From: Candidatus Wallbacteria bacterium
GTDB lineage: Bacteria; Muiribacteriota; JAQTZZ01
Length of the DNA stretch: 64,000 nt
Reading direction: 5' to 3'
Assembly: GCA_028687545.1 (NCBI GenBank)
Contig: JAQTZZ010000002.1
Span: 139,635 to 203,634 of the forward strand
Notes under the pieces: model-generated
Told to the model about the DNA's origin: nothing
What the model saw: the letters and a program-made list of their open reading frames with translations, nothing else
Database searches by the model: none
Part shown: positions 1 to 64,000 of the stretch, piece after piece
How positions within the stretch are numbered: the stretch's first letter is position 1
How the letters are laid out: each line of letters opens with the position of its first letter
Made by a program: the position numbers and the translations under genes

Positions 1-1989
1 AAGCTGATTCTGGAGAAAGCCCTTTTTTTTTCCGAGTCCGGCGATCAGGCTGAAGCGCTCAGGCTGTATCTGAAACTGGCTGAAAAGGATCAAGCGCAGG
101 CTGGAGAATATCTGGTCAAGGCAGGTAACCTGGCGCTTGGATTGAATCGGGTGAAACTGGCGCTGTCCTGTTACGAGCGTGCCTGTGCCTGTCATGACGA
201 TCAGCTGGTCAATGAAATGCTGGCTTTACTGTATCATAAAACAGGAGATTGCCTTAAATCCAGCCGCCTGTTCCTCGATTTATACAGAAAATACGGAAAT
301 CAGCACTATTTACTGGAATTTTTACGCATCCTCACCCTGAATCAGGAAACAGCGGCCCTGTTCCAGGCTGATTTGACTGATCTGGATAAAAACACTGCTG
401 AAATCGAAGCTCTTTTTCTGCTGTTTACTCTCAACCGATTTCTGAATCGGACTGAAATCTGCTCTCGGATCGCAGACCGGATTTTGCGTGGTGGGGGCAC
501 TTTTCATGCCGGGGAATGCGCCTTGTTTCTGTTCGGGCATTTTTCTGATGCCGGGAATTATGCGGAGGCCCTTAACAGCCTGAAAAAGGGTAAAAAATTC
601 ATCAATCCGGATATTTTTAATTTTCAGGCAGGGGAAATCCTTTGCCAGGCCGGTAAAAAGAGTCAGGCTTTGAAATACTTCAGCCGCCTTGGTGCAGCAG
701 GACTGGAACGGACACTGGCTCTGCTTGAATCGTTAGATAGACATCAGGAAGTGCTGGAGCAATGCCGCAATCTGGATCTGAATCAAAGAAACTGGGGGAT
801 AGTGAAGCTTTATCTCTCGTCCTTGTGGAAAACAGGTAAATATAAGGAAGGCCGGGAATTGCTGAACACAGGTGATTTTGCTAAAAACGAGGAATATTTC
901 CGCCTGAGAGAGGGATTCGTTCTGAAGGTGAAGGAGTGTGATCTCTTTCTAGCGGATTGTTATTACGCTGCAGGGTATTATGCCGCTGCCCTTTTAAAAC
1001 TGAAAAAGGGTAAAAATCTGATGGAGCAAAGGATTTTCAATTATAAAGCCGGGGAAATCCTTGATCAGGCCGGCAAAAAAAGGCAGGCCCTGAAATACTT
1101 TCAAAGGCTGGGAAAGAGCGAACTGGAACGGACACTGGCTCTGCTTGATTCGCTGGGCAGGAATCAGGAAATACTGGAGCAATGCCGCAATCTGGATCTG
1201 AATCAGGAGAATTGGGGTGTGGCGAAACTGTACCTCTCTGCCCTCTGGAAAACCGGCAATTATCGTGAAGGCCTGCAATTACTGAATGGCGACTTTGATA
1301 AAAACAGGGAATATTACAAACTGCAGAATGGATTCATCCAGAAGGTGAAAGAATGCGATTTGCTTTTAGCTGAGTGTTATTTCGCTGCCGGAGATTATGC
1401 TGCAGCCCTCGCAAAATTAAAAAAGGCGAAAACCCTGATGGACCGGAAGATATTCAATTATAAGGCAGGAGAAATCCTGGATCAGGCCGGCAAAAAAAGG
1501 CAGGCCTTGAAATACTTCCGCTGTCTTGGGATGATCGGGCTGGAACGGACACTGATGCTGCTTGATGAACTGGGCAGGGATCAGGAAGTGCTGGAGCAGT
1601 GCCGAGCGCTGGATCTGAATCAAATGAACTGGGGAATCGCGAAATTGTATCTCTCGACTTTATGGAAAACCGGGAATTATCGGGAAGGCCTGCAATTGTT
1701 CCAAAACTGCAATTTCGAAAAAAACAAGGAGTATTACCGGCGGCTGGGGGGATTCGCCCTGGAAACCGGTGAATACGAAACAGCTCTGGAAAGTTATTCC
1801 AGGCTGGAGAGTTCAGCAAAAAACCGGAAAGAAAGCCTGGAATTTCTGGAAACCGAAGGCTACATTCTCAGAAAATTAGGCAGGAGACTGCCGGCCTTGA
1901 AAAAATACCTGCAGCTTTTGAAGTTGCCAGGCCGGAAAATTCAAGCATTGAAAGCCATTCTCTGCACGCTGATTCCTGGGAAAAACTGA
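1..1989 (+). CDS. TPR-repeat C-terminal part of a radical SAM/SPASM–TPR fusion paralog; 5' end lies outside the window
   Basis: Frame 1 is open from base 1 to TGA at 1987-1989. Translation from base 1 (KLILEKALFFSESGD...) aligns with the mid-region of the two downstream paralogs. Three tandem ~140-aa modules (AGNYA.AL..LKKGK...FNY.AGEIL.QAGKK.QALKYF.RLG...LERTLALL.SL.R.QE.LEQCRNLDLNQ.NWG..KLYLS.LWKTG.Y.EG) and the shared tail ...LKAILCTLIPGKN. Confidence 0.75.
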   Translation, partial: KLILEKALFFSESGDQAEALRLYLKLAEKDQAQAGEYLVKAGNLALGLNRVKLALSCYERACACHDDQLVNEMLALLYHKTGDCLKSSRLFLDLYRKYGNQHYLLEFLRILTLNQETAALFQADLTDLDKNTAEIEALFLLFTLNRFLNRTEICSRIADRILRGGGTFHAGECALFLFGHFSDAGNYAEALNSLKKGKKFINPDIFNFQAGEILCQAGKKSQALKYFSRLGAAGLERTLALLESLDRHQEVLEQCRNLDLNQRNWGIVKLYLSSLWKTGKYKEGRELLNTGDFAKNEEYFRLREGFVLKVKECDLFLADCYYAAGYYAAALLKLKKGKNLMEQRIFNYKAGEILDQAGKKRQALKYFQRLGKSELERTLALLDSLGRNQEILEQCRNLDLNQENWGVAKLYLSALWKTGNYREGLQLLNGDFDKNREYYKLQNGFIQKVKECDLLLAECYFAAGDYAAALAKLKKAKTLMDRKIFNYKAGEILDQAGKKRQALKYFRCLGMIGLERTLMLLDELGRDQEVLEQCRALDLNQMNWGIAKLYLSTLWKTGNYREGLQLFQNCNFEKNKEYYRRLGGFALETGEYETALESYSRLESSAKNRKESLEFLETEGYILRKLGRRLPALKKYLQLLKLPGRKIQALKAILCTLIPGKN

Positions 1990-2000
1990 ATCTCGCTGAG

Positions 2001-4640
2001 GTGTGCGTGAACTTAAGAAAAATCGATATCCTCCAGTTTGCAGTCACTGACCGCTGCAACCTGAAATGCATCATGTGCCATCATGGTACGCTTGAGTATC
2101 AGAGGCAGTTGAAAAGTGATTTCAGCCTGGACCTTTTCCGGGGAGTGCTGGACGACATGGCTGGAAACGGCTTCAGTGCAAGGGCGCTCTATTTTTTCTG
2201 GAACGGGGAAGCTTTTCTGCTGCCGGATTTTTTGCCGATGCTCCAGTCTGCTTACAGTCTGAATTCAAGAACCCGGCTGTTCGACGTGGTTTACCTGAAC
2301 ACTAATGCCGGATTGCTCGATCCTGAAAAATCAGATCAGCTGCTTTCCCTTTTGAGCACTGACAAATCTAATGCTTTCTGCGTGCTGAATTTTTCCATAG
2401 ACGCTGTGAATGAGCAGACATACAACTCCATCCGCAGGGGCGGAAATTTCAGGAAAACAGTGGAAAACATCAAGTACCTGGTGAGAAAAGGATCTGAATC
2501 AGGGTTATCCAGCCTCTATTTCATCTTCCAGATCATAGTTCAGCCTGGAAATTTCAGCGAAGTGGGAGATTTTGCAGCTTACTGGAGCGGATTCCTCTCT
2601 GAACTTCAGCTGCCGCATGAAACCGTGGCGCTTATGGATCTGTCGTATTTAGGGATCCAGGAAAAAAAGAAACATCTGATAAACATCAGGCCGCTTCTGT
2701 TGAAAGGTTCCCCTGAATTCGACCGCAAAACAGAGGGAATCTGGAACTACTGGAAAAAAGTCCTGACTGAAGGTGAAAATCCTCCACTTCCGGAACTGCC
2801 GGATGATCGGCATTACATCGTGCCGCTTCCTGAACTGAATCTGGCGGCAAGAGAAAAACTCGCTCCGCAAAGGCGGTTCTTAGGCGGAGATTATCTCCGC
2901 AAAAATCCCTGCCCTTATTTGTTTAAAAATGTGCTGATCAGGCCTGACGGGGAAGTCAGCGTCTGCTGCCGCGACCCGTTTTCCCTTGGCAACCTGAAAA
3001 ACAGCAGATTCTCTGAAATCTGGCTTTCTGCCGAGGCAGACCAGATGCGAAAATTGAGCTTGAATCTGGATTTTGCATCCCTCTCGCCAGGCTGCGTCCA
3101 TTGCAGTGAAAGCGACGAATCTTTCTGGGAGATGCTGCATCTTGCGGAAATCAGCAGTTTTTACCAGGACCATCCGCCTGAGCGGATTGTATCTTTTGTG
3201 AGAACACTTCCTGAAGAGGATCAAAAGCTGATTCTGGAGAAAGCCCTCTTTTTTTCCGAATCCGGAGATCTTCCTGAAGCATATCGCCTGTTTTCAATGC
3301 TTGATGACTCGATGATCAGCTTGTCAGCACGGGCTTATTATGAATTCAAAACCGGGAAAATGGAAGAAGCTGTAAAGGATTATCTGAAACTGCTTCAATA
3401 CCCTGAATTGAAAAACCGCGGTGAAGTCATGCTTTCGCTGGCGATTTTGAAAATCGGGGAACAGAAGAATGAAGAAGGACTCTACTGGCTGGAGCAGGCT
3501 GAAAAAATTATTCCGAAACATCCCTTGGTGATTGAACAAAAAGCATACCTTTTAATGTCTGCTGATCCGCAAAAAGCTCTGGAGTACTTCAATCAGGCAG
3601 GGTCGTTTTTTAAGAATCAGCTTTTAACCCGGGAAAAACAAGATCTCTTTAGTTCTGAGCGAGCTTCCGGATATTATGCAAATGAAAGACATCTGAATGA
3701 GATGCTGGCTTTGTTATACAATAAAACAGGAGATTATCCCAAATCCTGTTGCTGGTTTCTCAGTTTGTACAAGAAATACGGAAACGAACATTATTTGCTT
3801 GAATTTTTACGCATCCTCTCTCTGAATCCGGATACTGCGCCTTTATTCAGGGACGATTTGACTGATCTGGATAAAAATGCCGGTGAAACTGAATCGCTCT
3901 TCCTTCTGTTTACACTCAACCGCTATCTGAACAGGAATGAAATCTGTTTCAGGGTCGCAAACCGGATCCTACGCGAACAACCAGGCACGCTTCCTGCCAG
4001 AGAATGCGCTTTGTTTCTGTCTGGTTATTGTATGGACGCCGGAAACTATGCAATTGCCCTCTCTGGATTGAAAAAGGGAAAAAAACTTATGGATCAGGAG
4101 ACATTTAATTACAAAGCCGGGGAAATTTTAGAAAAGGCAGGGAAAAAGAAGCAGGCCTTAAAGTACTTCATGCGTCTTTCTGAGGACGGTTTGGAACGGA
4201 AGCTGGCTTTGCTTGATTCTCTGGGCAGATCTCAGGAAATACTGGAATTTTGCAGCAGCGTGGATTTGAATCAAAAAAGCTGGGGTGTGATGAAAGTGTT
4301 TCTCTCCTCATTGTGGAAGACAGGAAAATACCAGGAAGGCTTGAAACTGATTAACAATTTTAAATTTGATAAAAATGAAGATTACTATCGGATGCAGGGT
4401 GGATTCGCCCTGGAAGGGGGTGAATATGAAACTGCCCTGAAAAGTTACGCCCTGCTGGAAAATAATACGGAAAACGGAAAGGATCGGCTGGAATTTCTGG
4501 AAACAGAAGCCTACATTCTCAGAAAACTGGGCAGAAAGCTGGAAGCTTTGAAAAAATACCTGCGGCTGCTGAAGTTTCCTGGCAGGCGAATTCATGCATT
4601 GAAAGCCATGCTCTGCACGCTGATCCCGGGGAAAAACTGA
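2001..4640 (+). CDS. radical SAM/SPASM domain protein fused to C-terminal TPR repeats (879 aa)
   Basis: GTG start 11 nt after the upstream stop. N-terminus FAVTDRCNLKCIMCHHG carries a CX3CX2C radical SAM motif, followed by FFWNGEAFL (GGE-like) and NTNAGLL. A Cys-rich SPASM/twitch-like segment follows (NPCPYLF...VCCRDPFSLGNL...SPGCVHCSESDE), then TPR-like repeats and the paralog-conserved C-terminus. Confidence 0.8.
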   Translation: MCVNLRKIDILQFAVTDRCNLKCIMCHHGTLEYQRQLKSDFSLDLFRGVLDDMAGNGFSARALYFFWNGEAFLLPDFLPMLQSAYSLNSRTRLFDVVYLNTNAGLLDPEKSDQLLSLLSTDKSNAFCVLNFSIDAVNEQTYNSIRRGGNFRKTVENIKYLVRKGSESGLSSLYFIFQIIVQPGNFSEVGDFAAYWSGFLSELQLPHETVALMDLSYLGIQEKKKHLINIRPLLLKGSPEFDRKTEGIWNYWKKVLTEGENPPLPELPDDRHYIVPLPELNLAAREKLAPQRRFLGGDYLRKNPCPYLFKNVLIRPDGEVSVCCRDPFSLGNLKNSRFSEIWLSAEADQMRKLSLNLDFASLSPGCVHCSESDESFWEMLHLAEISSFYQDHPPERIVSFVRTLPEEDQKLILEKALFFSESGDLPEAYRLFSMLDDSMISLSARAYYEFKTGKMEEAVKDYLKLLQYPELKNRGEVMLSLAILKIGEQKNEEGLYWLEQAEKIIPKHPLVIEQKAYLLMSADPQKALEYFNQAGSFFKNQLLTREKQDLFSSERASGYYANERHLNEMLALLYNKTGDYPKSCCWFLSLYKKYGNEHYLLEFLRILSLNPDTAPLFRDDLTDLDKNAGETESLFLLFTLNRYLNRNEICFRVANRILREQPGTLPARECALFLSGYCMDAGNYAIALSGLKKGKKLMDQETFNYKAGEILEKAGKKKQALKYFMRLSEDGLERKLALLDSLGRSQEILEFCSSVDLNQKSWGVMKVFLSSLWKTGKYQEGLKLINNFKFDKNEDYYRMQGGFALEGGEYETALKSYALLENNTENGKDRLEFLETEAYILRKLGRKLEALKKYLRLLKFPGRRIHALKAMLCTLIPGKN

Positions 4641-4652
4641 ACACGCGATGAG

Positions 4653-7600
4653 GTGTGCGTGAATTTAAGAGAAATCGAGATTCTTCAGTTTGCAGTCACT
4701 GACCGCTGCAATCTCAAATGCATCATGTGCCATCAAGGCACGCTGGAGTATCAGAAACAGATAAAGCGTGATTTCAGCCTGGACCTTTTCCGGGGAGTGC
4801 TGGACGACATGGCCGGAAACGGCTTCAGTGCAAGGGCGCTTTATTTTTTCTGGAACGGGGAAACGTTTCTGCATCCGGATTTTCTATCAATGCTTCACTA
4901 TGCATACAACCTGAATGCAAAAAACAGGATCTTTGACGTGGCTTATTTGAACACCAATGCAGGGTTGCTGGATCCTGAAAAATCCGATCAGCTGATTTCC
5001 ATCCTGGACAGGAGCGGCTCGAATGTTCTCAGCATCCTGAATTTTTCGATAGACGCAGTGAATGAACAGACTTACAAAGCCATCCGCAGGGGCGGGAATT
5101 TCAGAAAAACAGTGGAAAACATCAAGTATCTGGTCAGGAAAAGATCTGATTCAGGGTTGTCCAGCCTCTATTTTATTTTCCAGATCATAGTGCAGCCCGG
5201 AAATTTCAATGAAGTGGAGGATTTTTCTGCTTACTGGAGCGGATTCCTGTCGGAACTGAAATTACCGCATGAAATTGTAGCGCTTGAGGATCTGTCGTAT
5301 CTGGAAATAAGTGAGAAAAAGAAGCATTTGATTAACATCAGGCCTCTTCTGACCAAGGGAATTCCTGACTTCGACCGCAAAGCAGCTGGAATCTGGAATT
5401 ACTGGAAAAATGTTCTGATCCGAAGAGAGCGGGAAAATCCCCAGCTTCCGGAAATACCGGATGATCGATGTTACATCGTTCCGATTCCAGAACTCAATCT
5501 GGCTGCTTTAGAAAATCAGGCACCGCAAAGGCGATTCCTAGGCGGAACATACCTGCGGAAAAATCCCTGCCCCTACCTATTTAAGACCGCGTTGATCAAA
5601 CCTGACGGAGAGGTTACTGTCTGCTGCCGAGACCCGTTCCACCTGGGGAATCTGAACCAGAACAGATTTTCTGAAATCTGGCTCTCCCCTGATTCTGATA
5701 AAAAGAGAAATCTGAGTTTGAACTTGGACTTTGCCGCACTCTCTCCTGGTTGTGTCCATTGCAGTGATTGTGATGAATCATTCTGGAAAATGCTTTATCT
5801 TCCTGAAATCAGTAATTTTTATCAAAACAATCCTCCTGAGCAAGTTGTTTCCTTTGTAAGAACTCTTCCGGAAAAAGAGCAAAAACTGATCCTGGAGAAA
5901 GCTCTCTTTTTTTCCGAATCCGGTGATATTGCCTTGGCAGATCGCCTGTTTTCAATGCTCGATGATTCGGCGATCAATTTGATCGCCCGTGCCTCTTTTG
6001 AAGTCAAAACAGGGAAAACCGGGGAAGCGGTAAGAGATTATCTGAGACTGCTTGAATATCCTGAGCTGAAAAACCGGGGAGAGATTTTCCTCTCAGTGGC
6101 GATTCTGAAAATCAGGGAACATAAAAATGGTGAAGGTCTGCACTGGTTGGACCAGGCTGAAAATTTGATTCCTGATCACCCAAAATTGATTGAACAAAAA
6201 GCCTATCTTTTAATGTCCGCTGAACCGCAAAAAGCGCTGGAATATTTTCTCAGACTGGCCGCTCTGGCTGATAAATCCGAAAAGATCAGGATTTATCTGA
6301 ACTGTGCTCTACTCTGCTTTAAAACTCAAAATTCCGAGAAAGCCCTGGAATATTTGTGTCAAGCAGAACCGTTTCTTCCGGAAAACATTAGTGCTCCCGA
6401 AGATCTGGCCATCCGGGCATATCTGCTGGAAAAATTTGGAAAAACAGATGATGCGGTCAGGGATTATCTGAAACTGCTTGATTATCCGGATTTGAAAAAC
6501 CGGGGAGAAATAATGCTTTCGCTGGGACTCCTAAAACTCGGGATCCAAAAAAATGATGAGGGGCTGTATTGGCTGAATCAGGCTGAACAATTGATTCCTG
6601 ATCACCCCAAACTGATCGAACAAAAAGCCTATCTTTTGATGTCCGCTGAACCGCAAAAAGCGCTGGAATATTTTCTCAGACTGGCCGCTCTGGCTGATAA
6701 ATCCGAAAAGGGACGGATCTATCTAGCTTCCGCGTTTCTATCACAAAAAATGCGAAACCCTGAGAAAACCCTGGAATATTTGAGACAGGCTGAGCCATTT
6801 CTTCCGGATGAGATTGTTACTGGGGAAGTGCTGACCCAGAAAGCACATTTACTGGAAAATCTGGGAAAAACTGAAGAAGCATTCCAGGCATATCTGAAAT
6901 TAATCGAAAAAAATGGCCCGGCGACAGGAGAACATCAGCTCAAAGCCGGATATCTTGCACTGGAATTGAAAGATGAAAAGCAGGCATTGACCTGCTTTGA
7001 GAGCGCTTCCAGATATTGCACCAATGAATTGAGAATTAACGAAGTTCTGGCTTCCTTATACCGTAAAGAAGGAGATTATTCCAAATCCTGCTGCCTATTT
7101 CTCGGTTTGCATAAAAAATTCGGAAGCGAGCATTATCTGCTGGAATTTTTACGGACCCTCTCCCTGCATCCGGAAGTAGTGCCTTTATTTAGTGATGATT
7201 TGACTGATCTGGATAAAAGTGCCACTGAATCTGAAGCGCTTTTTCTTCTGTTCTCACTCAACCGCTCCCTGAATCGGACTGAAACCTGCTTCAAAATCAC
7301 AGAACGGCTGTTATCTGAAAAGGCCGCCAGTCCATATGAAAAAGAGTGCGCTTTGTTTTCAGCAGAGTATTTTTCAGCAGCCGGCAATTACGCTGCTGCC
7401 CTTTTCAGGCTGAAAAAGGGGAGAAAGCAGATTGATCAGCAGACTTTTAATTATCAGACAGGTGAAATCCTTAATAAAGCAGGCAAAAAGAGACTGGCAC
7501 TTAAATATTTCAGGAAGCTTGGTGAAGCCGGATTGGAACGCACCCTGGCTCTGCTTGATTCCATGGACAGATCTCTGGAAGTGCTGGAACTTTGCCGAAA

Positions 7601-7982
7601 TCTGGAGCTGATTCAAAAGAACTGGGGTAAAGTGAAATTGTATCTCTTGTCTTTATGGAAAACAGGAAAATATCAGGAAGGCATGCAAGTGTTCAATAAT
7701 GGCAATTTTGACAAAAATGAGGAATATTACAGGCTGCAGGGTGGATTTGCGCTTAAAACAGGGGAATCTGAAACGGCCCTGGCAAGTTACGCGATGCTTG
7801 AAAATACGGCAAAAAGCGAGAAAGACAGGTTGGAGTTCCTGGAAACCGAGGGATACATTCTCAGAAAATTGGGCAGGAAGAGAGAGGCCTTGAAAAAATA
7901 TTACCGGATTTTGAAGTCGTCTGGCCGTAAAATTCATGCTCTGAAAGCCATGCTCTGCACGTTTCTTCCAGGGAAAAACTGA
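4653..7982 (+). CDS. radical SAM/SPASM domain protein fused to C-terminal TPR repeats (1109 aa); longest paralog
   Basis: Same architecture as 2001..4640 (CNLKCIMCHQG; WNGETFL; VCCRDPFHLGNL; SPGCVHCSDCDE). The 5' ~110 nt are about 90% identical to the paralog. Extra length comes from inserted TPR modules, including a near-identical internal duplication. Confidence 0.8.
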   Translation: MCVNLREIEILQFAVTDRCNLKCIMCHQGTLEYQKQIKRDFSLDLFRGVLDDMAGNGFSARALYFFWNGETFLHPDFLSMLHYAYNLNAKNRIFDVAYLNTNAGLLDPEKSDQLISILDRSGSNVLSILNFSIDAVNEQTYKAIRRGGNFRKTVENIKYLVRKRSDSGLSSLYFIFQIIVQPGNFNEVEDFSAYWSGFLSELKLPHEIVALEDLSYLEISEKKKHLINIRPLLTKGIPDFDRKAAGIWNYWKNVLIRRERENPQLPEIPDDRCYIVPIPELNLAALENQAPQRRFLGGTYLRKNPCPYLFKTALIKPDGEVTVCCRDPFHLGNLNQNRFSEIWLSPDSDKKRNLSLNLDFAALSPGCVHCSDCDESFWKMLYLPEISNFYQNNPPEQVVSFVRTLPEKEQKLILEKALFFSESGDIALADRLFSMLDDSAINLIARASFEVKTGKTGEAVRDYLRLLEYPELKNRGEIFLSVAILKIREHKNGEGLHWLDQAENLIPDHPKLIEQKAYLLMSAEPQKALEYFLRLAALADKSEKIRIYLNCALLCFKTQNSEKALEYLCQAEPFLPENISAPEDLAIRAYLLEKFGKTDDAVRDYLKLLDYPDLKNRGEIMLSLGLLKLGIQKNDEGLYWLNQAEQLIPDHPKLIEQKAYLLMSAEPQKALEYFLRLAALADKSEKGRIYLASAFLSQKMRNPEKTLEYLRQAEPFLPDEIVTGEVLTQKAHLLENLGKTEEAFQAYLKLIEKNGPATGEHQLKAGYLALELKDEKQALTCFESASRYCTNELRINEVLASLYRKEGDYSKSCCLFLGLHKKFGSEHYLLEFLRTLSLHPEVVPLFSDDLTDLDKSATESEALFLLFSLNRSLNRTETCFKITERLLSEKAASPYEKECALFSAEYFSAAGNYAAALFRLKKGRKQIDQQTFNYQTGEILNKAGKKRLALKYFRKLGEAGLERTLALLDSMDRSLEVLELCRNLELIQKNWGKVKLYLLSLWKTGKYQEGMQVFNNGNFDKNEEYYRLQGGFALKTGESETALASYAMLENTAKSEKDRLEFLETEGYILRKLGRKREALKKYYRILKSSGRKIHALKAMLCTFLPGKN

Positions 7983-7994
7983 AGTTTCTATACC

Positions 7995-8108
7995 ATGTAC
8001 GGTAAATTTTGGTGGTGTGCAGCCGGATGTTTTTCGTGGACAATGATTTGTGGCGGGTCCTGTCTCTGCGTTACCCTTTTCTTTTCTTCGGTGGGCTCAG
8101 AAAATTAA
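7995..8108 (+). CDS. speculative 37-aa Cys/Trp-rich peptide ORF (MYGKFWWCAAGCFSWTMICGGSCLCVTLFFSSVGSEN)
   Basis: ATG at 7995, TAA at 8106-8108, 12 nt downstream of the third rSAM/SPASM–TPR gene. Five Cys and three Trp. No clear Shine-Dalgarno, and the region is GT-rich, which inflates Cys/Trp/Gly codons in this frame. Confidence 0.15.
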   Translation: MYGKFWWCAAGCFSWTMICGGSCLCVTLFFSSVGSEN

Positions 8109-8171
8109 AGGGTAACTCCGGCCACCCCACAAGGTTTCAGAAGAATAAATTGGAAAATTTACCCGCACGAA

Positions 8172-9332
8172 TCACTTTCTCAATATCTCAGCTTCCAGCG
8201 CCTGATATTTCTTCATGTTTTCATAAACAGCCAGATCAAAGCCATCCCAGTCGGGCATCACAACTGACTCCAGCGCTGAAATAAGTTCAGCCGCGTCACT
8301 GATTTTCACTCCGATCCTGAGCCGCTCCAGCAGTTCAGACTCGATTGCGAAATTCCGCATGAACGGCCCGTAAATCACCCGGCAGCCGGCCTGGGCCGGT
8401 TCCAGGATATTGTGGCCTCCCAGATTGAGGAAACTTCCGCCCACAAAGGCAAATTGAGCCCTGCCGTAAAATTCAGCCAGCACTCCCATCCTGTCGATCA
8501 GCAGAAAGTCGCCATACCAGTTTTCCCCTGAGCTTAAAAGTTTGCCTGTAAAACCAAGATTCGACGCGTCTTTCAGCACCTGCCTGCAGCGTTCCACATT
8601 GCGCGGTGCCAGAGCTACCCTGAAGCCCTGCTTCCTGATTTCCCGCAAGGCAGCGAACAGGACTTTTTCATCCTCAAAATGCGTGCTGCCTGCAATCAGC
8701 AGTTTTTCCTTATGCGCCACTTTTACACAGCCTGGCAGGAGCTTGAAATTCACAGGCAGCCGGCAGATGATGCCCGCTTCGTTCAGAAATCTCTGATTAA
8801 GTTCGTCTTTGGGATAGACGTTCCCATTTTTCAGACAGATTCTGTAGAGCGAAAAAAAGCGCAAAAGCTGACGATTTGCGTTAGAGAGGCGCACATTCAG
8901 CCAGAAAAGCGGGATATAGCGTTTCTTTGCAGCCAGCATCAGATTCGGCCACAGGTCCACTTCAGAGACTACTATTTTTCTTGGTTGGACTGTATCAAGC
9001 ATTTTCCCGACTGCAAAGGAGAAGTCCAATGGCGCGAGCATCACTCTGCGCGTCAGGTTTTCCCAGTTTTTCTTCAAGTGAGCAACTAGCTCTGTGTCAG
9101 GAGACAGCACCAGGCAGGAGCTGGCTCGCTCGGCCATCCCTGCAATGTTTCTGAATTCCCCGAAAGAGACAGTAAAAAAAACAACTGGTTTATCAAGTTC
9201 AGGGTAATCCACAAAACCCAGCCAGGACTTGAAATTCGCGAAGCTGATCAATTCCTTGTTGTATAAATAAACCAGAATCAGCGGAGAACAAAGCAGCAGG
9301 AAAAAAAGATAGGCAAGATCAATCAAGGCCAT
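8172..9332 (-). CDS. waaA: 3-deoxy-D-manno-octulosonic acid (Kdo) transferase
   Basis: Translation carries Kdo-transferase motifs (GSTHFEDE, FVGGSFLNLGGHNILEPAQAG) and an N-terminal membrane anchor. Start set at the ATG giving MALIDLAYLFF (cat at 9330-9332), a 14-bp overlap with the upstream acyltransferase gene. Confidence 0.8.
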   Translation of the reverse strand: MALIDLAYLFFLLLCSPLILVYLYNKELISFANFKSWLGFVDYPELDKPVVFFTVSFGEFRNIAGMAERASSCLVLSPDTELVAHLKKNWENLTRRVMLAPLDFSFAVGKMLDTVQPRKIVVSEVDLWPNLMLAAKKRYIPLFWLNVRLSNANRQLLRFFSLYRICLKNGNVYPKDELNQRFLNEAGIICRLPVNFKLLPGCVKVAHKEKLLIAGSTHFEDEKVLFAALREIRKQGFRVALAPRNVERCRQVLKDASNLGFTGKLLSSGENWYGDFLLIDRMGVLAEFYGRAQFAFVGGSFLNLGGHNILEPAQAGCRVIYGPFMRNFAIESELLERLRIGVKISDAAELISALESVVMPDWDGFDLAVYENMKKYQALEAEILRK

Positions 9333-10140
9333 AGGTACGCTTCTTAAATCTGTCGTAAAACAACTGCCACTGTTCAGGCACTTTCCTGACAACCTGGTCG
9401 TAGAATTCAAGGTATCTGCGACTTTGATCCTCAACCGATTCATCCGGATTGGCTGAAGTCAGATTCTCAAGCACAATCCTGTGAAATCCATTTTTTTTCC
9501 GCTTCAGGTAAATTCCCACTACAGGAAGCCCGTATCGCTTTGAGAGCCTGGCAGGCCCTGCCGGGAATGACACATCGCATCCGCACCAGGAGAGCCTGAT
9601 CCCGTTCGGTCCTCCGTCATGGTCTGAGATCAGGCCCAGCACTTCCTTTTTCCTGATCAGCCTGAGAACCCCCAGAATGTTGTCATGGTCGATCAATCTG
9701 ATTCCGACCTTATCCCTGTAACTGTTCAATATTTTCTCCTGCAGTTCGCTTCTGGCGCGCAAGTAGATCGAAGTGAGCGGCAGCCCGTATGCCACCAGAG
9801 CACCTCCCAGCAGTTCCCAGTTTCCCAGATGCATTGAGAGAAAAATCATGGCTTTCCCGCTGCTGCGCGCTTTTTTCACCAGTTCCTGATCGAGCTCGTC
9901 AAAACGCACGATCCGCCTGATCTGATCCGGAAACAGGCTGAAATAAAAAAGTTCAAAGAGCAGCTGCCCCTGCTGTCTGAAAAATTCCCTGACAGTCTTC
10001 TGAAGCTTAAATTCACTGATGTCAGGGAAAAGAGCCCGCAGATTCCGCTCAGGCACCTCGGCCAGGGAGGGGGCGCACCGATAAACAAACAGCCCGATAA
10101 GCCGGGCTGTTGAACTTCCAATCCTGTATAAAAGCATCAC
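9319..10140 (-). CDS. lpxL: lipid A late acyltransferase, LpxL/HtrB (lauroyl/myristoyl acyltransferase) family
   Basis: 273-aa product with the family's size and layout (MHLGNWELLGG; DHDGGPNGIRL). Overlaps the giant gene's stop by 4 bp and waaA's start by 14 bp. The exact paralog (LpxL, LpxM or LpxP) is not resolvable. Confidence 0.7.
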   Translation of the reverse strand: MMLLYRIGSSTARLIGLFVYRCAPSLAEVPERNLRALFPDISEFKLQKTVREFFRQQGQLLFELFYFSLFPDQIRRIVRFDELDQELVKKARSSGKAMIFLSMHLGNWELLGGALVAYGLPLTSIYLRARSELQEKILNSYRDKVGIRLIDHDNILGVLRLIRKKEVLGLISDHDGGPNGIRLSWCGCDVSFPAGPARLSKRYGLPVVGIYLKRKKNGFHRIVLENLTSANPDESVEDQSRRYLEFYDQVVRKVPEQWQLFYDRFKKRTYGLD

Positions 10141-13100
10141 TCTTTTTCAGCTTCCAGGTCTTTCCAGAAGGTGGTATTGACACGCTTGGGCTTGAGCATT
10201 TCCTGCGCTTCCCTGGTGATCTCGCTGTCTACAGGAGCCAGGTTGACGACTACGATGAACTCTGCCACAGCCTCGTCGATCATGCCTTTATCGCGGTAAG
10301 CTTTGCCAAGGTAGAAATGCGCATTGACATTGTTCTCGTCCAGAGCGATGATCCGTTTGTATTCCAGCACAGCGTCGTCCAGTCTGCCCTTCTTCAGATA
10401 GAGGGAAGACAGGCTGAAATGGGCATCCAGGTTGCGGCTGTCCCGGCGCAGGCCCTCTTCCAGCATCTTGGCGGCTTCCTCGAATCTGGAAAGCTCTTTA
10501 TAAACTTCTGCCAGCATGAAATAACCCTGGGCTCCCTCAGGCATCAGGCCGATCACCTTCTGCAGTTCTTCCAGCGCGTAATCGTACAGTTCGCGGTCCA
10601 GATAGATCTGGGCCAGCATGTTATGCGCCTCAGTTTCCTGGGGATTTTCGCGGATAATGTCCTTGTAGGCGGTGATGGCACGGTCGTAAAGCTTCTTGTC
10701 CTTGTAGATCCTGGCGAGCGACAGTCTGGCCTTGAGACTCACAGGCTCCACTTCGATCGCTTTCTTGTAATATGAGATCGCTTCCTCCATCATACCCTTG
10801 CCGACGTAGAGGTCTCCAAGATAGATGTATGGTTCGGCCTTGCCAGGTTCGATCTTGCGGCATTTTTCCAGCACCACGATCGCATTGTCGTTCATCTTGA
10901 GGCGCAGGAAAAGCTTGCCCATTCCCATGTGAATCCTGTAATCCTGCGGCCGCTTTTCCGAGAGCTTCTGATAGATCTGCCTGGCTTTCTCGTCCTCGTT
11001 CAGCCCCTCGTAACATTCCGCCTCTTTCCTCAGCAGTTCCTCGTCGTCCTCCCGCTCCAAGAGCAGCTTCTGGAAATAGCGCAGGGCTTCCTGGAATCTG
11101 TTCTTCTTGAAATAGATGTTGCCGATGATTTCCAGTGATTCCTGGCTGTCCGGGAAATTGCCGAGCACTTCATGCAGGAGAGGCAGGGCGTCATCCAGTT
11201 TGCCGATTCTCACGTAGCAGCGGGCGAGGCGGATCTTCAATTCGTGATCCTGAGAGACTTCCATCGCCTTCTTGATCTCAGCCACAGTTTCCGAAATCAT
11301 GTCCCTGCTGTAGTAGATGTCTGCCAGGAGTTTGTAAGCTTCCACCGAATTCCTGGGGTAATATTCCTTGATCTTGGAAAGCACAGTCACGGATTTCTCG
11401 AAATCACGCAGATGCCAGTATGTTTTACCCATCCAGAGCAGCAGATCAGGGTCTTTTTCCTTCAGCTCCCTGGCTTTTTTAAAATAGTCCAAAGCTCCTT
11501 CTGGATTTTTTTTAGTTGCTTCGATCGTGCCCAGGCGGTAGAAGGCTTCGAAGGAATTGGGGTCGAGATAGAGGAGTTTCTGGTAGAGTTCTTCCGCTTC
11601 CTTGAAGCGTTTCATCGAGAGATAAACCTCTCCCATTTCCCGCAGGAATTCCTGATTATTCATGCGCAGGTGGACAGCCCGCTCGAGACAAGGCAGGGCG
11701 GCCTTGAGGTCACCCCTGCTGCGGTGGATTCTGCCCATTTCGAAATAGGCTTCCACAAAATTGGGGCTGACTTCGATCGCTTTCTGGAAAAGGCGGATGC
11801 TGTCCTCAAGAAGCTTCCGCTCCAGATAAATCATGCCCAGATAATAATATGCTTCGGCCCGGTTGGGGTCATTCAGAACTACCTGTTCCAGATGCTTGAG
11901 CGCCAGGTTGAAATCGTGTTCCTGGTAATAGATTGTCCCCAGCTCGAAGAAGGCGTTGATATCTTCCCCGTTCTTTTCAAGATATTTCTCCAGGTTTTCC
12001 TTGGCTTCCGAAGTTTTACCCATGCCCTTTTCAAGCAGTGCCAGCCTGTAGCGGGTGTCCTTGTAACCTCCGGTCATCTCGATCACTTTCAACAAATTCT
12101 GATACGCCTTATCCGGCTTGCCGAGCTTCTGATATACATAACCTGAGAGGTAATACGCTTCAGGCTCGCCGATCGACAGATTGCGGGCTTTTTCATACTG
12201 CGCGATGGCCTCGTTCAGCATGTGGGCTTTCTCATAAGCAGTTCCCAGAGTGATCCGCAGGTCGTAAGAAGCCTCGTCGAGATAAGTGGCTTTCTCCAGG
12301 TAGGAAATGGCTTCGTCGATCCTGTCGCGCTCGATCAGGATCTTCCCGATGTCGTGCATGGCAGGCTTGAATCTCGGATTGTACTGGATAGCCCGCTCCA
12401 TGTTCCTGGTGGCCGCGTCCAGCATGTTCTGCTGCCAGTAAATGCGGGCCAGCCAGTAATAAGCTTCGGCCGTTTCCGGCCAGCGCTCGATCAGACGCTT
12501 GAAGAGCGACTGGGCGGAATCGTATTTTTTCTTTTCGAAATAGCATTTCGCCAGCAGCAGGTTGGTTTCCCTGTCGTCAGGAGTCAGGCGTGACTGCTCG
12601 TCCAGAAATGGAATGGCATCATCGATCTGGTCCTCTTTCAATCTGAGCTTTGCCAGATACAGATTCACCTGTTCAAAAGCATTGTTTAAAGAGTAAACCT
12701 TGCGGAAGAGGTCGGCGGCTTTATTCAGATCGCCAAGTTTGAAGGAGATCAGCCCGAGTTCGTAATCCACAGTCGGAGTGCTTTCCTTCTCCATCTGCCG
12801 CAATTCCTGAAGCTCGATCTCAGCTTCGCTGAAACGCTCCTTTTCCCGGTAGAGTCTGGCAAGATAGATCCTGACTCTGGGTTCAGCGGGAAGCAGTTCT
12901 TTCAGTTTCTGGAATTTGAACAGCGCGTCCTCGAAATCACCGTTGTAGTAGTGGGCTTCCCCGAGATTCATAAGAATTTCAGGGGTTTCCTTCCTCTCCA
13001 CGACAGCGCGATATTCATGGACAGCTTCTGCATATCGTCCCATCTTGAAATAGACCTGTGCCAGCCTGCTCCTTACCCCGACGTCGTCGGTATTGAAATT

Positions 13101-16100
13101 CAAAGCTCTGCGCAAGGATTCCTTGGCTTTCTCATTTTCGTTCATAGCGATGAAAATTTCCGCTTCGATGGACAGAAGTTCGGCGTCCTTATCACGGGCC
13201 GGAACAGGTTCCAGGGTTTTAAGGGCCTGATGGGTGTTTTCACTAAGCAGATAGGCTCTGGCAAGCAGCTTGCGGCCTTCACAGTCCTGCGGGCAGATCT
13301 TCATGAAACGTTCCAGTTCCAGGATGGAATTGGCGTAATCGCACTTGGCGAAATAGCTCTGCGCAAGCAGCAGGCCGTAACGCGCTTCCCCGGTATTTAC
13401 CATCAGCTTGCGGAAAAGTTCCACGGATGTTTCCAGGTCTCCCCTTGCTCTGGCGATCAGTCCTCCCAGTTCCTCGATCCGCTGCTCTCCGGCTCCCCCT
13501 GCCTTTCCGAGCCATTCGGAGGCCTGCTCGAAATTTCCCTGCTTGTAATTCAGCAGCGAGAGGTAATATTCGGAGCCTGCATCAGGAGATTGAACCAGCA
13601 CAGCTTTGAAATCAACAAGGGCCTGATCGTATTCTCCGTTCTCGAGATGAATTTTCCCGATCTCCAGATTATTCTTGCACTTTTCAAAACAAAGGAGCGC
13701 TTTTTCCCGTTCGTTGCCCGCAAGATACAGCCTGGCAAGTTTTTCGAACATCTCAGGGGGCTTGTCGCCGGGAAAATTTTCCAGCGCTTTGACCGCACCG
13801 GTAAGATTGTTCTGCTCTTCCATGATTTGTGAAAGCATCATCCGCAAGTCCATCTGCACCGGGGATAAGAAGATGGCACGTTCCAGCAGGAATGCCGCCT
13901 TGTCCAGCTTGCCGTCCTCCCGGTAAATCATGGCCAGAAGCTGATAAGGGAGAAAATTGTCAGGTTTGAGCGGGATCACTTTTTCCAGGATCTTCTCGGC
14001 TTCCCGCTTGAGCTTCCTGTCGAAATACGCGGCTGCCAGTTCGGAGAGGAGGGTAAGATTTTCCGGATCCTTATGCCTGGCCTTTTCCAGGATGGAAATG
14101 GCATCACCGGCCCTTTTGTCTTCCCTGAGCATCCGGCCGAGTTCGATGTATGAGTCCAGATAGTTAGGCAGATTCTCGATCAGTTCCTCCAGGATCTTCC
14201 TGGCTTCTTCCCGTTTGCCGGCCAGCTGATAAATCCGGGCCAGATTGTAACGCGCGCTCTCATGATACGGGTTGAGCATCAGGAGCTTTTTCACGGCTTC
14301 TTCTGCCAGGTGATAATGTCCCTGCTCGAAATAGATCCGGCTCATGAACAGCCAGGGATCCTCGCTGGACGGATGATGGCTCAGATATTCCTCGAAATCC
14401 TTCTGCGCCAGCACATGTTTTTTCAGATTGAAATTGATCTTGCCTGAGAGCAGGATATATTCAGGGTTGGGGTCAGGGGTTTCCCTCAAAAATTCCACTT
14501 TTTCCGCCGCTTTTTCGTAATTCCCGGTTTCAAGGTAGCAGACTGTCAGCAGATAACCGACATCTTCTGAAACCCGGTCCAGCTTCTCGGCTTTCTGCAG
14601 GAAGGAAACCGCATCCCCGTGACGCTTCTGATCGATCAGAATCCTGGCTGCATCGAGCAGTACCGCGAGTTTCTCCGGAGCAAGCTCCACCGCCTTATCC
14701 AGGGACTTTCTGGCCAGATCGTGTTTTTCCTGACAGGCCAGCACTCCGCCGAGCATCAGGTAAGCCTGGCTTTCGCGCTTGTCTTTACAGATTTCCCGTA
14801 GAATCTCCTCAGCCTTGGCATGGCTCCCCTTTTTCCAGTATGCATCGGCCAGTACCATGCCTGCGGAATAATTCCCGGGCCAGAGCGGCCGCAGGAGCTC
14901 AATCACCTGGCCGAATTCCTTCCTGGTCAGATAGATTCTCCCGAGAAATTCACGGACTTCAGCGTTTTCGGGCTCGAATTTCAAATATTGCCTGAAGTTC
15001 GCTTCGGCCTGGACGAAATCCTGTTTGTGATAATAAATCCTGCCTGCCTGCAGGAAAGCCTGCTTGAAGCTGGGATTCAGTTCCATCACTTTTTCCATGG
15101 CCAGCAGGGCATCCTGCTCTTTGCCAAGTTTCTGATAGACCTCGCCAATTTCAAAATAGGCCTGATATGAGGAAAAGTCGATCTCGACAGCCCTGTGGAA
15201 CTCGTTCAGAGCCTCTTCAAACAGACCCTGTTCCTTGAGTATTTTTCCCAGGTAAAAGTAAGCGTCAAAAAACTTCGGCTGATGAAGCAGGGCTTTCTGC
15301 AGAAGTTCCTTGGCGTCATTGAGCATTTTCTGTTCCTTGTAGACCATGGCCAGCCCCAGCAGCGCCTGGAAGTTTTCGGGTTCATTGTCCAGAATGGACT
15401 TGAAGAGCAGGTTGGCTTCAGTCACTTCGCCGTTGGCAAGATATGCCTGCCCCAGTTCCAGGTAAGCGCCGAAATCGCTCGGAGTTTGAGAAATTGCCGT
15501 TTTGAACGCTACTATCGCATGAGAAAGCTTGCCGCGCAGCCTGAGTATCTTTCCCAGCAGGTAATGATAACCCGGGACTTTTCGCTCTTCAGGGATTTCC
15601 CTGATGATGCGCTCAGCATCGACGACCCGGCCCAGCTCGAAATATGCCCGGACCAGTTTGAGCTTCAGCTCAGGGCTTTTCAGACCGGAGGGCAGGCCTT
15701 CCAGGAAATCGACCGCCAGCAGGTAGTTGTTCATCTCAATCAGGCAGTCGGCTTTCCGGGAATACACCTCACGGTCGGATGGAGAAATCTTCAGCGCACG
15801 GTCGTAAAGTTTCAAAGCCTCGTCGAACAGTTTCCGCTTCCTGTACGCGCTGCACATGCACAGGTAAGCATCAACGCTTTCAGGCTTGATCTCCAGAAGT
15901 TTCTTCAAAATGGAAATCCCGTCGTCAAAATTGCTGTTCCTGAAAAAGGCTTCAGCCAGCATCAGATGGAATTTCTCATTTTCCCTCTGTATGCTCAGTG
16001 CTTTCCCGAGATATTCGGTGGCCAGTTCCAGCCTGCCTGCGTTCAGGTTCGCTTCACCAAGACAGGCATAAATCTCTGCGTCCCGGTCCTTTTCCTCGAT

Positions 16101-18107
16101 CCTTTCCAGGTATTCGCAGGCGTCCTGCCATTTGGAAAGTTTGAGGCTGATGCTGCCAAGATTCCTCAAGGCTTCCAGGCATTCCGGAGCCTTAGCCAGC
16201 ACGTCCCTGAAACAGGCGTAGCCTCCTTCCAGGTCGTGTTCCTCAAGCAGCAGCTTCCCTTTGAGAAGCAGCGGATTATAATCGTCAGGCTTGAGGGTCA
16301 GGCATTTTTCGATGAAACGTCCGGCCTTGCGGTAATCTTTCTGACTGCCGGAAAGCATTGCCAGAAAATAATAGGCATCCGCATTTTCTTCGATTTCCAG
16401 GATTTTCTTAAGGTACTGTTCCGCCTGCTGAGGCTTTCCGTTCTGAAAGCAGACCTCAGCCAGTTCAGAGAGCAGATTCAGATGCCTGCTCCCGGTATCG
16501 AGCGAGACGGCCTTTTCCAGGTAATAGATCGTTTCCTCGATCAAACCCCTCTCACGGGAAATCTTTCCGAGGTAATAATAAATCTCATTCTGGTAGGGAT
16601 TGAGTTCAGCCACTTTCTTGAATTCCAGAAAGGCTTTTTCCAGGTCTTTCTGCTCAAAATAAGCCTTGGCGAGATAGAAATGCAGCCTTTCATTGAAGGG
16701 TTCATATTCAAGGGCTTTCAGCCACTCGCGGGTTGCTTCGCCGGTCTTTCCCTGTTCGTAGAAAGAGAGCCCCAGCTCGAAATAACTGCGGAAACTGTCC
16801 AGCCCCATGTTTTCCAGAATCGAGGAGGCTTTCTCGCGCACGAGCTGGGATTTGTCCTTGAGTGCTCCGATGAGAGCTTCGGTGGCTTCGCTGCTGCCTA
16901 TCCCGGCCAGGGCTTCCACAACCGCCACCCTTACTTCTTCCTGCGGATCAGACAGATATTTCATCAATTCAGGTACTGCTTCCTTATACCCCATGAATTT
17001 GATCGTGTTGATAGTTTCCACCCTGATGAAAGGTGAAGGTGATGACATTGTATTCAGGAGCAGCCGATAGATTTCTTCGCAGGGAAAATTCCGGAGAGCC
17101 TGGAGTGCGACTTTTTTCAGCTCCAGGTCATCGCTTTCCAGGGCAGAAATGAAGATGCCCTTGCTCTTCTCGTCCCCGATTTTGATCAGGGCGCTCAGGA
17201 TTTCCTTCTTCACTTCCCGATGGGTATCGTTGAATGCGTTGATCAGTGCTTCCTGTGTGGTTTCCAGGCCGAGCCGTTCCAATGCCCGGGCTGCATTCCT
17301 CCTGACTTCCCACTGGTGGTCTGCAAGGGCTTTGACCAGGTTGGGGGCAGACTTTTCGTCTGACAGTTCACCCATCGCCCAGACGCAGTTTTTCCGCACA
17401 TCAGGGTTGGAGTCCTCCATAGCTCGGATCAGAGCGTCGACAGCTGAGGAATTGCCAACTCTACCCAAGGCACGGGCTGCCAGAGAACGCACTTTACCGT
17501 TCTGGTCCTTGAGGGATTCCAGGATCGCCGGAATCGCCCGCTCGTCTCCGAGCTGAAAGAGCATTTCCAGAGCCTTGCTCCGAAGCTGCGGGGCCGGATC
17601 ATTCAAGGCGGCGATCAATGCATCGATTGAGCGCTTGTCATGGAAGACTTCCAGAGCTTCCAGCACCTGGCCTCTGACTTCCCGGTTCTCATCCGACATG
17701 ATCTGCAGCAATGGTTCCAGAGCCCGTTCGTCGCCAATGTTCTTCAGGGCATCGATTGCAGTTTTGCGTACATCGCTGTTCTGGTCTCTGAGCATCGGCA
17801 GCATGCATTCGACGCTGCCCTTGTTCCTGAATTCTCCCAGAGCCCTCGTGGCTATGATCCGGATTTCTTTGTTATTCTCCCGGAGAAGCTGCTCCAGAAC
17901 CGGTATGATTCTGGTGTCTTTCAGTTCCAGAAAAATCTCCACCACCCTGACTACAACCTGCTGGTTGAGGGTTGGGAGCAGCCTTTTAATGTCTTCGAAA
18001 TAGTCCAGCAGCCTGTTCTTGCGAATTAATTCCAAGGCTTCGAGTTTATCCAGCAGGGACGGACTTTCTAAACCCTTGATAATCTTTTCTTGTTCAGCAC
18101 TTTTCAT
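10137..18107 (-). CDS. giant (2656 aa) HEAT-repeat plus TPR-repeat protein
   Basis: Uninterrupted ORF. N-terminal ~450 aa are PBS-lyase-type HEAT repeats (DVRKTAIDALKNIGDERALEPL; NREVRGQVLEALE...). The rest is dozens of 34-aa TPR-like units (A.YYLG..Y...G....A...F.KA.E.DP). GGGGGA Shine-Dalgarno before the ATG at 18107. Confidence 0.85.
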   Translation of the reverse strand: MKSAEQEKIIKGLESPSLLDKLEALELIRKNRLLDYFEDIKRLLPTLNQQVVVRVVEIFLELKDTRIIPVLEQLLRENNKEIRIIATRALGEFRNKGSVECMLPMLRDQNSDVRKTAIDALKNIGDERALEPLLQIMSDENREVRGQVLEALEVFHDKRSIDALIAALNDPAPQLRSKALEMLFQLGDERAIPAILESLKDQNGKVRSLAARALGRVGNSSAVDALIRAMEDSNPDVRKNCVWAMGELSDEKSAPNLVKALADHQWEVRRNAARALERLGLETTQEALINAFNDTHREVKKEILSALIKIGDEKSKGIFISALESDDLELKKVALQALRNFPCEEIYRLLLNTMSSPSPFIRVETINTIKFMGYKEAVPELMKYLSDPQEEVRVAVVEALAGIGSSEATEALIGALKDKSQLVREKASSILENMGLDSFRSYFELGLSFYEQGKTGEATREWLKALEYEPFNERLHFYLAKAYFEQKDLEKAFLEFKKVAELNPYQNEIYYYLGKISRERGLIEETIYYLEKAVSLDTGSRHLNLLSELAEVCFQNGKPQQAEQYLKKILEIEENADAYYFLAMLSGSQKDYRKAGRFIEKCLTLKPDDYNPLLLKGKLLLEEHDLEGGYACFRDVLAKAPECLEALRNLGSISLKLSKWQDACEYLERIEEKDRDAEIYACLGEANLNAGRLELATEYLGKALSIQRENEKFHLMLAEAFFRNSNFDDGISILKKLLEIKPESVDAYLCMCSAYRKRKLFDEALKLYDRALKISPSDREVYSRKADCLIEMNNYLLAVDFLEGLPSGLKSPELKLKLVRAYFELGRVVDAERIIREIPEERKVPGYHYLLGKILRLRGKLSHAIVAFKTAISQTPSDFGAYLELGQAYLANGEVTEANLLFKSILDNEPENFQALLGLAMVYKEQKMLNDAKELLQKALLHQPKFFDAYFYLGKILKEQGLFEEALNEFHRAVEIDFSSYQAYFEIGEVYQKLGKEQDALLAMEKVMELNPSFKQAFLQAGRIYYHKQDFVQAEANFRQYLKFEPENAEVREFLGRIYLTRKEFGQVIELLRPLWPGNYSAGMVLADAYWKKGSHAKAEEILREICKDKRESQAYLMLGGVLACQEKHDLARKSLDKAVELAPEKLAVLLDAARILIDQKRHGDAVSFLQKAEKLDRVSEDVGYLLTVCYLETGNYEKAAEKVEFLRETPDPNPEYILLSGKINFNLKKHVLAQKDFEEYLSHHPSSEDPWLFMSRIYFEQGHYHLAEEAVKKLLMLNPYHESARYNLARIYQLAGKREEARKILEELIENLPNYLDSYIELGRMLREDKRAGDAISILEKARHKDPENLTLLSELAAAYFDRKLKREAEKILEKVIPLKPDNFLPYQLLAMIYREDGKLDKAAFLLERAIFLSPVQMDLRMMLSQIMEEQNNLTGAVKALENFPGDKPPEMFEKLARLYLAGNEREKALLCFEKCKNNLEIGKIHLENGEYDQALVDFKAVLVQSPDAGSEYYLSLLNYKQGNFEQASEWLGKAGGAGEQRIEELGGLIARARGDLETSVELFRKLMVNTGEARYGLLLAQSYFAKCDYANSILELERFMKICPQDCEGRKLLARAYLLSENTHQALKTLEPVPARDKDAELLSIEAEIFIAMNENEKAKESLRRALNFNTDDVGVRSRLAQVYFKMGRYAEAVHEYRAVVERKETPEILMNLGEAHYYNGDFEDALFKFQKLKELLPAEPRVRIYLARLYREKERFSEAEIELQELRQMEKESTPTVDYELGLISFKLGDLNKAADLFRKVYSLNNAFEQVNLYLAKLRLKEDQIDDAIPFLDEQSRLTPDDRETNLLLAKCYFEKKKYDSAQSLFKRLIERWPETAEAYYWLARIYWQQNMLDAATRNMERAIQYNPRFKPAMHDIGKILIERDRIDEAISYLEKATYLDEASYDLRITLGTAYEKAHMLNEAIAQYEKARNLSIGEPEAYYLSGYVYQKLGKPDKAYQNLLKVIEMTGGYKDTRYRLALLEKGMGKTSEAKENLEKYLEKNGEDINAFFELGTIYYQEHDFNLALKHLEQVVLNDPNRAEAYYYLGMIYLERKLLEDSIRLFQKAIEVSPNFVEAYFEMGRIHRSRGDLKAALPCLERAVHLRMNNQEFLREMGEVYLSMKRFKEAEELYQKLLYLDPNSFEAFYRLGTIEATKKNPEGALDYFKKARELKEKDPDLLLWMGKTYWHLRDFEKSVTVLSKIKEYYPRNSVEAYKLLADIYYSRDMISETVAEIKKAMEVSQDHELKIRLARCYVRIGKLDDALPLLHEVLGNFPDSQESLEIIGNIYFKKNRFQEALRYFQKLLLEREDDEELLRKEAECYEGLNEDEKARQIYQKLSEKRPQDYRIHMGMGKLFLRLKMNDNAIVVLEKCRKIEPGKAEPYIYLGDLYVGKGMMEEAISYYKKAIEVEPVSLKARLSLARIYKDKKLYDRAITAYKDIIRENPQETEAHNMLAQIYLDRELYDYALEELQKVIGLMPEGAQGYFMLAEVYKELSRFEEAAKMLEEGLRRDSRNLDAHFSLSSLYLKKGRLDDAVLEYKRIIALDENNVNAHFYLGKAYRDKGMIDEAVAEFIVVVNLAPVDSEITREAQEMLKPKRVNTTFWKDLEAEKE

Positions 18108-18162
18108 CTATCCCCCAACTTTTTCAAATACAAAATGGTTTACCCTTCAGACAGACCCGCTA

Positions 18163-18192
18163 ATGATAATTAATCAGGCTTTATTTTGTCAA
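18163..18192 (-). promoter_or_regulatory. putative sigma70-type promoter of the giant HEAT/TPR gene
   Basis: On the - strand: TTGACA (complement of 18187-18192), 18-nt spacer, TATCAT (complement of 18163-18168), about 55 nt upstream of the ATG at 18107. Confidence 0.3.
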
Positions 18193-18220
18193 ATTAAGTA
18201 AAGAATGAGCATTGAAGTAG

Positions 18221-18240
18221 AGACGCGCCATGGCGCGTCT
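18221..18240. promoter_or_regulatory. perfect 20-bp palindrome AGACGCGCCATGGCGCGTCT
   Basis: Exactly self-complementary. Sits ~30 bp upstream of the putative -35 of the giant gene and ~40 bp downstream of the small ORF at 18280..18399. Could be an operator or a hairpin. Confidence 0.35.
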
Positions 18241-18279
18241 TTACCCTCGGATGTTGCAAGAAATTTGCCGACTCAACAA

Positions 18280-18399
18280 TCAGATGTGTTTGAATACCGG
18301 TTTCAGGGCATCAATGGCCTTGAAAAAAAGTTCCACCCCGACGAAAGATACGATCAGCGGGAGAAAAATGCAGAGCATGACCAGTAAAAGCAGTTCCAT
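18280..18399 (-). CDS. possible 39-aa small membrane protein (MELLLLVMLCIFLPLIVSFVGVELFFKAIDALKPVFKHI)
   Basis: ATG at 18397-18399 preceded by AAGGGGATAAG (Shine-Dalgarno-like); a single predicted transmembrane helix. An alternative upstream start at 18462 would give 60 aa. Confidence 0.25.
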   Translation of the reverse strand: MELLLLVMLCIFLPLIVSFVGVELFFKAIDALKPVFKHI

Positions 18400-18613
18400 C
18401 TTATCCCCTTGCCTTCGGCAGCTTTTTTTCTGAACTGAGTTGAGTATCTGAGACGGTATCAAGTATTGCCGTCAAACTCAGGAATTGTTCAGACATTCTG
18501 CCTGAAGAATCGTATATAATACTCATCGGTACATATTGCATAAAAAATTATGCTAAACAATCCGCAAAATGTTTTTTCGAAAATCGGGAAAACTTTTTAC
18601 TGAAGTCTCGAAT

Positions 18614-19960
18614 TCAAAATCCTGCTTCTACCGCTTCTTCCAGAGAACAGACTTCAATTATTTCCACACCTTCAAAGGATTCGGTGATTTTTTCCTTGCC
18701 TTTGGGGAGGATCATTTTTTGATAGCCGAGTTTCGCTCCTTCCCTGATCCGTTCATTCATGAAGGGTACTATCCTGATCTCAGAAGTCAGGCTCAATTCT
18801 CCCAGACTGAACAGGCAACGCGGGGGTTTGTTCCTGAAAGACGAATAAACTGCAAGCGCTACTGCGAGATCTGAAGCAGGATCAAAAACTTTAAGCCCGC
18901 CCACGACATTGACGTATACGTCGTATTCCGCTGTTTTTATTCCGAGATACTTTTCGATCACCGCGATAATGGAAAAAATCCTGGTGACTTCGATACCCTG
19001 TGCAAGCCTCCGTCCATTACCGAATGAACTGTAATTAGTAAGACTCTCGATCTCGCAAAGCATCGGTCTGGTGCCTTCCATTGATGTCGTCACCTGTATT
19101 CCGGCCCTGGAAGCAGACCTGTCAGACAGGAACAGTTCAGCAGGGTTTAAGACTTCTGAAAGTCCCTGCCCGGTCATCTGGAAAATCCCGATTTCATTGG
19201 TGGAGCCGAAACGGTTTTTTACAGTGCGCAGGATCCGGAAATTGAACTTCCGTTCGCCTTCGAAATAGATCACTGTATCCACCATGTGCTCCAGAATCTT
19301 CGGGCCTGCAATGGTGCCCTCCTTGGTGACATGTCCCACGATGATCAGGCTGGTTCCGGATTCCTTGGCATGCGCCACCAGCTTCTGAGTGCATTCCCTG
19401 ATTTGAGAGACAGTCCCTGGAGCGGATTCGCAGGAAGCGGTATTCATGGTCTGGATGGAATCAATCACCACTACGGCCGGCGAGTTGTTTTTAATGGCAT
19501 CCAGTATGAATTCCACCGTGGTTTCAGGAAAGAGCAGCAGGCTGCCGGCCCCGGAAATTCCCAGGCGCTCAGCCCTCATTTTCAGCTGCTGCGGCGATTC
19601 TTCGCCCAGGACGTACATCACCTTGGCTTTAGCAGAAAGCAATGCAGACATCTGCAGAAGCAGAGTGGACTTGCCGATGCCCGGCTCACCCCCAACCAGT
19701 ATCACTGATGCAGGTACTATCCCTCCGCCAAGGACGCGGTCGAATTCTCCGCAGCCGGTAGAAATCCGCTGATGGCTGATGCTTTCGATTTTTTCAAGTG
19801 ACAGCACTGCAGCGGATTGATGCCCGGCAGTTTTGTGATTTTCGGTCTTCTCTTCGGTAAGAGAATTCCACTTGCCGCAGTCCGGACATTTGCCCAGCCA
19901 CTTTGGGCTCTGAAAACCGCAGCTCTGGCAGGTGTAGATGATTTTATTCACTTGATTCAT
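18614..19960 (-). CDS. radA: DNA repair protein RadA/Sms
   Basis: N-terminal zinc ribbon (CQSCGFQSPKWLGKCPDCGKWNS), RecA-like ATPase with Walker A GGEPGIGKSTLLLQ, and a C-terminal Lon-protease-like domain; 448 aa. Confidence 0.9.
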   Translation of the reverse strand: MNQVNKIIYTCQSCGFQSPKWLGKCPDCGKWNSLTEEKTENHKTAGHQSAAVLSLEKIESISHQRISTGCGEFDRVLGGGIVPASVILVGGEPGIGKSTLLLQMSALLSAKAKVMYVLGEESPQQLKMRAERLGISGAGSLLLFPETTVEFILDAIKNNSPAVVVIDSIQTMNTASCESAPGTVSQIRECTQKLVAHAKESGTSLIIVGHVTKEGTIAGPKILEHMVDTVIYFEGERKFNFRILRTVKNRFGSTNEIGIFQMTGQGLSEVLNPAELFLSDRSASRAGIQVTTSMEGTRPMLCEIESLTNYSSFGNGRRLAQGIEVTRIFSIIAVIEKYLGIKTAEYDVYVNVVGGLKVFDPASDLAVALAVYSSFRNKPPRCLFSLGELSLTSEIRIVPFMNERIREGAKLGYQKMILPKGKEKITESFEGVEIIEVCSLEEAVEAGF

Positions 19961-20358
19961 CCGAAAAAATACTGCTTCAGTGCAGGCAGAGTATAGGTAC
20001 CGCGCATCATTTCAAAATACAGGATGAGTAATACCTGAAAAACGAAATAGCAGGAATACAATCTGAAATCCGTCCTTCCGAAATAGCGCTCTGCAAGATA
20101 AACGAACCCGTTTGAATAAAACATGAAGAGTATCATCCCGCTGGAAATCAGGATCAGAATGGTCTGCAGGGAAAAATCCAGCACAAACAGGGATCCGATG
20201 AAAATCGCGAGTCCCAGCCCGAAAAAGAGATTGTTGTAATATGAGACAAGTTCGGTCCAGCGTTCTGGTTCAGACTTCCCGAGCGAGAGGAAAAGCGCAA
20301 CCCCGCAGACCATCACAGTGGAAAGATAGACAGAGTTCAGTATCAGTTCTTCGTGCAT
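19957..20358 (-). CDS. hypothetical small integral membrane protein (133 aa, ~4 TM helices)
   Basis: ORF overlaps the radA start by 4 bp (translational coupling); hydrophobic segments throughout; no recognisable motif. Confidence 0.45.
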   Translation of the reverse strand: MHEELILNSVYLSTVMVCGVALFLSLGKSEPERWTELVSYYNNLFFGLGLAIFIGSLFVLDFSLQTILILISSGMILFMFYSNGFVYLAERYFGRTDFRLYSCYFVFQVLLILYFEMMRGTYTLPALKQYFFG

Positions 20359-20469
20359 TTTTTCTCCTGATCAGCGAAAATCAACTTATCCTTCATTATT
20401 TATTCAGCATTAACAAATTGTCAACTTTTCGTGGGAAAGATCACTTTGCATTGCACCATAAATCTCTGT

Positions 20470-20994
20470 TCAGATCCAGTCAAGCAGATTCTCAAGCGAT
20501 TCCACTACGCAGCAGTCCAGTCCAGCCACCTTGCCCTGCTCACTCTCCCCGTAACCTGTCAGCACCAGAAAGCTCTTCTTCAACCCGGCGTTGAGTCCGC
20601 AAAGGACGTCAGAGTGCTTGTCGCCCACGAGGAATGATGATTCAAGGTCCAGTACGTATCTGTCCCGGGCCTCAAAGATCATACCAGGTTCAGGCTTCCG
20701 GCAGCTGCAGGGTCCGCTGTAATCCGGATGATGCGGGCAGATCAGAAAATCGTCGATCAGTCCGCCTGATTTCCGATTCAGTTCTTCGTTTACGGCCTGG
20801 GCAGCGGCCAGGTTGTACATCCCTTTGGCGATCCCGGCCTGGTTTGTCACAACGAGCAGGAGAAATCCCATTTCTTTCAGTTTTTTCAGGACTTCCGGAA
20901 CACCGGGTAACAATGCAACTGCAGCCGGATCGTGCAGGTAGTTCCGTTCAACTATCAAGGTCCCGTCACGGTCAAAAAAGAAAGCTTTTTTCAT
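20470..20994 (-). CDS. gmhB: D-glycero-beta-D-manno-heptose 1,7-bisphosphate 7-phosphatase (HAD family)
   Basis: FFFDRDGTL (HAD motif I), VVTNQAGIAKG, and the GmhB zinc-binding signature CPHHP...C.CRKPEPGM; 174 aa. Confidence 0.8.
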   Translation of the reverse strand: MKKAFFFDRDGTLIVERNYLHDPAAVALLPGVPEVLKKLKEMGFLLLVVTNQAGIAKGMYNLAAAQAVNEELNRKSGGLIDDFLICPHHPDYSGPCSCRKPEPGMIFEARDRYVLDLESSFLVGDKHSDVLCGLNAGLKKSFLVLTGYGESEQGKVAGLDCCVVESLENLLDWI

Positions 20995-21005
20995 CTCAAA
21001 AGCCC

Positions 21006-22100
21006 TCAGCTTCCGATTCCCAGAACTTTTTCATAGGCTGAAAGAGTTTTCCTGGCTGTTTTCTCCCAGGTGAATTCTTTGCTGACTCTCTCTTTCAGAC
21101 GGCTGTTAGGCTGGGCTTTCCAGGCCCCTCTTAAAGCCTCCGCAATGCTGTCGACATTTCCCGGATCGCAGTAAAAGGCTTGATCCCCGAAATATTCCCT
21201 GGTGCACCCACCTTCGGTCACCACGAGCCTGCAGCCGAACAGGGCTGCCTCCAGCGAGGCGAGTCCTGGAGTTTCGAACCAGCTGGGCAGGGCATGTACC
21301 CTGGCCCTGCGATAAAACTTGCAAAGTTCCCGCTGCGGCATCGCCGATAATATTTCAGCGTTCCGGCCCTTCTCAAGCATGATTTTCGCATAAAGCTTCC
21401 GGTAACGCTTTTTCCCTGAAACAGAGCCGATGATCACTAGCGGCAGGTCGAGAAGGTTGGCGGCCCGGACCAGATTCAACCTGTTCTTGCGGTCATCGAT
21501 CCTGCCGACAGAGAGAACGAAATCCTCGAAGTCAATCCCTGGAGGGGATTCATCTCCTGTGGTCTCAACCAGATCCGAGTCGACGGCGTTCGGGATCACC
21601 ACAGCTTCAGCGGTTTTCCCGAAAAACCGCTCGAGATTGGAGATTTCCGCTCTGGAATTCGGCAGCAGCAGATCCACCCGGGAGAGGACGTCTCTGATCG
21701 CCTGGTAGTTTTTCAGGCTGGTGCTGCCTCCCCTGAACCTGCGGAAAGCTCTTTTAAAACCGAGCGAAAGGAAATCGATCAAATCCTGGGCAAGGTGCCG
21801 CAGCGGAATCTCCTGGTACCAGAAAACAGTGGAAAGGACGACTGGAGGCCGATTCGCCGGAAGTGCGTTAAAAAAAGAGATTACCTCATCCGAAAATCGG
21901 AAAAGGTGTATCAGGTCGCATTCTTTGGATTCAGCCGGATGGTTGAGGTACCGCACCTCACAGCCAAGTTTCCTCAAGTGCTGAGCAGTTTTATAGATCT
22001 GGGTCTCGGCACCCCCAGTCCGGAATTCCAGCCCTTCCAGAAGTTCAGAATAGAAGCCGATTTTCAAACTACTTAATTCCCTGTAAAGTCTGATAATCAT
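21006..22100 (-). CDS. glycosyltransferase family 4 (GT-B fold)
   Basis: C-terminal GT4 motif region (RARVHALPSWFETPGLASLEAALFGCRLVVTEGG). Start placed at the ATG at 22100; the track's TTG at 22127 would overlap rfbG more deeply. Confidence 0.7.
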   Translation of the reverse strand: MIIRLYRELSSLKIGFYSELLEGLEFRTGGAETQIYKTAQHLRKLGCEVRYLNHPAESKECDLIHLFRFSDEVISFFNALPANRPPVVLSTVFWYQEIPLRHLAQDLIDFLSLGFKRAFRRFRGGSTSLKNYQAIRDVLSRVDLLLPNSRAEISNLERFFGKTAEAVVIPNAVDSDLVETTGDESPPGIDFEDFVLSVGRIDDRKNRLNLVRAANLLDLPLVIIGSVSGKKRYRKLYAKIMLEKGRNAEILSAMPQRELCKFYRRARVHALPSWFETPGLASLEAALFGCRLVVTEGGCTREYFGDQAFYCDPGNVDSIAEALRGAWKAQPNSRLKERVSKEFTWEKTARKTLSAYEKVLGIGS

Positions 22101-23136
22101 CGATCTGTGCGTCAGTGAGAGCCGCAAGATCGGTTTTTTTCAGATAAAACGCCTTATACCAGTCGCAAGTATTGCTGATCATCCGTTCCTGCAAGAGCAA
22201 TGGATGCCAGCCGAGCCGGAAAAAGGCCTTGTCGCAATTCAGCCTTAGAATATTCGCTTCCTGAAACGAACCGCCAGAAGCGCGATAAGCGTTTTCCGGC
22301 TTGTCAAAGCCCCAGATCTCACTCATTTTTCTCACAAGTGTTTCCACGATGAGGTTCCCGGATGCCTGAGGACCGAAGTTGAAACTTTCGCCGCTTGGAA
22401 CTTTTCCTGTAAACAAAGCCTCAGCAAGCAGCAGGTACCCTCGCAGCGGCTCAAGCACATGCTGCCAGGGCCTGACTGACTGGGGATTGCGGATCAGCAC
22501 GGGTTCCCCCTTGCTCCAGGCTCTGACACAGTCCGGCACAAGCCTGTCAGGGGCCCAGTCGCCGCCTCCGATCACGTTTCCGGCTCTGACCGAAGCTATC
22601 TTGACAGGCAGATTCCCGAAAAAAGAACGGGAATATGATGAAAACACGATTTCAGCGGCCCCTTTGGAAGCGCTGTAAACATCTCTTCCCCCGAGCCTGT
22701 CGTTTTCCCGATAGCCAAAGTCCCAGTCCTTGTTTTCATAGCATTTATCGCTGGAGACGATTACTGCAGCGCAGGGATAAGCCAGTTCTCTCAAGGATTC
22801 CAGCAGATTGGCGGTTCCCATGATGTTTGAGGAGAAAGTTTCAATCGGATCGGCATACCCTTTGGAAACAATGGCCTGCGCCGCCAGATGGAAGACGAAT
22901 TCCGGCTGGATGTCGGAGATGATTTTCCTGAGGATTCTCAGATCCCTGATATCTGCAACATAATGGATGATCCGGCGCTCCAGGTTCAGTGTCTCGAACA
23001 TTGAGGGAGAACTGGGCACATCTTTAGATACTCCATATACTTTTGCACCAGCCCGGACCAGCCAGGCTGTAAGCCAGGAACCCTTGAACCCGGTGTTGCC
23101 GGTGATCAGTACTTTCCTGTCGCGGAAAAAATCCAT
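22069..23136 (-). CDS. rfbG: CDP-glucose 4,6-dehydratase
   Basis: Rossmann N-terminus (KVLITGNTGFKGSWLTAWL), DKCYEN, YSASKGAAE catalytic region, VRAGNVIGGGDW and IRNPQSVRPWQHVLEPL, matching the RfbG layout. Confidence 0.8.
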   Translation of the reverse strand: MDFFRDRKVLITGNTGFKGSWLTAWLVRAGAKVYGVSKDVPSSPSMFETLNLERRIIHYVADIRDLRILRKIISDIQPEFVFHLAAQAIVSKGYADPIETFSSNIMGTANLLESLRELAYPCAAVIVSSDKCYENKDWDFGYRENDRLGGRDVYSASKGAAEIVFSSYSRSFFGNLPVKIASVRAGNVIGGGDWAPDRLVPDCVRAWSKGEPVLIRNPQSVRPWQHVLEPLRGYLLLAEALFTGKVPSGESFNFGPQASGNLIVETLVRKMSEIWGFDKPENAYRASGGSFQEANILRLNCDKAFFRLGWHPLLLQERMISNTCDWYKAFYLKKTDLAALTDAQIDDYQTLQGIK

Positions 23137-23282
23137 CAGTCCTCCCAGACAAGTGAGAATGATATATCTCCTGCATTCACCCGCAGGTTATTTGTCGCTC
23201 AATCCAGATTTTATCATAAATCCTGCAATTTCATCAATTCAGAGAGTGGATAAAATCTTGTTTCTGAGATACAATTCGTGTC

Positions 23283-24320
23283 ATGGGAAACAAGAAAATC
23301 CTGGTGATCGCGGCCTACGCAGGAATCGGAGATTTTTTCCTGTCCCTGCCGATGTTCGAAACCCTGCATCAGCAATACAACACGAAATTCGACATCCTGG
23401 TGCGCTCTGACGCCAGATTTCTGCCGTTTATCAGGACTGTCGACCTGTTCAGCCATGTCTATATTTATGACCGCAAAGGAAAGCACAGTTCCTTTTCAGC
23501 CCAGTTCAGGCTCCTCAGAAGGTTGCGCCGGCAGAATTATGAGATCGGATTCACCCTTCATCCAGGCAAGCGCTATGTCCTGATGCTGTATCTGTCCGGA
23601 GCTGAAATCCGTGTCGGCGGATATGAATACTCTTTTCTCAAATATTTCCTGACCCACCCGGTCCCGGACCTTAAGGCCGACCCGATCTTTTTCAGGAAAT
23701 TCCAGGCAGGGGAAGTCCATGGACTGGACTGTTTTTTCTATTTTCTGGACTGCCTGGGCTTGAAATACGAGCGGAAAAAACCGGTAGTGTCCCTTGGAGA
23801 AATCGAAAAAAGTGCCGCTATCCTGATTTCCGGACTGAATAAGCCTCTGATCGGCATCAACACCGGATCTTCAGGCGAAGCCAAAAACTGGCCGCTGGAG
23901 AATTTTCTCGCTCTTGCTGAAAATCTCAAGAAGGAAAAAAAGGCTTCTCTGATCTTTTTCGGCGGTCCGGGAGAGGCCGATAAATTTTCGGTTTTTAAAA
24001 GCAGATTCCCTGCTGATCTGTATGCCATCGGAAACGATTTCCCGATTCTTCTCAACACAGCCCTCCTGAAAAAATGCGACCTGCTGATCTCCAACGACAC
24101 AGGCCTGGTGCACATCGCCTCATTTTTCGATCTGCCTGTCATCTCCATCGGTGGAGGCGCAAGAACAGGCAAGGCTTTTCTGGCCTGGAGCAAAAAATCC
24201 CGTAATCTTCTTGAATCAGTTGACTGCAATCTGCTCTGCAGAGAATGCGGCAATTGTGCCTGCGTAAAGAATATCAGGGTAGAGAGTGTGCTGAAGGCTG
24301 TGGATGAACTGCTTTCGTAG
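23283..24320 (+). CDS. glycosyltransferase family 9 (LPS heptosyltransferase-like)
   Basis: GT9 hallmarks: ILVIAAYAGIGDFF near the N-terminus and ISNDTGLVHIASFFDLPVISIGG near the C-terminus; 345 aa. Confidence 0.8.
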   Translation: MGNKKILVIAAYAGIGDFFLSLPMFETLHQQYNTKFDILVRSDARFLPFIRTVDLFSHVYIYDRKGKHSSFSAQFRLLRRLRRQNYEIGFTLHPGKRYVLMLYLSGAEIRVGGYEYSFLKYFLTHPVPDLKADPIFFRKFQAGEVHGLDCFFYFLDCLGLKYERKKPVVSLGEIEKSAAILISGLNKPLIGINTGSSGEAKNWPLENFLALAENLKKEKKASLIFFGGPGEADKFSVFKSRFPADLYAIGNDFPILLNTALLKKCDLLISNDTGLVHIASFFDLPVISIGGGARTGKAFLAWSKKSRNLLESVDCNLLCRECGNCACVKNIRVESVLKAVDELLS

Positions 24321-24344
24321 GGAACGGTCGCGACTGTTCCCTAC
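24317..24344. terminator. 28-bp near-perfect palindrome spanning the stop codons of two convergent glycosyltransferase genes
   Basis: GTAGGGAACGGTCGCGACTGTTCCCTAC is self-complementary except for one G·T pair; it contains TAG at 24318-24320 (+ gene) and the complement of CTA at 24341-24343 (- gene). No flanking T-tract. Confidence 0.4.
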
Positions 24345-25516
24345 TCCCGGCAGAGATTCTCAATTATCTCTAAAAATCTCGCGGAAATCACGCTGGTGTC
24401 GAAGAGGCGCACTGCACGCTCGCGGGCCATTTTTCCGAGCCTGGCGGCAGATCCGGGATGGGCGACCAGATTCAGCACCGCACCGCAGATTTCCGCGGCA
24501 CTGCGCTCATGCACAAGCACCGCTGCGTCCCCGACCACTTCCGGGATCGAGCCGCAGTAAGTAGTGACGATCGGAAGCTCACAGCTCATGGCTTCCACCA
24601 GTGCGATCCCGAACTGCTCTTCCCAGCTTTTCAAGGAAATGCTGCCGTGGATAAACACATCTGCCAGATTCAGGTATCTGCACAAATCCTTGTTGGGTAT
24701 GAAACCGGTGAACCTGGAACATTTATCAAGTCCCATTTTCCGGGCCTGTTCGAGATAACTGTCAAACAGCTTGCCGTTTCCCAGATAGTAATGGACAAAG
24801 CTGAAACCTTTCTTTTTCATGATCCCGTCAGCTTCGAGCAGGAAATCCAGACCTTTATTCTCTTCAATCTTTCCCACTGTCATCAAAACAGTTTCTCCGG
24901 AAAGTCCAAGCTCTCCGACCAGGTTCATGTCCTTGGGCTTTTTCCGGAAATTATCAGTATAAATGCCGTCATACAGCACAACCGACCGACCAGGATCAAC
25001 TCCTTCGATGATTTCCTTGTTTCTGATCCTGTTTGTCCAGGGCAGGAAAAGATTAGTCTCCCTGTTGATGGCTTTCCAGACATGGCGCATGTCAGACTTG
25101 CCCTGATAAAGGAAGGGAATGGTCTCAGCGTCGCGGAAGATAGTCTTATATCTGTAGTGATGCTCTTTCCTGAGCTTCAGCACGCAATAAGCTTCAAGGT
25201 CGCCCAGTGGGATGCAAAGGTCCATCTCAGCGAGAAAGCCGTCGTCAAAGCAGGGATATTCGGCCGACCTCCCGATAAAAAATTCAGGTCTGATCGGCGT
25301 AGCCAGCTTCCAGACTTCATACAGAGCCTTGCGGAAAAAGTTCCTGTTTTTCCTCTCCTGATTCGGGTAACAGCAGTTTACGCAACAGAGATTTCCTTCC
25401 CTGCCTTCGAAATAATATTTGTCTGTGATCCAAAAAAATTCATGCTTTTTAAAAGCTTCCGCAAAAATCCTGATTTCGCGGATATCCACGAGGTTGGACA
25501 GCACTGCGATCTTCAT
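24341..25516 (-). CDS. glycosyltransferase family 4
   Basis: C-terminal GT4 signature (SWEEQFGIALVEAMSCELPIVTTYCGSIPEVVGD); 391 aa; 4-bp overlap with the upstream GT2 gene. Confidence 0.85.
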   Translation of the reverse strand: MKIAVLSNLVDIREIRIFAEAFKKHEFFWITDKYYFEGREGNLCCVNCCYPNQERKNRNFFRKALYEVWKLATPIRPEFFIGRSAEYPCFDDGFLAEMDLCIPLGDLEAYCVLKLRKEHHYRYKTIFRDAETIPFLYQGKSDMRHVWKAINRETNLFLPWTNRIRNKEIIEGVDPGRSVVLYDGIYTDNFRKKPKDMNLVGELGLSGETVLMTVGKIEENKGLDFLLEADGIMKKKGFSFVHYYLGNGKLFDSYLEQARKMGLDKCSRFTGFIPNKDLCRYLNLADVFIHGSISLKSWEEQFGIALVEAMSCELPIVTTYCGSIPEVVGDAAVLVHERSAAEICGAVLNLVAHPGSAARLGKMARERAVRLFDTSVISARFLEIIENLCRE

Positions 25517-26274
25517 GTCCCACCCTCTTTTCGGGACTTGTCCAGGTAGAAAGCGTAAATCAGCCCGGTATGGAAAGATTCCAGCAGGCAGAGGTAAAAA
25601 CCGCGGATCCCGTCCCTGTATCCAAACTTCTGAAAATAGCGCTTGGCAAATGATTTCAACATTCTATGGATCACAAAGAAAGGGGTGATTCTCCTGGAAA
25701 ATCCATCCTGGCTGAGCTTCTCACCCTCAATCGCCGCATACCGGATTGTTTTTAGCGTAAACTGGTAGAGGTCACGCGCATTATCATGATAGCACCAGCC
25801 GGATAACCGCCCTACTGATCCGGCATAATCAAGAGATTCATGCACTGGTTTGTGGAAACGGCCGCTGCCTCGCCTGAACAGGCGGGGCATTGAAGTGTAA
25901 GTGTTGTAATCGCAATATAGAATTATCTCGCCCAGGAACAGATGCTTCCGTTTGAAATCATAAGCCTCATGTTCAGGCCTGTCCAGAGTGCTCCTGATGC
26001 TTTTCACCAGTTTTTCGGACAGATATTCATCGGAATCCAGCATCAGGATCCAGTCTCCTGAACATTGATCAATGCCGAAATTCCTCTGTTCCGAGAAATC
26101 GACCATTTTTCTGCGAAAGGTTTTAGCCTTGGGAAGATCGTCCAGCTGATTGAGCGTACCGTCTGAACTGAAATCGTCTACAATCACAAACTCATCGGCG
26201 ATTTCATAGGCTGAGAATACAGCCTTCTTGACCGTTTCTTCGCAATTTTTCGTGAGCATCACCACGGAGAGCAT
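25513..26274 (-). CDS. glycosyltransferase family 2
   Basis: N-terminal GT-A signature (LSVVMLTKNCEETV...VIVDDFSSDGT) and the DxD-type LDSDE motif; 253 aa. Confidence 0.8.
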   Translation of the reverse strand: MLSVVMLTKNCEETVKKAVFSAYEIADEFVIVDDFSSDGTLNQLDDLPKAKTFRRKMVDFSEQRNFGIDQCSGDWILMLDSDEYLSEKLVKSIRSTLDRPEHEAYDFKRKHLFLGEIILYCDYNTYTSMPRLFRRGSGRFHKPVHESLDYAGSVGRLSGWCYHDNARDLYQFTLKTIRYAAIEGEKLSQDGFSRRITPFFVIHRMLKSFAKRYFQKFGYRDGIRGFYLCLLESFHTGLIYAFYLDKSRKEGGT

Positions 26275-26406
26275 GCTGTCTCCAAATATTTTTCAGCTAT
26301 GTATTGTCTCAATATATGGGCTCCCAAAAGCAAAGTCAACAGCAGCCTGCCGATATTTATGAGGCTGTTGCTTGATTCAAGCCTGAGACACGCATATAAT
26401 TTTCTC

Positions 26407-27213
26407 ATGATTTGCGCGATCTGCGGTTTTTCCCGGAACCGGCTCTTCAGAGTAAAAGAGATGATGTTTGGCTTTCCCGAGGAATTCGATTATTTCGAGT
26501 GCGGATCATGCGGCTGTGTCCAGATTGCGGCAGTGCCTGACGACCTGTCCAGATATTATCCAGATAATTATTACAGCTATAACCGGATAGCCGGGAATGA
26601 AGAACCCGGTTTCAGGAGTTTCTGCAGATCTATCAGGAACAACCTGAAATTTTTTCGGGAATCATTGATCTGCAGAAGTACCCCGGTTTTGAGGTCCCCC
26701 CTGTTTGCAATCTTTAAAAGCCAGGATCTGCAGCTTCTGTTCAGGACCGGAATCACTGTCGATTCATCGATCCTGGACGTGGGATGCGGGACAGGCGCTT
26801 ATCTTTCAAGGCTTTCTGCCATCGGATTCAAAAACCTGCTTGGAATTGACCCTTATTTGAAATCCGACATCCGATATAAAAGCGGCCTCAGAATCCTCAA
26901 AAAAACAGTCCATGATCTGCAGGACCAGTTTGATCTTGTGATGCTTCATCACTCCCTCGAGCATATCCCGGACCAGCTCGCGACTCTCACAGCGTGCCAG
27001 CGACTTTTGAAAAGCGGCGGAGCCTGTCTTGTCCGGATTCCTGTGGCAGATTCTTACTGTTATCAAAGGTATGGGAAAAACTGGGTCAACCTGGATGCTC
27101 CCAGGCATCTCTTCCTGCATACTGCAAAAAGCCTGGCACTGATTTCAGGGAAAGCCGGTTTCAGGATCAGGGAAATCAATTATGACTCCAGTGATTTTTC
27201 TCTCTGGGGATAG
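26407..27213 (+). CDS. class I SAM-dependent methyltransferase with N-terminal Cys4 zinc-ribbon
   Basis: CAICGF...CGSCGC zinc ribbon; SAM-binding motif I ILDVGCGTGAY; DLVMLHHSLEHIPD. Start set at the ATG at 26407 (MICAICGF); the track ORF begins at 26299. Confidence 0.7.
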   Translation: MICAICGFSRNRLFRVKEMMFGFPEEFDYFECGSCGCVQIAAVPDDLSRYYPDNYYSYNRIAGNEEPGFRSFCRSIRNNLKFFRESLICRSTPVLRSPLFAIFKSQDLQLLFRTGITVDSSILDVGCGTGAYLSRLSAIGFKNLLGIDPYLKSDIRYKSGLRILKKTVHDLQDQFDLVMLHHSLEHIPDQLATLTACQRLLKSGGACLVRIPVADSYCYQRYGKNWVNLDAPRHLFLHTAKSLALISGKAGFRIREINYDSSDFSLWG

Positions 27214-27405
27214 AGCAGTATGAAAAAAACATCCCGCTGCGAGCGGAAAACTCTTACAGTGAAAATCCAGCCAAATCTATTTTCTCCAGGACCCAGATTC
27301 TCGATTTCAGGATACAGGCGGAAAGCCTGAATCTGGAAAAGAAAGGTGATCTGGCAGCCTTTATCCTAAGAAAGGACTGATCTGAAAAAAGCTTATATCC
27401 TTGTC

Positions 27406-28407
27406 TTGAACTGGAATGGCCTGCCGGATACTGTTGAATGCCTGGAATCAGCGCTGAAGCAGTCTTACCGGAATTACCAGATAATCCTGGTCGAAAACGG
27501 CTCGACCGACGGTTCCTATGAAAAAATCCTCGAGTACTTCAAAGGGCACCTGGATTGCGGATTTCTTTCTTCCTCACCTCACAAAGATAAAATTTTCCCT
27601 CTCTCGGAAAAGCCGCTGGATTTTATAGAATGCCGGGGGCAGCAGGACAGCGGGCAGCGGGTTGTGCTGATCAGAAATGAAATCAACCAGGGCTGGTCAG
27701 CCGGATTCAAGACCGGGCTCGACTTTTTCCTGAAAAAGAACGACGGCGATTATCTGCTGGTTTTGAATAATGATGTAGTGATCGAAGCTGATTATCTGGG
27801 AAAACTGGTTGAAACTGCGGTCAGAAACCCGGATTTCGGAGTAATCGGCTCCATTGCTTACTGGTATGAATACCCGGAGCGGATCATGTCTGTCGGTGGA
27901 GAATTCACATTTGCGGACTGGCAGCTTTATACTGATCTGTCAGACTTGAAAAGAAAGGCGGAAATGTCTTTCCCCAACGAATACCTGGTCAGCGTTCTGA
28001 CAGGATGCAGCATGTTCTTCCAGAAAAAATCCTTTTCCGTAGTCGGGCCAACCCCTGTTTATTATCATTTCTGGGAAGATCTGGAATTGTACTACAGGCT
28101 CAGAAATGCCGGGTTCGGCCTGATCCTGAACACTGACGCCAGGCTCTGGCATAAAGGAGGCACAGCCGAAAACTATCATCAGGGGCCGACAAAATTTTCT
28201 TCCTATTACGGCATCCGCAACAAGTTCATTTTTGCGAAGCGCAATCTGGGAATCCTGGAAAAAAGTTATATTTACACGGTCTTTGCGGCAAAAATGATGA
28301 TCAGAGTCTTCTTTTACAGAATCTCAAAGGAAGTCAAGCAGGGAATGCTCCGGGGCGTACTGGACGGATTCAGAGGCGTAACCGGTAAAATTGATTTAAA
28401 AAACTGA
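27406..28407 (+). CDS. glycosyltransferase family 2
   Basis: YILVLNWNG...IILVENGSTDGS and LVLNNDVV motifs. The frame is open back to 27370 with no ATG; the start is TTG at 27406 or CTG at 27382, after an AAAGGA site. Confidence 0.7.
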   Translation: MNWNGLPDTVECLESALKQSYRNYQIILVENGSTDGSYEKILEYFKGHLDCGFLSSSPHKDKIFPLSEKPLDFIECRGQQDSGQRVVLIRNEINQGWSAGFKTGLDFFLKKNDGDYLLVLNNDVVIEADYLGKLVETAVRNPDFGVIGSIAYWYEYPERIMSVGGEFTFADWQLYTDLSDLKRKAEMSFPNEYLVSVLTGCSMFFQKKSFSVVGPTPVYYHFWEDLELYYRLRNAGFGLILNTDARLWHKGGTAENYHQGPTKFSSYYGIRNKFIFAKRNLGILEKSYIYTVFAAKMMIRVFFYRISKEVKQGMLRGVLDGFRGVTGKIDLKN

Positions 28408-28424
28408 CTCCCAGTGAGTGACCA

Positions 28425-29267
28425 CTAATAATTTTTCAGCTTTGAATTATCACCCCAGAATTTCAAAGGTTCATAGTCAGGATACGGATACACTCCCAGA
28501 TCAAGCTCGATGCTCTTCCCGGTCCTTGAAAGATAATCCAGCACCATCTGACGCACAGTCACTGGTTTGCCGCTGCAGATGTTGAATATGCCGGATTCCA
28601 GCTCCTGGAGGGCCACCCTGGCGATGTAGCAGACGGCCAGTTCCACGGGCAGATAGTCCCGCACCTGCTCCCCGCCGGACATGGGAAACGATTTTTCCCC
28701 TTTGGACAATGCAAGATCGAGTTGAGAAAACAGCGATTTTTCACTTTGCCCCTTGCCATGCAGGTAAAAAGGACGCAGCCACTTCAGGGCAAAAGGTTTT
28801 TTCACTGCGAATTCCTCCAGGAACCTGCGCAGAGTATCCTTGGCCAGTGCATATGGCAGGACCGGCCTGACATCCATCTTTTCAGAGAGGCATCCTTCCT
28901 GCATTCCGTATTCCAGGCAGGTCCCCAATGCCGTAACATTCTCAAGACCGTGCTCGACAAGATTCTTCAGGAAAAAATAGCTCTGGGGAAGGTTCCGTTC
29001 AAAATGGAAAAGCTCTTTGTAATTGGGCAACCCTTGCCAGGCCAGGTGAATCACCAGATCTGGATTTCCGAAATATCTGAAAAGATCCCGCTCGTCTTCT
29101 CCAACGATCTGATACTGGATATATCTGACCCAGCCCCACCAGTCGGATTTGGCGGCGCGAGCCTGGTCGCAGTCCGTAGCCACCACCACATGCCCCAATC
29201 TCAACAACTCCGTGATCAGATGATTTCCCATGAAACCGGCTGCGCCTGTCACTAATATTTTCTTCAT
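28425..29267 (-). CDS. NAD-dependent epimerase/dehydratase family protein (likely nucleotide-sugar reductase/epimerase)
   Basis: Rossmann N-terminus MKKILVTGAAGFMGNHL and a short-chain dehydrogenase-like fold; 280 aa; sits inside the CDP-sugar tailoring set. Confidence 0.75.
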   Translation of the reverse strand: MKKILVTGAAGFMGNHLITELLRLGHVVVATDCDQARAAKSDWWGWVRYIQYQIVGEDERDLFRYFGNPDLVIHLAWQGLPNYKELFHFERNLPQSYFFLKNLVEHGLENVTALGTCLEYGMQEGCLSEKMDVRPVLPYALAKDTLRRFLEEFAVKKPFALKWLRPFYLHGKGQSEKSLFSQLDLALSKGEKSFPMSGGEQVRDYLPVELAVCYIARVALQELESGIFNICSGKPVTVRQMVLDYLSRTGKSIELDLGVYPYPDYEPLKFWGDNSKLKNY

Positions 29268-29282
29268 GGGCTCTCCTCCGTC

Positions 29283-30503
29283 TTACAATACTTCCAGTTT
29301 CGGGATCGGCTTCACGAATTTTCCTTCCCACTCCCCGATATATCCAAGTTGAGACATGATCTCATCAGACAGATTCCAGGGCAGGATCAGGATCAGATCC
29401 GGTTTTGTTTTCCGGATTTCATCCTCAGACATGACAGGGATATGGCTTCCAGGCAGGAACTTCCCGATTTTGTGGGGTGATTTATCCACCACATAAGAGA
29501 TCAGATCCCGTTTGATTCCGCAGTAGTTGAGCAGTGTGTTCCCTTTGGCGGCAGCGCCGTATGCAGCAACCGTCTTCCTGCTTTTTTTCGCATCGATCAG
29601 GAACGATAAAAGTTCATTTTTTACAGAGTCCGCCTGGGCTTGAAATCCTCGATAATAATCCGGATCCGACATCCCCTCTTTTTCCTCCCTGTTCAGTAAG
29701 TCATTGTATCTGCTCGATAACTGGCAGTTCCCGGAATGTGCGGCATAGATCCTCAGCGAGCCGCCGTGGGTGGGAAGTTCGTCCACATCGAAAATCGTCA
29801 AACCGTGGGAGCTGAAAATCCGGCTGACTGTGGTCAGGGAGAGATAGGAAAAATGCTCATGATAGATTGTATCGAACTGGTTCCCTGAGATCAGTTTCAT
29901 CAGATGTGGGAATTCCATCGTGATGGTGCCTCCTGGTTTAAGCACAAGTTTCATGCCTGAGACAAAATCATTGATGTCAGGCACATGGGCCAGCACATTG
30001 TTGCCGACCAGCAGGTCGGCCTGCAGGCCTTCCCGGCAGAGTTCGAAGGCAGCTTTTTCAGTGAAAAACTCCACCCTGGTCTGTATCCCTTTCTGAATGG
30101 CTTCAAAGGCGGTGTTACGGGCTGGCTCGATTCCCAGGACCGGGATTCCGTCTTCCTTGAAATACTGCAGCAGATATCCGTCATTGGAGGCGATTTCCAG
30201 AACGAGCGACTGGGGTCCCAGGGACAGGCGCCGCCTGATCAGGCCGGCAAAATTCCTGCAGTGCATAAGCCAGCTCTGGGAATAAGAGGAAAAATATGCG
30301 TAATCAGCGGAAAAAATCTCATCATGCCGCTTGAATTCATCGATCTGTACCAGAAAACAGCTATCGCAAACAAATATTTTCAGCGGGTAAAAAGTCTCAG
30401 GTTCGTTGAGCTGCAGTTCGGTAAGGAATGAATTGGAGGGCGGGGAATTTCCCAGGTCGATCAGCACGTGATTCAACGGTTTTTTGCAGTAGCGGCAGTT
30501 CAT
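29283..30503 (-). CDS. nucleotide-sugar C-methyltransferase-like (zinc-ribbon plus class I methyltransferase plus C-methyltransferase C-terminal domain)
   Basis: N-terminal CRYCKKP...CDSC zinc ribbon, SAM-binding LEIASNDG and DLLVGNNVLAHVPD, a C-terminal domain typical of TylC3-type sugar C-methyltransferases; 406 aa. Confidence 0.7.
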   Translation of the reverse strand: MNCRYCKKPLNHVLIDLGNSPPSNSFLTELQLNEPETFYPLKIFVCDSCFLVQIDEFKRHDEIFSADYAYFSSYSQSWLMHCRNFAGLIRRRLSLGPQSLVLEIASNDGYLLQYFKEDGIPVLGIEPARNTAFEAIQKGIQTRVEFFTEKAAFELCREGLQADLLVGNNVLAHVPDINDFVSGMKLVLKPGGTITMEFPHLMKLISGNQFDTIYHEHFSYLSLTTVSRIFSSHGLTIFDVDELPTHGGSLRIYAAHSGNCQLSSRYNDLLNREEKEGMSDPDYYRGFQAQADSVKNELLSFLIDAKKSRKTVAAYGAAAKGNTLLNYCGIKRDLISYVVDKSPHKIGKFLPGSHIPVMSEDEIRKTKPDLILILPWNLSDEIMSQLGYIGEWEGKFVKPIPKLEVL

Positions 30504-31048
30504 TTTATCCCTCTGTAATCAGGCTTGAGCAGCTCGAAATTCCTGTCCCGCTCAGAAATCTCACTGATTTCCAAGGGCCATCTGATGCCAAGAATCGGGT
30601 CATCAAAGCGCAGACCCCGTTCATGCTCCCTGGAATAGAAACCAGTGTGGCAATACAACATTTCGCAATCGTCAGTCAATGTCTGAAACCCGTGAGCAAA
30701 ATATTCAGGCACAATCAGCATGAGTCTGTTCTCCGCAGAAAGTTCTACCCCTGCAAAGTGCAGAAAGGTGTCGGATCCGGCCCGCAGATCGACGATTACA
30801 TCGTAAACAGCTCCCCTGATGCACCTGACCAGCTTCATTTCGCTGCTGGGAGGGATCTGATAATGCAGGCCGCGGATAGCGGATGCCATTTTTGTATAGG
30901 TATGGTTCATCTGAACTATCTCCTTCTGGAAACCGATCTCTTTGAATTCATTCCTGCAGAAAACCCTGGCAAACCAGCCCCGGTTGTCGCTGATCGGTTC
31001 CGGTTCGATCAGGTGTGCTCCTTCCAAGCCGATTCCGGTAAATTTCAT
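30500..31048 (-). CDS. dTDP/CDP-4-dehydro-6-deoxysugar 3,5-epimerase-like (RmlC cupin family)
   Basis: 182-aa cupin with RmlC-like motifs (DNRGWFARVF; GLHYQ; GFYSREHERGLRFDDP); 4-bp overlaps with both neighbours. Confidence 0.75.
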   Translation of the reverse strand: MKFTGIGLEGAHLIEPEPISDNRGWFARVFCRNEFKEIGFQKEIVQMNHTYTKMASAIRGLHYQIPPSSEMKLVRCIRGAVYDVIVDLRAGSDTFLHFAGVELSAENRLMLIVPEYFAHGFQTLTDDCEMLYCHTGFYSREHERGLRFDDPILGIRWPLEISEISERDRNFELLKPDYRGIK

Positions 31049-31902
31049 AAATCCCTTCGCATTGGTCTGAAGCTGCAGTTGAGCACATCGTTAATTTCCA
31101 GAGCCCGTTCGATCAGTTCTTTCTTAAGGATCCGGTTTGTTTTGAGGTCAAACACTCTGTACCCCTGAGCCCGCATCAGCCGGATCAGATCATATGCGCT
31201 GTGCCCGAGCATTTTGTAAATCTGCGGGGAAAGTTCGATCAGAATGACCGGTTTCCGTGTGAGGGATGACAGGAAGTTCTGCATTCCAAGCAGGACCTTG
31301 TATTCATACCCTTCGCAGTCGATCTTGATCATGCCCACATCATGCAGAGGATGATCCGCTACATAATTATCAAAGGTGTCGATCATCACCACTTCCTCGG
31401 ATTCAAGCTCGTCCTTACCGGGAACAAAGCTGTTGGCACCGATATTTCCCTTAGCCACGTAAATGGTCTGCCTGCCAGTGGTGTCGCCGAGCGCGAAATT
31501 ATTGAGCTGAAATGCAGGACTGGGATTCAATTCCTTCAGTCTCTGCAGGCGGTTGAAATACTTCGGTACAGGTTCGAATGCGTGGACAGAGCCGTGGCTC
31601 CCCACCAGACCTGCGGCATAAGCGGAAATGTAGCCGATGTTGGCGCCGATGTCCACAAAAGTCTGTCCTCTGGTCAGGAACCGCTTCAATTCCACCAGAA
31701 TGTCGATTTCATATCTGCCATGATACATTTCCGCGATCATACCGTCCCTGAGCCCGAAATCAAACTCAAACGCAATTCCATTCACACGGCCTAAATGCCT
31801 TCCTGAGACGGGGGGGGTTCTGAAGCACATACCGGTTCTGGTCGTGATCCTGCGAATCAGCAGCCTGGGATTCTGAAACATCATTTTCAATATTCGATTC
31901 AT
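31045..31902 (-). CDS. FkbM-family methyltransferase
   Basis: FVDIGANIGYISAYAAG...VHAFEP is the FkbM SAM-binding signature; 285 aa. Confidence 0.7.
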   Translation of the reverse strand: MNRILKMMFQNPRLLIRRITTRTGMCFRTPPVSGRHLGRVNGIAFEFDFGLRDGMIAEMYHGRYEIDILVELKRFLTRGQTFVDIGANIGYISAYAAGLVGSHGSVHAFEPVPKYFNRLQRLKELNPSPAFQLNNFALGDTTGRQTIYVAKGNIGANSFVPGKDELESEEVVMIDTFDNYVADHPLHDVGMIKIDCEGYEYKVLLGMQNFLSSLTRKPVILIELSPQIYKMLGHSAYDLIRLMRAQGYRVFDLKTNRILKKELIERALEINDVLNCSFRPMRRDL

Positions 31903-32029
31903 GGATTACCTCAGAAGAAATATTCAGGATGATATGATAATGGATGTCTTTTTTCAACTGTTAAACTTTCATTAAAACTCAAATTTCAATCCGGAAAAAG
32001 GCTTTCACACCTATATCTTCCTTCTCCTA

Positions 32030-32830
32030 ATGTCGATGGGTTTAAAAATCATCCCAGGTGGAACCATGATTGATACAGATAAACTGCAGGTACTGATCGA
32101 GAAAGCCGGAAACCTCCAGATCCGGGATTATAAATCTCTGGACACGATCGTGCACGAAGCTGAATCAATTTTCGATCGAACTCCCGATAATTCCCGCTTT
32201 CTGAACAAATTGAAAAGCATCAATTTCTCCCCGCTTTCGATCGGCGCCTCCTCGCAGGAACTCAGCACTTCCTGGACATCCGGCAGAGATAAGATTATTT
32301 CTTTCTTCAAAGATATAATCGAAGAGAGCAGACTCAATTTTTTCTTCGAAAATTCAGGGGAAATCTCAGAACATTTTTCGGTTAAAGCGGATGAATTCTT
32401 CATCTGGCAGTTCCACGACGAAGAAATGCGGGGACAGCTGGAGGAACTTTTAGAGAAATTGACGGCTTCACCCGTACTTCATCTTGCAGTGCCGGGGAAA
32501 ATGCGTTTCCACGACCTGGACCAGATTATTCCAGACCTCAGAATGGCGATCTTTCTGCTCTCTTTCCGGGAAAGCAACTATCCTGACTTCAAACTCTCGC
32601 TCCCGATTCCGGAAGCCCTGCTTCAGGAAATGTTCGTGCAGCTGGGTTATTTTCTGGGAAAACTCGGCCCGGAAAAAGTGCTGATATTCGTCAGAGAGGG
32701 CCAGGGCATTAAGAAACCGTCATTTCTGGAAAACCTGGATCATGTTGTTTTCACGGACAAGGGAAGCTGGAAAAATGAATTCACCTCAAAGTTTCAGGGT
32801 GAGAATCGGAAAAAAATCATTCTTCACTAG
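32030..32830 (+). CDS. hypothetical protein (266 aa), no confident family
   Basis: Long ORF with a plausible start region; the 3' end overlaps the convergent zinc-ribbon gene by 14 bp; no diagnostic motif recognised. Confidence 0.45.
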   Translation: MSMGLKIIPGGTMIDTDKLQVLIEKAGNLQIRDYKSLDTIVHEAESIFDRTPDNSRFLNKLKSINFSPLSIGASSQELSTSWTSGRDKIISFFKDIIEESRLNFFFENSGEISEHFSVKADEFFIWQFHDEEMRGQLEELLEKLTASPVLHLAVPGKMRFHDLDQIIPDLRMAIFLLSFRESNYPDFKLSLPIPEALLQEMFVQLGYFLGKLGPEKVLIFVREGQGIKKPSFLENLDHVVFTDKGSWKNEFTSKFQGENRKKIILH

Positions 32831-34085
32831 GAATTTCCGGATTATCTTCGGCAAAATCCAGTGACTCGCAGCCAAACAGGTCGTCATAGGCAAAGTAGAT
32901 CATTCCCGCACTCAACGGCAGCGTGGCCAGCAAACCGATCCCGGCAAGAAGAGCCCCAAGTAAATTGATTGAAAACAGCGACAGCCCGAATTTGACAAAT
33001 CCGGCCCTGTTTTTGCTGATCAGCTTGATACTGTAAAGTGTGGCCTCCTGATATTCGAGTTTGCGGTCAATCACCAGCAGAGTGGTGAAAATGTAATGCA
33101 CAAAAAGCACTATCCCGGGAATCACCAGCAGAATAGTACCTACGCTGATCTGAATGCCAGTGACGACACCCAGCAGCACCAGGGGCTTTCCGTAAATCTG
33201 CCCCATCTGCAGGTCCTGATATCCCGCATCCTTGAACTGGGAGACATGATGGCAGAACTGATAAAAACCGGCGCTCATGACCGGAGTGATGATCAGAGCC
33301 ATCAGCAGTGTGGAGAAATACAGCACTGCCGGGGGGAACATCAGGTGGACTGAAAGATAGAGTACTGAGAAAAACAGGGTTGCGATGAATAAAAACAGAA
33401 AAGACCAGATCAGGGTAATGGCTGGTTCGGTTTTCAGGATATCGATGCTTTTAAACAGATATTCCTTGGTTTTTCCTGGCAGGATGATGGCGCTCTTATA
33501 AGCGATCCCGATGTCTGAGGTGTTTTTTTTCTGCGTTGATTTGCTCACAGCTCCTCCTGCCGGAGCCTCAATTTTCGGTTCATCCTTCTTTTCGATTTCA
33601 GTCAGGAGACTGCCAATCAAATGCTCTTTCTGAATAATCTTCTTTTTATGCTCGTCTGTATCAGGGGACATCTGCTTTAATCCATCCAGCAGATCTTCAT
33701 CAACCAGTTCATCCGGTAAACTTTTTTTATCAGCTGGAAGGGATGCTTTATCATTCACTGCAGGTTTCTGCGTGGTGCCAGTCTTGGAAACCTGGGCCGG
33801 CTTGGAGGGGATGCCGGGTTTGGCAGGAGTTTTGGGAGCTGCTGAAGATAATGGGGCAGCGGTTTTGGAAGCGGCAGCCTGCTTAGGAGGAGTTGCACTT
33901 TTTTCGGTTGCTTTCTGTGCCTGTGGAGTTGTTCCGGATTTCTGCCCGGTCCCTCCTCCACCTTTCGCAGCTGCATCAGGCTGGGCTGGTTCGAGACCGT
34001 CTACCCTGCTGCCGCAACTGGCGCAAAATCTCTTCCCCCTTGCCTTGTAATCGCCGCATTTAGGACAAGCCATCTCACCCTCCAA
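32817..34085 (-). CDS. zinc-ribbon domain membrane protein with a Pro/Ala/Lys/Thr-rich linker
   Basis: N-terminal CPKCG...CASCG zinc ribbon, ~150-aa low-complexity linker, C-terminal multi-pass membrane domain. Confidence 0.6.
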   Translation of the reverse strand: MEGEMACPKCGDYKARGKRFCASCGSRVDGLEPAQPDAAAKGGGGTGQKSGTTPQAQKATEKSATPPKQAAASKTAAPLSSAAPKTPAKPGIPSKPAQVSKTGTTQKPAVNDKASLPADKKSLPDELVDEDLLDGLKQMSPDTDEHKKKIIQKEHLIGSLLTEIEKKDEPKIEAPAGGAVSKSTQKKNTSDIGIAYKSAIILPGKTKEYLFKSIDILKTEPAITLIWSFLFLFIATLFFSVLYLSVHLMFPPAVLYFSTLLMALIITPVMSAGFYQFCHHVSQFKDAGYQDLQMGQIYGKPLVLLGVVTGIQISVGTILLVIPGIVLFVHYIFTTLLVIDRKLEYQEATLYSIKLISKNRAGFVKFGLSLFSINLLGALLAGIGLLATLPLSAGMIYFAYDDLFGCESLDFAEDNPEIPSEE

Positions 34086-34215
34086 AGAAGAAACTGTCGG
34101 AAAATCTTACTCTCTTCATCGAAAAAAACTTGAAGAACATTAGAGCCATGCTACCTTTTTCCAGTCGGCAACAGATTAACAAATAACAGCATGACAGTCA
34201 ACAATCGGTTGCAGT

Positions 34216-35418
34216 TCATTTCATTTCGCCATACAGGACAGGCATTCTGAATTCACTGACAGAGACCATCGCGACCGTATTGCGGCGGACCTGTCCGGAG
34301 AAGCATATTTTCAGATAATTTTCCGAAAAACCAGTGTTCAGACCTTTTTTGGATTCCTCGACGAGTACCGGAAGGGACCGGCCCAGATAGCGCCTCCTCC
34401 TCGATTCAAACAGGGTGTCCCGCAAGCTGGTGATCAGCCTGATCCGCTCCCCCATCACCTGCCTGGACAGAGCCGATTCCTTCAGATCCATGGCTTTAGT
34501 CCCTTCGCGGAATGAAAACGGGAAAACATGCAGATAGGCGAATTCCCCCGCCTCAACTACTGCCATGGTTTCCTTGAAGTCCCTGTCTGTCTCTCCCGGA
34601 AAGCCGACGATCACGTCTCCGGTGATCTCCATGCCGGGAACATTCTGCAATTCGGATACAACACGCAGAATGTCGGCAGCCGTATAGCGTCTGTTCATCA
34701 GCTTCAACACTCGATCCGATCCTGACTGCATGGAAATGTGCAGATGAGGCATCAGCTTATGATCGTAAAACGCCTTGATCAATGCCGGAGTTATCTCCTG
34801 GGGGTGCAGCGAGCCAAGCCTCAGCCTCAGCAGGTCTTCGATCCCTGAGATTCTGTCGATCAGTTCGGGAAGGTATCGGGGTTCCCCCAGATCGAATCCG
34901 TATTTTCCCAGATGCACTCCTGTCAACACGATTTCACGGAATCCGTTTTTTACCAGATTTTCGACCTCTGAAACTGCTTCAGTCATTACTTTACTCTCCA
35001 GGGCAGGCCTGAGCTTTGGTACTATGCAATAGGCACAGAAACTATCGCAGCCATCCTGGATTTTGACGAAAGCACGGGTATGGGATGCGAATCCTGAAAT
35101 CCGGCTGGCAGTGATTCCGAATTTGTCTCTGAAAGCGGCAGTCTCAAAATATTCCACGCTGTAATTGGAAAGCCTTGCCCTGAGATTTTCCGAAATGCAT
35201 CCCACGAGCCAGACTGATTTGCCGCTGTTCCGGGCGGATTTCACAAGCCTCGCCACTTTGCATTCGGACTCGGAGGTCACGACGCAGGATTTGACGATCA
35301 GAAGCTCGGCTTCGCTGAATCCGGTTGACTGATACCCAAGCCTGCTCAGTTCTTCGCGGATCAGTTCACCCTCGTACTGGTTGACTTTGCAGCCGAACGC
35401 ATGCAGGTGGAATTTCAT
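34216..35418 (-). CDS. MiaB-like radical SAM methylthiotransferase (MtaB/RimO-like)
   Basis: N-terminal MTTase domain (KFHLHAFGCKVNQYEGE), radical SAM region and a C-terminal TRAM-like tail. Start set at the ATG at 35416-35418 (MKFHL), a 4-bp overlap with rsmE. Confidence 0.75.
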   Translation of the reverse strand: MKFHLHAFGCKVNQYEGELIREELSRLGYQSTGFSEAELLIVKSCVVTSESECKVARLVKSARNSGKSVWLVGCISENLRARLSNYSVEYFETAAFRDKFGITASRISGFASHTRAFVKIQDGCDSFCAYCIVPKLRPALESKVMTEAVSEVENLVKNGFREIVLTGVHLGKYGFDLGEPRYLPELIDRISGIEDLLRLRLGSLHPQEITPALIKAFYDHKLMPHLHISMQSGSDRVLKLMNRRYTAADILRVVSELQNVPGMEITGDVIVGFPGETDRDFKETMAVVEAGEFAYLHVFPFSFREGTKAMDLKESALSRQVMGERIRLITSLRDTLFESRRRRYLGRSLPVLVEESKKGLNTGFSENYLKICFSGQVRRNTVAMVSVSEFRMPVLYGEMK

Positions 35419-36134
35419 CTGAGCGAGCCTTTCCGCTGGAGGAGAAGCGCAGCGATCACAGTGGCCGCGTTGGAAGTGCGCAGGATGTTGCCTGAGAGCC
35501 TGACCGGAATAAAACCGTTCGCTCCTGCCAGTTCCATTTCTCCACATGTAAAATCTCCTTCAGGACCCACAAGCGCTAGAATTTCCGAATGCCTTATCTC
35601 CATTTCAGCTAAGCATCTGGAATTCGCTTCCAGCGAAAAAATCAGTTTCTGGTCTGCAGCCGATTTCACCAGTTCCGTGAACAGGATCGGTTCGGAGATT
35701 GATGGGATCTTTTTTCCTCTGCACTGTTTCGCAGCTTCCTTCGCGATTCCGAGCCAGCGTTCCCTGAGCTTTTGATTTTTCCCAGCGACTGGGCGGATGA
35801 TCGTCCGCTCCGAAATAAAAGGGATGATCCGGTCCACATTCAACTGGGTAAGATTATCGATTACAGACTCAAAGTCCCGCTTCACGAGAGAAATTCCCAT
35901 TGTAACACCGGATTGGTCTGTAATTTTTGATCTCTTGATTAAAATGCAGCGCACAATTTTCAGGCTTGGGTCGAATTCCATCACTGATGCAAGATAATAA
36001 TTTCCGGCATTGTCGATGATCTCGATCCTGTCCTGCGGCTGGACTCGCAGCACATTCTTCAGATGGTGGAATTCCTCGCTGAACTCAATTACATCGCTTC
36101 CGGATAAAACAGGTTCCAGAAAGAGTCGGATCAT
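35415..36134 (-). CDS. rsmE: 16S rRNA (uracil1498-N3)-methyltransferase
   Basis: 239 aa; N-terminal PUA-like region with HHLKNVLRVQPQDRIEIIDNAGNYYLA; SPOUT C-terminal domain. Confidence 0.8.
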   Translation of the reverse strand: MIRLFLEPVLSGSDVIEFSEEFHHLKNVLRVQPQDRIEIIDNAGNYYLASVMEFDPSLKIVRCILIKRSKITDQSGVTMGISLVKRDFESVIDNLTQLNVDRIIPFISERTIIRPVAGKNQKLRERWLGIAKEAAKQCRGKKIPSISEPILFTELVKSAADQKLIFSLEANSRCLAEMEIRHSEILALVGPEGDFTCGEMELAGANGFIPVRLSGNILRTSNAATVIAALLLQRKGSLR

Positions 36135-36175
36135 ATCCCGGATTCTAAGTCATTCTGTCTGTTATTTGCAAGAGT

Positions 36176-37855
36176 CTATCCCAGGTCCAGAACCTCTATC
36201 CAGTAATTTTTCTCATTTTTGTCCAGGCTCTCCCCGAACAATGACAGGCCATTGCCGTCATCGCAGATGAATGAGAGGCGGCACTCCCGGTCCAGGCAGG
36301 GACTGGTGAAAAACACCGATATTTCACCGCCCTGCTGAGACTTGCTGGGCAGCCTGGCTTCCTTTTCAGTTCCGTTCAGAGATACTTTCATTGTCCCGGC
36401 ATTCCCGGATTGCGTGCTGGCTCTGAATCTGATACAGAGTTTGCGGGAAGAGGCTGCAGCGGAAAAAATGTACTCAATCCTGCCCTTGAATCTTCCGACC
36501 AGATGCGCCCAGCCGGTCCGGCACCACTGATCGCCAGACCAGTAATTCAGAGGAATCGGCTCGAATTTTCCGGAACTGTAATCTCTGATCTCGATTGCCA
36601 GAGTCCCGCCAGCTTGAAGGTGGTATTTTCCTCTTGGGATCGCTGCTCCGGTTTCCGGTCTGATACCTGTATGCAGAAAGTAAAATTCACTCAGGGCTTC
36701 TCTAGTCAGGTCCTTGGGCAGATAGGAAATCACAGCAGGATTCTGCCTCCCGAAATCAGTTTCTTCCAGCTGCCCGGTCTGACTGAAAAGCTCTGATCCA
36801 GGCATTGGACGGTAGAAACTTAATCCATAGCGTACATTATTTTGCCTGAGATGAGAGAGAAATTCCCCGGTCTTTGATAAATCTTCCATTGTCTCGCCTG
36901 GCAACCCGGCAATCGCCAGCACGAAGGGTTCAATGCCGTGGCAGTGGCAGATCTCCACTGCCCGCAATACCTGCTCGGGAGTAATGTTTTTCCTGATCCT
37001 CGCAAGCATTGAAACAGACCCGCTTTCCAGTCCGATGTCCAGCCGCCTGCACCCCATCCGGCGCAGCAGGTCTGCCACATGATCCGATATGTTGTCGGCT
37101 CGCGCATGAGAGCGGAATCTGATTTCCAGGCCATTTTTCTCAATCAATGCTGCCAGTTTCTGCAACTCCCTGAAATCTGTCAGCAGGTCTGCATCTTCAA
37201 AGGAAAAGCAGTCGATTCCGATTGTCCTGAAGTATTTGAATTCACTGATCAGCATTTCAGGATTGCGGAAATCTACCGTACCTTCGTAAAAAAAAGGATT
37301 GATACAGAATGTGCATTCATGTGGACAGCCACGGGAATAAAAAGTCAGCGCAGTTTTCGGCCCTTCGGGATTCTCAACGTCTTTGAGAGCAGGTTCCTGG
37401 TAAAGAGTCTGTCCCGGGTATTTAATGTATGGAAATTCAGATAAAGTTCCCAGATATTTCAACTGGGATGAAAGCAGTCCATGCCTGTATTTGTCGCTTT
37501 CCAGGCAGTCCAGCAGACTCTGAAAACGATTTTTGTAAATGATATAGTCGAATCCGGCATCCAAGTATTGCTTGAAATAATCGAAATACTCATGAAAAAA
37601 AACAATTCTGCATTGCCCTGACTTCAGTGCCCTGATTTTCATGGCCAGCTCCAGCACTCTCTTTTCTCTGGAAGTGAGGATGAAAATATCGTATAGAGCA
37701 AAGTCCTGGGGGAGGGTATTGTCCTGCAGCTCGAAAAAGGAATAATCGAACTTCCCTTCGCAGAGAGCACCGATGGTGAGAAGATTGAGCACCTCGTTCC
37801 GGCAGTATGAACCGGGACTTGTGGCATTAATAAGAGCAAGCCTGGATTTGACCAT
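36176..37855 (-). CDS. B12-binding-domain radical SAM protein with an extra C-terminal beta-rich domain
   Basis: N-terminal cobalamin-binding-like domain; radical SAM motif YSRGCPHECTFC (CX3CX2C); ~150-aa uncharacterised C-terminal extension; 559 aa. Confidence 0.8.
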   Translation of the reverse strand: MVKSRLALINATSPGSYCRNEVLNLLTIGALCEGKFDYSFFELQDNTLPQDFALYDIFILTSREKRVLELAMKIRALKSGQCRIVFFHEYFDYFKQYLDAGFDYIIYKNRFQSLLDCLESDKYRHGLLSSQLKYLGTLSEFPYIKYPGQTLYQEPALKDVENPEGPKTALTFYSRGCPHECTFCINPFFYEGTVDFRNPEMLISEFKYFRTIGIDCFSFEDADLLTDFRELQKLAALIEKNGLEIRFRSHARADNISDHVADLLRRMGCRRLDIGLESGSVSMLARIRKNITPEQVLRAVEICHCHGIEPFVLAIAGLPGETMEDLSKTGEFLSHLRQNNVRYGLSFYRPMPGSELFSQTGQLEETDFGRQNPAVISYLPKDLTREALSEFYFLHTGIRPETGAAIPRGKYHLQAGGTLAIEIRDYSSGKFEPIPLNYWSGDQWCRTGWAHLVGRFKGRIEYIFSAAASSRKLCIRFRASTQSGNAGTMKVSLNGTEKEARLPSKSQQGGEISVFFTSPCLDRECRLSFICDDGNGLSLFGESLDKNEKNYWIEVLDLG

Positions 37856-37856
37856 C

Positions 37857-39503
37857 TTATCGATTGTTGAGAAAAGCTCCCTGAATCTCAGGAGCTGAGT
37901 TGTTTTTCAAACAGGCCATTCCTGAAAGCAGCAGCAGTATCTTTTCAAATCCTTTATACCCTAAATTCCTGGTGTCTTCAAAAAGGCGCTGAGGCTCGAT
38001 TTTCACTCCATTCGAGGCGGAGAATTCACTCAGCATTTTGCAGAAAAAAGGTCTGCCTTTTTCAAACCAGCGGTCAATCGGCACTTTCAGGGGTGTTTTG
38101 GGTCTTGTGAGTACCTGTTCAGGCAGGTCATTGCGCATCAGTTCATGGAGGATGAATTTGCTCTTTTTCCCGTTCAGCCGGAAATCGTCGGGTAAAGACT
38201 GGAAAAAATTACGGAATCTATAATCTGCAAACGGAACCAATATTTCCGATTCAGCAGCATCAGCAATCCCCCTGATTCTAGGTAACTGATTGTCAGGAAG
38301 GAGTTCATCGTACTGAAAATCAGTCAGCGAATTCATGGGCTTCATCCATTCAATCCAGAAATGTTCCGGTTCAGTCCAACCTTTTTGAAACATCTCCTTT
38401 AATTCGTCTGAATTGAAATATGGCGTAAGATATTCCCTGTGATCAAAGATTTCCTGAAGTTCATCATTGAAAATGTCCTTCAGGATCGTGTTGCGGGGGA
38501 GATTGTCAAGCATCTCTACCGGAAAAAGACTGTAATAGCGGCTCTGCCGCTCTCTCTTTGCCAGAGCGGATAACTGATAATCATATCCCAGCAGCCCTTC
38601 ATCGCTCCCTGCACCATTCACAAAGCTGGAATGCCTTCCTGATAATGCAGCTATGAAGCTGAGCTGCCCCTGAGAACGAAGCAGGAAAGCCTTTTCAGAC
38701 AGAAGTTTTACCATCCAGTGTTTGAACATCTCAAATGTCAAATGGATTTTTTCATGTTTGATCCCAAGATATCTGGCAACTGCCTCGGCAGATTGAATCT
38801 CATTGTAATCAGGTTCGTCAAAAGTAATGGTATAGGCAGTCAAATTCCTGCCCAGCTTTTTCCCGGCTACTGCCAGTGATGACGAATCTATGCCTCCTGA
38901 CAGTAAAAGATTCAAGTCTTTACCGCATCTTAAATTCAGTGCATCCAGAATCAGAGCAAGCAGCGCCTTCTTTGCCTCAGCGAAACTGCCTCTGAAAACT
39001 TCAGCTTTCCAGGTATGGTATTTATCGATTTTCAGAGATTTTAAATTTAATTCCAGACAGTTCCCGGCTGGAAGGGATTGTACTCCAGTCCAGAAGGTCT
39101 GTGTCCCTGGAAGATAAGAATAGCGAAGAAATGACTGGACAGCATTCAGATTCGGAAGTGCCGGTTTCCCGGCCAGAATCGAAACATCGCAGGGATTTTC
39201 ACTGAAACTCAGCACACCCTGCTCCAGACTGTAATAAATCTGCCTGCAACCCATCCGGTCACGAATCAGCAGGCCCAGTTTTTTTTTCTGGTCATGGATC
39301 AGGATCACGGCTTCAAAGTTGAATTCGCGGCAGGCAGCAAGCCCCTTTGTCCTGTATTGTTCACAAAACAATGCTGCAGGGTTGGAAAGTTCAGACAATC
39401 CGAAAAACCTTCCTGATACCGCTACAGTGATCTCACTGGCTGAATGGACCAGCGCTTCTGAACAGATCAGCAGGTTTGATGAGAGGTCCAGCGTACCTCT
39501 CAT
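37857..39503 (-). CDS. asparagine synthetase B-like amidotransferase/adenylating enzyme lacking the N-terminal Cys nucleophile
   Basis: PP-loop LLSGGIDSSSLAV (the AsnB SGGxDSS motif). The N-terminus is MRGT, not MCG, and the ATG is fixed by an ATGA overlap with the upstream TPR gene stop. Confidence 0.8.
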   Translation of the reverse strand: MRGTLDLSSNLLICSEALVHSASEITVAVSGRFFGLSELSNPAALFCEQYRTKGLAACREFNFEAVILIHDQKKKLGLLIRDRMGCRQIYYSLEQGVLSFSENPCDVSILAGKPALPNLNAVQSFLRYSYLPGTQTFWTGVQSLPAGNCLELNLKSLKIDKYHTWKAEVFRGSFAEAKKALLALILDALNLRCGKDLNLLLSGGIDSSSLAVAGKKLGRNLTAYTITFDEPDYNEIQSAEAVARYLGIKHEKIHLTFEMFKHWMVKLLSEKAFLLRSQGQLSFIAALSGRHSSFVNGAGSDEGLLGYDYQLSALAKRERQSRYYSLFPVEMLDNLPRNTILKDIFNDELQEIFDHREYLTPYFNSDELKEMFQKGWTEPEHFWIEWMKPMNSLTDFQYDELLPDNQLPRIRGIADAAESEILVPFADYRFRNFFQSLPDDFRLNGKKSKFILHELMRNDLPEQVLTRPKTPLKVPIDRWFEKGRPFFCKMLSEFSASNGVKIEPQRLFEDTRNLGYKGFEKILLLLSGMACLKNNSAPEIQGAFLNNR

Positions 39504-39901
39504 GATTTACTTTTCCTGCAGTATTCGATCAATTCGAGAATTTTTTCATCCCGCTCATTTTCAGGAATTTTCTCAAGATAATCTAGAGCTTTCACGAAAT
39601 CACCGGACTGCTTGAAAAGGTTGCCGGTTTCATAAAGTGCTTCTGAATCAGAACCCAGTGCCAGCGCTTTTTCAAAATATCCGAATGACTCATCGAATTC
39701 TCCCATTTCACGCAACAGGATCCCCAGTCTGACATAATCGGTTTTTCCAGGATGCGGGTCGTCTTCAAGCCTTTCCTTGAGGATGCTGTAAGCGATCTGG
39801 TAGAGAGCTTTCAGGTAGTACTTGTCATCGCTTTTCGCCTGTTTCAGCAATTCTTTCAGCACCTGGTCATTATCAAGAAGATAAAATGAGTTATTCGACA
39901 T
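39500..39901 (-). CDS. small TPR-repeat protein (133 aa)
   Basis: Two to three TPR-like units; GAGGCGG Shine-Dalgarno before the ATG; stop overlaps the AsnB-like start. Confidence 0.6.
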   Translation of the reverse strand: MSNNSFYLLDNDQVLKELLKQAKSDDKYYLKALYQIAYSILKERLEDDPHPGKTDYVRLGILLREMGEFDESFGYFEKALALGSDSEALYETGNLFKQSGDFVKALDYLEKIPENERDEKILELIEYCRKSKS

Positions 39902-40120
39902 GCCGCCTCAATTGCACACATTGAGATATTATTTACAATAGCATTTTCCATTGCTCATTTCAAACCCGGGTTGTATTGCATCCGTTTTTTTTGCATCCGT
40001 TTTTTTGATTGACATATGAGCTTCATGCAAAAATGACAGTAAAATTTGAAAGTGCCTCTTGAAATTACCACGCTGAGTATATAGATTAAATAATGTACTT
40101 ATCGATTATTTGGGGGTGCA

Positions 40121-40939
40121 ATGAAAGTCATTATCACTGCAGCAGTCACAGGTGCAGAAACCACCCGCGCCCAGCAGCCGAATCTGCCGGTAACTCCGGC
40201 GGAAATCGCCCAGTCCACATATGAAGCCTGCATGGCCGGTGCAGCCATCGTCCACCTGCATGTACGAAAAGACGACGGGACTCCTACCCAGGATGTGGGT
40301 ATCTTTGAGAAAACAATTAAACTGATCCGCGAGAAATGCGAGATTGTGATCGAGATCACCACAGGCGGAGCAGTGGGCATGAGCGATGATGAGCGAGTGG
40401 CTCCGGTCAAACTCAAGCCCGACCTTGCGTCCCTCGACTGCGGCTCAGTCAATTTCGGCGACGACATCCTGCCCAACGGTTTCCCCAGCCTGCGCAGATT
40501 CGCCCGCCTGATGCGCGAACATGGCGTCAAGCCCACCATTGAATGCTTCGATTACGGCCACATCAACAATGCCAAGCTCCTGATCAAGGAAGGCCTGATC
40601 GATCCGCCTTATTATTTCACCTTTGTGACTGGTGTACCGGGTGGAATTCCGGGCACAGTCAAGAATCTTGTCTTCATGCGGGATGAGCTGCCTGAAAATA
40701 CTGTCTGGTCCAGCATCGGCATCGGCGGCAAGGCGTCGCTTCCCATGGGCCTGGCAGCCCTTCTGATGGGCGGCAATGTGCGCACCGGGTTCGAAGACAA
40801 CATCTATTTCAGGAAAGGCCAGCTCGCCAAGAGCAACGCCCAGCTCGTAACCCGGATCGTGGAGTTCGCCAAGGAACTGGGGCACGAGATCGCCACCCCG
40901 GCGGAAGCGAGAGAGATTTTAGGATTGAAGAAAAAGTGA
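40121..40939 (+). CDS. kce: 3-keto-5-aminohexanoate cleavage enzyme (BKACE/DUF849 family)
   Basis: N-terminal VIITAAVTGAETT...PNLPVTPAEIA...AGAAIVHLHVR matches the BKACE family; 272 aa; GGGGGTG Shine-Dalgarno; next to kdd and kamA. Confidence 0.8.
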   Translation: MKVIITAAVTGAETTRAQQPNLPVTPAEIAQSTYEACMAGAAIVHLHVRKDDGTPTQDVGIFEKTIKLIREKCEIVIEITTGGAVGMSDDERVAPVKLKPDLASLDCGSVNFGDDILPNGFPSLRRFARLMREHGVKPTIECFDYGHINNAKLLIKEGLIDPPYYFTFVTGVPGGIPGTVKNLVFMRDELPENTVWSSIGIGGKASLPMGLAALLMGGNVRTGFEDNIYFRKGQLAKSNAQLVTRIVEFAKELGHEIATPAEAREILGLKKK

Positions 40940-40976
40940 ATATCAGTCTGACAAAATTTTTCATTGAGGAGGTTAA

Positions 40977-42017
40977 ATGAAAGGCAATAAGTTCGGAACC
41001 CATCGCGTGATCGAGCCCAAAGGAGTGCTGCCCCAGCCCGCGCTGGTGATCGACAATGACATGAATAAACTATACGACAATGAAATACTCTGCGATGTGA
41101 CCACGCTGAACGTAGACTCGGCAAGCTTCACCCAGATCAAGGACGAAGCCGTAAAAGACCCCAAAAGAATCGAAGAAATAATGCTCGGGATTGTAGAACG
41201 CTTTGGCAAGCATAAAAATCCTGTCACAGGCTCAGGAGGCATGTTCATCGGTAAAGTAGCCAGAATTGGTAAAGCGCTTAAAGGCAAGATCCCTCTTCAG
41301 GAAGGAGACAGAATCGCAAGCCTGGTCTCGCTCTCGCTCACTCCGCTGAAGATCAAGAAAATCAAGAAAATCCACATAGACAAAGATCAGGTGGACATCG
41401 AAGGCCAGGCCATCCTGTTCGAGTCAGCGATTTACGCCAAGCTGCCGGAAGACCTGGACGAGAAACTGGCGCTGGCAGTGCTGGATGTGGCAGGTGCGCC
41501 TGCTCAGACCGCCAAACTGGTGCGGCCGGGCAATACAGTGCTGGTGATAGGCGCAGCAGGCAAATCCGGCCTTCTCTGCTGCTATGTAGCCAAGAAATAT
41601 GCCGGTTGCACCGGCCGTGTGATTGCCCTGGTGCATAGCGAAAAAAGCCTGGACCTGATGAAAAAAGTGAATTTCATTGATAACGTGATCGTGGCCGAAG
41701 CCTCAAACGCAGTGGATGTGCTGGAAAAGGTGGAAGCAGTCACCAACGGACAGCTCTGCGACCTGGTGATCAACTGCGTGAGCCGTGAAAACACGGAGAT
41801 GGGATCGATTCTCCCCTGCAAAGACAATGGTACGGTCTATTTTTTCTCCATGTCCACGAGTTTCACCAAAGCAGCTCTGGGCGCCGAGGGAGTAGGCAAG
41901 GACGTGACCATGGTGATCGGCAACGGCTATACCAAGGATCATGCCGCGATCACTATCGATTTAATGAGGGAATCCGAATGGCTGAGGAAATATTACGAGA
42001 AAAAGTACGTCGGCTGA
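40977..42017 (+). CDS. kdd: L-erythro-3,5-diaminohexanoate dehydrogenase (probable)
   Basis: 346 aa with Rossmann motif VLVIGAAGKSG; GAGGAGG Shine-Dalgarno; sits between kce and kamA as in lysine-fermentation operons. Assignment leans on context as well as sequence. Confidence 0.65.
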   Translation: MKGNKFGTHRVIEPKGVLPQPALVIDNDMNKLYDNEILCDVTTLNVDSASFTQIKDEAVKDPKRIEEIMLGIVERFGKHKNPVTGSGGMFIGKVARIGKALKGKIPLQEGDRIASLVSLSLTPLKIKKIKKIHIDKDQVDIEGQAILFESAIYAKLPEDLDEKLALAVLDVAGAPAQTAKLVRPGNTVLVIGAAGKSGLLCCYVAKKYAGCTGRVIALVHSEKSLDLMKKVNFIDNVIVAEASNAVDVLEKVEAVTNGQLCDLVINCVSRENTEMGSILPCKDNGTVYFFSMSTSFTKAALGAEGVGKDVTMVIGNGYTKDHAAITIDLMRESEWLRKYYEKKYVG

Positions 42018-42028
42018 AAGGAGTGCCT

Positions 42029-43273
42029 ATGGCTAGAGTCTTTTCGGATGTGCCTGAAAAAAAGTGGCAGGACTGGCAGTGGCAGCTGCAGAACCGCCTT
42101 ATGAAACTGCCTGATCTGAAGAAATGCTACCCTCTGACTGGCCAGCAGGTCAAGGATATCCAGAAAGTGCTGGTCAGCTTCAGGATGGCGATCACCCCAT
42201 ATTACCTTTCACTGATCGACCCTCAGAATCCTGACGATCCTGTGATGAAACAGGCTATTCCCACTATCCATGAAACAGAATTTTACCCCACAGATATGGA
42301 TGATCCCCTGCATGAGGAAGTGGATTCGCCTTGTCCTGGTCTCACCCATCGCTACCCTGACCGGGCGCTGCTTTTAGTGACTCATGTCTGCTCGATGTAC
42401 TGCAGGCACTGCACACGCAGGAGAAAAGTCGGAGACAATGAGGACCGGCACCTTCCCAAAAAGCAGCTGCTGGCCGGCTTTGATTACATCAGGAAAACGC
42501 CGCAGATCAGGGATGTGATTCTCTCAGGCGGTGACCCCTTCACCTTGACTGATCAGGAAATAGAGTGGCTGCTCTCTGAGCTTCGCAAGATCAAGCATGT
42601 GGAGATCATCCGTATCGGCACCAGGACTCCGGTCGTACTTCCCATGCGCATCACGGAAGCTCTCTGCCGGATGATCAAGAAGTACCATCCGGTCTACGTC
42701 AATACTCACTTCAATCATTTCCAGGAAATCAACGCAGACTCCAAACGGGCCTGCGAAATGCTTGCAGACCACGGTATTCCGCTCGGCAACCAGTCAGTGC
42801 TTTTAAAAGGAGTCAACGACAATCCGGCAGTGATGAAAAAGCTGGTCTGCGACCTCTTGAAGATCCGCGTCAAACCCTATTACATCTATGAATGCGACAT
42901 GTCCCGCGGCATCAGCCATTTCAGGACCCCTGTCGCCACAGGCATCAGCATCATGGAAAACCTGCGCGGACATGTCTCTGGCCTCGCTGTCCCGCATTTT
43001 GTAATCGACGCTCCAGGCGGAGGCGGAAAAGTGCCTGTGATGCCGACCTACATCATCTCCCAGGGGCCCGGTACGATCGTGCTGCGCAACTACGAAGGCA
43101 AAATCATTTCCTGCCACGACCGTCCGGGCGAAGCCGAAACCGAGGACCTGCCCAAAAACCTGAGCAGATACTATTCCATGGAAGGTGTGGCGGAACTCCT
43201 GAACACCCAGAATCACGCGCTGGATTACGGCAAGATCCTCAAGAAAGGTCCCAAGCGCGGAAAAAGAAAATAA
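42029..43273 (+). CDS. kamA: L-lysine 2,3-aminomutase (radical SAM, PLP-dependent)
   Basis: KamA N-terminal W.DWQWQL region, radical SAM CSMYCRHC, and a conserved C-terminal PLP region. Start set at the ATG at 42029 after AAAGGAG; the track's upstream start at 41978 overlaps kdd. Confidence 0.85.
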   Translation: MARVFSDVPEKKWQDWQWQLQNRLMKLPDLKKCYPLTGQQVKDIQKVLVSFRMAITPYYLSLIDPQNPDDPVMKQAIPTIHETEFYPTDMDDPLHEEVDSPCPGLTHRYPDRALLLVTHVCSMYCRHCTRRRKVGDNEDRHLPKKQLLAGFDYIRKTPQIRDVILSGGDPFTLTDQEIEWLLSELRKIKHVEIIRIGTRTPVVLPMRITEALCRMIKKYHPVYVNTHFNHFQEINADSKRACEMLADHGIPLGNQSVLLKGVNDNPAVMKKLVCDLLKIRVKPYYIYECDMSRGISHFRTPVATGISIMENLRGHVSGLAVPHFVIDAPGGGGKVPVMPTYIISQGPGTIVLRNYEGKIISCHDRPGEAETEDLPKNLSRYYSMEGVAELLNTQNHALDYGKILKKGPKRGKRK

Positions 43274-43317
43274 TTGCTCTGATTTTTAAACAGTCTGTTT
43301 CAAAATCGAATTCCAAG

Positions 43318-43350
43318 AAGAGAAATCCAACGGGTTTCTCTTCTTTTTTT
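43318..43350 (+). terminator. intrinsic terminator after kamA
   Basis: Perfect 9-bp stem GAAGAGAAA / TTTCTCTTC with a 9-nt loop, followed directly by a T7 run. Confidence 0.5.
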
Positions 43351-43395
43351 GAACCGATTCCATTTTTTTTCGTATAGTATGTAAAAGAAGGCAAA

Positions 43396-43899
43396 ATGGA
43401 CGCAAACGAAACACTCAAAAAATGGTTTTCCGAATATCACAGAGAGCTGTTTCTGTTCCTGCGGAAGCTGAGCAGAGACCATCATCTGGCGCAGGACCTG
43501 ATCCAGGAAACTTATGTCAGGGCTTACCTGAAATTCCACCTGTACGATCCCTCTCGCGGAAAACTGAAAAACTGGCTCTACCGGATCGCCATAAATCTTT
43601 ATCACGACCATCTGCGTTTTGAAAGCAGAGAACAGGAAACAGTCCGGAAACTGTCTGTGGAAAAACAGCTGGAATCCCAGGGCGACAAAAACGGAGAGGA
43701 ATGCTTTAAAATTCTACTGGAGCGAGCAGTGGACAGCCTGATTCCGGAGAAAAGGGAAATTCTGCTGTTATCGCTGGACAATAAGCTTGAAGAGGTAGGG
43801 CGGATTCTGGATCTGCCTGAGGGAACGGTAAAAAGCCGGCTTTTTCATATCAGACGGGAACTGCAGTCCCTGATCGAAAAACTGGAAACGGAGGCGTGA
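43396..43899 (+). CDS. ECF-type RNA polymerase sigma-70 factor
   Basis: Region 2 (HLAQDLIQETYVRAYLKF) and region 4 helix-turn-helix (LPEGTVKSRLFHIRREL); 167 aa. Confidence 0.85.
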   Translation: MDANETLKKWFSEYHRELFLFLRKLSRDHHLAQDLIQETYVRAYLKFHLYDPSRGKLKNWLYRIAINLYHDHLRFESREQETVRKLSVEKQLESQGDKNGEECFKILLERAVDSLIPEKREILLLSLDNKLEEVGRILDLPEGTVKSRLFHIRRELQSLIEKLETEA

Positions 43900-43900
43900 A

Positions 43901-44662
43901 ATGGGTATTAAAGACTTGAAGGAAAAACTGGACAGAATGGACGATTACATGCAGGACAAAAATGAGTCAATCCCGGAATGGGATGAGATTTCCGGCACTG
44001 TATACACGAAAATGGTGGACAGGACTTTCGGATATCTGATTTCATCACTGGCTGCGTGTTTCTTTCTGACGTTTGTGTTTCCAAGATATTATGCCGTCTG
44101 CAGCTTGAGCGGAAGCGATCCCGCAGAGTTCCTCAGACAGATAACGATTCTCTTTCTAAATCCCGGTATGCTGATTTCCACGATACTCGCCCTGCTTTTT
44201 TTCCTCGGGGGAACTGCACTTTATTTTTCCCATAACTGGGGACGGCTTCTGCTGAACTATTGCTTCGTGTTCTGGGGGCTGATAATCATCTATGAGATGC
44301 GCCACGGATTCGGCATGTTTCTCTCAGCAGAGATTTCCCAGAAGCTCCTGGCTCTGATGCTCTGGTTCTCAGTCATTCCTTTCATCTATGCCTATTTTGT
44401 CTATCATCAGCAGAGACTTTTTCATCTGAGCTTCTTGAAAGGCCTCATCCTGATCATGATGGCTGTCAATCTCTATATCATCTTCAACAGCATCTTCCTG
44501 GCACCGGCCGCGGCAGACAGACATGCCAATTACTTGCCGCTCGCCTTCTTTGCAGTCATCCTGATGCAGACTTACGAGGGACTCGGAACCTTCTTTCCCT
44601 CATTGCGTCAGATGCTGCATGGAAAATCAAAAGCCTCACAACCCCGTGAAACTGGAGCCTGA
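43901..44662 (+). CDS. polytopic membrane protein, possible anti-sigma factor partner
   Basis: Starts 1 nt after the sigma factor stop; soluble ~40-aa N-terminus then ~6 TM helices; no conserved motif. Confidence 0.5.
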   Translation: MGIKDLKEKLDRMDDYMQDKNESIPEWDEISGTVYTKMVDRTFGYLISSLAACFFLTFVFPRYYAVCSLSGSDPAEFLRQITILFLNPGMLISTILALLFFLGGTALYFSHNWGRLLLNYCFVFWGLIIIYEMRHGFGMFLSAEISQKLLALMLWFSVIPFIYAYFVYHQQRLFHLSFLKGLILIMMAVNLYIIFNSIFLAPAAADRHANYLPLAFFAVILMQTYEGLGTFFPSLRQMLHGKSKASQPRETGA

Positions 44663-44670
44663 GGCATGGT

Positions 44671-45684
44671 GTGTGTCTGGATTTTCGTGACAATACCGCG
44701 GGTTTGGGATACAATTACTGCATGCCGAAAGCCGCGCTTGAAAAACTCTTTTCAGAACCTGCCGTGTTCCTGACAGGCAACAGGAAAAATGCGGGGAAAA
44801 CCACGGTTCTGAATCACCTTGTCAGATACGCAAATTCGAAAAGAGAGGCGGAACATGTCTCTCTTTTTTCCATTGGCTGGGATGGCGAAGGACGTGACAG
44901 GATCTTTGAGAATCGGAAACCGGAAATCACTGTTTTCCAAGGCATGCGCTTTCTGACCGCTGAATACGCCCTGTCGCGAGCGGATTTCCCGTATCGGATT
45001 CTGTCAGGCTTCTCTTTCCGCTCCAATGCTGGAAATTACTATCTATGCCAAGCTCTGGCTGAAGGAAAAATCGAACTGATCGGACCTGAAGCTAATTATC
45101 AGCTGGATGAGGTTTTTTCGATTATCAAGGAATCGATGCCTGAAGGCACAGTATTGATCGACGGGGCGCTGGACAGGATCTCACAGATGGCTTCGCGGAA
45201 AGCGCCCGGCTTTGTCTTCATTTTCTCCCCTCTGCCGGGTAAAACCACTGAACAGATGCTGGCTGATTTCAGGCTGCAGCTCTCGCTTTTTGCACTTCCA
45301 AAAGCCGGATTGCTTTCACCCGGGGAGTCGGAAATCACGGGTTACAGTAAAGGCAAGGTCGTGCTGGAATGCGGAAAAAACGATCCTTTCACCGCTGAAT
45401 CGCTTGAGCTTGTTTATATTAAAGGCGCTCTCACCAGGAGCCTTGCCGATAAATTCCCCGGGGGGCTGGAACTGGTGGTGCAGGACTTCACCAGGATTTT
45501 TCTGGGTCCTGAAATTGAGCGGCGCAGGATCAGCGTGCTCGAACAGCCGGTGCCGCTGCTTTTCTGTTATAATCCAGGTCTGACAGGTATTGGTTTTCAG
45601 TCAATCCACAAAGAGCTTCTGGAAATGAATTCTGGATTTTTCCCCTCAGTCCGACTCTTAGATGTGATGGAACTGGAGAATTAG
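44671..45684 (+). CDS. hypothetical P-loop-containing protein
   Basis: Walker A-like FLTGNRKNAGKTTVLN near the N-terminus. GTG start at 44671 preceded by GAGG; the alternative ATG at 44722 has a weaker ribosome-binding site. Confidence 0.5.
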   Translation: MCLDFRDNTAGLGYNYCMPKAALEKLFSEPAVFLTGNRKNAGKTTVLNHLVRYANSKREAEHVSLFSIGWDGEGRDRIFENRKPEITVFQGMRFLTAEYALSRADFPYRILSGFSFRSNAGNYYLCQALAEGKIELIGPEANYQLDEVFSIIKESMPEGTVLIDGALDRISQMASRKAPGFVFIFSPLPGKTTEQMLADFRLQLSLFALPKAGLLSPGESEITGYSKGKVVLECGKNDPFTAESLELVYIKGALTRSLADKFPGGLELVVQDFTRIFLGPEIERRRISVLEQPVPLLFCYNPGLTGIGFQSIHKELLEMNSGFFPSVRLLDVMELEN

Positions 45685-45685
45685 C

Positions 45686-47263
45686 ATGGAAAGCGCAGTC
45701 CGCCTCTATACAAAGTATTCTCTGCAGAAAAGTAAAACCGCCAGGCTGTCCCTGCTCAAGAGGGTCTCAGCCGAACACCCGGAAATCCCGCTGCAGGGCG
45801 AAAAAGAAAAATTCTTTGAACTGGTGATAATTGAAGAGCAGGACAAGCCTCTGAGGGATTTTGCCCTTGGAATTTTACACAAGCTGAAAGGGTACGAAGT
45901 TAAGCCTGTAAAGACTGCCGGACGCCCTCCTGCCAAACCTGTCAAAATCGAGCAGAATTTCAGATTCTCGGTGCAGCGCGAAAATTTCCATGGCCCTCCT
46001 GCTCAGCTCAACAGCGAATTGAAAAAGCACTTTGCCGAACAATGCCGCGATCCGTTTTTTTCAGAAGTGCCGTTTCTCAACTACCTGCGCCGCGATCTGC
46101 GTGAAATCATCCGTAAAATCCTGAAAAAACCGCCTGTTTTCGGATTCTTTCAGTCAAAGCAGCACAATGGAGAAGCAGTTTATACTCTGGAAAAATCACT
46201 GGACCTGCAGCTTTTCTCAGGGCTGATCCCGCTGGACAGAGCGTTTTTTGCGGAAAATCACCTGCTGGACCCGGTGGCCAGGCTGGTGCCTGAACTCTAT
46301 TATACTCTCGTGCTGCTGGACCCGGATGGTCTGACACTGATCTTCAGGGGAGGCCTGGAACAGGTCAGCGCCTGCTATATGCGTCTGCCTGTTTCCGCTG
46401 TTTCGGACTGTTACTATCGAGACAATCGCTGCTTCCTAAAATTGACTGGCGAGATGCTGGTTTTCAGCGAGGTCTCAGAAGATGTTTCCTCTGAAATGGA
46501 GCTTGCCGTAAAGCTGAGCCGGGTTCTCGTTTCAGCGGAAGACCTTGGAATCATCGAGCGTGAAAAAAAGCGCCTTTCAGTGGAACTCAAGGGACGCATC
46601 ATCACGCAGGCGGTTTACAGCAAAAGACTTCAACTGATCACCCGGCTGAAGGATGCGATTTTTTCCCAGAGAAACATCGGCAGCATCCTGGGAAACCTGC
46701 TTTCTAAAAGTTCAGACGCCAGTAACAGGCTTATCTTCCGGGAATACGGGAAAGAGCTCTCGCTCCTTTTTTCGGACATCGTAGGCTTTACCAAAAAAAC
46801 TCAGCAGATCGGCACTGTCGGGATCATGGGAGTGCTTGCACTTTACGAAAAAATTGCGGAAAACGCAGCCGTAAAATATTCCGGACAGATCATCAAGAAA
46901 ATGGGAGACGGGATTCTGTTTTCCTTTGAAAAAAAGGAAAACGCAGCGCAATGCGCTTTCCATCTTCTTTCGGAAATCGATTCCACCAATCAAAATCTGG
47001 AGCATAACCACCGCTTTCAGATCAGGATCGTGCTTAATTCAGGCCTGATCTTTCAGAAAAACGGCGACATCTTCGGGGATCCGGTGAACATGATTTCCAG
47101 GATAGAAAAGGAAGCCGGGGCAGGGGAAATCGTAGCTACTGAAAGCTTCATCACCGGGATTTCTTCTGAATTTCAATGTCAGAGCCTGGGGGAAAAAAAT
47201 CTCAAGGGTTTTGAGGAACCAGTAACAATTTTCAGAATCATCAAAACCCCGGAGGACAGATGA
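45686..47263 (+). CDS. class III adenylate/guanylate cyclase-domain protein with ~330-aa uncharacterised N-terminal region
   Basis: C-terminal cyclase homology domain (LLFSDIVGFT...KKMGDGILFSF...RIVLNSGLIFQKNGDIFGDPVNMISRIEK); starts 1 nt after the upstream stop. Confidence 0.75.
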   Translation: MESAVRLYTKYSLQKSKTARLSLLKRVSAEHPEIPLQGEKEKFFELVIIEEQDKPLRDFALGILHKLKGYEVKPVKTAGRPPAKPVKIEQNFRFSVQRENFHGPPAQLNSELKKHFAEQCRDPFFSEVPFLNYLRRDLREIIRKILKKPPVFGFFQSKQHNGEAVYTLEKSLDLQLFSGLIPLDRAFFAENHLLDPVARLVPELYYTLVLLDPDGLTLIFRGGLEQVSACYMRLPVSAVSDCYYRDNRCFLKLTGEMLVFSEVSEDVSSEMELAVKLSRVLVSAEDLGIIEREKKRLSVELKGRIITQAVYSKRLQLITRLKDAIFSQRNIGSILGNLLSKSSDASNRLIFREYGKELSLLFSDIVGFTKKTQQIGTVGIMGVLALYEKIAENAAVKYSGQIIKKMGDGILFSFEKKENAAQCAFHLLSEIDSTNQNLEHNHRFQIRIVLNSGLIFQKNGDIFGDPVNMISRIEKEAGAGEIVATESFITGISSEFQCQSLGEKNLKGFEEPVTIFRIIKTPEDR

Positions 47264-48861
47264 AAGATATTTTCGTCCATCTAAGAATCGCCGAATTTCT
47301 GGAGCAGGAATGGGAGCTGTATTCTCCTGTCTGCCGCCGCCGGAAAGAGGATTTCCTTCACTTCCATACTCCAGGGGAGGAATGCAATTTGAGACATGAA
47401 TGGATGATCCAGCGGCATTTTCTGGAGTTTCTCACTAAGCTCCCGGATGCCGGTGAAAATGTCCGTGAATCACTGCGGAAAATTCCGGATGTCAGCAGCA
47501 TGCTCGAACAGGAGAATCTGGCTGTATTCGAACTTTTTGACCTGAAAAAATTTCTGCTGCATTTACGGAAAATCAGGGAAATCTGGTCCTCCAGCTCCTT
47601 AAGACCCTTTGTTTTCAAGCACGCTTATCAAAATCTCTGGCAGTTCCTGACTTTTTCCCAGGATGAGCATAGTTTCGCGATAGTATCAGGTTATTCCAGG
47701 GCATTAAGCAGCATCCGCACAAAAATTTCCAGCCTGCGCAATGCCCGCGACAGGCGCATCCAGGCTTTCTACAGACAGCTCGAACGGAAATTCAAGCTGA
47801 AAAAGCGGATCATGTCCGAAGAATTCACTGTTGATCTGGAGTCAAAACTTTTACCTGTTCTGAGAAAGTCCCCTCATTTTACGCTGATCGAAGAGAAAGG
47901 CGGCTATTGCCTGTTCAGGATCAGATTTCCTTCTGCTGTCGAACGCCTGAATCAATCGATCAACAATCTGCGCAGAAAGGAAGCCGCTGCCGAGCTGAAA
48001 GTGCTGGACAGGCTCAACGCCTGCTATCGGAAAGTCAGGTCTAATCTGAAAAAAGATTACGAAAACCTGATACTCTGGGAAAAGTATTTTTCCCTGGCCA
48101 GTATGTCGCAGAAACTGGGGCTAATTGAACCTGAATTGAGAAAGCGCGGAGTTTCTGTAAAAAACGGCCGTTATCTGCCTCTGGCAAAGGATCTGGCATT
48201 GCAGAATCTCAACTACACTCCGCTTGATTTCGAAACATCAACCAGCGCCAGCATCATCTCAGGCTCCAACATGGGCGGCAAGACACAGGTCCTGAAAGCC
48301 ATCGGATTCCTGCAGGGGCTGTTCCAGCTCGGTTTCTTCCTGCCGGCTGAGACATTTTCCTCAAGCCTCTTTTTTGAAATCTACTTTTCCGCAGCCGAGC
48401 GTTTTCCGGAAAAAGCCGGACTCTCCAGTTTCGGGTCAGAAATCAGCTACATCTCAGAAGCCCTGGAAAAGATAGACCACCGCTGCCTGTACCTGGTGGA
48501 CGAATTCTCGCGCACCACCAATATCCGCGAAGGCCTGGCCCTCAATTACGCGCTGCTCTCGCATTTTTCAGGGTCAAAATCCACTCTGGTGCTGACCACT
48601 CACTTTGACATTCTCACCGGATATCTCAAAGTCTCCCAGTTCCAGACCGGCGGCTTGAAAGGCAAAAAAGAACTTCCCTCCCTTTATAAACTCCACGGCC
48701 CTGAGCGCGCCGCATATTTCCACAAGCTGATGGACTACCACCTGCACCCGAAAAAGGGTTCCGCAGTGCCCGAAGAAGCGCTCACCATAGCCGAAATCCT
48801 GGGCCTGCAGCCCGGCATCATCGCTGATGCCAGGAAGTTTTTAGTTAAACTGAGAAAGTAA
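47260..48861 (+). CDS. MutS domain V-like ABC-type ATPase (no mismatch-binding or Smr domain evident)
   Basis: Walker A SGSNMGGKTQVLKA, Walker B LYLVDEF, and LVLTTHFD (MutS-type His motif); coiled-coil-rich N-terminal half; 4-bp overlap with the cyclase gene. Confidence 0.65.
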   Translation: MKDIFVHLRIAEFLEQEWELYSPVCRRRKEDFLHFHTPGEECNLRHEWMIQRHFLEFLTKLPDAGENVRESLRKIPDVSSMLEQENLAVFELFDLKKFLLHLRKIREIWSSSSLRPFVFKHAYQNLWQFLTFSQDEHSFAIVSGYSRALSSIRTKISSLRNARDRRIQAFYRQLERKFKLKKRIMSEEFTVDLESKLLPVLRKSPHFTLIEEKGGYCLFRIRFPSAVERLNQSINNLRRKEAAAELKVLDRLNACYRKVRSNLKKDYENLILWEKYFSLASMSQKLGLIEPELRKRGVSVKNGRYLPLAKDLALQNLNYTPLDFETSTSASIISGSNMGGKTQVLKAIGFLQGLFQLGFFLPAETFSSSLFFEIYFSAAERFPEKAGLSSFGSEISYISEALEKIDHRCLYLVDEFSRTTNIREGLALNYALLSHFSGSKSTLVLTTHFDILTGYLKVSQFQTGGLKGKKELPSLYKLHGPERAAYFHKLMDYHLHPKKGSAVPEEALTIAEILGLQPGIIADARKFLVKLRK

Positions 48862-48875
48862 ATATTGTCAACTAT

Positions 48876-50129
48876 TTATGCCGCACAAGATAACTCGACA
48901 TTTTCACATGTTTTCGCATCAGCTCTGTACCAACAGAATCTCAATGCTACAGCCAGAATGATCTGAACGATTGCAGACAGGATCAGGATCGCCCAGGCTG
49001 AGGTGAAAGCTGCGGCAAAAGTGCCGATCAGGAGCGATAAGATCGCGGCCGGGCTTTCCAGGAATGAGAACAGGGCAAAGACCTGGCCCCTGTTTTCGTC
49101 GGCCACCTGCTGCTGGACAATCGTGTTGAGAATGATGGTGTGAGCGGCGCTCGCCAGGCCCAGAAAAGCGAAAATCAGGATTGCCAGACGATTATAACCG
49201 TTCAGCAGGAACCACAGGAAAAACAGTCCGTCCCAGAAGAGGATGTTCAGGTAAAGTCTGAGCGGATTGCGGCCATCCAGGATCAGGCCCAGAAGCAGAC
49301 TGCCGACTACGATCCCGATTCCGAGCGCTGAGAGAAGCACACCCCAGGCGAGCTCTGCCTTGTCGCCCAGGCCCAGGCCGTCCTTGAGATGGAAATAGAT
49401 CAGGATTCCCTGCATTGTCATGGCGATGGTCACGAAAGTGTTGATCAGAAGCATCCTGCGCAAGTTCAGGTCTGACCAGACTGCAGACAAACTCCTGCCT
49501 ATGGGCTGCCGGTTATTTTTCGATTTTACAGAAATATGTTTCTCATCGACCCTCAGATTGTAAATGATCAGGGCTGAGATCAGAAAGGTAGCGCCGTCGA
49601 TCAGGAAAGCAGGTGCAGTTCCAAGCAGCCCGGCCACGGCAGCGCCGAAGGCAGAGCCGCAGATCAGGTTGACATTGCTCAGGGATGAATTGAAGGAATT
49701 GTAAAGCACCAGGTCCTCGCGGCGCACCAGGTTCGGTTCCAGAGCGCTCTGGGCCGGCTGCCTGAATACATAGACCAGGGAGCTCAGGAACGCAAAGAAG
49801 TAAATCCCTGGCAGGCTGTCCACAAAAATCACGCAAGCAATGGCCAGGGCGGAAAAGACATCGCAGAGCACCATTACCATCCTGCGGGACAAGCAGTCCA
49901 CGATCCGTCCTGCGAACAGCCCGCACAGCAGGAATGGCACGAATTTCATGACTGTCAGGAAACCCAGGTCAGTGATTCTCCCGCCTGAGATGTCATAGAC
50001 TTTTTTCAGAAGCGCGAAATAGCTGACATGATTCCCGAGGCTCGAAATAAAACCCGCGGAAATCAGCAGCATCACCGGCCGGTTGGCAAACAGCATCCCG
50101 TATTTTTTGAGTGCAGCCAGTCTTTTCAT
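48876..50129 (-). CDS. MFS transporter
   Basis: 417 aa, ~12 predicted TM helices, MFS-like loop motifs. Confidence 0.8.
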   Translation of the reverse strand: MKRLAALKKYGMLFANRPVMLLISAGFISSLGNHVSYFALLKKVYDISGGRITDLGFLTVMKFVPFLLCGLFAGRIVDCLSRRMVMVLCDVFSALAIACVIFVDSLPGIYFFAFLSSLVYVFRQPAQSALEPNLVRREDLVLYNSFNSSLSNVNLICGSAFGAAVAGLLGTAPAFLIDGATFLISALIIYNLRVDEKHISVKSKNNRQPIGRSLSAVWSDLNLRRMLLINTFVTIAMTMQGILIYFHLKDGLGLGDKAELAWGVLLSALGIGIVVGSLLLGLILDGRNPLRLYLNILFWDGLFFLWFLLNGYNRLAILIFAFLGLASAAHTIILNTIVQQQVADENRGQVFALFSFLESPAAILSLLIGTFAAAFTSAWAILILSAIVQIILAVALRFCWYRADAKTCENVELSCAA

Positions 50130-50153
50130 GATTCACACCTTTATTGAGCTTTT

Positions 50154-50226
50154 GCGCCATAAAGAATGGTGTTCTCGAATGCATCTCAGCAGAGATGAGG
50201 CGAATCCAAAGTGTTCTTTATGGCGT
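50154..50226 (-). promoter_or_regulatory. long dyad-symmetry element in the MFS leader (12-bp perfect inverted repeat enclosing an inner hairpin)
   Basis: CGCCATAAAGAA (50155-50166) pairs with TTCTTTATGGCG (50214-50225); an inner CATCTC/GAGATG hairpin lies between; ~25 nt upstream of the MFS ATG. Confidence 0.35.
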
Positions 50227-50604
50227 TAAAGATCATTAATCCCCTTTCCCGGTCCGGTTGGACCGTAAGAAAACCATTTTTCAGAGCGATAAACTGAAAC
50301 AGTTTAACGCTCAGAAAACAGAGCTGAAGCGAACAAAAATGAGCTCCGCGGGGATTGATGTGAGATGCTGTCAGTGATCTGACTGAAGGATCAGGAATCG
50401 AATCCCGCAGGGAGCAAACGTTCAGGGCCTTGGGAACTCAAGTCATCCATATTGCCTCCCTGTAGGATATTTGGAAGAGTTCGGAAAATCCCTCTTCCAA
50501 ATTAATTATACAGCAAATATCGGCATAAAGCCAGATAAGATTAAGAACCAGCCGGCTTGTCATGGTCTGAAACCCGGGTTATATGTTGTACAGATGGGGA
50601 GACA

Positions 50605-52182
50605 ATGAAACTATCTGTTTTAATTTCACTGCTGTTCATGTCCGTCGTTTCGGCGGGACCGCTTTCGCTTACTCCCATGCAGAAAGCTTCCGACTTTTAT
50701 GCCCTGACCAAGATCATGGAAACAGGTTATGCGATGCTGGAATACAAGAAAACCAATATCCTCAAGGAAGATTACCTGCAGATAAAGAAGCGGTATTTCT
50801 TCGATATCTCGAAAACCAGAACTGATGCGGAATACTATACATTGCTTTTCAAGTACATCCATGAATTCAAGGACGGCCACCTTTACCTGGACGGTGTGTT
50901 CAATCTGGACCTGGCAATGCTGCCGGTAGATTTTCGGTATCTTGAGGGAAAAGTGGTGGTATCCGACATCTACATTACTGGGACAAAGTTCGGAATCGGG
51001 GATGAACTGATCGAATTCGACGGCAAACCGACCGCATCTGTCCTGGAAGAGCTGGCTCCTTATTACACCGGCGGAGGCTCAGCCGGACATCAGCTGAAGG
51101 GGATATTGCAGGCAATCGGTTACCGCTCCAGCAACAGGCTGATGCCTGCTGACGGGAGCAGCGCGGTTCTCAAGCTGAAAAGCAGGAAAACCGGCTCCGA
51201 GTATTCCGATACAGAGGCTTGGGTCATCAAGAAATACAGCGAGATCTATTCCAGGGGATTCAGGCTGCCAGCCAGGCTCCACTCGTTCTATGAAAACGAC
51301 GGGAATTGGAGTTTTGACCCTCTGTATGTGCAGACGCTGATCAGGAAGCAGCTTATGGGCAGTCCTGTAGCCGGCCAGAGGCTTGAAGATAACCTGACCG
51401 CAGAAATAATACTGTACACCTCCGGATCGAAACAGTACAAAATCGGCAGGATCAGGGTTCCGGACTATGATGGATGGGCTATTGAATCGTTCGACACTCT
51501 GCTCAGCGGACTTGCTGACTGCGACGGCCTGATTTTGGACCAGAGGGACAACCCGGGCGGTTACATCGATCTCTGCCAGAACCTGGTTTCTCGTTTCCTG
51601 GATGCACCTCTGACAAATCTGGAGTTTTCCGTTCCGCTCAACCGGCACTGGCTGAATAATGTTGAACTCAAGCTCAAGTTGTATACTCAAGCCCAGTATC
51701 CTGCTGATCAGATCGCCGTGGTAAAGACCTGCAGGGATACGATGTACGCAAATGCCAATGCAGGCAAGAAAATGAGTGATTTCATACCGTTCTTCTATGC
51801 AAGCAAACTCCAACCTGCTGAGCTGAAATTTCTTAAGCCGGTGCTGGTCCTGATTGACTCAGGCTGCTTCAGTTGCGGGGATCTGGTGCCTGCATCGTTC
51901 AGGCAGAAAGACTGGATGGGCAAACTCAAGCTTTTCGGAGAGACAACAGGCGCCGGAGGAGGAAATGTAGTCCAAGCCGGCCCGCTTCCTCTCAGTGAAA
52001 CAATGTTCCACGTCACAGCCAGCCTGGCCCGCTGGGGTGGAAAAAACATCATCGAAAACAATGGGATCAGCCCGGATGTGGTTTCCCCATATACAATCTC
52101 CGACCTGTACAGCGAGGCTGTAGAAAATAAAAACACATACCTGGAAAAGGCCTGTGCCGAACTGGTCAAGATGATAAACTGA
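50605..52182 (+). CDS. S41-family peptidase (C-terminal processing protease-like), secreted
   Basis: Signal peptide MKLSVLISLLFMSVVSAG; S41-type DQRDNPGGYIDL motif. Start set at the ATG at 50605 after GGGGAG. Confidence 0.7.
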   Translation: MKLSVLISLLFMSVVSAGPLSLTPMQKASDFYALTKIMETGYAMLEYKKTNILKEDYLQIKKRYFFDISKTRTDAEYYTLLFKYIHEFKDGHLYLDGVFNLDLAMLPVDFRYLEGKVVVSDIYITGTKFGIGDELIEFDGKPTASVLEELAPYYTGGGSAGHQLKGILQAIGYRSSNRLMPADGSSAVLKLKSRKTGSEYSDTEAWVIKKYSEIYSRGFRLPARLHSFYENDGNWSFDPLYVQTLIRKQLMGSPVAGQRLEDNLTAEIILYTSGSKQYKIGRIRVPDYDGWAIESFDTLLSGLADCDGLILDQRDNPGGYIDLCQNLVSRFLDAPLTNLEFSVPLNRHWLNNVELKLKLYTQAQYPADQIAVVKTCRDTMYANANAGKKMSDFIPFFYASKLQPAELKFLKPVLVLIDSGCFSCGDLVPASFRQKDWMGKLKLFGETTGAGGGNVVQAGPLPLSETMFHVTASLARWGGKNIIENNGISPDVVSPYTISDLYSEAVENKNTYLEKACAELVKMIN

Positions 52183-52357
52183 TTCTTATTTTTTCTCCAG
52201 CAGAATCCACTCATCCTGGAAATTCACGATGTCTTCGATGAACTTCTTGTAACTCGCGTATTCAGAAGCCGGATAGGTGTCGCCGACTCTCTTGAAATCC
52301 AGGTTGACTTTCAAAATACTGCGGCTGCTTGTATCGAATGAGGCTGTAAACTCCATG
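52182..52357. repeat. direct repeat copy 1 (176 bp, identical to 60035..60210)
   Basis: Base-by-base comparison shows an exact 176-nt identity, same orientation; identity ends abruptly after ...GTAAACTCCATG. Confidence 0.95.
52186..52357 (-). pseudogene. orphan 3'-terminal fragment (last 57 codons) of the DUF3857/transglutaminase-like gene at 60039..62087
   Basis: Encodes MEFTASFDTSSRSILKVNLDFKRVGDTYPASEYASYKKFIEDIVNFQDEWILLEKK, identical to the C-terminus of the intact gene; upstream codons are unrelated. Confidence 0.75.
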
Positions 52358-52481
52358 TTCAGATCGACCTGCTGAAAATATTCAATTTCTTCAAAGTTTG
52401 AATACACCTCCTTTATTAGAGTATCCGCTCAAATCCACGATTCCGGCTTTACACTTATCGGATGTGCCAGCATGGCTCAAG

Positions 52482-53606
52482 CTAACGGGTAATCTCTCCC
52501 TGTTTAGCGGGCTCCAGAATCACTGTCTGGGTCGGAAATGCAAATTCGACCCCCAGCGCTTTAAAGGAATCCGCAATTTGAAGATTTATCTCTTGATGAA
52601 TGTCCATATATTTATTGTAGTCATTGCCGTTTATCAAATAAGAAGTCTCTATGATCAGGTTGAAATCTCCATACTCTGCGAAATGGCAGCGGTTAAACAT
52701 CGTATCTTCAGTGTTATCAATGATTGCTTTGATGACTGAAGGAATTTTCCTCAATTTGTCAGTGCCAGTCTGATAAGTAACTCCTAACCGGAACGTCACT
52801 CGCCGACGGGTCATTTTCTTGTAATTCCTAACTCTGCTGCCAGTCAGATCCGAATTCGATAAAATTATTTCTTCCCCGTTGAGGCTTGCCAGCCTTGTTG
52901 TTTTAATGCCGATATGCTCCACACTCCCCAGAAAATCTCCAATTACGATAAAATCTCCTTCCTCAAACGGCCTGTCAAAGAAAATCACGAAATAATTAAA
53001 CAAATCATTCAGTATGTTCTGAGAAGCCAGGGCTATTGCCACACCGCCGATACCAAGCCCGGTAATCAGCGTGGTCAGGTTGAAGCCAAGATTATCAAGG
53101 ATCAGGGTGAAACAAAGCATCCAGAAAAACATTTTCAGAATACCGACAATCCCTGCGGAAGTGGTTGGGGATATTCTGGATTCTTCTTTTTTCAGCCAGC
53201 GCTCCTCAAAAAAATAGACTGCAACGCAAATGGCAAATCTCGTAGTCTGGACAATCACAAAGATCAGGCCAATCCAGTCAACCAGTCTTTTTACCGCAGG
53301 ATTAAGATCAAGTTCATTTACGGAGAAATAAAAAGCTATGTAAAAAAGAAGCGGGAAGAGATATTTTTCCACCAGTTTAGAAATAATGCTGTCCTGGCTG
53401 AGTTTTCCTGTTATAACCAGAGATTTAAGGCGACATAGAATAAATTTCTTCACAAATCGCATGCAGGAAAAAGCGAAAAGCAGAGTGATGAAAGCTATCG
53501 CATAACGGGAAAAAGGATTGCCCAGGAACACCCAGGACCAGATTTCATTCCTGAAAAATAACTCCTCCATTAAAGACAAAAGATTGTCGAAATGTTGTTG
53601 AAGCAT
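52482..53606 (-). CDS. small-conductance mechanosensitive channel (MscS family)
   Basis: MscS pore helix/beta domain signature (LGIGGVAIALASQNILNDLF...GDFIVIGDFLGSVEHIGIKTTRL); 374 aa. Confidence 0.85.
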   Translation of the reverse strand: MLQQHFDNLLSLMEELFFRNEIWSWVFLGNPFSRYAIAFITLLFAFSCMRFVKKFILCRLKSLVITGKLSQDSIISKLVEKYLFPLLFYIAFYFSVNELDLNPAVKRLVDWIGLIFVIVQTTRFAICVAVYFFEERWLKKEESRISPTTSAGIVGILKMFFWMLCFTLILDNLGFNLTTLITGLGIGGVAIALASQNILNDLFNYFVIFFDRPFEEGDFIVIGDFLGSVEHIGIKTTRLASLNGEEIILSNSDLTGSRVRNYKKMTRRRVTFRLGVTYQTGTDKLRKIPSVIKAIIDNTEDTMFNRCHFAEYGDFNLIIETSYLINGNDYNKYMDIHQEINLQIADSFKALGVEFAFPTQTVILEPAKQGEITR

Positions 53607-53656
53607 GCCTAACTCCTTATGGACATTACTGGCACAAAACGATCATGCCTGGCGCT

Positions 53657-55009
53657 CTAAAACGCATAGTATCTCACCCATACATAGACTGCCGACATTG
53701 TTACGGTCATAACCATTACCGGCATCCCGTAACGCATGAACTCGACAAAGGTGATCTTCCGGCCGTGCTTCTCGGAAATCCCGGCCACTACCACATTGGC
53801 GGAAGCGCCGATGATCGTGCCGTTTCCCCCGAGACACGCACCCAGGGCCAGTGACCACCAGAGTGGCAGCAGATCCGCATGGTGGAGAAGATCGGTTCCG
53901 GATACACCCGGCCAGAGCTGTTTCGCCATGTCGATGATCAGAGGGGTCATGGTAGCAACATAGGGGATATTGTCTATGAAGGCTGAGGCAAAGGCAGAAA
54001 ACCACAGGATCCCCATGCTGGCAGCGAGAAGGTTGCCTCTTGTGAACTCCAGTACTTTCACCGACATCCAGCTGATCAGCCCCACTTTCACCACTGCCCC
54101 GATGATGATGAACAGGCCGATGAAGAAAAACAGGGTGCCCCATTCGGCTTCAGCCAGGATATGATGAGGGTCATGCGTTCCTGAGATCAGGAGCAGCAGG
54201 CTGGCCCCGAAGAGCGCGACAGTGGCAGGCTCCAGATGAAGGGCTCCATGGGCTACAAATCCGGTCAGGGTCAGGCCGAGTACGAACAGGGATTTCTTCA
54301 GCATCAGGTGGTTTTTGATCACTATCGTTTCGTCCATCAGCATGATCCTCTGTTTCAACTCTTCTCTGGTTTTGAGCTTCTTGCCCCAGATGAATTTAAC
54401 TGCCAGGCAGAAGACCAGCATGATGACCAATATCACTGGAGTCAATTGATAGATGAAGTCCATGAATGTCAGCTCAGCTTTGGATGCGATCATGATGTTG
54501 GGCGGGTCCCCGATCAGGGTGGCAGTGCCGCCGATGTTGGAAGCCAGGGTGCAGGCGATCAGGTAGGGGACGAAATCAACTTCCAGCGCTTCGGCAATGT
54601 AGACGATCACCGGCGCGATGAGAAGGACTGTGGTGACATTGTCCAGAAAGGCGCTCAGCACGGCAGTTACAACAGAGAAGATCACCATGATGCTGATCGG
54701 GTCTCCCTTTCCAAGCTTGGCGCTTCTGATGGCTACGTATTCGAAAACTCCGGTCGGCCGCATCAGGTTGATGATCACCATCATGGAGAGGAGCAGGAAT
54801 ATCACGTTCCAGTCCACACCCAGTTCTTCGACATGAAAGGCTTCGTGCTGTGAAAGCAGCTTGAGCACAAGGACCAGGGAAGCCCCGAACATTGCTACAA
54901 TGGTTTTATGGACTCTCTCGGAAATGATGATTGCGTAAGAAATAATGAATATGGCTGTAGCTGTCCAGAACAGGCCGTCCATGACTATAGGTTGAAGATT
55001 ATTTTGCAT
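53657..55009 (-). CDS. ArsB/NhaD-superfamily ion transporter
   Basis: 450 aa, ~12 TM helices; ArsB/NhaD permease-like repeats (SAFLDNVTTVLLIAPV; SAFIDNIPYVATMTPL). Confidence 0.75.
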   Translation of the reverse strand: MQNNLQPIVMDGLFWTATAIFIISYAIIISERVHKTIVAMFGASLVLVLKLLSQHEAFHVEELGVDWNVIFLLLSMMVIINLMRPTGVFEYVAIRSAKLGKGDPISIMVIFSVVTAVLSAFLDNVTTVLLIAPVIVYIAEALEVDFVPYLIACTLASNIGGTATLIGDPPNIMIASKAELTFMDFIYQLTPVILVIMLVFCLAVKFIWGKKLKTREELKQRIMLMDETIVIKNHLMLKKSLFVLGLTLTGFVAHGALHLEPATVALFGASLLLLISGTHDPHHILAEAEWGTLFFFIGLFIIIGAVVKVGLISWMSVKVLEFTRGNLLAASMGILWFSAFASAFIDNIPYVATMTPLIIDMAKQLWPGVSGTDLLHHADLLPLWWSLALGACLGGNGTIIGASANVVVAGISEKHGRKITFVEFMRYGMPVMVMTVTMSAVYVWVRYYAF

Positions 55010-55114
55010 TCATCCTCCACAAGCCGGCAGATGCGTGAGCGGCTATTTATCAACTTCTTCAGGCAATATGTCGGCAGCGCATAGCTTTCTGGAATCAGCA
55101 TCGATTGCCAGAAT

Positions 55115-57334
55115 TTATTCCCTTGATTGGGATGCGGTGATCAGGTTTTCCAGCAAATCAAGCAGTCCGGAACAACTCACCAGATTGAATCTGGCAATAG
55201 ACTGATCCATGCCGATTCTGATGGAATAGGCATCCGGCGGAAGCACTCTGAAAAGGTCTTCATCAGTCACGTCATCACCGGCAGCCATGATGAAATCAGG
55301 GTTTTCCTTGAGCATGAAGTCCATGGCTCCGGAGCCTTTGTTCACTCCCGCATTCCTGACTTCAACCACTTTGTTCCCTGACATGATCTGAACATCAATG
55401 TTGGCCGTGAAATTCACCAGCTGATCGGTTAATTCCTTGGAAAGCAGTGAAGCGGATTCCTGATCCGCCATCCGGTAATGCCAGACCAGGGAAAAATCCT
55501 TTTCCTCAATGAATGAACCTGGTAAACGATCAACGTGCAATTGCAGAATCGGATAAATATGCTCTTTCCAGGTGCAGGTCATGGGTTTAGACAGAATCCA
55601 GTCACTGCCCCGCATCTTCAGCCAGGCCCCGTGTTCAGCGACAAATCCGATTTTGATACCTGGGAACCATTTATCCAGAGTTTTCCTGTCCCTGCCTGTT
55701 ACAATGATCACTTCCGTATCCCGAATGTCCGTTAACTCCTTGAGGATCTTCAGCACTCTCTGAGTAGGTATGGCTGCTGAAGGCTCCTTGGCAAAAGGGA
55801 CCAGAGTGCCGTCATAATCAAGAAAAATGGCTCTCCGCTCAGATTTGTTGAAATCCGAGCACAGTTTATTTCGGATATTTTTGGATATAAGCCGGGCTTT
55901 TAAAGTATCCTGTTCGGCCCTGATGCCGACTAGAGTCCCGCAGAAATCCTCAGCCCAGCGGATTATGTTGTAGCGTTGAAGCCTTGCCAGCATGGGTCTG
56001 TTGCGGCTGATCTGTTCTTCCTTCGGCATTTCCAGGGCATTTTTTATCGCTGCTGCTATTTCATCCCTGTGATTCGGATTGACGATGATTGCTTCTCGCA
56101 TTTCAGGGGCTGCTCCCGCCATTTCGCTCAAGATCAGCACCCCGTCCCCATCTTTCCCATGGGATGCCAGATATTCCTTGGCCACCAGATTCATTCCATC
56201 CCTCAGCGGGGTAATCAGAGCTACATCGCTGATTCCGTAGACTGCGGATAATGCCTTGAAAGACAATGATCGGAATTGATAAATAACCGGATTCCAGTGG
56301 ATCGTGCTGTATTTTCCGTTGAGCCTGCCCACATATTCGTCGATCTGCTTTTTCAGCTGATGATATTGTTCGACTTCTACCCTGGATGGAACTATTACCA
56401 TGAAAAGAGACACTTTTCCATGCCACTGAGGGTTCTTCTCCAGGAACAGCTCAAACGCCTCCAGCCTGTTTATTATGCCTTTGACATAGTCCAGGCGATC
56501 TACAGAAAGTATGGCTTTAAGTTGCCCGAGCTTGCTTCTGAGTTTGCCGATCTCTTCCCGGACCTCTGGAGTTCCAGCGCTTTTATAGAATAGATCATAA
56601 TCAATCCCCATGGGAAATGTCTTGGCTTTTACGATCCTGTCTTCAATGGTCAGGCGGCCGAAATTGTTTTCATGGCCGAGTATTCTTGATACGCATCTCA
56701 AAAAATACTGGGTATAATCCTGGGTATGAAATCCGATCAGATTGGCTCCCAGCAGCCCTTCCAGAATTTCTCTGCGCCAGCCGGTGGGCAGCAGCCGGAA
56801 AATCTCAAATGACGGGAATGGGATATGCAGGAAAAAACCGATCTGCGCATCAGGTTTCTTTTCCCTGATCAGTTTGGGAAGCAGCATCAGATGGTAGTCG
56901 TGCACCCAGACGATGTCATCATCGTCCATGATTTCCAGGATGGCATCCCTGAACAGCATGTTCACACTTCTATAATTCTGCCAGGATTTCTCTTTATATA
57001 CTGCCAGAGATGGAAAGTACTGAAATAAAGGCCAGATAGTCTTATTGCAGAAACCAAGATAAAATTCATCCATCACTTTCTGAGATAGAAAAATCGGATA
57101 AGCCTGATGGTTTTTAATTAAATCAGCCTTGAGATGTTCCCTCAGCTTTTTTTCCGCACTGATACCGGGCCAGCCTACCCAGAAATAGCCTTTTTCTTTT
57201 ATTGAATTGTTCGGTGAGGCCAGATAGGATCTCATTCCTGTAGCGAGCCCGCCGGAGCTTTTATGAAACTTGATCTTACGCTTTTCCCTGGCAAGAGTGA
57301 TCGGCAGGCGATTGGACACTATGATGAACTTCAT
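55115..57334 (-). CDS. bifunctional trehalose-6-phosphate synthase (GT20) / trehalose-6-phosphate phosphatase (HAD)
   Basis: N-terminal OtsA-like domain (IIVSNRLPI; [10 protein letters not shown]) and C-terminal HAD phosphatase ([13 protein letters not shown]; [10 protein letters not shown]); 739 aa. Confidence 0.85.
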
Positions 57335-57546
57335 TCAACCTCCAGAACGGAATATTATCTAAACCAAATTTCTATCAGCACCATCACAGTAAGAGCAAGC
57401 CGGAAAAATGAGGATGTTAATTTTATTTGTTGTGGCTACAGGTTTGTTTTCGACAGGAGCAGAAAAACTGTTTCATTATAATTTAATACTATCTTTTCTA
57501 TTTTCATGTGTCAATAATATTTATCGATCAGTTTTACTTAGTTTAT

Positions 57547-57575
57547 TGACCACCTTGTTTTCTAAGGTTATAATA
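57547..57575 (+). promoter_or_regulatory. putative sigma70 promoter upstream of the TetR gene
   Basis: TTGACC (57547-57552), 17-nt spacer, TATAAT (57570-57575); ~195 nt upstream of the TetR ATG. Confidence 0.35.
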
Positions 57576-57769
57576 ATATTGTAAGTTGTCGATAATTAAC
57601 TTAGAAGGCAATAGCAATACTGCAGGAAAAGACAAGGACCTTTGACAGAGGGGCCTTGAAGCTGGCAAAATAGTACTCTGGTCACCGGACTAATCCAAAT
57701 GGGGGGTCAGCGCCCGAGCATGTAATTGAACAGCCGGACACTGAGCCGGCCGATCAAGAGGAATATAAA

Positions 57770-58423
57770 ATGCAGACAAATGTGATCAAGGAACGCAGCA
57801 GAAGAATCGAAACGAAAGCCATTCGCCCAAAAGCCACTCTCAGAAAGACCACCGTGATCAGACGCAGGGAACTGATTCTTACCGCTCGCTCGATCATCTT
57901 CAACGAAGGCACCGGCAATTTCACCTTGCGCCGCCTGGCTGATGAAGTCGGGCTCACTGAAGCAGCAATCTACCGTCATTTCGATAACAAGGAAGAGATT
58001 CTCCTTGCCCTGGTGGATTTCATGTATGACGGCTGGGACAGAAAACTCAACGCACTCCTGGAAAAGAAAATCCCTCCAAGAGAGAAACTGATGAAGCTCG
58101 GAAAAATCCACCTGACTCAGCTGCTCAAGCATCAGTTCAACCCAGTCATGCTCTTCTCCGAAGCCGTTGACCCAAGGCAGCCGAAAATCGCCGAAGCAAT
58201 CATTATGAAAAGGAAACGCCTGTTCGAAGTGATCGGAATCATCGTCAGGGAAGGTTGTGATACCGGCATCTTCAGATCCAGGCTCGATGTCCAGGCTGCT
58301 GTCCTGGCTCTGTCAGGGGTGCTGCAGAACTGCATCATCCGCTGGACTCTCACCAAGAAAACTAAATTTCTCAAGAGCGAGATGGAGCGAGCCATGGCTC
58401 TGATCATTGACGGACTGAGCTGA
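57770..58423 (+). CDS. TetR/AcrR-family transcriptional regulator
   Basis: N-terminal helix-turn-helix (LILTARSIIFNEGTGNFTLRRLADEVGLTEAAIYRHFDNKEEIL); AGAGGA Shine-Dalgarno; 217 aa. Confidence 0.85.
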   Translation: MQTNVIKERSRRIETKAIRPKATLRKTTVIRRRELILTARSIIFNEGTGNFTLRRLADEVGLTEAAIYRHFDNKEEILLALVDFMYDGWDRKLNALLEKKIPPREKLMKLGKIHLTQLLKHQFNPVMLFSEAVDPRQPKIAEAIIMKRKRLFEVIGIIVREGCDTGIFRSRLDVQAAVLALSGVLQNCIIRWTLTKKTKFLKSEMERAMALIIDGLS

Positions 58424-58456
58424 TGTGCAAATCCAAGACACGAAAAGGAGCTGGTG

Positions 58457-58537
58457 ATGGATATCAACTTTTCCTTTGCGATTTTATGGCTCATCATAGT
58501 TGGTGTTTTGGTAGCCATTATAAAAAAATACAAATGA
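58457..58537 (+). CDS. 26-aa hydrophobic peptide (MDINFSFAILWLIIVGVLVAIIKKYK)
   Basis: ATG preceded by AAAGGAG; a single TM-like helix with a basic C-terminus; paralogous to the peptide at 59903..59986. Confidence 0.4.
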   Translation: MDINFSFAILWLIIVGVLVAIIKKYK

Positions 58538-58561
58538 TCACAATGAAGTCATACCACTGAA

Positions 58562-59842
58562 ATGAAGAAACGACTGATCGAAGAAGGTTTACTATTACTC
58601 GGCGTCACCAAATGGGTGGTTTTTTCGGTAATTATTGGCTGCATTGTCGGGGTATCGACTGCGATTTTTTTAAAGACCTTGAACTGGAGCATTTCCGCAG
58701 CTGCCAGATATCATTATTACTTTCTGCTCATGCCACTCGCTTTCTTTGTCAGCGCATTGCTGATCAAGTATCTTTCACCAGGCGCAGAGGGCCATGGAAC
58801 CGAGAAAGTAATCGAAGCCATACATCAGAACGATTCCATCATCAATGCATCAGTAGTTCCGGTCAAGCTGCTGGCCACTGTGATCACGATTGCCTGCGGA
58901 GGCTCAGCCGGAAAAGAAGGTCCCTGCGCCCAGATAGGAGCCGGGCTGGCTTCCCTGTTTGCCAGAATTTTCAGATTTGACAGCGAGGACCGGAAAAAAC
59001 TTGTCGTCTGCGGTATCAGCGCCGGCTTTGCATCAGTATTCGGAACTCCGATAGCAGGCGCGATTTTCGGAGTTGAAGTTTTGTTCGTAGGAAGCCTTCT
59101 CTACGATGTTCTCCTGCCATCCTTTATCGCAGGCATTATCAGTTTCCACATCACTTCAATGTTTGGCTGCACTTACTTCTATCATCCTCTGAACATCTCT
59201 CCCAATCTGGACAATTTGTCTTTCATCTGGGTTCTTGTATCAGGTGTGGTTTTCGGAATTGTTTCAGTGATGCTGATAGAACTGCTGAGAATGGGAAGCA
59301 AGCTGTCTAAAAGAATTCATTGCTGGAGCCCGCTCAAGGGAATAGCCGGTGGAACTATCCTGGTGATCCTGGCCTCATTGTTTTCAACGCAATATTTAGG
59401 ATTGGGGTTGAGCACGATCGAAAGTTGCCTGCAGGGAGTGAAAGTCAGCGGGTTTGCCTTTTTCCTCAAGGCGCTTTTTACCAGCCTGACCCTTAACTTT
59501 GGAGGAAGCGGAGGTATAGTCACACCCATTTTTTTCATAGGCAGCACATCCGGGAATCTTTTCGCCCAGATCTTCAATCTGAATATTGGCATCTTTTCAG
59601 CCTTGGGGTTTGTAGCCCTGCTGGCTGGTGCTGCCAATACGCCGATCGCGGCAAGCATCATGTCCATTGAGCTGTTTGGCCCTACGATCGCGCCTTATGC
59701 GGCGATCGCCTGCGTGGTCAGCTTTCTGATCAGCGGCCACCGCAGCGTGTATCCATCGCAAATCCTGGCGTTCAGAAAATCTAAGTTCATTGATGTCGAG
59801 ACAGGCAAGGTGATGGCTGAAGTCAGAGTCGAGTTTCCCTAG
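58562..59842 (+). CDS. ClC-family chloride channel / H+-Cl- antiporter
   Basis: ClC selectivity-filter-like motifs GGSAGKEGP and GTPIAGAIFGVEV; 426 aa, multi-pass. Confidence 0.85.
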   Translation: MKKRLIEEGLLLLGVTKWVVFSVIIGCIVGVSTAIFLKTLNWSISAAARYHYYFLLMPLAFFVSALLIKYLSPGAEGHGTEKVIEAIHQNDSIINASVVPVKLLATVITIACGGSAGKEGPCAQIGAGLASLFARIFRFDSEDRKKLVVCGISAGFASVFGTPIAGAIFGVEVLFVGSLLYDVLLPSFIAGIISFHITSMFGCTYFYHPLNISPNLDNLSFIWVLVSGVVFGIVSVMLIELLRMGSKLSKRIHCWSPLKGIAGGTILVILASLFSTQYLGLGLSTIESCLQGVKVSGFAFFLKALFTSLTLNFGGSGGIVTPIFFIGSTSGNLFAQIFNLNIGIFSALGFVALLAGAANTPIAASIMSIELFGPTIAPYAAIACVVSFLISGHRSVYPSQILAFRKSKFIDVETGKVMAEVRVEFP

Positions 59843-59902
59843 TCTCCAAATTATAATGCAGAGTCAGATAGATTGCGGTAACTTTAGTCTAAAGGAGGAA
59901 AA

Positions 59903-59986
59903 ATGGATTTGAATCTTCTCGAAATGCTTGGCTTGCTTGTCGCAGTGGCAATATTCGCATCTTTTCTAAGAAAACACCTGAAGTAA
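59903..59986 (+). CDS. 27-aa hydrophobic peptide (MDLNLLEMLGLLVAVAIFASFLRKHLK)
   Basis: Strong Shine-Dalgarno AAAGGAGGA 6 nt before the ATG; same MD.N / TM helix / basic tail layout as 58457..58537; followed by a hairpin. Confidence 0.45.
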   Translation: MDLNLLEMLGLLVAVAIFASFLRKHLK

Positions 59987-60004
59987 GACCATTCATAGTT
60001 GAGA

Positions 60005-60024
60005 GGGCGGTCCTTGAACCGCCC
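60005..60024. terminator. GC-rich hairpin between convergent genes
   Basis: 7-bp stem GGGCGGT / ACCGCCC with a 6-nt loop, between the small peptide ORF and the stop of the - strand DUF3857 gene; no immediately adjacent T-run. Confidence 0.35.
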
Positions 60025-60034
60025 CTGCGTGGTA

Positions 60035-60210
60035 ATTCTTATTTTTTCTCCAGCAGAATCCACTCATCCTGGAAATTCACGATGTCTTCGATGAACTTCT
60101 TGTAACTCGCGTATTCAGAAGCCGGATAGGTGTCGCCGACTCTCTTGAAATCCAGGTTGACTTTCAAAATACTGCGGCTGCTTGTATCGAATGAGGCTGT
60201 AAACTCCATG
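60035..60210. repeat. direct repeat copy 2 (176 bp, identical to 52182..52357); this copy is the 3' end of the intact gene
   Basis: Exact identity to 52182..52357 by direct comparison. Confidence 0.95.
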
Positions 60211-62087
60211 CCGCCGAAATTCAGCTTCCTCTTCTCCGGGCAAAAGGCCAGTCCGTAATCTTTGGGCAGCTTCACCTGGTAGACAAAGTGACTCTCAGTC
60301 ACACCATGGAAAAACATCGGGTAAGCTCTCTGTTCCCTGGCCACTTCAGAGGCTGAAAAGAGATAGAATTCAGGAAGCTGGAACGCCAGCATGGATCCTG
60401 CCCTCTTCGGGTATTCAGAAGCACTGAATGAGTAAGAAATTCCCAGATTGTTCGTGAGATCTCCCAGATTCTGGTATTCATATTTTTGGAGTACAGCCCT
60501 GGGATGGATTCTGGCGATACTCTTCTCCCACTCCTTATCCAGTTCATTTTTTGAAAGATAATAATTCTTGCGGTAATTATTCTGAGTGCTGCCTTCGAAT
60601 TTGTCTGTCACAGAGGCTCTCAGATCTCCGTTTTCGTTCAGATTCAGGTCGAAAGTGCTGAAACTCTTGGCAGGCACATAAGGCAGGTCGACCAGTTTCC
60701 GCTCCGCGAGCGACAAAGCCGGAGAACCCTGGCAGCCGCCCGGGAAATCACCCATAGTCATGGAGTCGTCATTGACATAGATCAGTTTGCCGTTGTCCAG
60801 CTTTAATCCAAGATTGCCGAACTGTTCGACACACGGCACAGAAACCTCAAGTGAACCTGAATTGCGGTCCGAGAGCAGCAGAAAGTCGCTCTTCACTCCA
60901 AGTTCGGAAAGCAGAGCATGAAACAGAAACGTCTTGTCAACTTTGGAGCCCATTTTCTTTTCGTAAATGACGGCCGGATCCAGCGGATAGTAATGAGTAT
61001 TGGAGAGGCTGACCCAGGCTGTGACTATATTCTTGGTCAGGAACTGGTAGAGTGCGGCAATCTTTTCTTCCCGGCTTTTTGCGGAAGCCGTGATGGTCTC
61101 GCAGGCTGATTTAAGGGCAGGGGAACTTTTATCCCAGGCGGAATATTTTGCCGCGAGAGCTGCTGCGATCCCTGCATAGTCATAGGCAGGCGAGACGGTC
61201 AGAGTCGGAAATACATCCGAAACGGGCGGTGTGTTTTCCTCTTCCTGGTAAGGCGGGATTTTCTTCATTTCAAAACTGTATGCAACTCCTGCGCCTGAGC
61301 CGGACTTTTTCAGGAGATTCCTGTCCGCATTCCGAAGTGACAGATTCAGTTTGAGCCCTGCCGGAGCTTCGATGCGGACTCTGGCGCTGAGATACGGTAC
61401 GGACGAAGTGAAGGATTCGACAAAACATTGAGGATTGTCCAGGATGTCCCTGGAAGTATATCGCTCTTCATAGGAATACTCCACGAAAGATCCGCTCTCC
61501 ACCTTGGGGATGATCACCTTGACTTCCCTGGCTTTTTCATAAAGCGGATAAGAGGAATAAGTGGAAGTATCTGTGACTGCATAGTCATTGGCATATGTGA
61601 TCCTGCCGTCAGTGATCGAGCGGGCGTACCTGATCGTGAAATCCGACCTGCCCGGGATATAGTTGAGATAGAAGGTCCCGATGCTCTTGCCGCCTTCTTT
61701 GTTGACCCTGCCCAGGAAATGATGGGAAAAAACGGCTCCGCCGTCGGTCTTATAGGTAATGGTGGTGTCCGACATGAAGCAGATATAATCATACTGGTCG
61801 TATTCTTTGAAGTCCTTGCGGGAAATCACTTTTCTCACCAGCTGATCCTTGATCTCTTCAGGCTTGTAGACACCCTTTTCCTCGTATTCGCGGAAAAGGT
61901 CCAGCCTGGTCAGCTTGTCCTGTTCGATCGTGATGTTCTTGCCGGTTTCCCTCTCGCAGAACACGATCGCGCCCTTGCTGTACTCCACTAAACGGCCGTT
62001 GATTTCCTTGCCGTCCTTGAGTATCAGCAGGTCGGCACAGGCAGAGAACCCGAAAACAAGCAGAAGAGCTAAAAGGATGTTTCTCAT
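60039..62087 (-). CDS. DUF3857-like / transglutaminase-like domain lipoprotein (682 aa); the transglutaminase core appears to lack the Cys
   Basis: Lipoprotein-type signal peptide (MRNILLALLLVFGFSAC). The region that aligns with the neighbour's GDC segment reads VDKTFLFHALLSELGVKSD; 4-bp overlap with the upstream paralog. Confidence 0.7.
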   Translation of the reverse strand: MRNILLALLLVFGFSACADLLILKDGKEINGRLVEYSKGAIVFCERETGKNITIEQDKLTRLDLFREYEEKGVYKPEEIKDQLVRKVISRKDFKEYDQYDYICFMSDTTITYKTDGGAVFSHHFLGRVNKEGGKSIGTFYLNYIPGRSDFTIRYARSITDGRITYANDYAVTDTSTYSSYPLYEKAREVKVIIPKVESGSFVEYSYEERYTSRDILDNPQCFVESFTSSVPYLSARVRIEAPAGLKLNLSLRNADRNLLKKSGSGAGVAYSFEMKKIPPYQEEENTPPVSDVFPTLTVSPAYDYAGIAAALAAKYSAWDKSSPALKSACETITASAKSREEKIAALYQFLTKNIVTAWVSLSNTHYYPLDPAVIYEKKMGSKVDKTFLFHALLSELGVKSDFLLLSDRNSGSLEVSVPCVEQFGNLGLKLDNGKLIYVNDDSMTMGDFPGGCQGSPALSLAERKLVDLPYVPAKSFSTFDLNLNENGDLRASVTDKFEGSTQNNYRKNYYLSKNELDKEWEKSIARIHPRAVLQKYEYQNLGDLTNNLGISYSFSASEYPKRAGSMLAFQLPEFYLFSASEVAREQRAYPMFFHGVTESHFVYQVKLPKDYGLAFCPEKRKLNFGGMEFTASFDTSSRSILKVNLDFKRVGDTYPASEYASYKKFIEDIVNFQDEWILLEKK

Positions 62088-64000
62088 TTGCCACCTCCAA
62101 CTTCTTCAAGGAAGACAACTTTCTGGAAGCAGTCCTCCACTTTCTTGGTGAATTCGCGGTACATCTGATAATCGGAGACAGGCACGAAATCTTCCTTGAA
62201 AGACAGAGCCATGCTGAAAGTGAATCCACCTTTTGTCAGCCTGTAATCCTGCCAGAAATTAGCATATTTATTGGAGAGGGAGACATTTTCCGGTAACTGC
62301 TTGACCTTCAGGGTCGAGGGCAGCTTAACATGGTATTCATATTTCTCCATCGAGCTCGAATTATATAAAATCGGATATCTGCGACAGAGAAGCGAAGTCT
62401 CTTCGAAGGCCTGGCTGTTTTTGAAATCCATCACCCGGTAATTCCCGGATTTCTTCATCACTTCAGGACAGCTCCAATACAGTTCGCGCGAAAAAGGCTT
62501 GCTGATGTCAAAGGCATTGCTGATCTTGTATCTGAGCAGTTTCGCATCCGGGTAATCCTGGGTGATCATGCTTCTCAGCTCATCTTCCCACATGTCTTCG
62601 CGGCGGTACATCCAGTAGCCGCGTGCACCGGACTCATAAGATCCGGTATAACTGGTGCGATAATAGATCCTGGCACTCTCATCCATGTCAACAGTGATGA
62701 TCTGGTACTTCCGGAAACAGTTGTCCGAAGGTTTAGGAAGTTCCGTCTTATAAAATTCACCTTTGAAATAGTTTTCGATCCAGACGCCCTGATCGTCCTC
62801 ACGGAAAGTCGGATAGCGCTGGGTAGTGGCTGTGGAATCCAGTGTCAGGCGTGTGCCGTTCAGATAGACCGCATTGATGGCATGGTTGATCCCGAAATTC
62901 GGGATCCTGAGATCCCGGGCAGCCCCGGGTTTAGTGTTGAGAGCGACAGGATAGGCCTCGATCCCGGCGACTTTCAGCATAGTGGCCATCAGGATCGCCT
63001 TGTCGATGCAGTCGCCGAATTTGTTTTTAAAGGTCATTTCAGCGGGATGGCCGCTCATGCCTGAAGCGATTCCGCTCTTGATCGAGATATAGCGGATGTT
63101 CTGCTGCAGCCAGTGATAAATTGAGGCCAGCATCTCTTCCTGGGTCTGGCAGCCGGAGATTATCTTCTTTGTTTCCTCTTCCAGAAATGGAGTCAGGACC
63201 ATGCGCTCCTCAGCCATCTTCTTCTCCCAGGCGAAATAACCATTCCAGTCCTTCATGGTGGAACATTTGACGCGCTTGGCAATGTCATAGTAATCGGGCA
63301 TCTTGGGTTCATTGATGATTGGAGCCGAATTTCTGACTTCCCAGTAGAAATGCTTGCCCTGCTCATCGGTACGGCGTCTGGGTTCGCTGCCGCGGTCCAT
63401 GTTCAGCGGAGCCCAGTAAAGTTCCTTGTCTGTAGGGATCACTACGTCAAGGCTGGAGAGCCTGACAGGGACATTGTCTTCAAAGCCAAAGGCAGGGAAG
63501 AAGAAATCCCTGTTGAACGGATTGTAAGTATACTCTTCATAAATATATTCGATGATCGAACCAACTGTGACCTTGGGCAGTGCGATAGTGATCATTTTTC
63601 CCTGGCTGATGAAATCCGCGCCTTCGTCGGCAGGAGTGGAGACTGAAATGTCGCTGCTCTGCGGATATTGAACGCTGCCCTCAGGGCTGATCACGCGCAC
63701 CAGATAAAATGTCATCCGGTCGCGGTCTTCTTCCCAGAAAAACTGGAGATTGTTGAGGATCGCGTTTTCCTTGAGAATTTTCATTGCCCTGTGGTAGATA
63801 TAAGTTCTCTCGCCGTTTTCAAAGAGCAGATTCTGCCCGCAGTCTCTGAGCACGAGCGAGTCCACATCCGGATAATTCTTCTGAAAAGCCAGGGCATCCG
63901 CAGCCAGCGCCTGGATGTCTCCCAGCTTGCCGGTAAAAGGTTTCACAAACGGCTCTGATGAGGATTTTCCGTCAATCGCGGCGACTTCCCCGGCTGTTTG
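62084..64000 (-). CDS. DUF3857-like / transglutaminase-like domain protein with a Cys-containing core; 5' end probably beyond the window
   Basis: FGDCIDKAILMATMLKVAGIEAYPV fits the transglutaminase-like G-D-C core. The frame stays open from the GTG at 63946 to the window edge at 64000. Confidence 0.7.
   Translation of the reverse strand, partial: QTAGEVAAIDGKSSSEPFVKPFTGKLGDIQALAADALAFQKNYPDVDSLVLRDCGQNLLFENGERTYIYHRAMKILKENAILNNLQFFWEEDRDRMTFYLVRVISPEGSVQYPQSSDISVSTPADEGADFISQGKMITIALPKVTVGSIIEYIYEEYTYNPFNRDFFFPAFGFEDNVPVRLSSLDVVIPTDKELYWAPLNMDRGSEPRRRTDEQGKHFYWEVRNSAPIINEPKMPDYYDIAKRVKCSTMKDWNGYFAWEKKMAEERMVLTPFLEEETKKIISGCQTQEEMLASIYHWLQQNIRYISIKSGIASGMSGHPAEMTFKNKFGDCIDKAILMATMLKVAGIEAYPVALNTKPGAARDLRIPNFGINHAINAVYLNGTRLTLDSTATTQRYPTFREDDQGVWIENYFKGEFYKTELPKPSDNCFRKYQIITVDMDESARIYYRTSYTGSYESGARGYWMYRREDMWEDELRSMITQDYPDAKLLRYKISNAFDISKPFSRELYWSCPEVMKKSGNYRVMDFKNSQAFEETSLLCRRYPILYNSSSMEKYEYHVKLPSTLKVKQLPENVSLSNKYANFWQDYRLTKGGFTFSMALSFKEDFVPVSDYQMYREFTKKVEDCFQKVVFLEEVGGGK

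Follow-up and report, generated by a model that had tools for sequence, protein, structure and literature searches.

Three consecutive genes at the start of a 64,000-nucleotide stretch from a Candidatus Wallbacteria bacterium (GCA_028687545.1 JAQTZZ010000002.1:139635-203634; hereafter the window) encode proteins in which a radical SAM core and a twitch-type auxiliary domain are followed by a TPR superhelix, and the best explanation for them, held with slightly more confidence than doubt, is that they are glycan-directed twitch radical SAM enzymes. The genomic context of their relatives suggests the modification of sugars or surface glycans and not peptide maturation. The array is laid out as follows:

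1..1989, plus strand: 3' part of gene 1, the last 662 of 1068 residues (TPR region and conserved tail)
2001..4640, plus strand: gene 2, 879 residues (radical SAM, twitch, then TPR)
4653..7982, plus strand: gene 3, 1109 residues, with the same architecture as gene 2

An earlier note on this DNA had described a tandem array of three radical SAM-TPR paralogs, and the reading frames agree with it: all three genes lie on one strand, with gaps of 11 nt (genes 1 and 2) and 12 nt (genes 2 and 3). The radical SAM domain said to be common to the three lies in the window for genes 2 and 3, and that of gene 1 is encoded only outside it. Gene 1 is open at the window start, its 5' end being 1218 nt upstream, and its full product corresponds to a protein of a Candidatus Wallbacteria MAG (P0009, MDD2714555.1; 1068 aa) whose last 662 residues are identical to the gene 1 translation and whose N-terminus is a 406-aa radical SAM/twitch domain. 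The array was also said to continue upstream, which P0009 shows for gene 1 itself and for that gene only. The catalytic module spans ~400 aa and not the ~330 aa first given for the N-terminal domain. Since P0009 begins with MDLRK, the second GTG, behind a GAGG motif, is probably the true start of gene 2 (2007) and of gene 3 (4659). The motifs CNLKCIMC, VCCRDPF..LGNL and SPGCVHC are present in genes 2 and 3 as reported, and the C-terminal tail LKAxLCT(L/F)(I/L)PGKN is common to genes 1, 2 and 3. Promoter, terminator, tRNA and Rfam scans of positions 1-8400 gave nothing special.

The catalytic module of genes 2 and 3 contains the following elements:

2055..2078, plus strand: gene 2 CxxxCxxC motif (C19, C23, C26; motif scan), predicted SAM-binding [4Fe-4S] site
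2910..3104, plus strand: gene 2 twitch-type domain, C304-X12-G317-X4-C322-C323 ... C365-X2-C368 (Pfam SPASM residues 304-368; motif scan; BtrN alignment)
4707..4730, plus strand: gene 3 CxxxCxxC motif (motif scan)
5568..5771, plus strand: gene 3 twitch domain, C306 ... C324-C325 ... C367-X2-C370-X2-C373 (Pfam SPASM; motif scan)

The first of these motifs reads CNLKCIMC in both genes, and the spacing C19-x3-C23-x2-C26 is also found in P0009. A profile check of the N-terminal domain placed two Pfam models above their cutoffs in genes 2 and 3, Radical_SAM (PF04055) with 38.0 and 48.6 bits (cutoff 29.5) and SPASM (PF13186) with 42.2 and 38.7 bits (cutoff 21.5), the latter model also matching twitch-type sequences, including all members of the family to which the array proteins belong. 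Profile score and a partial TIM-barrel fold together assign the proteins to the radical SAM superfamily. The seven-cysteine SPASM motif reportedly given by Grell and colleagues in 2015 is CX9-15GX4C - gap - CX2CX5CX3C - gap - C, binding AuxI and AuxII. The cysteine segments are conserved across homologs: in an alignment of 56 of them C19/C23/C26 and C304/G317/C322/C365/C368 are nearly invariant, and under the strict SPASM test the same alignment holds only five conserved cysteines. The second-cluster block CX2CX5CX3C is absent from all 15 family sequences inspected. SPASM in the strict sense denotes two auxiliary clusters, and twitch is a truncated SPASM with one (PMC9012708). The segment that had been called SPASM/twitch-like thus matches the Pfam SPASM model but is not a full SPASM; judged by its cysteines, the auxiliary domain is of twitch type, with one predicted auxiliary cluster.

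Among solved structures, the best relative found by profile search is BtrN (E 1e-25), followed by CteB (1e-15) and MoaA (4e-11); a single-sequence search of the PDB returned no match, and the profile search was needed. BtrN (PDB 4M7S/4M7T), the 2-deoxy-scyllo-inosamine dehydrogenase of butirosin biosynthesis, is the founding twitch-domain radical SAM enzyme. It resembles the array proteins in that a radical SAM core with CxxxCxxC precedes a twitch domain carrying a single auxiliary [4Fe-4S] cluster, predicted in their case; its C169, C187, C232 and C235 (4m7s_A numbering) align with C304, C322, C365 and C368 of gene 2, and a G-x4-C, a GN and a W..R around the twitch cysteines are common to both. 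Its substrate is a sugar-like aminocyclitol, which fits the glycan context of the family. On the other hand, BtrN is a stand-alone protein of ~250 aa from an aminoglycoside pathway, whereas the array proteins have an extra ~100-aa insert between core and twitch (about residues 205-300), a conserved C323 and a TPR extension of 470-700 aa, and identity to BtrN is only ~16-20%. Placement in a sugar-modifying radical SAM family had been named as the result that would speak against a SPASM enzyme, and the findings come close to such a placement without strictly amounting to it. It counts against the glycan reading that no family member has a demonstrated activity, that the similarity to BtrN is remote, and that fold searches rank anSME, ChlB, SuiB, SkfB and CteB about as high as sugar enzymes and do not separate the sugar and peptide classes.

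The highest-scoring NCBIfam models for the 57 family members tested were NF033640 (twitch domain-containing radical SAM protein), TIGR04321 (spiro-SPASM) and TIGR04317 (tungsten cofactor oxidoreductase radical SAM maturase). All three score below their cutoffs (55-63 bits against 170-380), so the array proteins are not members, and these families differ in architecture, for example by an N-terminal twitch domain or another context. NCBIfam and PDB searches found no curated family or solved structure covering the rSAM-twitch-TPR architecture, and literature searches gave nothing relevant on TPR-fused or glycan-cluster twitch radical SAM enzymes. The architecture thus appears as uncharacterised as had been supposed, but it is not unique, because at least five other TPR-fused clusters occur among the top 150 homologs. 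No relative of the gene 2 domain or of the P0009 N-terminus was found in contigs of species-representative genomes, a set that does not include the source genome. A word-index protein search gave 8 weak matches to the catalytic domain, matched nothing with the tail and appears blind to the source MAG; its negatives are understated, since an exhaustive search found P0009, P0010, P0032 and P0055. No orthologous array was found elsewhere, a metagenome scan with four close sequences giving only relatives of at most 35% identity.

The peptide-maturase role implied in the earlier note is at odds with the twitch cysteine pattern, with BtrN as top profile match and with the carbohydrate-related neighbourhoods and fusions described below. 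Under such a role the TPR region would replace the RRE in binding a leader peptide and the three paralogs would install crosslinks on precursors encoded upstream, which is improbable. The Pfam SPASM match above cutoff is in its favour, together with weak NCBIfam resemblances to peptide maturases, WgkB, AlbA and SCM among them, and a fold similarity to CteB, SuiB, SkfB and ChlB, but the best maturase-model score of the window proteins (AlbA, WgkB, SCM, CcpM, PapB and others) is 48 bits against cutoffs of 300-850, and across NCBIfam the best score is 63 bits against cutoffs of at least 170, with none near its cutoff. The absence of an RRE was correctly noted: no PqqD or RRE model matches in Pfam or NCBIfam, and the radical SAM motif, which starts as early as residue 19, leaves no N-terminal extension that could accommodate such a domain. 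Compared with the SPASM maturases anSME, CteB, SuiB, PqqE and AlbA, the array proteins are without the CX2CX5CX3C block, the final cysteine and the RRE, no maturase model reaches its cutoff, and the closest solved sequence relative is BtrN. Other tandem arrays of family members exist, and one of them (L004) follows a 57-aa ORF and is located ~3.6 kb downstream of a Peptidase_C39 gene; a precursor peptide or partner gene could lie upstream of gene 1, beyond the window. However, the paralog loci of the same genome (L001, L002 and L088) showed no precursor, protease or exporter gene, and none lies downstream of the array, where 7983-8171 is a convergent intergenic region. The upstream ORFs at L001 and L002 encode unrelated secreted proteins, which led us to reject the idea that a partner gene is conserved upstream of the dispersed paralogs.

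Evidence for the glycan-directed reading comes mainly from the neighbourhoods and fusions of the family. An untargeted scan gave 34 metagenome loci of distant relatives, each 10 kb or longer. Glycosyltransferases and enzymes of nucleotide-sugar metabolism predominate there among the genes within ±3 of a family member, which include GT2 (18/187), GT1/GT4 (~12), B12-radical SAM (11) and cytidylyltransferase (7) families. These neighbours also comprise SDR epimerase/dehydratases, NeuB, UDP-GlcNAc 2-epimerase, a Wzx-type flippase and polysaccharide deacetylase, and the 25 most frequent neighbour families include none of RiPP type. At half of the loci (17/34) a GT or SDR gene is found within ±3 genes, and at 23/34 anywhere in the locus; about a third to half of these distant loci are not obviously glycan clusters. 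At L007 three family members are placed within a nucleotide-sugar/GT cluster. No glycosyltransferase flanks the closest relatives at L001, L002, L003 or L004. Among the top 150 homologs the domain is fused to GT4 (P0051, P0128, P0130), to CBM11/lectin (P0071, P0087), to TPR with a GDSL hydrolase (P0043) or to TPR alone (P0015, P0019, P0050, P0053, P0055). Two of these fusions belong to the genome of the array: the CBM fusion P0071 (MDD2714748.1), from the same MAG, and the paralog P0055 (MDD2715387.1), whose tail is homologous to that of gene 2 (27% over 188 aa, E 8e-17) and whose gene shares 4 nt with the start of a GT4 gene.

In further support of this reading, a region of LPS or surface-glycan genes begins next to the array in the window itself:

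8172..10140, minus strand: Kdo transferase (8172-9443) and lipid A late acyltransferase (9319-10140), from Pfam

These two genes are convergent to the array; the region that they begin resumes at 20470-31902 and includes, by Pfam, heptosyltransferase, GT1/GT2, RmlC, a sugar C-methyltransferase and epimerases. Being convergent, the adjacent LPS genes are not co-transcribed with the array, and a functional link between the two is putative. A gene for a 2656-aa HEAT/TPR protein is also found 2 kb downstream of the array. Since the nearest neighbours are the lipid A acyltransferase and Kdo transferase genes, the array enzymes could alternatively modify lipid or lipid A in the manner of the tetraether synthase Tes, acting on acyl chains of the outer-membrane lipid that the neighbouring LpxL and WaaA genes would produce. 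Such a role is very improbable: the match to Tes is limited to the radical SAM core, the neighbouring genes are convergent, across the family, neighbouring genes and fused domains belong to sugar enzymes and carbohydrate-binding modules and not to lipid enzymes, and no membrane-protein family matches, the N-terminus running straight into the catalytic core.

The fusion of the radical SAM and cysteine-rich domains to TPR repeats, as earlier described, was confirmed by Pfam for genes 1 and 3 and by a structural model for gene 2. In the C-terminal half the TPR motifs form a superhelix, which is lengthened by in-frame repeats of ~140 aa:

702..1697, plus strand: gene 1 in-frame tandem repeat, unit 417 nt (139 aa, ~four TPR motifs), 2.4 copies, 78% matches
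3222..4622, plus strand: gene 2 TPR superhelix of paired helices, residues 408-874 (AlphaFold pLDDT 84; Foldseek)
6006..6871, plus strand: gene 3 in-frame tandem repeat, unit 426 nt (142 aa), 2.0 copies, 77% matches

Gene 1 matches TPR_2 (36.3 bits, cutoff 27), TPR_16 (35.1, cutoff 32.7) and TPR_19 (34.0, cutoff 25), with ANAPC3 also above its Pfam cutoff, and gene 3 matches TPR_8 (28.1, cutoff 25.7) and TPR_14 (27.1, cutoff 23.5). In gene 2 the Pfam TPR scores stay below cutoff and the assignment comes from the model and Foldseek; the full-length AlphaFold model has a pLDDT of 84 over this region and a pTM of 0.59, so that the inter-domain orientation is uncertain. Foldseek matched the gene 2 TPR part to the TPR domain of OGT (1w3b, E 3e-9), SPINDLY (7y4i), Ctr9, Ski3, Tom70 and APC/C TPR subunits. 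OGT and SPINDLY likewise combine a long TPR superhelix with a carbohydrate-related catalytic domain, although in them the TPR is N-terminal and catalysis is by a GT41 glycosyltransferase, whereas in the array the TPR is C-terminal and catalysis is of radical SAM type. The resemblance is one of design only, as the catalytic parts are not homologous.

The usual ligands of TPR domains are proteins or peptides, not sugars, which is a point against the glycan-directed reading. An anSME-like, protein-modifying role would have the TPR region capture a protein substrate (such as a pilin, a glycoprotein of the cell surface or the giant repeat protein encoded nearby) for modification of a residue or of a protein-linked sugar, and it is unlikely. 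It agrees with the protein- and peptide-binding superhelices of OGT, SPINDLY, Tom70 and the APC/C that the model resembles, with the position of P0055 in a same-strand gene string with T2SSE and T2SSF of a Tad/type IV pilus-like system, with the giant HEAT/TPR protein downstream of the array and with a 1422-aa HEAT protein preceding the family member in L006. However, anSME has a full SPASM domain with two auxiliary clusters and the array proteins show the one-cluster twitch pattern; no candidate substrate gene is conserved across the paralog loci, the upstream ORFs at L001 and L002 being unrelated; and the GT4 and carbohydrate-binding module fusions and the neighbourhood statistics favour sugars. 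Moreover, if the target were the glycan of a glycoprotein, this role would become part of the glycan-directed reading.

Under the glycan-directed reading, genes 1-3 would be functional paralogs that have diverged and encode cytoplasmic radical SAM enzymes. Their domain architecture and cysteine pattern, the purifying selection on them and the carbohydrate genes and domains associated with the family are observations; the kind of substrate, its conversion and what the TPR region does we infer as follows. The N-terminal module of ~400 aa would bind SAM on the CxxxCxxC [4Fe-4S] cluster, and one auxiliary [4Fe-4S] cluster would sit in the BtrN-like twitch domain. A hydrogen atom would be abstracted from a carbohydrate, which may be a nucleotide-sugar or else a surface glycan that is lipid-linked or nascent, and the auxiliary cluster could then act as electron acceptor, so that the sugar is oxidised, epimerised or tailored in a related way. 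The TPR superhelix would serve as a docking module that tethers the catalytic domain to a glycosyltransferase or to the glycan-assembly machinery, and its diversification would proceed by duplication of the ~140-aa module, so that targets or partners may differ between the paralogs. A more doubtful extension is that the proteins form an uncharacterised class tailoring cell-surface glycans or glycoproteins on the assembly line, in which TPR, CBM and fused GT4 would be interchangeable targeting modules for the BtrN-like twitch domain and the toolkit would have grown to at least 7 members in the Wallbacteria lineage.

SPASM/twitch radical SAM enzymes are often taken as markers of peptide natural-product clusters. 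Since this sizeable, uncharacterised twitch subfamily has carbohydrate context and fusions, annotating it as RiPP maturases would mislead genome mining. A glycan role, if true, would bring new radical chemistry to the surface polysaccharides of bacteria, for which we know of no characterised example and for which literature searches found none, and a modular targeting of one catalytic domain by TPR, CBM and GT4. The array also gives a first functional lead for a gene expansion in Wallbacteria, a candidate phylum with, to our knowledge, no cultured members.

Finally, the age of the paralogs differs from what their 5' ends had led the earlier note to propose. The ~90% identity of genes 2 and 3 is limited to the first ~180 nt (90.6% over 60 codons, dS 0.36), whereas over the whole length nucleotide identity is 76% and dS is ~1.0. 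With whole-gene dS at ~1 the synonymous divergence is saturated and the duplication is not recent but old, contrary to the expansion that had been called recent. All pairs show dN/dS of 0.14-0.25 and are thus under purifying selection; these values and the intact reading frames rule out pseudogenes or a decaying array. At their 5' ends, genes 2 and 3 seem to have been kept similar by local gene conversion or constraint.

The radical SAM/TPR array at the beginning of the window comprises three genes on the same strand, as the earlier note had described. The genes and their internal repeats are the following:

1-1989, + strand: 3' part of gene 1, open at the window start, with only the last 662 residues in the window
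702-1697, + strand: tandem repeat inside gene 1, unit of 417 nt, 2.4 copies
2001-4640, + strand: gene 2, 879 aa
4653-7982, + strand: gene 3, 1109 aa
6006-6871, + strand: tandem repeat inside gene 3, unit of 426 nt, 2.0 copies

The gaps between the genes measure 11 and 12 nt, as reported, and since no prominent promoter- or terminator-like signal was found between them, the three genes probably form a single transcription unit. Searching 1.84 billion cluster representatives exhaustively recovered a 1068-aa protein (P0009; MDD2714555.1, from a Candidatus Wallbacteria MAG, contig of 221,925 bp) whose C-terminus is identical to the gene 1 translation in the window and which opens, over 406 residues, with the radical SAM/twitch module of genes 2 and 3; all three genes therefore have this architecture. 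By comparison with P0009, the first 1218 nt of gene 1 lie outside the window on its upstream side, and to that extent the expected upstream continuation of the array is established. Additionally, because P0009 begins MDLRK, translation of genes 2 and 3 probably starts at the second GTG in each, at 2007 and 4659.

In genes 2 and 3, the Pfam profiles Radical_SAM (residues 15-171) and SPASM (residues 304-368 in gene 2, 306-373 in gene 3) both match above their cutoffs, followed downstream by TPR-type matches. The Cys-rich segment previously called SPASM/twitch-like is thus real, with C19/C23/C26, C304, G317, C322, C365 and C368 (gene 2 numbering) near-invariant in an alignment of 56 homologs, but it is not a full SPASM domain: the pattern C-X12-G-X4-C-C ... 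C-X2-C recurs in all inspected family sequences and the CX2CX5CX3C block in none, so that on its cysteine pattern the auxiliary domain is classed as a twitch domain. No NCBIfam model came near its cutoff (the best, NF033640 for twitch radical SAM, spiro-SPASM and tungsten-cofactor maturase, reached 55-63 bits against cutoffs of 170-380), and NCBI names the proteins only 'SPASM domain-containing protein'. A single-sequence search of the PDB gave no match; with a family profile, BtrN, the 2-deoxy-scyllo-inosamine dehydrogenase of butirosin biosynthesis, came top (E 1e-25), its entire twitch domain aligning cysteine for cysteine, followed by CteB (1e-15), MoaA, SkfB, anSME and tetraether synthase. 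The AlphaFold model of the module (residues 1-410) is confident (pLDDT 88.3, pTM 0.89), and its Foldseek matches form a mixed list (anSME, DesII, CteB, viperin), so the fold by itself cannot separate a sugar-acting from a peptide-acting enzyme.

We give somewhat better than an even chance to the reading that genes 1-3 encode twitch radical SAM enzymes directed at glycans, with the TPR half serving for docking, in a family that is uncharacterised. By analogy with BtrN, they would most likely abstract a hydrogen from a sugar and then, via the auxiliary cluster, oxidise or epimerise that sugar. An untargeted metagenome scan yielded 80 loci with relatives, all at ≤35% identity. In the 34 loci of 10 kb or longer, a Pfam scan of the 187 genes within ±3 positions found most commonly GT2 (18), class-I methyltransferases, GT1/GT4 (about 12), B12-radical SAM (11), SDR epimerase/dehydratases (8) and cytidylyltransferase (7), with a Wzx-type flippase, polysaccharide deacetylase, NeuB and UDP-GlcNAc 2-epimerase also present. 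In bacteria generally, about 1-2% of genes encode glycosyltransferases, and measured against this share their enrichment near family genes appears strong; by ad hoc HMMs, a GT or SDR gene lies within ±3 genes in 17 of the 34 loci and anywhere in the locus in 23. In a Pseudomonadota MAG (L007), three family members, together with as many B12-radical SAM genes, are surrounded by an epimerase, GT2, sugar nucleotidyltransferase, GHMP kinase, DegT aminotransferase, SIS isomerase and methyltransferases, and in L005 an array of family genes has GDSL hydrolases and a PMT_2 glycosyltransferase at its sides. Among the best 150 homologs, the module is fused to GT4 glycosyltransferase (P0051, P0128, P0130), CBM11 or ConA-type lectin (P0071, P0087), TPR with GDSL hydrolase (P0043), TPR alone (P0015, P0019, P0050, P0053, P0055) and B12-radical SAM (P0020, P0086, P0144).

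Counted against a glycan substrate, the flanks of the closest relatives' loci (L001-L004) contain no GT genes, and in L004 a 57-aa ORF precedes a run of five family genes that begins about 3.6 kb downstream of a C39 peptidase gene. A role in RiPP maturation is nevertheless improbable, and the peptide-maturase function raised in the earlier note finds no support, given the twitch cysteine pattern and the absence of RiPP-type families from both top-25 neighbour lists (34 loci, ±3 genes). The five L004 genes (3529-10355; JGI 3300033149) hold six rSAM-twitch domains, two of them in the last gene; the short ORF ends KCQLGCF and lies with a PAS histidine kinase directly upstream, and the Peptidase_C39 gene, which is incomplete, opens the locus. 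Of 51 loci measuring 8 kb or more, 8 contain tandem runs of family members, and arrays are thus a recurrent but minority trait.

The MAG of the array carries at least seven family members: genes 1-3, P0010 (549 aa, 45% identity, short helical tail), P0032 (756 aa), P0055 (878 aa) and P0071 (1229 aa, CIA30/CBM11 carbohydrate-binding modules, then rSAM-twitch); P0087, from a second Wallbacteria MAG, joins lectin, CBM and the module. A neighbour-joining distance tree places genes 1-3, P0010, P0024, P0019, P0032 and P0055 within one 15-member clade. P0055 overlaps the start of a GT4 gene by 4 nt, an adjacency that mirrors the rSAM-GT4 fusions of other relatives and speaks for the glycan reading, and with T2SSE and T2SSF genes upstream the string could serve pilin or surface-protein glycosylation. 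This locus (L088, 2-7153; Logan SRR22315507) encodes on one strand a T2SSE ATPase, two T2SSF platform proteins, a 417-aa weak AAA-like protein, P0055, which overlaps both adjoining genes, and GT4. Next to P0010 lies a convergent GDSL/SGNH hydrolase-TPR fusion (L001, 10344-11933), a pair that P0043 joins with rSAM-twitch in a single protein. A HemN_C-type (HemW/HemN-like) radical SAM gene overlaps the end of P0032 (L002, 12261-13400), and a second stands about 6 kb away from the array in L004 (16517-17737), which may be coincidence or a shared accessory. In another organism, P0024 (L003, 1215-4799; Logan ERR11443746) has 1169 aa, with a long helical tail in addition to rSAM-twitch, and is directly followed by a 416-aa family member; the P0024 ORF starts MCHQ, inside the CxxxCxxC motif, indicating a frameshift, a misassembly or decay of the N-terminus.

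The full-length gene 2 model (pLDDT 84.2) shows paired helices at residues 408-874, with low-confidence linkers at 534-560 and 618-627 and an unreliable orientation of the rSAM and TPR domains (pTM 0.59). Foldseek matched this half to canonical TPR superhelices (Ctr9, OGT TPR domain, Ski3, BBS4, APC/C subunits, SPINDLY). TPR domains usually bind proteins, which counts against the glycan reading, and an enzyme acting on a protein substrate is an unlikely, though not negligible, alternative. The tail (last ~190 residues) shares homology with its counterparts in P0032 (33% identity, E 1e-20) and P0055 (27%, E 8e-17), both from the MAG of the array; a word-index protein search returned no tail homologs, a weak negative since the index is seemingly blind to this MAG.

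A recent expansion of the array, as proposed earlier, is not borne out. The roughly 90% identity reported for the 5' ends of genes 2 and 3 holds for the first 60 codons (90.6%, dS 0.36), where it would fit local gene conversion or a 5'-end constraint, but not beyond: over their whole length the two genes share 76% nucleotide and 73% protein identity (dN 0.16, dS ~1.0, dN/dS 0.16). Synonymous sites are near saturation, which makes the duplication old, and purifying selection acts on all three copies, with dN/dS of 0.14 and 0.25 for gene 1 against genes 2 and 3. Pairwise identity is 73-80% in the catalytic modules and 51-66% over the last 330 residues; to judge by the internal repeats, whose units each span about four TPR motifs, the TPR halves differ mainly through in-frame tandem duplication.

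Directly after the array, and convergent to it, lie genes for a Kdo transferase and a lipid A acyltransferase; that the array enzymes modify a lipid is very improbable. Beyond a giant repeat protein and RadA follows a run of glycan genes, a setting in line with the glycan reading: HAD phosphatase, GT1, epimerases, heptosyltransferase, GT2, methyltransferases, sugar C-methyltransferase, RmlC and FkbM. The giant (10137-18107, - strand, 2656 aa), between the acyltransferase and RadA, has N-terminal HEAT-like repeats and then dozens of TPR; a 1422-aa zinc-ribbon and HEAT giant immediately precedes a family member in L006 (4686-8954), and such proteins thus co-occur with the family at both places. 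Two ORFs without a Pfam family above cutoff interrupt the glycan run (32030-34085), the first (266 aa) with a weak CAP12/Pycsar TIR domain match (E 6e-4, below cutoff) and the second (422 aa) with an N-terminal zinc ribbon. At the distal end of the glycan region (34216-39503, - strand) are three genes that may be additional tailoring enzymes:

34216-35547, - strand: UPF0004 + Radical_SAM (MiaB/RimO type)
36176-37855, - strand: 559-aa radical SAM protein
37857-39503, - strand: asparagine-synthase-like gene

Genes for BKACE (beta-keto acid cleavage enzyme), a zinc-type dehydrogenase and lysine 2,3-aminomutase, grouped at 40121-43273 (+ strand), are of lysine-fermentation type and represent ordinary metabolism with no relation to the array.

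Follow-up and report, generated by a model that had tools for sequence, protein, structure and literature searches.

Tandem repeats of genes coding repeat proteins (TPR, ankyrin, LRR and bacterial surface proteins) undergo concerted evolution via unequal recombination and short-tract conversion. The standard signature of gene conversion is the combination of adjacent segments with conflicting groupings and an island at the synonymous sites. The locus described here lies in a 64,000-nt stretch of DNA, hereafter the window, from a metagenome-assembled genome (MAG) of Candidatus Wallbacteria. Its third and longest gene, g3, resembles the repeat-protein cases in carrying an in-frame duplication of several repeats, an island of low synonymous divergence inside older copies, and adjacent segments whose groupings conflict. 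It departs from concerted repeat evolution as generally known in that it concerns two copies, one tract and a single MAG.

The solved structure closest to the catalytic half of the g3 protein is BtrN (PDB 4m7s/4m7t), a dehydrogenase of the radical-SAM type whose auxiliary cluster is carried by a "twitch" domain. Unlike g3, BtrN has only 250–270 residues and is devoid of a TPR tail. An architecture similar to that of the proteins coded by g1, g2 and g3, with a radical-SAM and a SPASM-like domain followed by a helical-repeat tail, is found in the uncharacterised metagenomic proteins P0005, P0004, P0007, P0009 and P0089 (550–880 aa). By eye, motifs similar to those of the R module (defined below) and of the C-terminal tail can be recognised in P0007, P0009 and P0089. 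These five proteins differ from the trio because they are encoded by single genes rather than by a tandem array, lack the M module, do not exceed 44% identity and are found in different genomic contexts.

The organisation of g3 is best accounted for by an old duplication of the M module, followed later by a short gene-conversion tract (72–120 nt) that covers exactly one helix-turn-helix hairpin. We attribute to this reading a probability of about 0.75. What is seen here is the ordinary evolution of a repeat protein, within a gene trio that is uncharacterised and lineage-restricted.

The gene trio and its catalytic half

The three paralogous genes are arranged head-to-tail on the + strand, with stop-to-start gaps of 11–12 nt between the listed ORFs. 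The window holds only the 3' part of g1 (1..1989), whose full protein has 1068 aa (P0002, MDD2714555.1). It is followed by g2 (2001..4640; an 879-aa ORF annotated as 877 aa, P0003, MDD2714556.1) and by g3 (4653..7982; a 1109-aa ORF annotated as 1107 aa, P0001, MDD2714557.1), whose reading frame is intact over 1109 codons with no internal stop. The accessions are consecutive (MDD2714555.1–57.1), each protein forms a singleton cluster, and the only annotation is "SPASM domain-containing protein". In all three proteins the Pfam gathering thresholds are exceeded by an amino-terminal radical-SAM domain and by a domain of the SPASM type, and the long carboxyl-terminal tail gives TPR matches. Scans of positions 1–10200 for promoters and terminators gave counts not above those of shuffled sequence.

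In g3 the Radical_SAM domain of Pfam spans aa 15–171 (nt 4695–5165, + strand) and carries the cluster-binding motif CxxxCxxC as CNLKCIMC at aa 19–26 (C19, C23, C26). The SPASM/twitch-like domain is found at aa 306–373 (nt 5568–5771, + strand). The scores for PF04055 (48.6 bits in g3 and 38.0 bits in g2, cut-off 29.5) place both proteins in the radical SAM superfamily, and those for PF13186 (38.7 bits in g3 and 42.2 bits in g2, cut-off 21.5) assign them a SPASM/twitch domain. The seven cysteines of the SPASM motif, which binds two auxiliary clusters, were not found in this region: counted by eye, it holds five cysteines in g1, five in g2 and six in g3. Of the auxiliary cysteines, the relatives conserve only four (C306, C324, C367 and C370). 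This pattern presumably corresponds to a one-cluster twitch domain and not to the seven-cysteine SPASM arrangement.

No named subfamily claims these proteins. The 22 matches to named radical-SAM subfamilies of NCBIfam all scored far under their cut-offs, the best being TIGR04317 with 62.8 bits versus 380; the subfamilies considered were TIGR04317 (W_rSAM_matur), TIGR04321 (spiroSPASM), NF033640 (N_Twi_rSAM), the sactipeptide/RiPP maturases and MoaA. A single-sequence search of the catalytic half against PDB chains yielded no match. A profile built from the amino-terminal domain and its relatives ranked BtrN first among the solved structures, with a match that extends over the auxiliary-cluster region (E = 1.3e-19); CteB and MoaA came next. 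Given the four conserved auxiliary cysteines and the one-cluster BtrN as best solved match, the domain in the catalytic half of g3 (4653–5882), and likewise in that of g2 (2001–3224), may be twitch-like rather than a two-cluster SPASM domain. The catalytic half as a whole looks, from its sequence, like that of a radical-SAM enzyme with an apparent single auxiliary cluster.

The helical-repeat tail and its modules

In the AlphaFold model the tail of g3 is all-helical and TPR-like from about aa 407, with regular hairpins over aa 407–1104. The pLDDT is 70–83 over aa 407–786. The catalytic half is poorly modelled (pLDDT often below 50) and the full-length model has a pTM of 0.34. Taken as a whole the tail scores as TPR at aa 685–763, where TPR_8 (28.1, cut-off 25.7), TPR_14 (27.1, cut-off 23.5) and NatA_aux_su (43.2, cut-off 33.3) are all above threshold, and the designed TPR protein 5fzq gives a weak match to aa 587–701 (E = 0.0011). 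Helical-repeat scaffolds of this kind usually bind proteins or peptides, and the g3 tail would likewise bind a protein or peptide partner.

Five parts recur in the proteins of all three paralogs: the catalytic half, a linker (KLILEKALFFSESGD...), a shared helical section, a module of about 140 aa named R, and the tail. A further module, M, distinguishes them. In g3 it is present twice in tandem, as copy A (6012..6437, aa 454–595) and copy B (6438..6863, aa 596–737), each of 142 codons on the + strand. Each unit is predicted in the AlphaFold model to fold into eight helices that make up four TPR-like hairpins of about 35 residues. The matches within the M modules (aa 454–737) are all below threshold, namely TPR_15 at aa 470–603 (20.3 versus 26.2) and TPR_12 at aa 524–573 (18.5 versus 30.1), and "TPR-like" is the safe term for this module.

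The three paralogs differ in module copy number. The M module is absent from g1, reduced to about 0.55 copy in g2 (about 79 residues from position 3354) and present in two copies in g3. The R module occurs three times in g1 (454–873, 874–1290 and 1291–1710), once in g2 (3942–4361) and once in g3 (7284–7703), all on the + strand. The R2 and R3 units of g1 are 77% identical at the nucleotide level and the remaining R pairs 64–71%; Tandem Repeats Finder reports 2.4 copies with a period of 417 in g1 (702–1697). With the R triplication of g1 (454..1710), the array contains a second module expansion, independent of the first. The view of the original prediction that the same modular expansion operates between the genes thus holds.

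The near-identical patch

Tandem Repeats Finder delimits in g3 a repeat at 6006–6871 with a period of 426, 2.0 copies and 77% matches, while a gapless repeat finder pairs 6012–6298 with 6438–6724 at 83%. Over their full 426 nt, units A and B are 76% identical. The similarity is concentrated in a patch of 120 nt, found at 6165..6284 (aa 505–544) and again at 6591..6710 (aa 647–686), both on the + strand. In the AlphaFold model it corresponds to the third hairpin of each module (helices 510–520 and 525–538 in A, 652–662 and 667–680 in B). The offset between the copies is 426 nt, or 142 codons, which keeps the frame of ORF 4653–7982, and both copies are translated in that frame to LIPDHPKLIEQKAYLLMSAEPQKALEYFLRLAALADKSEK. 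They differ at exactly four positions (6182, 6186, 6191 and 6212), all synonymous, and are 97% identical. The identical core (6213..6284, equal to 6639–6710, + strand) is 72 nt long and defines the minimal conversion tract. It is the longest exact repeat of the three-gene array and the second longest of the 64-kb window, after an unrelated 176-nt repeat. An identical run of 72 bases was not obtained in any of 20,000 permutations of the differences over the unit alignment. Identity falls to about 60% when either g3 copy is compared with the g2 counterpart of the patch (3507–3626).

The original prediction described two segments with about four differences, one common peptide and identity over the last 65 nt or so, inside an in-frame duplication of a TPR module of about 426 bp in the longest paralog. 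The differences number four as announced, the peptide is the same in both copies, and the duplication is borne out as a 142-aa, TPR-like unit of period 426; the identical stretch exists but is slightly longer than had been stated (72 nt).

Divergence of the two units and age of the duplication

Divergence between A and B is very uneven along the unit. With Nei-Gojobori counts made per segment, pS is 0.545 in the left flank (6012–6164; 19/34.8, dS about 1.0), 0.148 in the patch (6165–6284; 4/27) and 0.636 in the right flank (6285–6437; 23/36.2, dS about 1.4). Third codon positions differ at 24 of 51 codons in the left flank and 27 of 51 in the right flank; in the patch they differ at 3 of 16 codons over 6165–6212 and at none of the 24 codons over 6213–6284. 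Amino acid identity is 34/51, 40/40 and 28/51 in the left flank, patch and right flank, respectively. The low synonymous divergence that marks a conversion tract is found here: third-position differences amount to 3/40 in the patch versus 51/102 in the flanks (Fisher P = 8.6e-7). A 40-codon window with three or fewer such differences has a permutation P of 3e-5 as a scan statistic, and for the core the absence of any difference in 24 codons has a binomial P of 6e-8 at the flank rate of 0.5. As calibration, g2 and g3 were compared in 40-codon windows over the whole gene; the pS values lie between 0.25 and 0.99 and are in every window above that of the patch.

The conflict between adjacent segments, the other mark of conversion, emerges when the g2 homologue of the first ~79 M-module residues (3354..3590, + strand) is used as outgroup. 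Identities in the left flank are 73.9% for A–B, 77.8% for A–g2 and 75.8% for B–g2, and the informative sites are distributed as a star (12 grouping A with B, 18 A with g2 and 15 B with g2). Where the patch is alignable with g2, the same counts are 17, 2 and 1.

The pS of the flanks lies within the g2–g3 range, so that the M units outside the patch appear to be as old as the gene split; on these sequences the M-module duplication is old, about the age of the gene family or of the g2–g3 divergence. The near-identity of the patch does not date the duplication because the units around it have diverged as much as g2 has from g3. The original prediction had called the duplication recent, and this is the point at which it fails: flank pS values of 0.55 and 0.64 are those of paralogous genes, and A, B and the g2 copy are equidistant in the left flank. 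It had also stated that the longest paralog has grown. The duplication in g3 stands, while the star-like relation fits growth of g3 or shrinkage of g2 and g1, being compatible with an ancestor that already held two modules. For annotation, the consequence is that the duplication is dated by the synonymous divergence of its flanks and not by the near-identity inside the repeat.

Origin of the patch

What has to be explained is that the module is duplicated, and in frame, that the two copies have diverged unevenly along their length, and that adjacent segments group in conflicting ways. In the two-step account preferred here, a 426-bp block coding four TPR-like hairpins was duplicated in tandem and in frame, giving rise to the two M modules of g3 and making the helical-repeat tail of the radical-SAM enzyme longer by eight helices. 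This would have happened about when the three paralogs diverged, or earlier; if earlier, g2 would later have lost part of its M module and g1 would have lost M or never had it. Much later, a short non-reciprocal recombination between the direct repeats 426 bp apart would have overwritten 72–120 bp of one copy, by intragenic gene conversion or template switching, erasing amino acid and synonymous differences over exactly one hairpin.

All four differences of the patch are in its first 48 nt, which is unlikely if one 120-nt tract was converted and then mutated at random ((48/120)^4, about 0.03). The most recent tract may have had only 72–93 nt, or two events may have occurred. The left part of the patch may derive from an older event, from patchy repair or from ordinary constraint; its 48 nt have 3/16 third-position differences (P = 0.01), a deficit that could partly reflect such constraint.

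Among the alternatives, an artefact of short-read assembly or polishing survives best and is nonetheless improbable. It supposes that similar stretches were merged in the MAG through bubble popping or repeat-node collapse, or that the true copy number differs from two. The source is indeed a metagenome-assembled genome, and an exact repeat of 72 nt exceeds the k-mer sizes of some assemblers. However, the patch is flanked on both sides by sequence that differs between the two copies, and the sequence at the A/B junction (6437/6438) is itself unique; a linear path using each unique segment once would therefore have to follow the assembled order. The four differences kept inside the patch speak against simple merging over 120 nt, and the reading frame is intact across 1109 codons. 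In addition, assemblers merge only paths that are nearly identical, and the near-identity would remain real even if merging had occurred. The concern voiced in the original prediction, that the region is prone to assembly collapse, can be divided accordingly: collapse to a single copy is contradicted by the different flanks and the unique junction, which place both units side by side, while homogenisation of two already very similar stretches by the assembler or polisher is improbable. The two units can be told apart everywhere except in the 72-nt core, and ordinary 150-nt reads can span it and confirm the structure.

Strong selection on the hairpin, acting without recombination on the protein or on a nucleotide element (RNA structure or regulatory site), is quite improbable. 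It would fit the identity of all 40 residues, the synonymous nature of all four differences, and the fair conservation in g2 of the amino-terminal half of the patch peptide, where IEQKAYLLMSA[D/E]PQKALEYF is kept. Selection at the protein level leaves synonymous sites free, yet the core has 0/24 third-position differences against about 50% in the flanks. Moreover, the peptide coded by g2 is almost unchanged over the first 28 residues, yet 17 sites at which A and B agree and differ from g2 are found within 84 nt. The many base differences with which g2 encodes this peptide imply that the nucleotide sequence is not fixed across the family. A predicted RNA fold is not stable on either strand (z = 0.69, -0.52 and -0.07) and the window has no Rfam matches, which speaks against an RNA-level cause of the patch.

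The view taken by the original prediction, a recent duplication of the whole 426-bp module with the 120-nt identity as its remnant, is very improbable: the period of exactly 426 nt, in frame, and the 97% identical patch speak for it, but it predicts low synonymous divergence everywhere and not in one 40-codon island, whereas about half of the third positions, and 17–23 of 51 amino acids, differ in each flank, a divergence equal to that of g2 and g3, and A and B are not mutual closest relatives in the left flank.

Through the 72-nt perfect direct repeats, 426 bp apart, a module could plausibly be lost or gained in frame within the population.

Relatives of the trio

For biology, the host genes, a tandem radical-SAM trio with helical-repeat tails and no close public relatives, are of more interest than the duplication, and they pose a separate question. 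A peptide-pattern scan of GTDB genomes for g3 orthologues found none. A word-indexed search of 5.8 billion proteins retrieved only the three paralogs and one protein of 28% identity, and an exhaustive search with phmmer over 1.84 billion representatives placed P0005 closest among outsiders, with 44% identity limited to the catalytic half. A few proteins at about 25–31% identity share the overall architecture of the proteins coded by g1–g3. Scanning metagenome and genome contigs for the patch peptide as degenerate DNA produced no match, and a profile-based metagenome scan recovered only distant radical-SAM genes of 35% identity or less. The peptide EQKAYLLMSA[ED]PQKALEYF is absent from all collections scanned. 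A literature search combining radical SAM, SPASM and tetratricopeptide found nothing relevant.

The gene contexts of six relatives are heterogeneous. Glycosyltransferase genes are found near two of five distant-relative loci and, when this window is included, near 3/6 of the places examined, a frequency too weak to serve as a functional clue. At two loci (L001, 3892–8914, and L084, 6810–12271) distant relatives with the radical-SAM/helical-repeat architecture adjoin genes for Ser/Thr protein kinases. The L001 kinase is fused to TPR repeats and the end of its coding sequence overlaps the start of the radical-SAM gene. The adjacency at these two loci may reflect a functional link.

Neighbourhood and possible function

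The trio adjoins genes for homologues of Kdo transferase and lipid A acyltransferase as well as for a TPR protein of 2656 aa. The latter is coded by a single ORF on the - strand (10137–18107) and consists almost entirely of TPR; it gives many TPR-family matches in NCBIfam, among them PEP_TPR_lipo (759 bits) and MamA-like repeats in 15 stretches. This ORF lies directly beside the genes of the lipid A acyltransferase and Kdo transferase homologues (8172–10140, - strand), near the radical-SAM/TPR trio.

A broader reading of the trio can be formulated, although we regard it as a long shot. The three genes would represent a lineage-specific, undescribed family of twitch-type radical-SAM enzymes in which the number and kind of modules (M ×0, ×0.55 and ×2; R ×3, ×1 and ×1 in g1, g2 and g3) set the protein or envelope-glycan substrate, and the homogenised hairpin would be kept because identical hairpins contact a repeated or dimeric ligand. 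If this were true, a role in cell-envelope biosynthesis would be suggested by the Kdo, lipid A and TPR neighbours and by the glycosyltransferase genes found close to two of the distant relatives.

Other features of the window

A candidate for a second conversion tract, between g2 (2116–2188) and g3 (4768–4840) in the radical-SAM domain (73 nt with one mismatch), was rejected on a permutation P of 0.07 versus the lower local background divergence.

The longest exact repeat of the window is a perfect direct repeat of 176 nt (52182–52357 and 60035–60210) whose copies are 7.85 kb apart. The first copy is found just downstream of an S41 peptidase gene (50557–52182), and the second forms the 3' end of a gene on the - strand coding a 682-aa DUF3857 protein (60039–62087). 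Similarity ends abruptly on both sides, and the repeat looks like a duplicated gene fragment.

Another radical-SAM protein is encoded on the - strand at 36176–37855. Every match that it gives is to a B12-binding radical-SAM family and scores well under the cut-off. Its gene adjoins one coding a protein of the asparagine-synthase family (37857–39503, - strand), and the two (36176–39503) may form a small modification cassette unrelated to the patch of g3.

Follow-up and report, generated by a model that had tools for sequence, protein, structure and literature searches.

In a Candidatus Wallbacteria MAG, we found a gene for a giant HEAT/TPR protein directly followed by genes for an LpxL-family acyltransferase and a WaaA-like Kdo transferase, a succession that recurs in Muiribacteriota. 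On the basis of this genomic context and of the repeat architecture, we tentatively propose that the giant protein serves late, membrane-peripheral lipid A enzymes in the cytoplasm as a scaffold or holdase, LapB-like in function and not a LapB homologue. The late lipid A steps are usually pictured as the work of independent membrane-anchored enzymes, and the one organiser of these steps known to us is LapB of proteobacteria. If our proposal is true, the lpxL-waaA operon of two uncultured phyla includes another TPR/HEAT organiser, unrelated to LapB and far larger, which would point to scaffolding as a solution that recurs in LPS assembly. The case also indicates that the 'giant repeat proteins' of candidate phyla can, in some instances, be assigned to the context of a pathway. 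The gene and the parts of its product lie as follows in the window, the whole stretch of 64,000 nucleotides that was analysed:

10137..18107, minus strand: giant HEAT/TPR gene, 2656 aa, 307 kDa, pI 5.5, net charge -56 (open reading frame and Pfam)
16818..17990, minus strand: HEAT domain, residues ~40-430, ~12 repeats of 31 aa, PBS-lyase/alphaRep type
10254..16778, minus strand: TPR array, residues 444-2618, ~64-65 contiguous 34-aa repeats
10188..10277, minus strand: C-terminal tail motif DEAvaEFIvVVNlAPvDSeitREAQeMLkP, residues 2611-2640 (alignment)

The giant gene is one intact open reading frame with an ATG start. A chance open frame is ruled out by 8 kb that stay open at ~51% GC, and an assembly or repeat artefact by an identical protein on an independent Logan contig and by the fact that the gene's DNA contains neither tandem nor long direct repeats. 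A reading of the sequence alone (hereafter the sequence-only reading) had described a single giant frame with HEAT repeats at the N-terminus followed by TPRs, and both Pfam and custom repeat HMMs confirm this. The N-terminus matches HEAT_2 (2.5e-70), HEAT and HEAT_PBS (1.9e-32), and the remainder matches TPR families (TPR_19, 8.4e-207; TPR_2, 1.5e-182), giving an architecture of ~12 HEAT repeats, ~64 in-phase TPRs and a short tail. The custom HMMs detected 8-11 HEAT units between residues ~40 and 430 and 53 TPRs in a 34-aa register from 444 to 2618; the gaps between the latter fit 12 more, and we therefore count ~64-65 TPRs. The AF2 model of residues 1-600 has a pLDDT of 87.8; that of residues 1657-2656 (pLDDT 79.9) has 59 helices, helix-turn-helix throughout, and the TPR array is predicted to form a continuous all-alpha solenoid.

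No signal peptide and no membrane helix were predicted anywhere in the protein, so the giant, soluble and acidic by its sequence, should be cytoplasmic. Its N-terminus (MKSAEQEKIIKG) is polar, its hydropathy peak (1.47, 19-residue Kyte-Doolittle mean) lies in the C-terminal TPR region, and a scan of its sequence returned zero CxxC motifs and no zinc motif. A role in outer-membrane or LPS assembly had been suggested for it; the outer membrane itself is an unlikely site for a protein that has neither signal peptide nor membrane helix, and the LPS part of that suggestion comes from the gene context, which comprises the following features:

18163..18192, minus strand: promoter-like site TTGACA-18-TATCAT, an 11/12 match to consensus only, ~55 nt upstream of the giant's ATG
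9319..10137, minus strand: LpxL-family (PF03279) acyltransferase, 272 aa from ATG 10137 or 273 aa from GTG 10140, pI 9.6
10088..10111, minus strand: GC-rich hairpin of 9-10 bp within lpxL codons ~10-17, with a poor U tail (UGUUUAU)
8172..9332, minus strand: WaaA-like Kdo transferase, 386 aa, hydrophobic N-terminus (Pfam and PDB match)
8109..8128, minus strand: terminator-like hairpin and T-rich tail, 44 nt past the stop codon of waaA, a consensus match only

The geometry of these genes points to co-transcription and translational coupling of giant, lpxL and waaA. A ribosome-binding site graded good (GGGGGA) lies 4 nt before the giant's ATG, and the giant/lpxL junction reads ...GAAAAAGAGTGATGCTT.... 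The 4-bp overlap previously described there holds if lpxL starts at GTG 10140; from ATG 10137 the overlap with the giant stop is 1 nt (TGATG) and the product has 272 aa, which is also the length of P0051, an NCBI-derived protein of 100% identity. Both start choices are compatible with translational coupling. The 14-bp overlap of lpxL with waaA is borne out, using waaA ATG 9332. An internal promoter or terminator separating the giant from lpxL was looked for by sequence scan, and none between the two genes was convincing. The hairpin inside lpxL may act as a weak attenuator; relatives do not conserve it, and its region folds no better than shuffles (z = -0.27). The hairpin at 8109..8128 likely ends the unit, because the next gene converges from the plus strand.

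We found same-architecture giants at four Muiribacteriota-type loci (L002/L003, L087, L091 and L101), 22-24% identical to the giant of the window. All have a ~430-aa HEAT part, ~64 TPRs, the conserved tail, a length of 2650-2657 aa and an LpxL-like gene immediately downstream, which at every Muiribacteriota locus encodes 272-277 aa and lies within 1-12 nt. Counting the window, the LpxL-like gene stands at -4 to +12 nt in five of five members with downstream sequence, and WaaA comes next in all four with further sequence, Muiribacteriota adding GT1/LpxK; the proposed synteny of giant, lpxL-like and waaA is thus retained despite the low identity of the giants. The GC content of these loci ranges from 26% to 51%, and the outer flanks on both sides differ between the two lineages, leaving lpxL and waaA as the only shared neighbours. 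No TPR/HEAT open reading frame was found beside lpxL at 80 LpxL loci from other phyla. In Riflebacteria, lpxB occupies the giant's position beside lpxL, and the lpxL-waaA pair is an old and widespread unit that is also found without a giant. The Muiribacteriota giants are 44-55% identical to one another, so that there are effectively only two independent lineages, and the arrangement could reflect inheritance from a common ancestor or a single transfer. Collinear TPR orthology across the two phyla was not found: only 2-4 of 26 100-aa segments best-match at the collinear position. Among all 30-residue stretches of the giant, conservation peaks in the tail motif, in which 15 of 30 positions are invariant among four full-length members, vs 11% overall.

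The LpxL-like protein matches PF03279 at 4.7e-33 and keeps H103-x4-E108 (H103-LGNW-E108), which is invariant in the homologue alignment; H-x4-D/E is the catalytic motif of LpxL/LpxM acyltransferases. The WaaA-like protein matches PF04413 at 5.3e-18 and Aquifex WaaA (2XCI) at 4.5e-29. Since both score under the NCBIfam equivalog cut-offs (best equivalog/subfamily score 91.9 bits vs 248 for the LpxL-like protein, 148 vs 363 for the WaaA-like protein), their exact reactions are putative, and acylation of Kdo2-lipid IVA by the LpxL-like protein is consistent with the genomic context (WaaA, LpxK and LPS core genes). An N-terminal membrane anchor helix was not detected in the LpxL-like protein, whose Kyte-Doolittle maximum is 1.06 and which has ~30 residues before the ERNL motif; its closest free-standing homologues (P0052-54) carry ~35 extra hydrophobic N-terminal residues. 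In the giant-linked LpxL-likes, which have the shortest N-termini among the 85 compared, 94-102 residues precede the catalytic His; for the 81 others the median is 124 and the lowest value 108. The argument for a lost anchor is modest, because a strong predicted helix is rare in free-standing LpxL homologues too (22 of 81 reach KD >= 1.6).

LpxL and WaaA act in the cytoplasm, which fits the predicted compartment of the giant. We favour a scaffold, tentatively, because the linkage to LpxL-like and WaaA genes is kept across family members and is specific when set against the 80 LpxL loci of other phyla, and because the lpxL-adjacent tail is the most conserved segment of the giant. Further reasons are the short N-termini of the linked LpxL-likes, devoid of the hydrophobic segment of P0052-54, the complementary charges of the partners (pI 5.0-5.5 for the giants vs 9.6-9.9 for the LpxL-likes), the structural neighbours of the giant, all of which scaffold multi-protein complexes, and the precedent of LapB (PMC8745692, PMC13477621). 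We propose that the giant's own promoter would drive all three genes and that lpxL would be translated by ribosomes fresh from finishing the giant. The newly made acyltransferase might then dock on the giant, perhaps at the conserved C-terminal tail, while the remaining TPR/HEAT surface would hold WaaA and further LPS enzymes, which would thereby stay soluble and near one another on the inner side of the cytoplasmic membrane. Nothing in the scaffold reading explains why two or three enzymes should need 64 TPRs.

The sequence-only reading had called the association 'not a known partnership', which overstates its novelty: E. coli LapB (YciM), a cytoplasmic TPR protein, has been described as scaffolding LpxA/LpxC/LpxD/FabZ, WaaC and further enzymes of LPS synthesis, and when it is lost the late acyltransferase LpxM aggregates, as do WaaC/WaaO, and lipid A is under-acylated (PMC8745692, PMC13477621). 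LapB and, judging by gene context, the giant share a TPR make-up, a position facing the cytoplasm and a link to lipid A enzymes. The ~390 aa of LapB comprise 9 TPRs between an N-terminal membrane helix and a C-terminal rubredoxin; its partner in acting on LpxC is FtsH, and its gene does not neighbour lpxL or waaA. The giant has ~64 TPRs and ~12 HEAT repeats, and we found in it neither the N-terminal transmembrane anchor nor the C-terminal rubredoxin-type zinc domain of LapB/YciM. A LapB equivalog assignment was rejected, as the match reaches 286 bits vs a cut-off of 363 and is spread over 11 stretches. The giant differs from LapB in descent and architecture, and we propose that it resembles it in function.

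The alternative that weighs most against a scaffold, though we consider it unlikely, is an inherited neighbourhood without functional meaning. The giant would then serve as a general scaffold or resemble a cytoskeletal protein, its task would lie elsewhere (e.g. in division, pili or secretion), and it would share the operon with lpxL-waaA only because an arrangement of single origin, in a common ancestor or by one transfer, has stayed intact. This alternative would account for the restriction of carriers to two deep lineages, for the age and spread of lpxL-waaA without a giant, and for the many contexts of giant TPR/HEAT proteins, which number thousands and one of which (P0029) lies in a T6SS cluster. 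However, the junction stayed at -4 to +12 nt despite ~22% identity, the shift in GC and the replacement of outer genes, the best-conserved segment is the tail that abuts lpxL, and the linked LpxL-likes share a shortened N-terminus.

An elaboration that we regard as improbable takes the giant for a fixed-length ~300 kDa rod, a track or ruler beneath the inner membrane whose repeat number is selected and which would serve as an assembly line for LpxK, WaaA and an anchorless LpxL. The rod would stand in for the membrane anchor of LpxL and determine where, or at what spacing, LPS is made. All members have 2650-2657 aa, and in two phyla, at 22% identity, both ends of the TPR array fall at the same place to within ~10 residues. 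By published TPR superhelix geometry, 64 TPRs would span roughly 55-60 nm. We know of no track or ruler organisation in lipid A synthesis; if the conservation of length reflects real selection, what does the bacterium measure with a 64-TPR rod?

We give a still smaller chance to a LapB-type regulatory adaptor that hands lipid A enzymes to a protease (e.g. FtsH) or inhibits them, balancing LPS and phospholipid. LapB is a TPR protein in such a role (PMC13477621), the giant has sub-threshold matches to LapB models, and Muiribacteriota encode, just upstream of the giant, an RDD-family membrane protein with an N-terminal zinc ribbon, from which the giant might obtain in trans an anchor and a zinc module, both present in cis in LapB. 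Against this, the giant has no membrane anchor, rubredoxin or CxxC pairs (its relatives have no CxxC or an isolated one), the LapB scores reflect generic TPR similarity, LpxC, the known target of LapB, is absent from the neighbourhood, and no RDD homologue was found in the window. The prospects are just as slim for an acyltransferase that acts outside lipid A, with the giant selecting substrates for another glycolipid or protein-acylation pathway through its TPR/HEAT array: the far sub-threshold LpxL/LpxM equivalog scores, a PDB match to the mycobacterial PIM acyltransferase PatA about as good as that to LpxM (2e-6 vs 2.7e-7) and the name of the identical P0051, merely 'lysophospholipid acyltransferase family protein', would suit it, but the gene overlaps waaA, LpxK follows in Muiribacteriota, the Riflebacteria homologue sits in msbA-lpxB-lpxL-waaA, and the window runs on into an LPS core/O-antigen cluster.

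The top NCBIfam matches of the giant, PrsT (TIGR02917, 759.6 vs a cut-off of 312) and MamA (NF040959, 619.8 vs 200), exceed their cut-offs. We rejected both identities, because a short TPR model matches the 64-TPR array partially and repeatedly, 9-19 times, and the score adds these matches up; the giant also lacks the lipoprotein signal of PrsT, and Pfam scanning returned no PEP-CTERM/XrtA exosortase or magnetosome genes among the window genes scanned. In Foldseek, residues 1657-2656 best match IFT139/TTC21B, Ski3, Ctr9 and the OGT TPR domain, which likewise are long TPR solenoids and hold partner proteins. They differ in identity (12-20%), repeat number (<= ~40), domain of life and partners, and the similarity is at the level of fold only, as expected for any long TPR array. 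Among eukaryotic solenoids, TTC7 (TPR) and EFR3 (alpha-solenoid) bring the lipid-modifying PI4KIIIalpha to the membrane. The N-terminal 430 aa best match alphaRep (36-39% identity, TMt 0.86-0.89) and the PP2A A (PR65) scaffold subunit (TM ~0.55), generic binding modules that imply no shared function.

We found that window positions 10137..18107 (minus strand) hold a single reading frame of 2656 aa with an ATG start, as the sequence-only reading had described, and that its division into HEAT and then TPR repeats is borne out by Pfam, with HEAT_2, HEAT and HEAT_PBS matching towards the N-terminus and all TPR families across the remainder. Repeat HMMs built from this giant itself placed HEAT units of 31 aa each at residues ~40 to 430 and detected 53 TPRs, in a strict 34-aa register, from residue 444 to 2618. 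The gaps between detected TPRs measure ~46 or 78 residues, fitting one or two undetected repeats each, and the array would thus comprise ~64-65 contiguous TPRs. No tandem or long direct repeats were found in the gene at the DNA level, which argues that the TPR/HEAT array is old rather than a product of assembly; L001, an independent contig of the Logan collection, carries the identical protein. Single-sequence AlphaFold models of segments of the giant are confident and helix-turn-helix throughout (pLDDT 87.8 for residues 1-600; 79.9, with 59 helices, for residues 1657-2656), and HEAT continues directly into TPR. Its nearest structural matches are scaffolds of a generic kind: IFT139, Ski3, Ctr9 and OGT for the TPR part, and for the HEAT part alphaRep proteins together with the A subunit of PP2A. 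At 307 kDa, the protein is uniformly acidic (pI 5.5, net charge -56). We detected in it no signal peptide, no CxxC motif and no membrane helix of sufficient hydrophobicity (maximum 19-residue Kyte-Doolittle mean 1.47), and on these sequence features it should therefore be soluble and cytoplasmic. NCBIfam assignments to PrsT, MamA and PilW were rejected as artefacts of repeat summing: the PrsT and MamA scores exceed their cut-offs because repeated partial matches are added up, and the gene context does not fit them either. A 15-billion-protein collection lacks the exact giant sequence, though it includes the neighbouring LpxL-like protein from the same NCBI MAG; in the NCBI record the gene may begin at a different start codon or be uncalled.

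Downstream of the giant lie an LpxL-like gene (9319..10137, minus strand) and a WaaA-like Kdo transferase gene (8172..9332, minus strand). The junction between giant and lpxL reads ...GAAAAAGAGTGATGCTT..., and the 4-bp overlap proposed for it holds with a GTG start at 10140; the ATG at 10137 gives 1 nt instead. The product from this ATG is 272 aa long, the same length as the 100%-identical NCBI-derived protein P0051, and the window's LpxL-like protein has a 100%-identical counterpart on a 222-kb contig from a Candidatus Wallbacteria MAG. The proposed 14-bp overlap of lpxL with waaA stands with a waaA start at ATG 9332. Promoters and terminators were called by consensus scans only, which marked the following features around the unit:

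18192..18163, minus strand: promoter-like site (11/12), 5' of the giant
10111..10088, minus strand: hairpin of 9-10 bp, flagged as terminator-like, within lpxL codons ~10-17
8128..8109, minus strand: terminator-like hairpin after waaA, where the genes then converge

A GGGGGA ribosome-binding site precedes the giant. In consensus scans, folding and relatives we found no convincing separator between giant and lpxL. Specifically, the hairpin at 10111..10088 was rejected as a terminator because it is weak, lying inside the lpxL coding sequence with a poor U tract; shuffled versions of its region fold just as well (z = -0.27), and it is missing in relatives. It may be a weak attenuator. Promoter-like matches within the giant are all 9/12 and at most weak candidates for internal promoters. 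Just 5' of the giant's promoter-like site, positions 18280..18399 (minus strand) encode a hydrophobic ORF of 39 aa, MELLLLVMLCIFLPLIVSFVGVELFFKAIDALKPVFKHI, with an AAGGGG ribosome-binding site; L001 has it as a called gene too, and a perfect 20-nt palindrome, AGACGCGCCATGGCGCGTCT, follows it at 18221..18240.

Synteny in relatives had been named as a check on this linkage, and the giant followed by an LpxL-like gene indeed recurs at loci L002/L003, L087, L091 and L101. A whole-protein word-index search, dominated by HEAT giants, gave one true relative, P0003 (2656 aa, aligning with the giant from residue 9 onward); on its contigs, L002 and L003, a 272-aa PF03279 gene lies 3' of the giant, 2 bp past its stop, and both contigs stop there. 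Scanning metagenomes for the conserved C-terminal tail recovered L087, from Candidatus Muirbacterium halophilum (GC 26%; giant of 2657 aa, named at source just 'tetratricopeptide repeat protein'), and L091, from a Muiribacteriota bacterium (GC 31%; giant incomplete at the contig end). Both have the order giant, LpxL-like, WaaA, GT1/GT4 and an LpxK-size ORF, which in L087 is LpxK by Pfam. An exhaustive HMMER search of representative proteins with residues 1-1200 gave 337,739 matches (E <= 0.001), nearly all of them generic, and P0183 (2650 aa, collinear with the giant from residue 6) was the sole family member among them; its NCBI contig, L101, reads HEAT_2 - RDD - giant - LpxL-like (272 aa) - WaaA - LpxK - PdxA. 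When the C-terminal 350 aa served as query for a profile search, small TPR proteins of a generic kind were all that came back, and even the known members were missed. Two candidates were discarded: P0185, of similar length and unrelated architecture, and P0029, a false lead from the word-index search, which is a TPR protein of 3198 aa encoded within a T6SS cluster. Measured from giant stop to lpxL start, the spacing in the window is -4 or -1 nt; it is +1 in L002, +4 in L091 and +12 in L087 and L101.

Identity between the Wallbacteria giant and those of Muiribacteriota is 22-24%; the latter share 44-55% with one another, which leaves effectively two independent lineages. When the window giant was cut into 100-aa pieces, the best match fell at the collinear position for only 2-4 of 26, so that identity in the TPR part is largely generic repeat similarity and alone no proof of orthology; we dropped the 23% 'collinear' identity as such a proof, and repeat-by-repeat orthology was not found. 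Orthology of the giants rests on architecture, termini, limits of the TPR array, length, tail and synteny. The two-domain HEAT-TPR architecture is common to them, with collinear matches at the N-terminus and the HEAT-TPR junction, and in three giants the TPR arrays begin at 444, 448 and 449 and finish at 2618, 2628 and 2629. Full lengths are 2656, 2656, 2657 and 2650 aa, near-constant (2650-2657 aa) although alignments show whole-repeat indels. The best-conserved stretch is the C-terminal tail, DEAvaEFIvVVNlAPvDSeitREAQeMLkP (residues 2611-2640), with 15 of 30 positions invariant as against 289 of 2656 overall.

The giant-linked ACYLTRANSFERASE (LpxL-likes) are all 272-277 aa long and basic (pI 9.6-9.9). 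Before the catalytic His they have 94-102 residues (window and L087, the two cleanly measured), compared with at least 108 (median 124) at 81 other loci, and the closest free-standing homologues (P0052-54) carry ~35 additional hydrophobic N-terminal residues. We give this short N-terminus modest weight, since many other homologues also have no strong predicted membrane helix, a KD >= 1.6 being reached by only 22 of 81.

As an other-phyla control set we used 80 LpxL loci listed from a pattern-based genome scan (Poribacteria, Riflebacteria, Eisenbacteria, Negativicutes and others); the matches listed included neither the source genome nor other Wallbacteria. An ORF of 900 aa or more abutted lpxL in 0 of these 80, and scanning with the TPR and HEAT HMMs gave no neighbour of lpxL rich in either repeat. 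Matches outside the family loci came to one TPR unit (L034) and two HEAT units (L010), both kilobases from lpxL. Large ORFs 5' of lpxL in Poribacteria and other phyla were rejected as giants, being restriction enzymes, peptidases and Ig-domain proteins. Riflebacteria have the order msbA - DUF374 - lpxB - lpxL - waaA, and one further locus reads lpxL - waaA - lpxR. The pairing of lpxL with waaA is thus old and widely distributed, and the giant is a lineage-specific addition to it.

From this genomic context we propose, tentatively and at slightly below an even chance, that the giant is a scaffold. One transcript from the giant's promoter would carry giant, lpxL and waaA, and coupled translation would place the new LpxL-like protein beside the giant's C-terminus. 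The TPR/HEAT surface would bind LpxL-like, WaaA and perhaps other LPS enzymes, which would stay soluble and together at the membrane's inner face. What we observe is the gene order, the conserved tight or overlapping junctions, sequence features of the giant that predict a cytoplasmic location, the solenoid fold in AlphaFold, the conserved tail and the short, basic LpxL-likes. An inherited neighbourhood with no functional meaning would also give a shared gene order, and we consider it unlikely while granting it appreciable weight; the conservation of the arrangement is striking.

E. coli LapB has been described as a scaffold for LpxA, LpxC, LpxD and FabZ (PMC13477621). WaaC and LPS glycosyltransferases co-purify with it, and in its absence LpxM, WaaC and WaaO form aggregates (PMC8745692). 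The sequence-only reading had called the partnership not a known one, which is too strong, because LapB is already a TPR scaffold for lipid A enzymes, including a late acyltransferase; overall, the interpretation given in that reading is partly supported. On its sequence features the giant is not a LapB: the E. coli protein combines 9 TPRs with a membrane anchor and a rubredoxin, whereas the giant has neither anchor nor zinc domain, scores under the LapB equivalog cut-offs, and has 7x as many TPRs plus a HEAT domain. A LapB-like role as a proteolysis adaptor, for which LapB's TPRs offer the likeness and these differences the objection, is improbable. Equally doubtful is an LpxL-like acyltransferase acting on something other than lipid A. 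The LpxL-like protein matches PF03279 at 4.7e-33 and retains the H-x4-E motif, its WaaA-like neighbour matches PF04413 and Aquifex WaaA 2XCI (4.5e-29), and both fall under NCBIfam equivalog cut-offs, so that their exact reactions are read from family and context. For TPR scaffolding of LPS enzymes LapB is a precedent, and the giant's organisms are uncultured. As far as the sequences tell, what is new here is the fixed linkage, in Wallbacteria and Muiribacteriota, of lpxL-waaA to a HEAT-TPR protein of very large size that has no anchor; our literature searches found no published description of the gene or operon.

At each of the three Muiribacteriota loci whose sequence extends upstream, a HEAT_2 protein of 120-125 aa and then an RDD-family membrane protein of 160-170 aa lie 5' of the giant:

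L002, 8936..9965: HEAT_2 and RDD pair
L087, 1345..2272: HEAT_2 and RDD pair
L101, 8975..9921: HEAT_2 and RDD pair

The RDD proteins of L002 and L087, the two read, have an N-terminal CPKCG...CxxC zinc ribbon; by analogy, an RDD anchor and zinc ribbon in trans would echo the LapB layout. The window holds no RDD homologue, and the small HEAT_2 protein gave only one weak tblastn match there, inside the giant's own HEAT region. In addition, precomputed Pfam domains place PF01075, the GT9 heptosyltransferase family, in three giant TPR proteins of 3255-3352 aa (P0023, P0025 and P0032, the last from the cyanobacterium Microcoleus), and these would be TPR giants fused to an LPS-type glycosyltransferase fold.

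On the same strand, 5' of the giant, come radA and then a sugar cluster:

20424..20395: promoter-like site (11/12), 5' of a 133-aa ORF
20470..31902: LPS core/O-antigen sugar cluster (HAD phosphatase, GT1/GT2/GT9, epimerases; GT9 = heptosyltransferase)

The cluster also encodes C-methyltransferases (including PF08484/PF08421), a dTDP-4-dehydrorhamnose 3,5-epimerase and an FkbM methyltransferase, a content that suggests methylated deoxy-sugars in the organism's LPS. The 133-aa ORF (19957..20358, minus strand) has several hydrophobic segments and no Pfam match, and its last 4 bp are shared with the start of radA. On the waaA side, 142..7982 (plus strand) encodes a 615-aa TPR protein and then two radical-SAM/SPASM paralogues (879 and 1109 aa), both with C-terminal TPR regions; these genes converge on the operon's waaA end and could be a peptide-modification cluster. 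Further along, at 40121..43273 (plus strand), a BKACE (beta-keto acid cleavage enzyme), a zinc-type dehydrogenase and a lysine-2,3-aminomutase-like radical SAM enzyme adjoin, a trio that looks like a lysine fermentation module.

Follow-up and report, generated by a model that had tools for sequence, protein, structure and literature searches.

A rearranged gene cassette for a probable CDP-linked, methyl-branched 6-deoxy sugar in a cell-surface locus of a Candidatus Wallbacteria genome

Gene content and operon structure

The stretch of DNA analysed here (the window) comprises 64,000 nt from a Candidatus Wallbacteria bacterium (GCA_028687545.1, contig JAQTZZ010000002.1, positions 139,635–203,634 of the forward strand). 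Wallbacteria are a candidate phylum without cultured members. The window holds an ordinary cell-surface sugar locus with a rearranged version of a widespread gene cassette, and its annotation is routine and well supported. All genes that an initial annotation had listed between 22069 and 31902 are present there. The features are as follows.

8172–10140, minus strand: Kdo transferase-like and lipid A late acyltransferase-like genes (context; PF04413, 6e-18; PF03279, 5e-33)
20470–20994, minus: gmhB-like heptose 1,7-bisphosphate phosphatase, LPS core heptose supply (context; HAD-IIIA domain above cutoff; NF006506, 148 bits, and TIGR00213, 129 bits, each slightly below its curated cutoff)
21006–22067, minus: GT4 glycosyltransferase (Pfam Glycos_transf_1 and Glyco_transf_4; likely start TTG at 22067)
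22069–23136, minus: rfbG, CDP-glucose 4,6-dehydratase (TIGR02622; PDB 1wvg/1rkx; ribosome-binding site GGGAGG before the ATG)
23283–24320, plus: GT9 glycosyltransferase, heptosyltransferase family (PF01075, 1e-17)
24341–25516, minus: GT4 glycosyltransferase (PF00534, 1.6e-26)
25513–26274, minus: GT2 glycosyltransferase (PF00535, 3.4e-18; 4-nt overlap with the downstream GT4 gene)
26299–27213, plus: class I SAM methyltransferase (PF13489, 1e-22; CxxC...CxxC region at the N-terminus)
27406–28407, plus: GT2 glycosyltransferase (PF00535, 2.8e-19; convergent with the SDR gene)
28425–29267, minus: short extended SDR, putative NDP-4-ketohexose 4-reductase (PF01370, 2e-21; motifs GAAGFMG and YALAK)
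29283–30503, minus: NDP-hexose C-methyltransferase (CMT) of the TylC3/TcaB9/MtmC family (PF08421, PF13489, PF08484; PDB 4rv9, 5t64, 3ndi)
30500–31048, minus: RmlC-like NDP-4-keto-6-deoxyhexose epimerase (PF00908, 3e-60; TIGR01221)
31045–31902, minus: FkbM-family methyltransferase at the start of the operon (TIGR01444, 111 bits, cutoff 38)
31929–31957, minus: sigma-70-like promoter match 5' of fkbM (TTGAAA-17-TATCAT, 10 of 12 positions, a consensus match only)

Three of these genes were absent from the initial annotation: the class I methyltransferase (26299–27213), the second GT4 and gmhB. The latter two are located directly 3' of rfbG, just beyond the interval covered at that time.

Reading of the junction sequences shows that fkbM, rmlC-like, CMT and SDR form one tightly coupled operon. 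ATGA start-stop overlaps join fkbM to rmlC-like and rmlC-like to CMT (4 nt in the latter case), and the SDR gene begins 15 nt after CMT with a GGAGG ribosome-binding site. Compared with an independent Logan assembly, the window has a 1-bp deletion that ends the class I methyltransferase prematurely; the Logan assembly has one extra base near position 27212 and yields a product of 340 amino acids.

Enzymes of the sugar pathway

RfbG matches the curated equivalog model TIGR02622 with 466.7 bits (cutoff 278). Specificity for dTDP, which would have spoken against the initial annotation, is not borne out, since the dTDP model gives 101 bits (cutoff 365); the GDP model gives 43 (cutoff 415). The closest solved structures are the CDP-glucose dehydratases 1wvg (2e-101) and 1rkx (2.5e-100), and no other PDB chain reaches 1e-20. 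A 3,6-dideoxyhexose route (CDP-abequose, -tyvelose, -paratose or -ascarylose) was considered and rejected. It calls for the PMP-dependent 3-dehydrase DdhC/E1 and the reductase DdhD/E3, and no DegT/aminotransferase-like or E3-like protein was found among the window ORFs.

The CMT has a three-part architecture of a zinc domain (PF08421, Methyltransf_13, 2e-22), a class I SAM core (PF13489, 4e-12) and a C-terminal domain (PF08484, Methyltransf_14, 9.5e-62). It matches no NCBIfam model. Residues 2–406 align with the solved MtmC, KijD1 and TcaB9 (4rv9, 5e-71; 5t64, 2.5e-66; 3ndi, 9e-66), although identity to TcaB9 is only 32%. In this alignment C3, C6, C46, C49, Y68, H173, Y214, E216 and H217 are retained. 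These residues we take to be the four-cysteine zinc site and the catalytic Tyr, His and Tyr-x-Glu-His of TcaB9, and both sites are thus intact. The protein is accordingly a C-methyltransferase of the sugar type, as had been proposed, and a non-sugar methyltransferase is not borne out.

Every solved relative is a C3-methyltransferase, and by homology the CMT would methylate C3 of an NDP-4-ketohexose with SAM. Methylation at C5 in the same pathway, giving a 5-C-methyl (gem-dimethyl) 6-deoxysugar, would have a precedent in noviose. The noviose pathway uses a dehydratase, an RmlC-like epimerase, a C-methyltransferase (NovU), a 4-reductase and an O-methyltransferase, a set that the genes of the locus mirror as well, and the epimerase has NovW among its solved relatives (2e-26). 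We consider a NovU-like reaction improbable, however, as the conserved TcaB9 residues are those positioned for C3 chemistry and the C-methyl-branched LPS sugars in the literature searched carry 3-C-methyl groups (PMC7203242, PMC3539893).

The RmlC-like protein scores 168.4 bits against TIGR01221 (cutoff 155.75). Its catalytic H62, K72, Y132 and D168 are conserved relative to a reference sequence. Its similarity to dTDP enzymes (~1e-43) exceeds that to the CDP-specific WbcA (1e-23), a difference that is not decisive for nucleotide preference. For the SDR, the PDB contains only distant relatives. Because its characterised relatives are distant, the role as a reductase is assigned from gene context; in 25 related loci, SDR homologues (at least 40% identity) begin 1.0–1.6 kb past the start of CMT.

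For the FkbM protein no relative was found in the PDB. Its nearest homologues (39–44% identity) are located in other glycan loci, and none was found beside the cassette in 85 related loci. It is the operon structure that would connect this enzyme to the methyl-branched sugar.

A widespread cassette and the supply of CDP-glucose

The comparison set consists of 82 loci with CMT relatives from many phyla; FkbM and CmcI neighbours were counted in 85 loci. Each of two homologue searches yielded approximately 8,000 strong homologues among the candidates scored. The retrieved loci cover many bacterial phyla and include metagenome-assembled genomes labelled archaeal. The usual setting is a conserved cassette, rfbF-rfbG-rmlC-like-CMT-SDR, often followed by a CmcI-type O-methyltransferase. 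The order rfbF-rfbG-rmlC-CMT on the same strand is present in 44 of the 82 loci, with an SDR (at least 40% identity) next in 25 of the 44, and nine further loci have the order rfbF-rfbG-CMT-rmlC. The three nearest CMT relatives (64–66% identity) are found in the same cassette together with a CmcI-type methyltransferase, an enzyme present in 37 of 85 loci.

The CMT clade is strongly associated with CDP-glucose enzymes. A cytidylyltransferase-like gene lies within 7 kb of the CMT relative in 75 of 82 loci, and all 74 neighbouring nucleotidyltransferases scanned match TIGR02623 at E ≤ 1e-10 (the curated cutoff is cleared in the one full result table shown). A CDP-glucose 4,6-dehydratase is present in at least 56 of the 82 loci. 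Among 59 dehydratases, RfbG of the window included, 57 match TIGR02622 alone (E ≤ 1e-60).

The pathway genes of the window are a rearranged copy of this five-gene cassette. The rmlC-like, CMT and SDR genes are contiguous on the minus strand from 31048 down to 28425. On the other hand, rfbF is absent, rfbG is not immediately upstream of rmlC-like and CMT, and an FkbM methyltransferase is found where relatives often have the CmcI type.

The position of rfbG counts against a single pathway. It lies 5.3 kb and five genes away from the methyltransferase operon in a separate transcription unit, where it is packed against GT4 and gmhB: the probable start of GT4 abuts the rfbG stop codon, and the gmhB-like gene follows 11 nt downstream of GT4. 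There might be two pathways. CMT, RmlC-like protein and SDR would then use a dTDP- or GDP-4-keto-6-deoxyhexose from another source, and the CDP-6-deoxyhexose arising from RfbG would stay unmethylated and go to the adjacent GT4. The dTDP enzymes among the best solved relatives of the RmlC-like protein and a minority of CMT relatives without a CDP-type dehydratase nearby agree with such an arrangement. However, RfbG is the sole NDP-hexose 4,6-dehydratase among the window ORFs, the closest CMT relatives (60–66% identity) directly follow rfbF-rfbG, and the window has no second reductase or epimerase to finish a separate CDP route. A single CDP-dependent pathway is therefore preferred, and two pathways have little probability.

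The initial annotation had found no glucose-1-phosphate cytidylyltransferase in the window, and closer searches agree. No ORF of at least 150 amino acids contains an NTP_transferase domain, a tblastn probe of the window returned nothing, and a profile of 75 RfbF sequences gave a best E-value of 3.5 against the six reading frames of the 64 kb. The supply of CDP-glucose is therefore assumed. Since the contig of this metagenome-assembled genome is 222 kb long and the window covers only part of it, rfbF may lie elsewhere.

Loss of rfbF, the disrupted gene order and the frameshift in one methyltransferase gene of this assembly might also indicate a decaying remnant that no longer makes the sugar. 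This is quite unlikely, as the pathway ORFs are all complete and their catalytic residues intact, the ribosome-binding sites and the translational coupling have been retained, and the independent read assembly does not contain the frameshift.

Proposed pathway, acceptor and known systems

The initial interpretation as a C-/O-methylated or branched 6-deoxyhexose pathway is supported and sharpened by the family scores, the solved relatives and the 82-locus comparison. With a probability of roughly 0.6, the locus makes a methyl-branched 6-deoxyhexose and attaches it to a glycan of the cell envelope, the LPS core being the most likely one. CDP-glucose would come from a cytidylyltransferase encoded outside the window. 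RfbG would oxidise and dehydrate it to CDP-4-keto-6-deoxy-D-glucose, whose 4-keto group would acidify the C3 and C5 protons. The RmlC-like cupin may then epimerise C5, with or without C3, and the zinc-domain CMT may transfer the methyl group of SAM to the C3 enolate. Reduction at C4 by the short SDR would give the likely product, CDP-6-deoxy-3-C-methylhexose, with L-manno or L-talo as the preferred configuration. The sugar would be transferred by one of the five glycosyltransferases, and FkbM and/or the class I methyltransferase possibly add an O-methyl group.

Regarding the target, LPS or capsule had been suggested; gene context favours LPS, specifically its core, over capsule. The genes for Kdo transferase-like, lipid A acyltransferase-like and GT9 proteins and gmhB are all found within 15 kb, an LPS-core-type setting, and no Wzx, Wzy, Wza/Wzc, ABC exporter or initiating phosphoglycosyltransferase is encoded among the window ORFs. 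Decoration of the LPS core is favoured for these reasons. The same sugar might be destined for a capsule, an exopolysaccharide or a protein-linked glycan, which we regard as rather unlikely. In favour of such a destination, GT2 and GT4 are generic enzyme families, the GT9 protein is under the cutoff of every heptosyltransferase equivalog model, and the Wallbacteria envelope is uncharacterised.

C-methyl-branched sugars are usually associated with antibiotics, as their building blocks, and are regarded as rare in LPS, where the known examples are virenose (Coxiella) and 3-C-methylrhamnose (a few rhizobia and Burkholderia). TylC3-family C3-methyltransferases act in dTDP pathways, namely MtmC (D-mycarose), TcaB9 (D-tetronitrose) and KijD1 (kijanose); nogalose is a further sugar of this kind. 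The CMT of the window shares the three-domain fold, the zinc site and the active-site residues of these enzymes, and the pathways likewise proceed from a 4,6-dehydratase to C-methylation beside the 4-keto group, epimerisation and 4-reduction. They differ in yielding dTDP sugars, mostly 2-deoxy or 3-amino, for actinomycete antibiotics, whereas the window has CDP-type partners in an envelope glycan locus.

The CDP-6-deoxy-L-altrose/CDP-D-fucose pathway of Campylobacter jejuni HS:41, with all steps biochemically established, resembles the proposal in leading from CDP-glucose through a 4,6-dehydratase and a 3,5-epimerase acting on CDP-4-keto-6-deoxyglucose to a C4-reductase (PMC12369002). Unlike the window, it has no C-methyltransferase, includes a pyranose-furanose mutase and encodes the cytidylyltransferase within the cluster (PMC12369002). 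In Coxiella burnetii, the virenose pathway is an in silico proposal for a 6-deoxy-3-C-methylhexose of LPS, in which a TylCIII-like methyltransferase acts on an NDP-4-keto-6-deoxyhexose; it starts from GDP-mannose or dTDP-glucose instead of CDP-glucose (PMC3539893). 3-C-methylrhamnose is a known LPS sugar as well (PMC7203242).

Annotated examples of the cassette are found on a Desulfolutivibrio plasmid, in Sinorhizobium meliloti pSymB (SMb21416-18) and on a Brachyspira hyodysenteriae plasmid (PMC4053727). They share the gene order and 51–62% (CMT), ~50% (RmlC-like) and ~50% (SDR) identity with the window, which differs in lacking rfbF and a CmcI-type methyltransferase, in the displaced rfbG and in the FkbM gene heading the operon. 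In the literature searched no characterisation of the cassette product was found, and the cassette family itself appears uncharacterised; it probably converts CDP-glucose to a methyl-branched 6-deoxy sugar.

CDP-vinelose (CDP-6-deoxy-3-C-methyl-2-O-methyl-L-talose) was reportedly described in Azotobacter vinelandii in the 1960s. As a CDP-linked 6-deoxyhexose with one C-methyl and one O-methyl group, it has the composition expected from the gene set of the window. To our knowledge, no genes have been assigned to vinelose. A. vinelandii is credited with an rfbG gene (Gavini 1997, as cited in PMC5335844). It is a tentative suggestion, more doubtful than probable, that fkbM-rmlC-CMT-SDR and rfbG make a vinelose-type CDP-6-deoxyhexose with 3-C-methyl and O-methyl groups, and that rfbF-rfbG-rmlC-CMT-SDR(-CmcI) is the genetic basis of CDP-vinelose-like sugars. 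If so, many bacterial phyla would commonly carry methyl-branched deoxysugars in their envelopes, and such sugars would not be rare curiosities; the comparative data show that the CDP-dependent cassette is very common. To the known examples the window adds a rearranged one from a candidate phylum, a compact four-enzyme set suited to in vitro reconstitution.

Genes and operon layout of the glycan locus

Profile searches recovered all genes that the initial annotation had listed for the interval 22069–31902. A class I methyltransferase within the interval, and a second GT4 gene and a gmhB-like phosphatase just beyond it, had not been listed.

Genes of the interval 22069–31902 and its edge
20470–20994, gmhB-like phosphatase, just beyond the interval
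21006–22067, second GT4 glycosyltransferase, just beyond the interval
22069–23136, minus strand, rfbG, CDP-glucose 4,6-dehydratase (TIGR02622, 466.7 bits, curated cutoff 278)
23283–24320, plus strand, GT9 glycosyltransferase (profile search)
24341–25516, minus strand, GT4 glycosyltransferase (profile search)
25513–26274, minus strand, first GT2 glycosyltransferase (profile search)
26299–27213, plus strand, class I methyltransferase
27406–28407, plus strand, second GT2 glycosyltransferase (profile search)
28425–29267, minus strand, NAD-dependent short-chain reductase (SDR), 280 aa (profile search)
29283–30503, minus strand, NDP-hexose C-methyltransferase (CMT), 406 aa (Methyltransf_13 zinc domain, class I core and C-terminal Methyltransf_14)
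30500–31048, minus strand, RmlC-like cupin (TIGR01221, 168 bits, cutoff 156)
31045–31902, minus strand, FkbM-family methyltransferase (profile search)

The SDR, CMT, RmlC-like and FkbM genes are all located on the minus strand. ATGA start-stop overlaps join fkbM, the rmlC-like gene and CMT, and the SDR gene follows CMT after 15 nt with a GGAGG ribosome-binding site. All four genes are translationally coupled as a single unit. Upstream of fkbM, the 127-nt gap contains a sigma-70-like match, at the level of consensus only; promoter and terminator scans likewise gave consensus-level matches only. The rfbG gene lies on the same strand, 5.3 kb from this operon. The probable start codon of the second GT4 gene, a TTG, directly adjoins the rfbG stop codon, and gmhB follows this GT4 gene after 11 nt.

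The same locus is also found in an independent Logan assembly (run SRR22315507), on a 30-kb contig that lies inside the window. At 27205–27215 the window carries a 1-bp deletion (GGGGAT-AGAG) compared to GGGGATCAGAG of the Logan assembly (locus L001, 13285–13300). The resulting TAG stop cuts the class I methyltransferase short in the window, whereas the Logan gene call comprises 340 aa and extends to about window position 27380. Either strain variation or an error in assembly accounts for the deletion.

The glycan operon is directly adjoined by a convergent gene pair with a 14-nt overlap (32030–34085). One gene encodes a 266-aa protein with a weak, sub-threshold match to the CAP12/Pycsar TIR effector domain (E 6e-4), the other a 422-aa zinc-ribbon membrane protein (weak BPSS1780-family match). 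At 36176–39503 (minus strand) a 559-aa radical SAM protein, with best matches to B12-binding radical SAM families (all below cutoff), is encoded next to an asparagine synthase-like amidotransferase, and a small TPR protein is found upstream in the Logan gene call. Such an arrangement may represent a modification system. At 40121–43273 (plus strand), three consecutive genes encode beta-keto acid cleavage enzyme (BKACE), a protein resembling zinc dehydrogenases and lysine 2,3-aminomutase, which suggests beta-lysine or lysine-degradation metabolism. A 739-aa fusion of trehalose-6-phosphate synthase and phosphatase (OtsA-OtsB) is encoded at 55115–57334 (minus strand). At 142–7982 (plus strand) a TPR protein precedes two tandem paralogues of 879 and 1,109 aa, in which an N-terminal radical SAM/SPASM domain is fused to long TPR regions.

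Identity of the sugar-modifying enzymes

The dehydratase is of the CDP type. The only solved structures matched by the rfbG product with E-values below 1e-20 are the CDP-glucose 4,6-dehydratases 1wvg and 1rkx (E about 1e-100). The dTDP-glucose dehydratase model reaches only 101 bits vs a cutoff of 365, which argues against the dTDP-specificity that the initial annotation had considered. CMT is of the sugar type and, among solved structures, is not closer to non-sugar methyltransferases. Its full length aligns with the three sugar C3-methyltransferases of known structure MtmC (4rv9, 5e-71), KijD1 (5t64) and TcaB9 (3ndi), after which the best solved match is a generic SAM methyltransferase (3e-5). 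In the alignment, Cys3, Cys6, Cys46 and Cys49 of CMT correspond to the four zinc cysteines of TcaB9, and Tyr68, His173, Tyr214, Glu216 and His217 to its Tyr76, His181, Tyr222, Glu224 and His225. We take the roles of these TcaB9 residues to be those described in its mutagenesis literature. The RmlC-like protein retains the catalytic His62, Lys72, Tyr132 and Asp168, and the SDR contains the motifs GAAGFMG and YALAK.

Among 5.8 billion protein clusters the closest homologue of CMT shares only 65–66% identity. The rfbG product has a mean identity of 43.5% to the dehydratases of related cassettes (mean 47% among themselves). This value falls within their spread, and judged by these identities rfbG does not appear to be a clear phylogenetic outlier.

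The statement of the initial annotation that the window encodes no glucose-1-phosphate cytidylyltransferase (RfbF) holds. No NTP_transferase domain was detected in any ORF of at least 150 aa in the 64-kb window, and an rfbF probe found no match in it by tblastn. An RfbF profile built from 75 sequences of related loci gave a best E-value of 3.5 against six-frame segments of at least 25 aa of the window.

Proposed pathway and its glycan

RfbG would form CDP-4-keto-6-deoxy-D-glucose. Its 4-keto group would activate C3-H and C5-H, allowing epimerization by the cupin and methylation at C3 from SAM. Reduction at C4 by the SDR would follow epimerization and methylation and yield a CDP-6-deoxy-3-C-methylhexose. 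We infer the order of steps, methylation at C3 rather than at C5 (the NovU-type alternative) and the stereochemistry. A 3,6-dideoxyhexose pathway was rejected because neither DdhC nor DdhD is present in the window.

CDP-vinelose (6-deoxy-3-C-methyl-2-O-methyl-L-talose) has been isolated from Azotobacter vinelandii. In a search for a link between this species and the cassette, no paper on vinelose was found in the literature searched, and the best 120 protein matches to a Pseudomonadales CMT include no Azotobacter entry. According to Gavini 1997, as cited in PMC5335844, A. vinelandii carries an rfbG gene. CDP-specific 3,5-epimerase and C4-reductase activities have been demonstrated for Campylobacter jejuni HS:41 (PMC12369002). 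3-C-methylrhamnose is a known LPS sugar (PMC7203242), with records from Burkholderia andropogonis, Azorhizobium caulinodans and Phyllobacterium trifolii, and virenose is recorded in Coxiella (PMC3539893).

A decoration of the LPS core, probably assembled on the cytoplasmic face, is favored because Kdo transferase-like and lipid A acyltransferase-like genes (8172–10140) and GT9 are present, gmhB tightly follows rfbG-GT4, and a domain search of the window ORFs revealed no flippase, polymerase, ligase or ABC exporter. A 2,656-aa ORF (10137–18107, minus strand), composed nearly throughout of TPR and HEAT repeats (dozens of matches), separates the lipid A acyltransferase-like gene from radA.

The CDP-type dehydratase, the CMT residues and the cassette context thus support the initial reading of a branched or methylated deoxysugar. 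It is refined in that the genes form a rearranged cassette and, of LPS and capsule, the LPS core is favored.

The cassette in related loci

A search of one genome per species for CMT relatives yielded at least 597 loci with up to 62% identity. They are mostly bacterial and cover many phyla; two belong to metagenome-assembled genomes labelled archaeal. These close homologues of the cassette, on contigs binned as Promethearchaeota and Candidatus Methanovirga (L019, L073), reflect either horizontal transfer or mis-binning.

Eighty-two loci were analyzed, including two annotated examples added from plasmid records. A cytidylyltransferase-like gene lies within 7 kb in 75 of them, and all 74 such neighbors scanned match TIGR02623 (RfbF). 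At E≤1e-60, TIGR02622 is the sole family matched by 57 of the 59 dehydratases nearby, a set that includes the one in the window. An RmlC-like gene is present in 77/82 loci. In 44/82 loci, rfbF, rfbG, rmlC and CMT follow one another in this order on a single strand within 3.2 kb, and 25 of these continue with a match to the SDR of the window (at least 40% identity); nine more loci have the order rfbF-rfbG-CMT-rmlC. The three closest metagenomic CMT relatives (64–66% identity) also lie in this cassette, with an RMNT_CmcI-family methyltransferase after it. CmcI-type genes occur in 37/85 loci, mostly right after the SDR. Some related loci (L084 at 9048–12022, L020, L021, L023, L033, L045 and L060) contain a second CMT paralogue without the zinc domain (Methyltransf_23 and Methyltransf_14), and in L084 a TylF-type methyltransferase also follows the SDR; the sugars of these organisms may accordingly carry two or three methyl groups.

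Beside rfbF and rfbG, public annotation reads 'class I SAM-dependent methyltransferase' and 'dTDP-4-dehydrorhamnose 3,5-epimerase family protein'. Sinorhizobium meliloti SMb21416-18 are listed as ddhA, ddhB and NDP-hexose 3-C-methyltransferase (PMC4053727). For a characterized CDP C-methyltransferase the literature searched gives annotation-level mentions only. The CDP cassette, which is extremely widespread, appears from the searchable literature to be biochemically uncharacterized.

A recurrent linkage of FkbM to the cassette was not seen (0/85 loci). The closest FkbM homologues (39–44% identity) are located in unrelated Wzx/Wzy/glycosyltransferase loci or beside heptose genes, none of them next to the cassette; some of the nearest also weakly match the Vibrio cholerae RfbT model. 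Therefore, a dedicated role of FkbM is suggested solely by operon structure, its one tie to the branched sugar. FkbM may substitute functionally for the CmcI-type O-methyltransferase; alternatively, its target may be a different residue of the completed glycan.

Compared to the cassette, the window lacks rfbF and the CmcI-type methyltransferase, its rfbG has moved into the GT4-gmhB unit, and the first gene of the operon encodes a methyltransferase of the FkbM type. The rmlC-CMT-SDR core, on the other hand, is intact, and the locus is a rearranged copy of the cassette.
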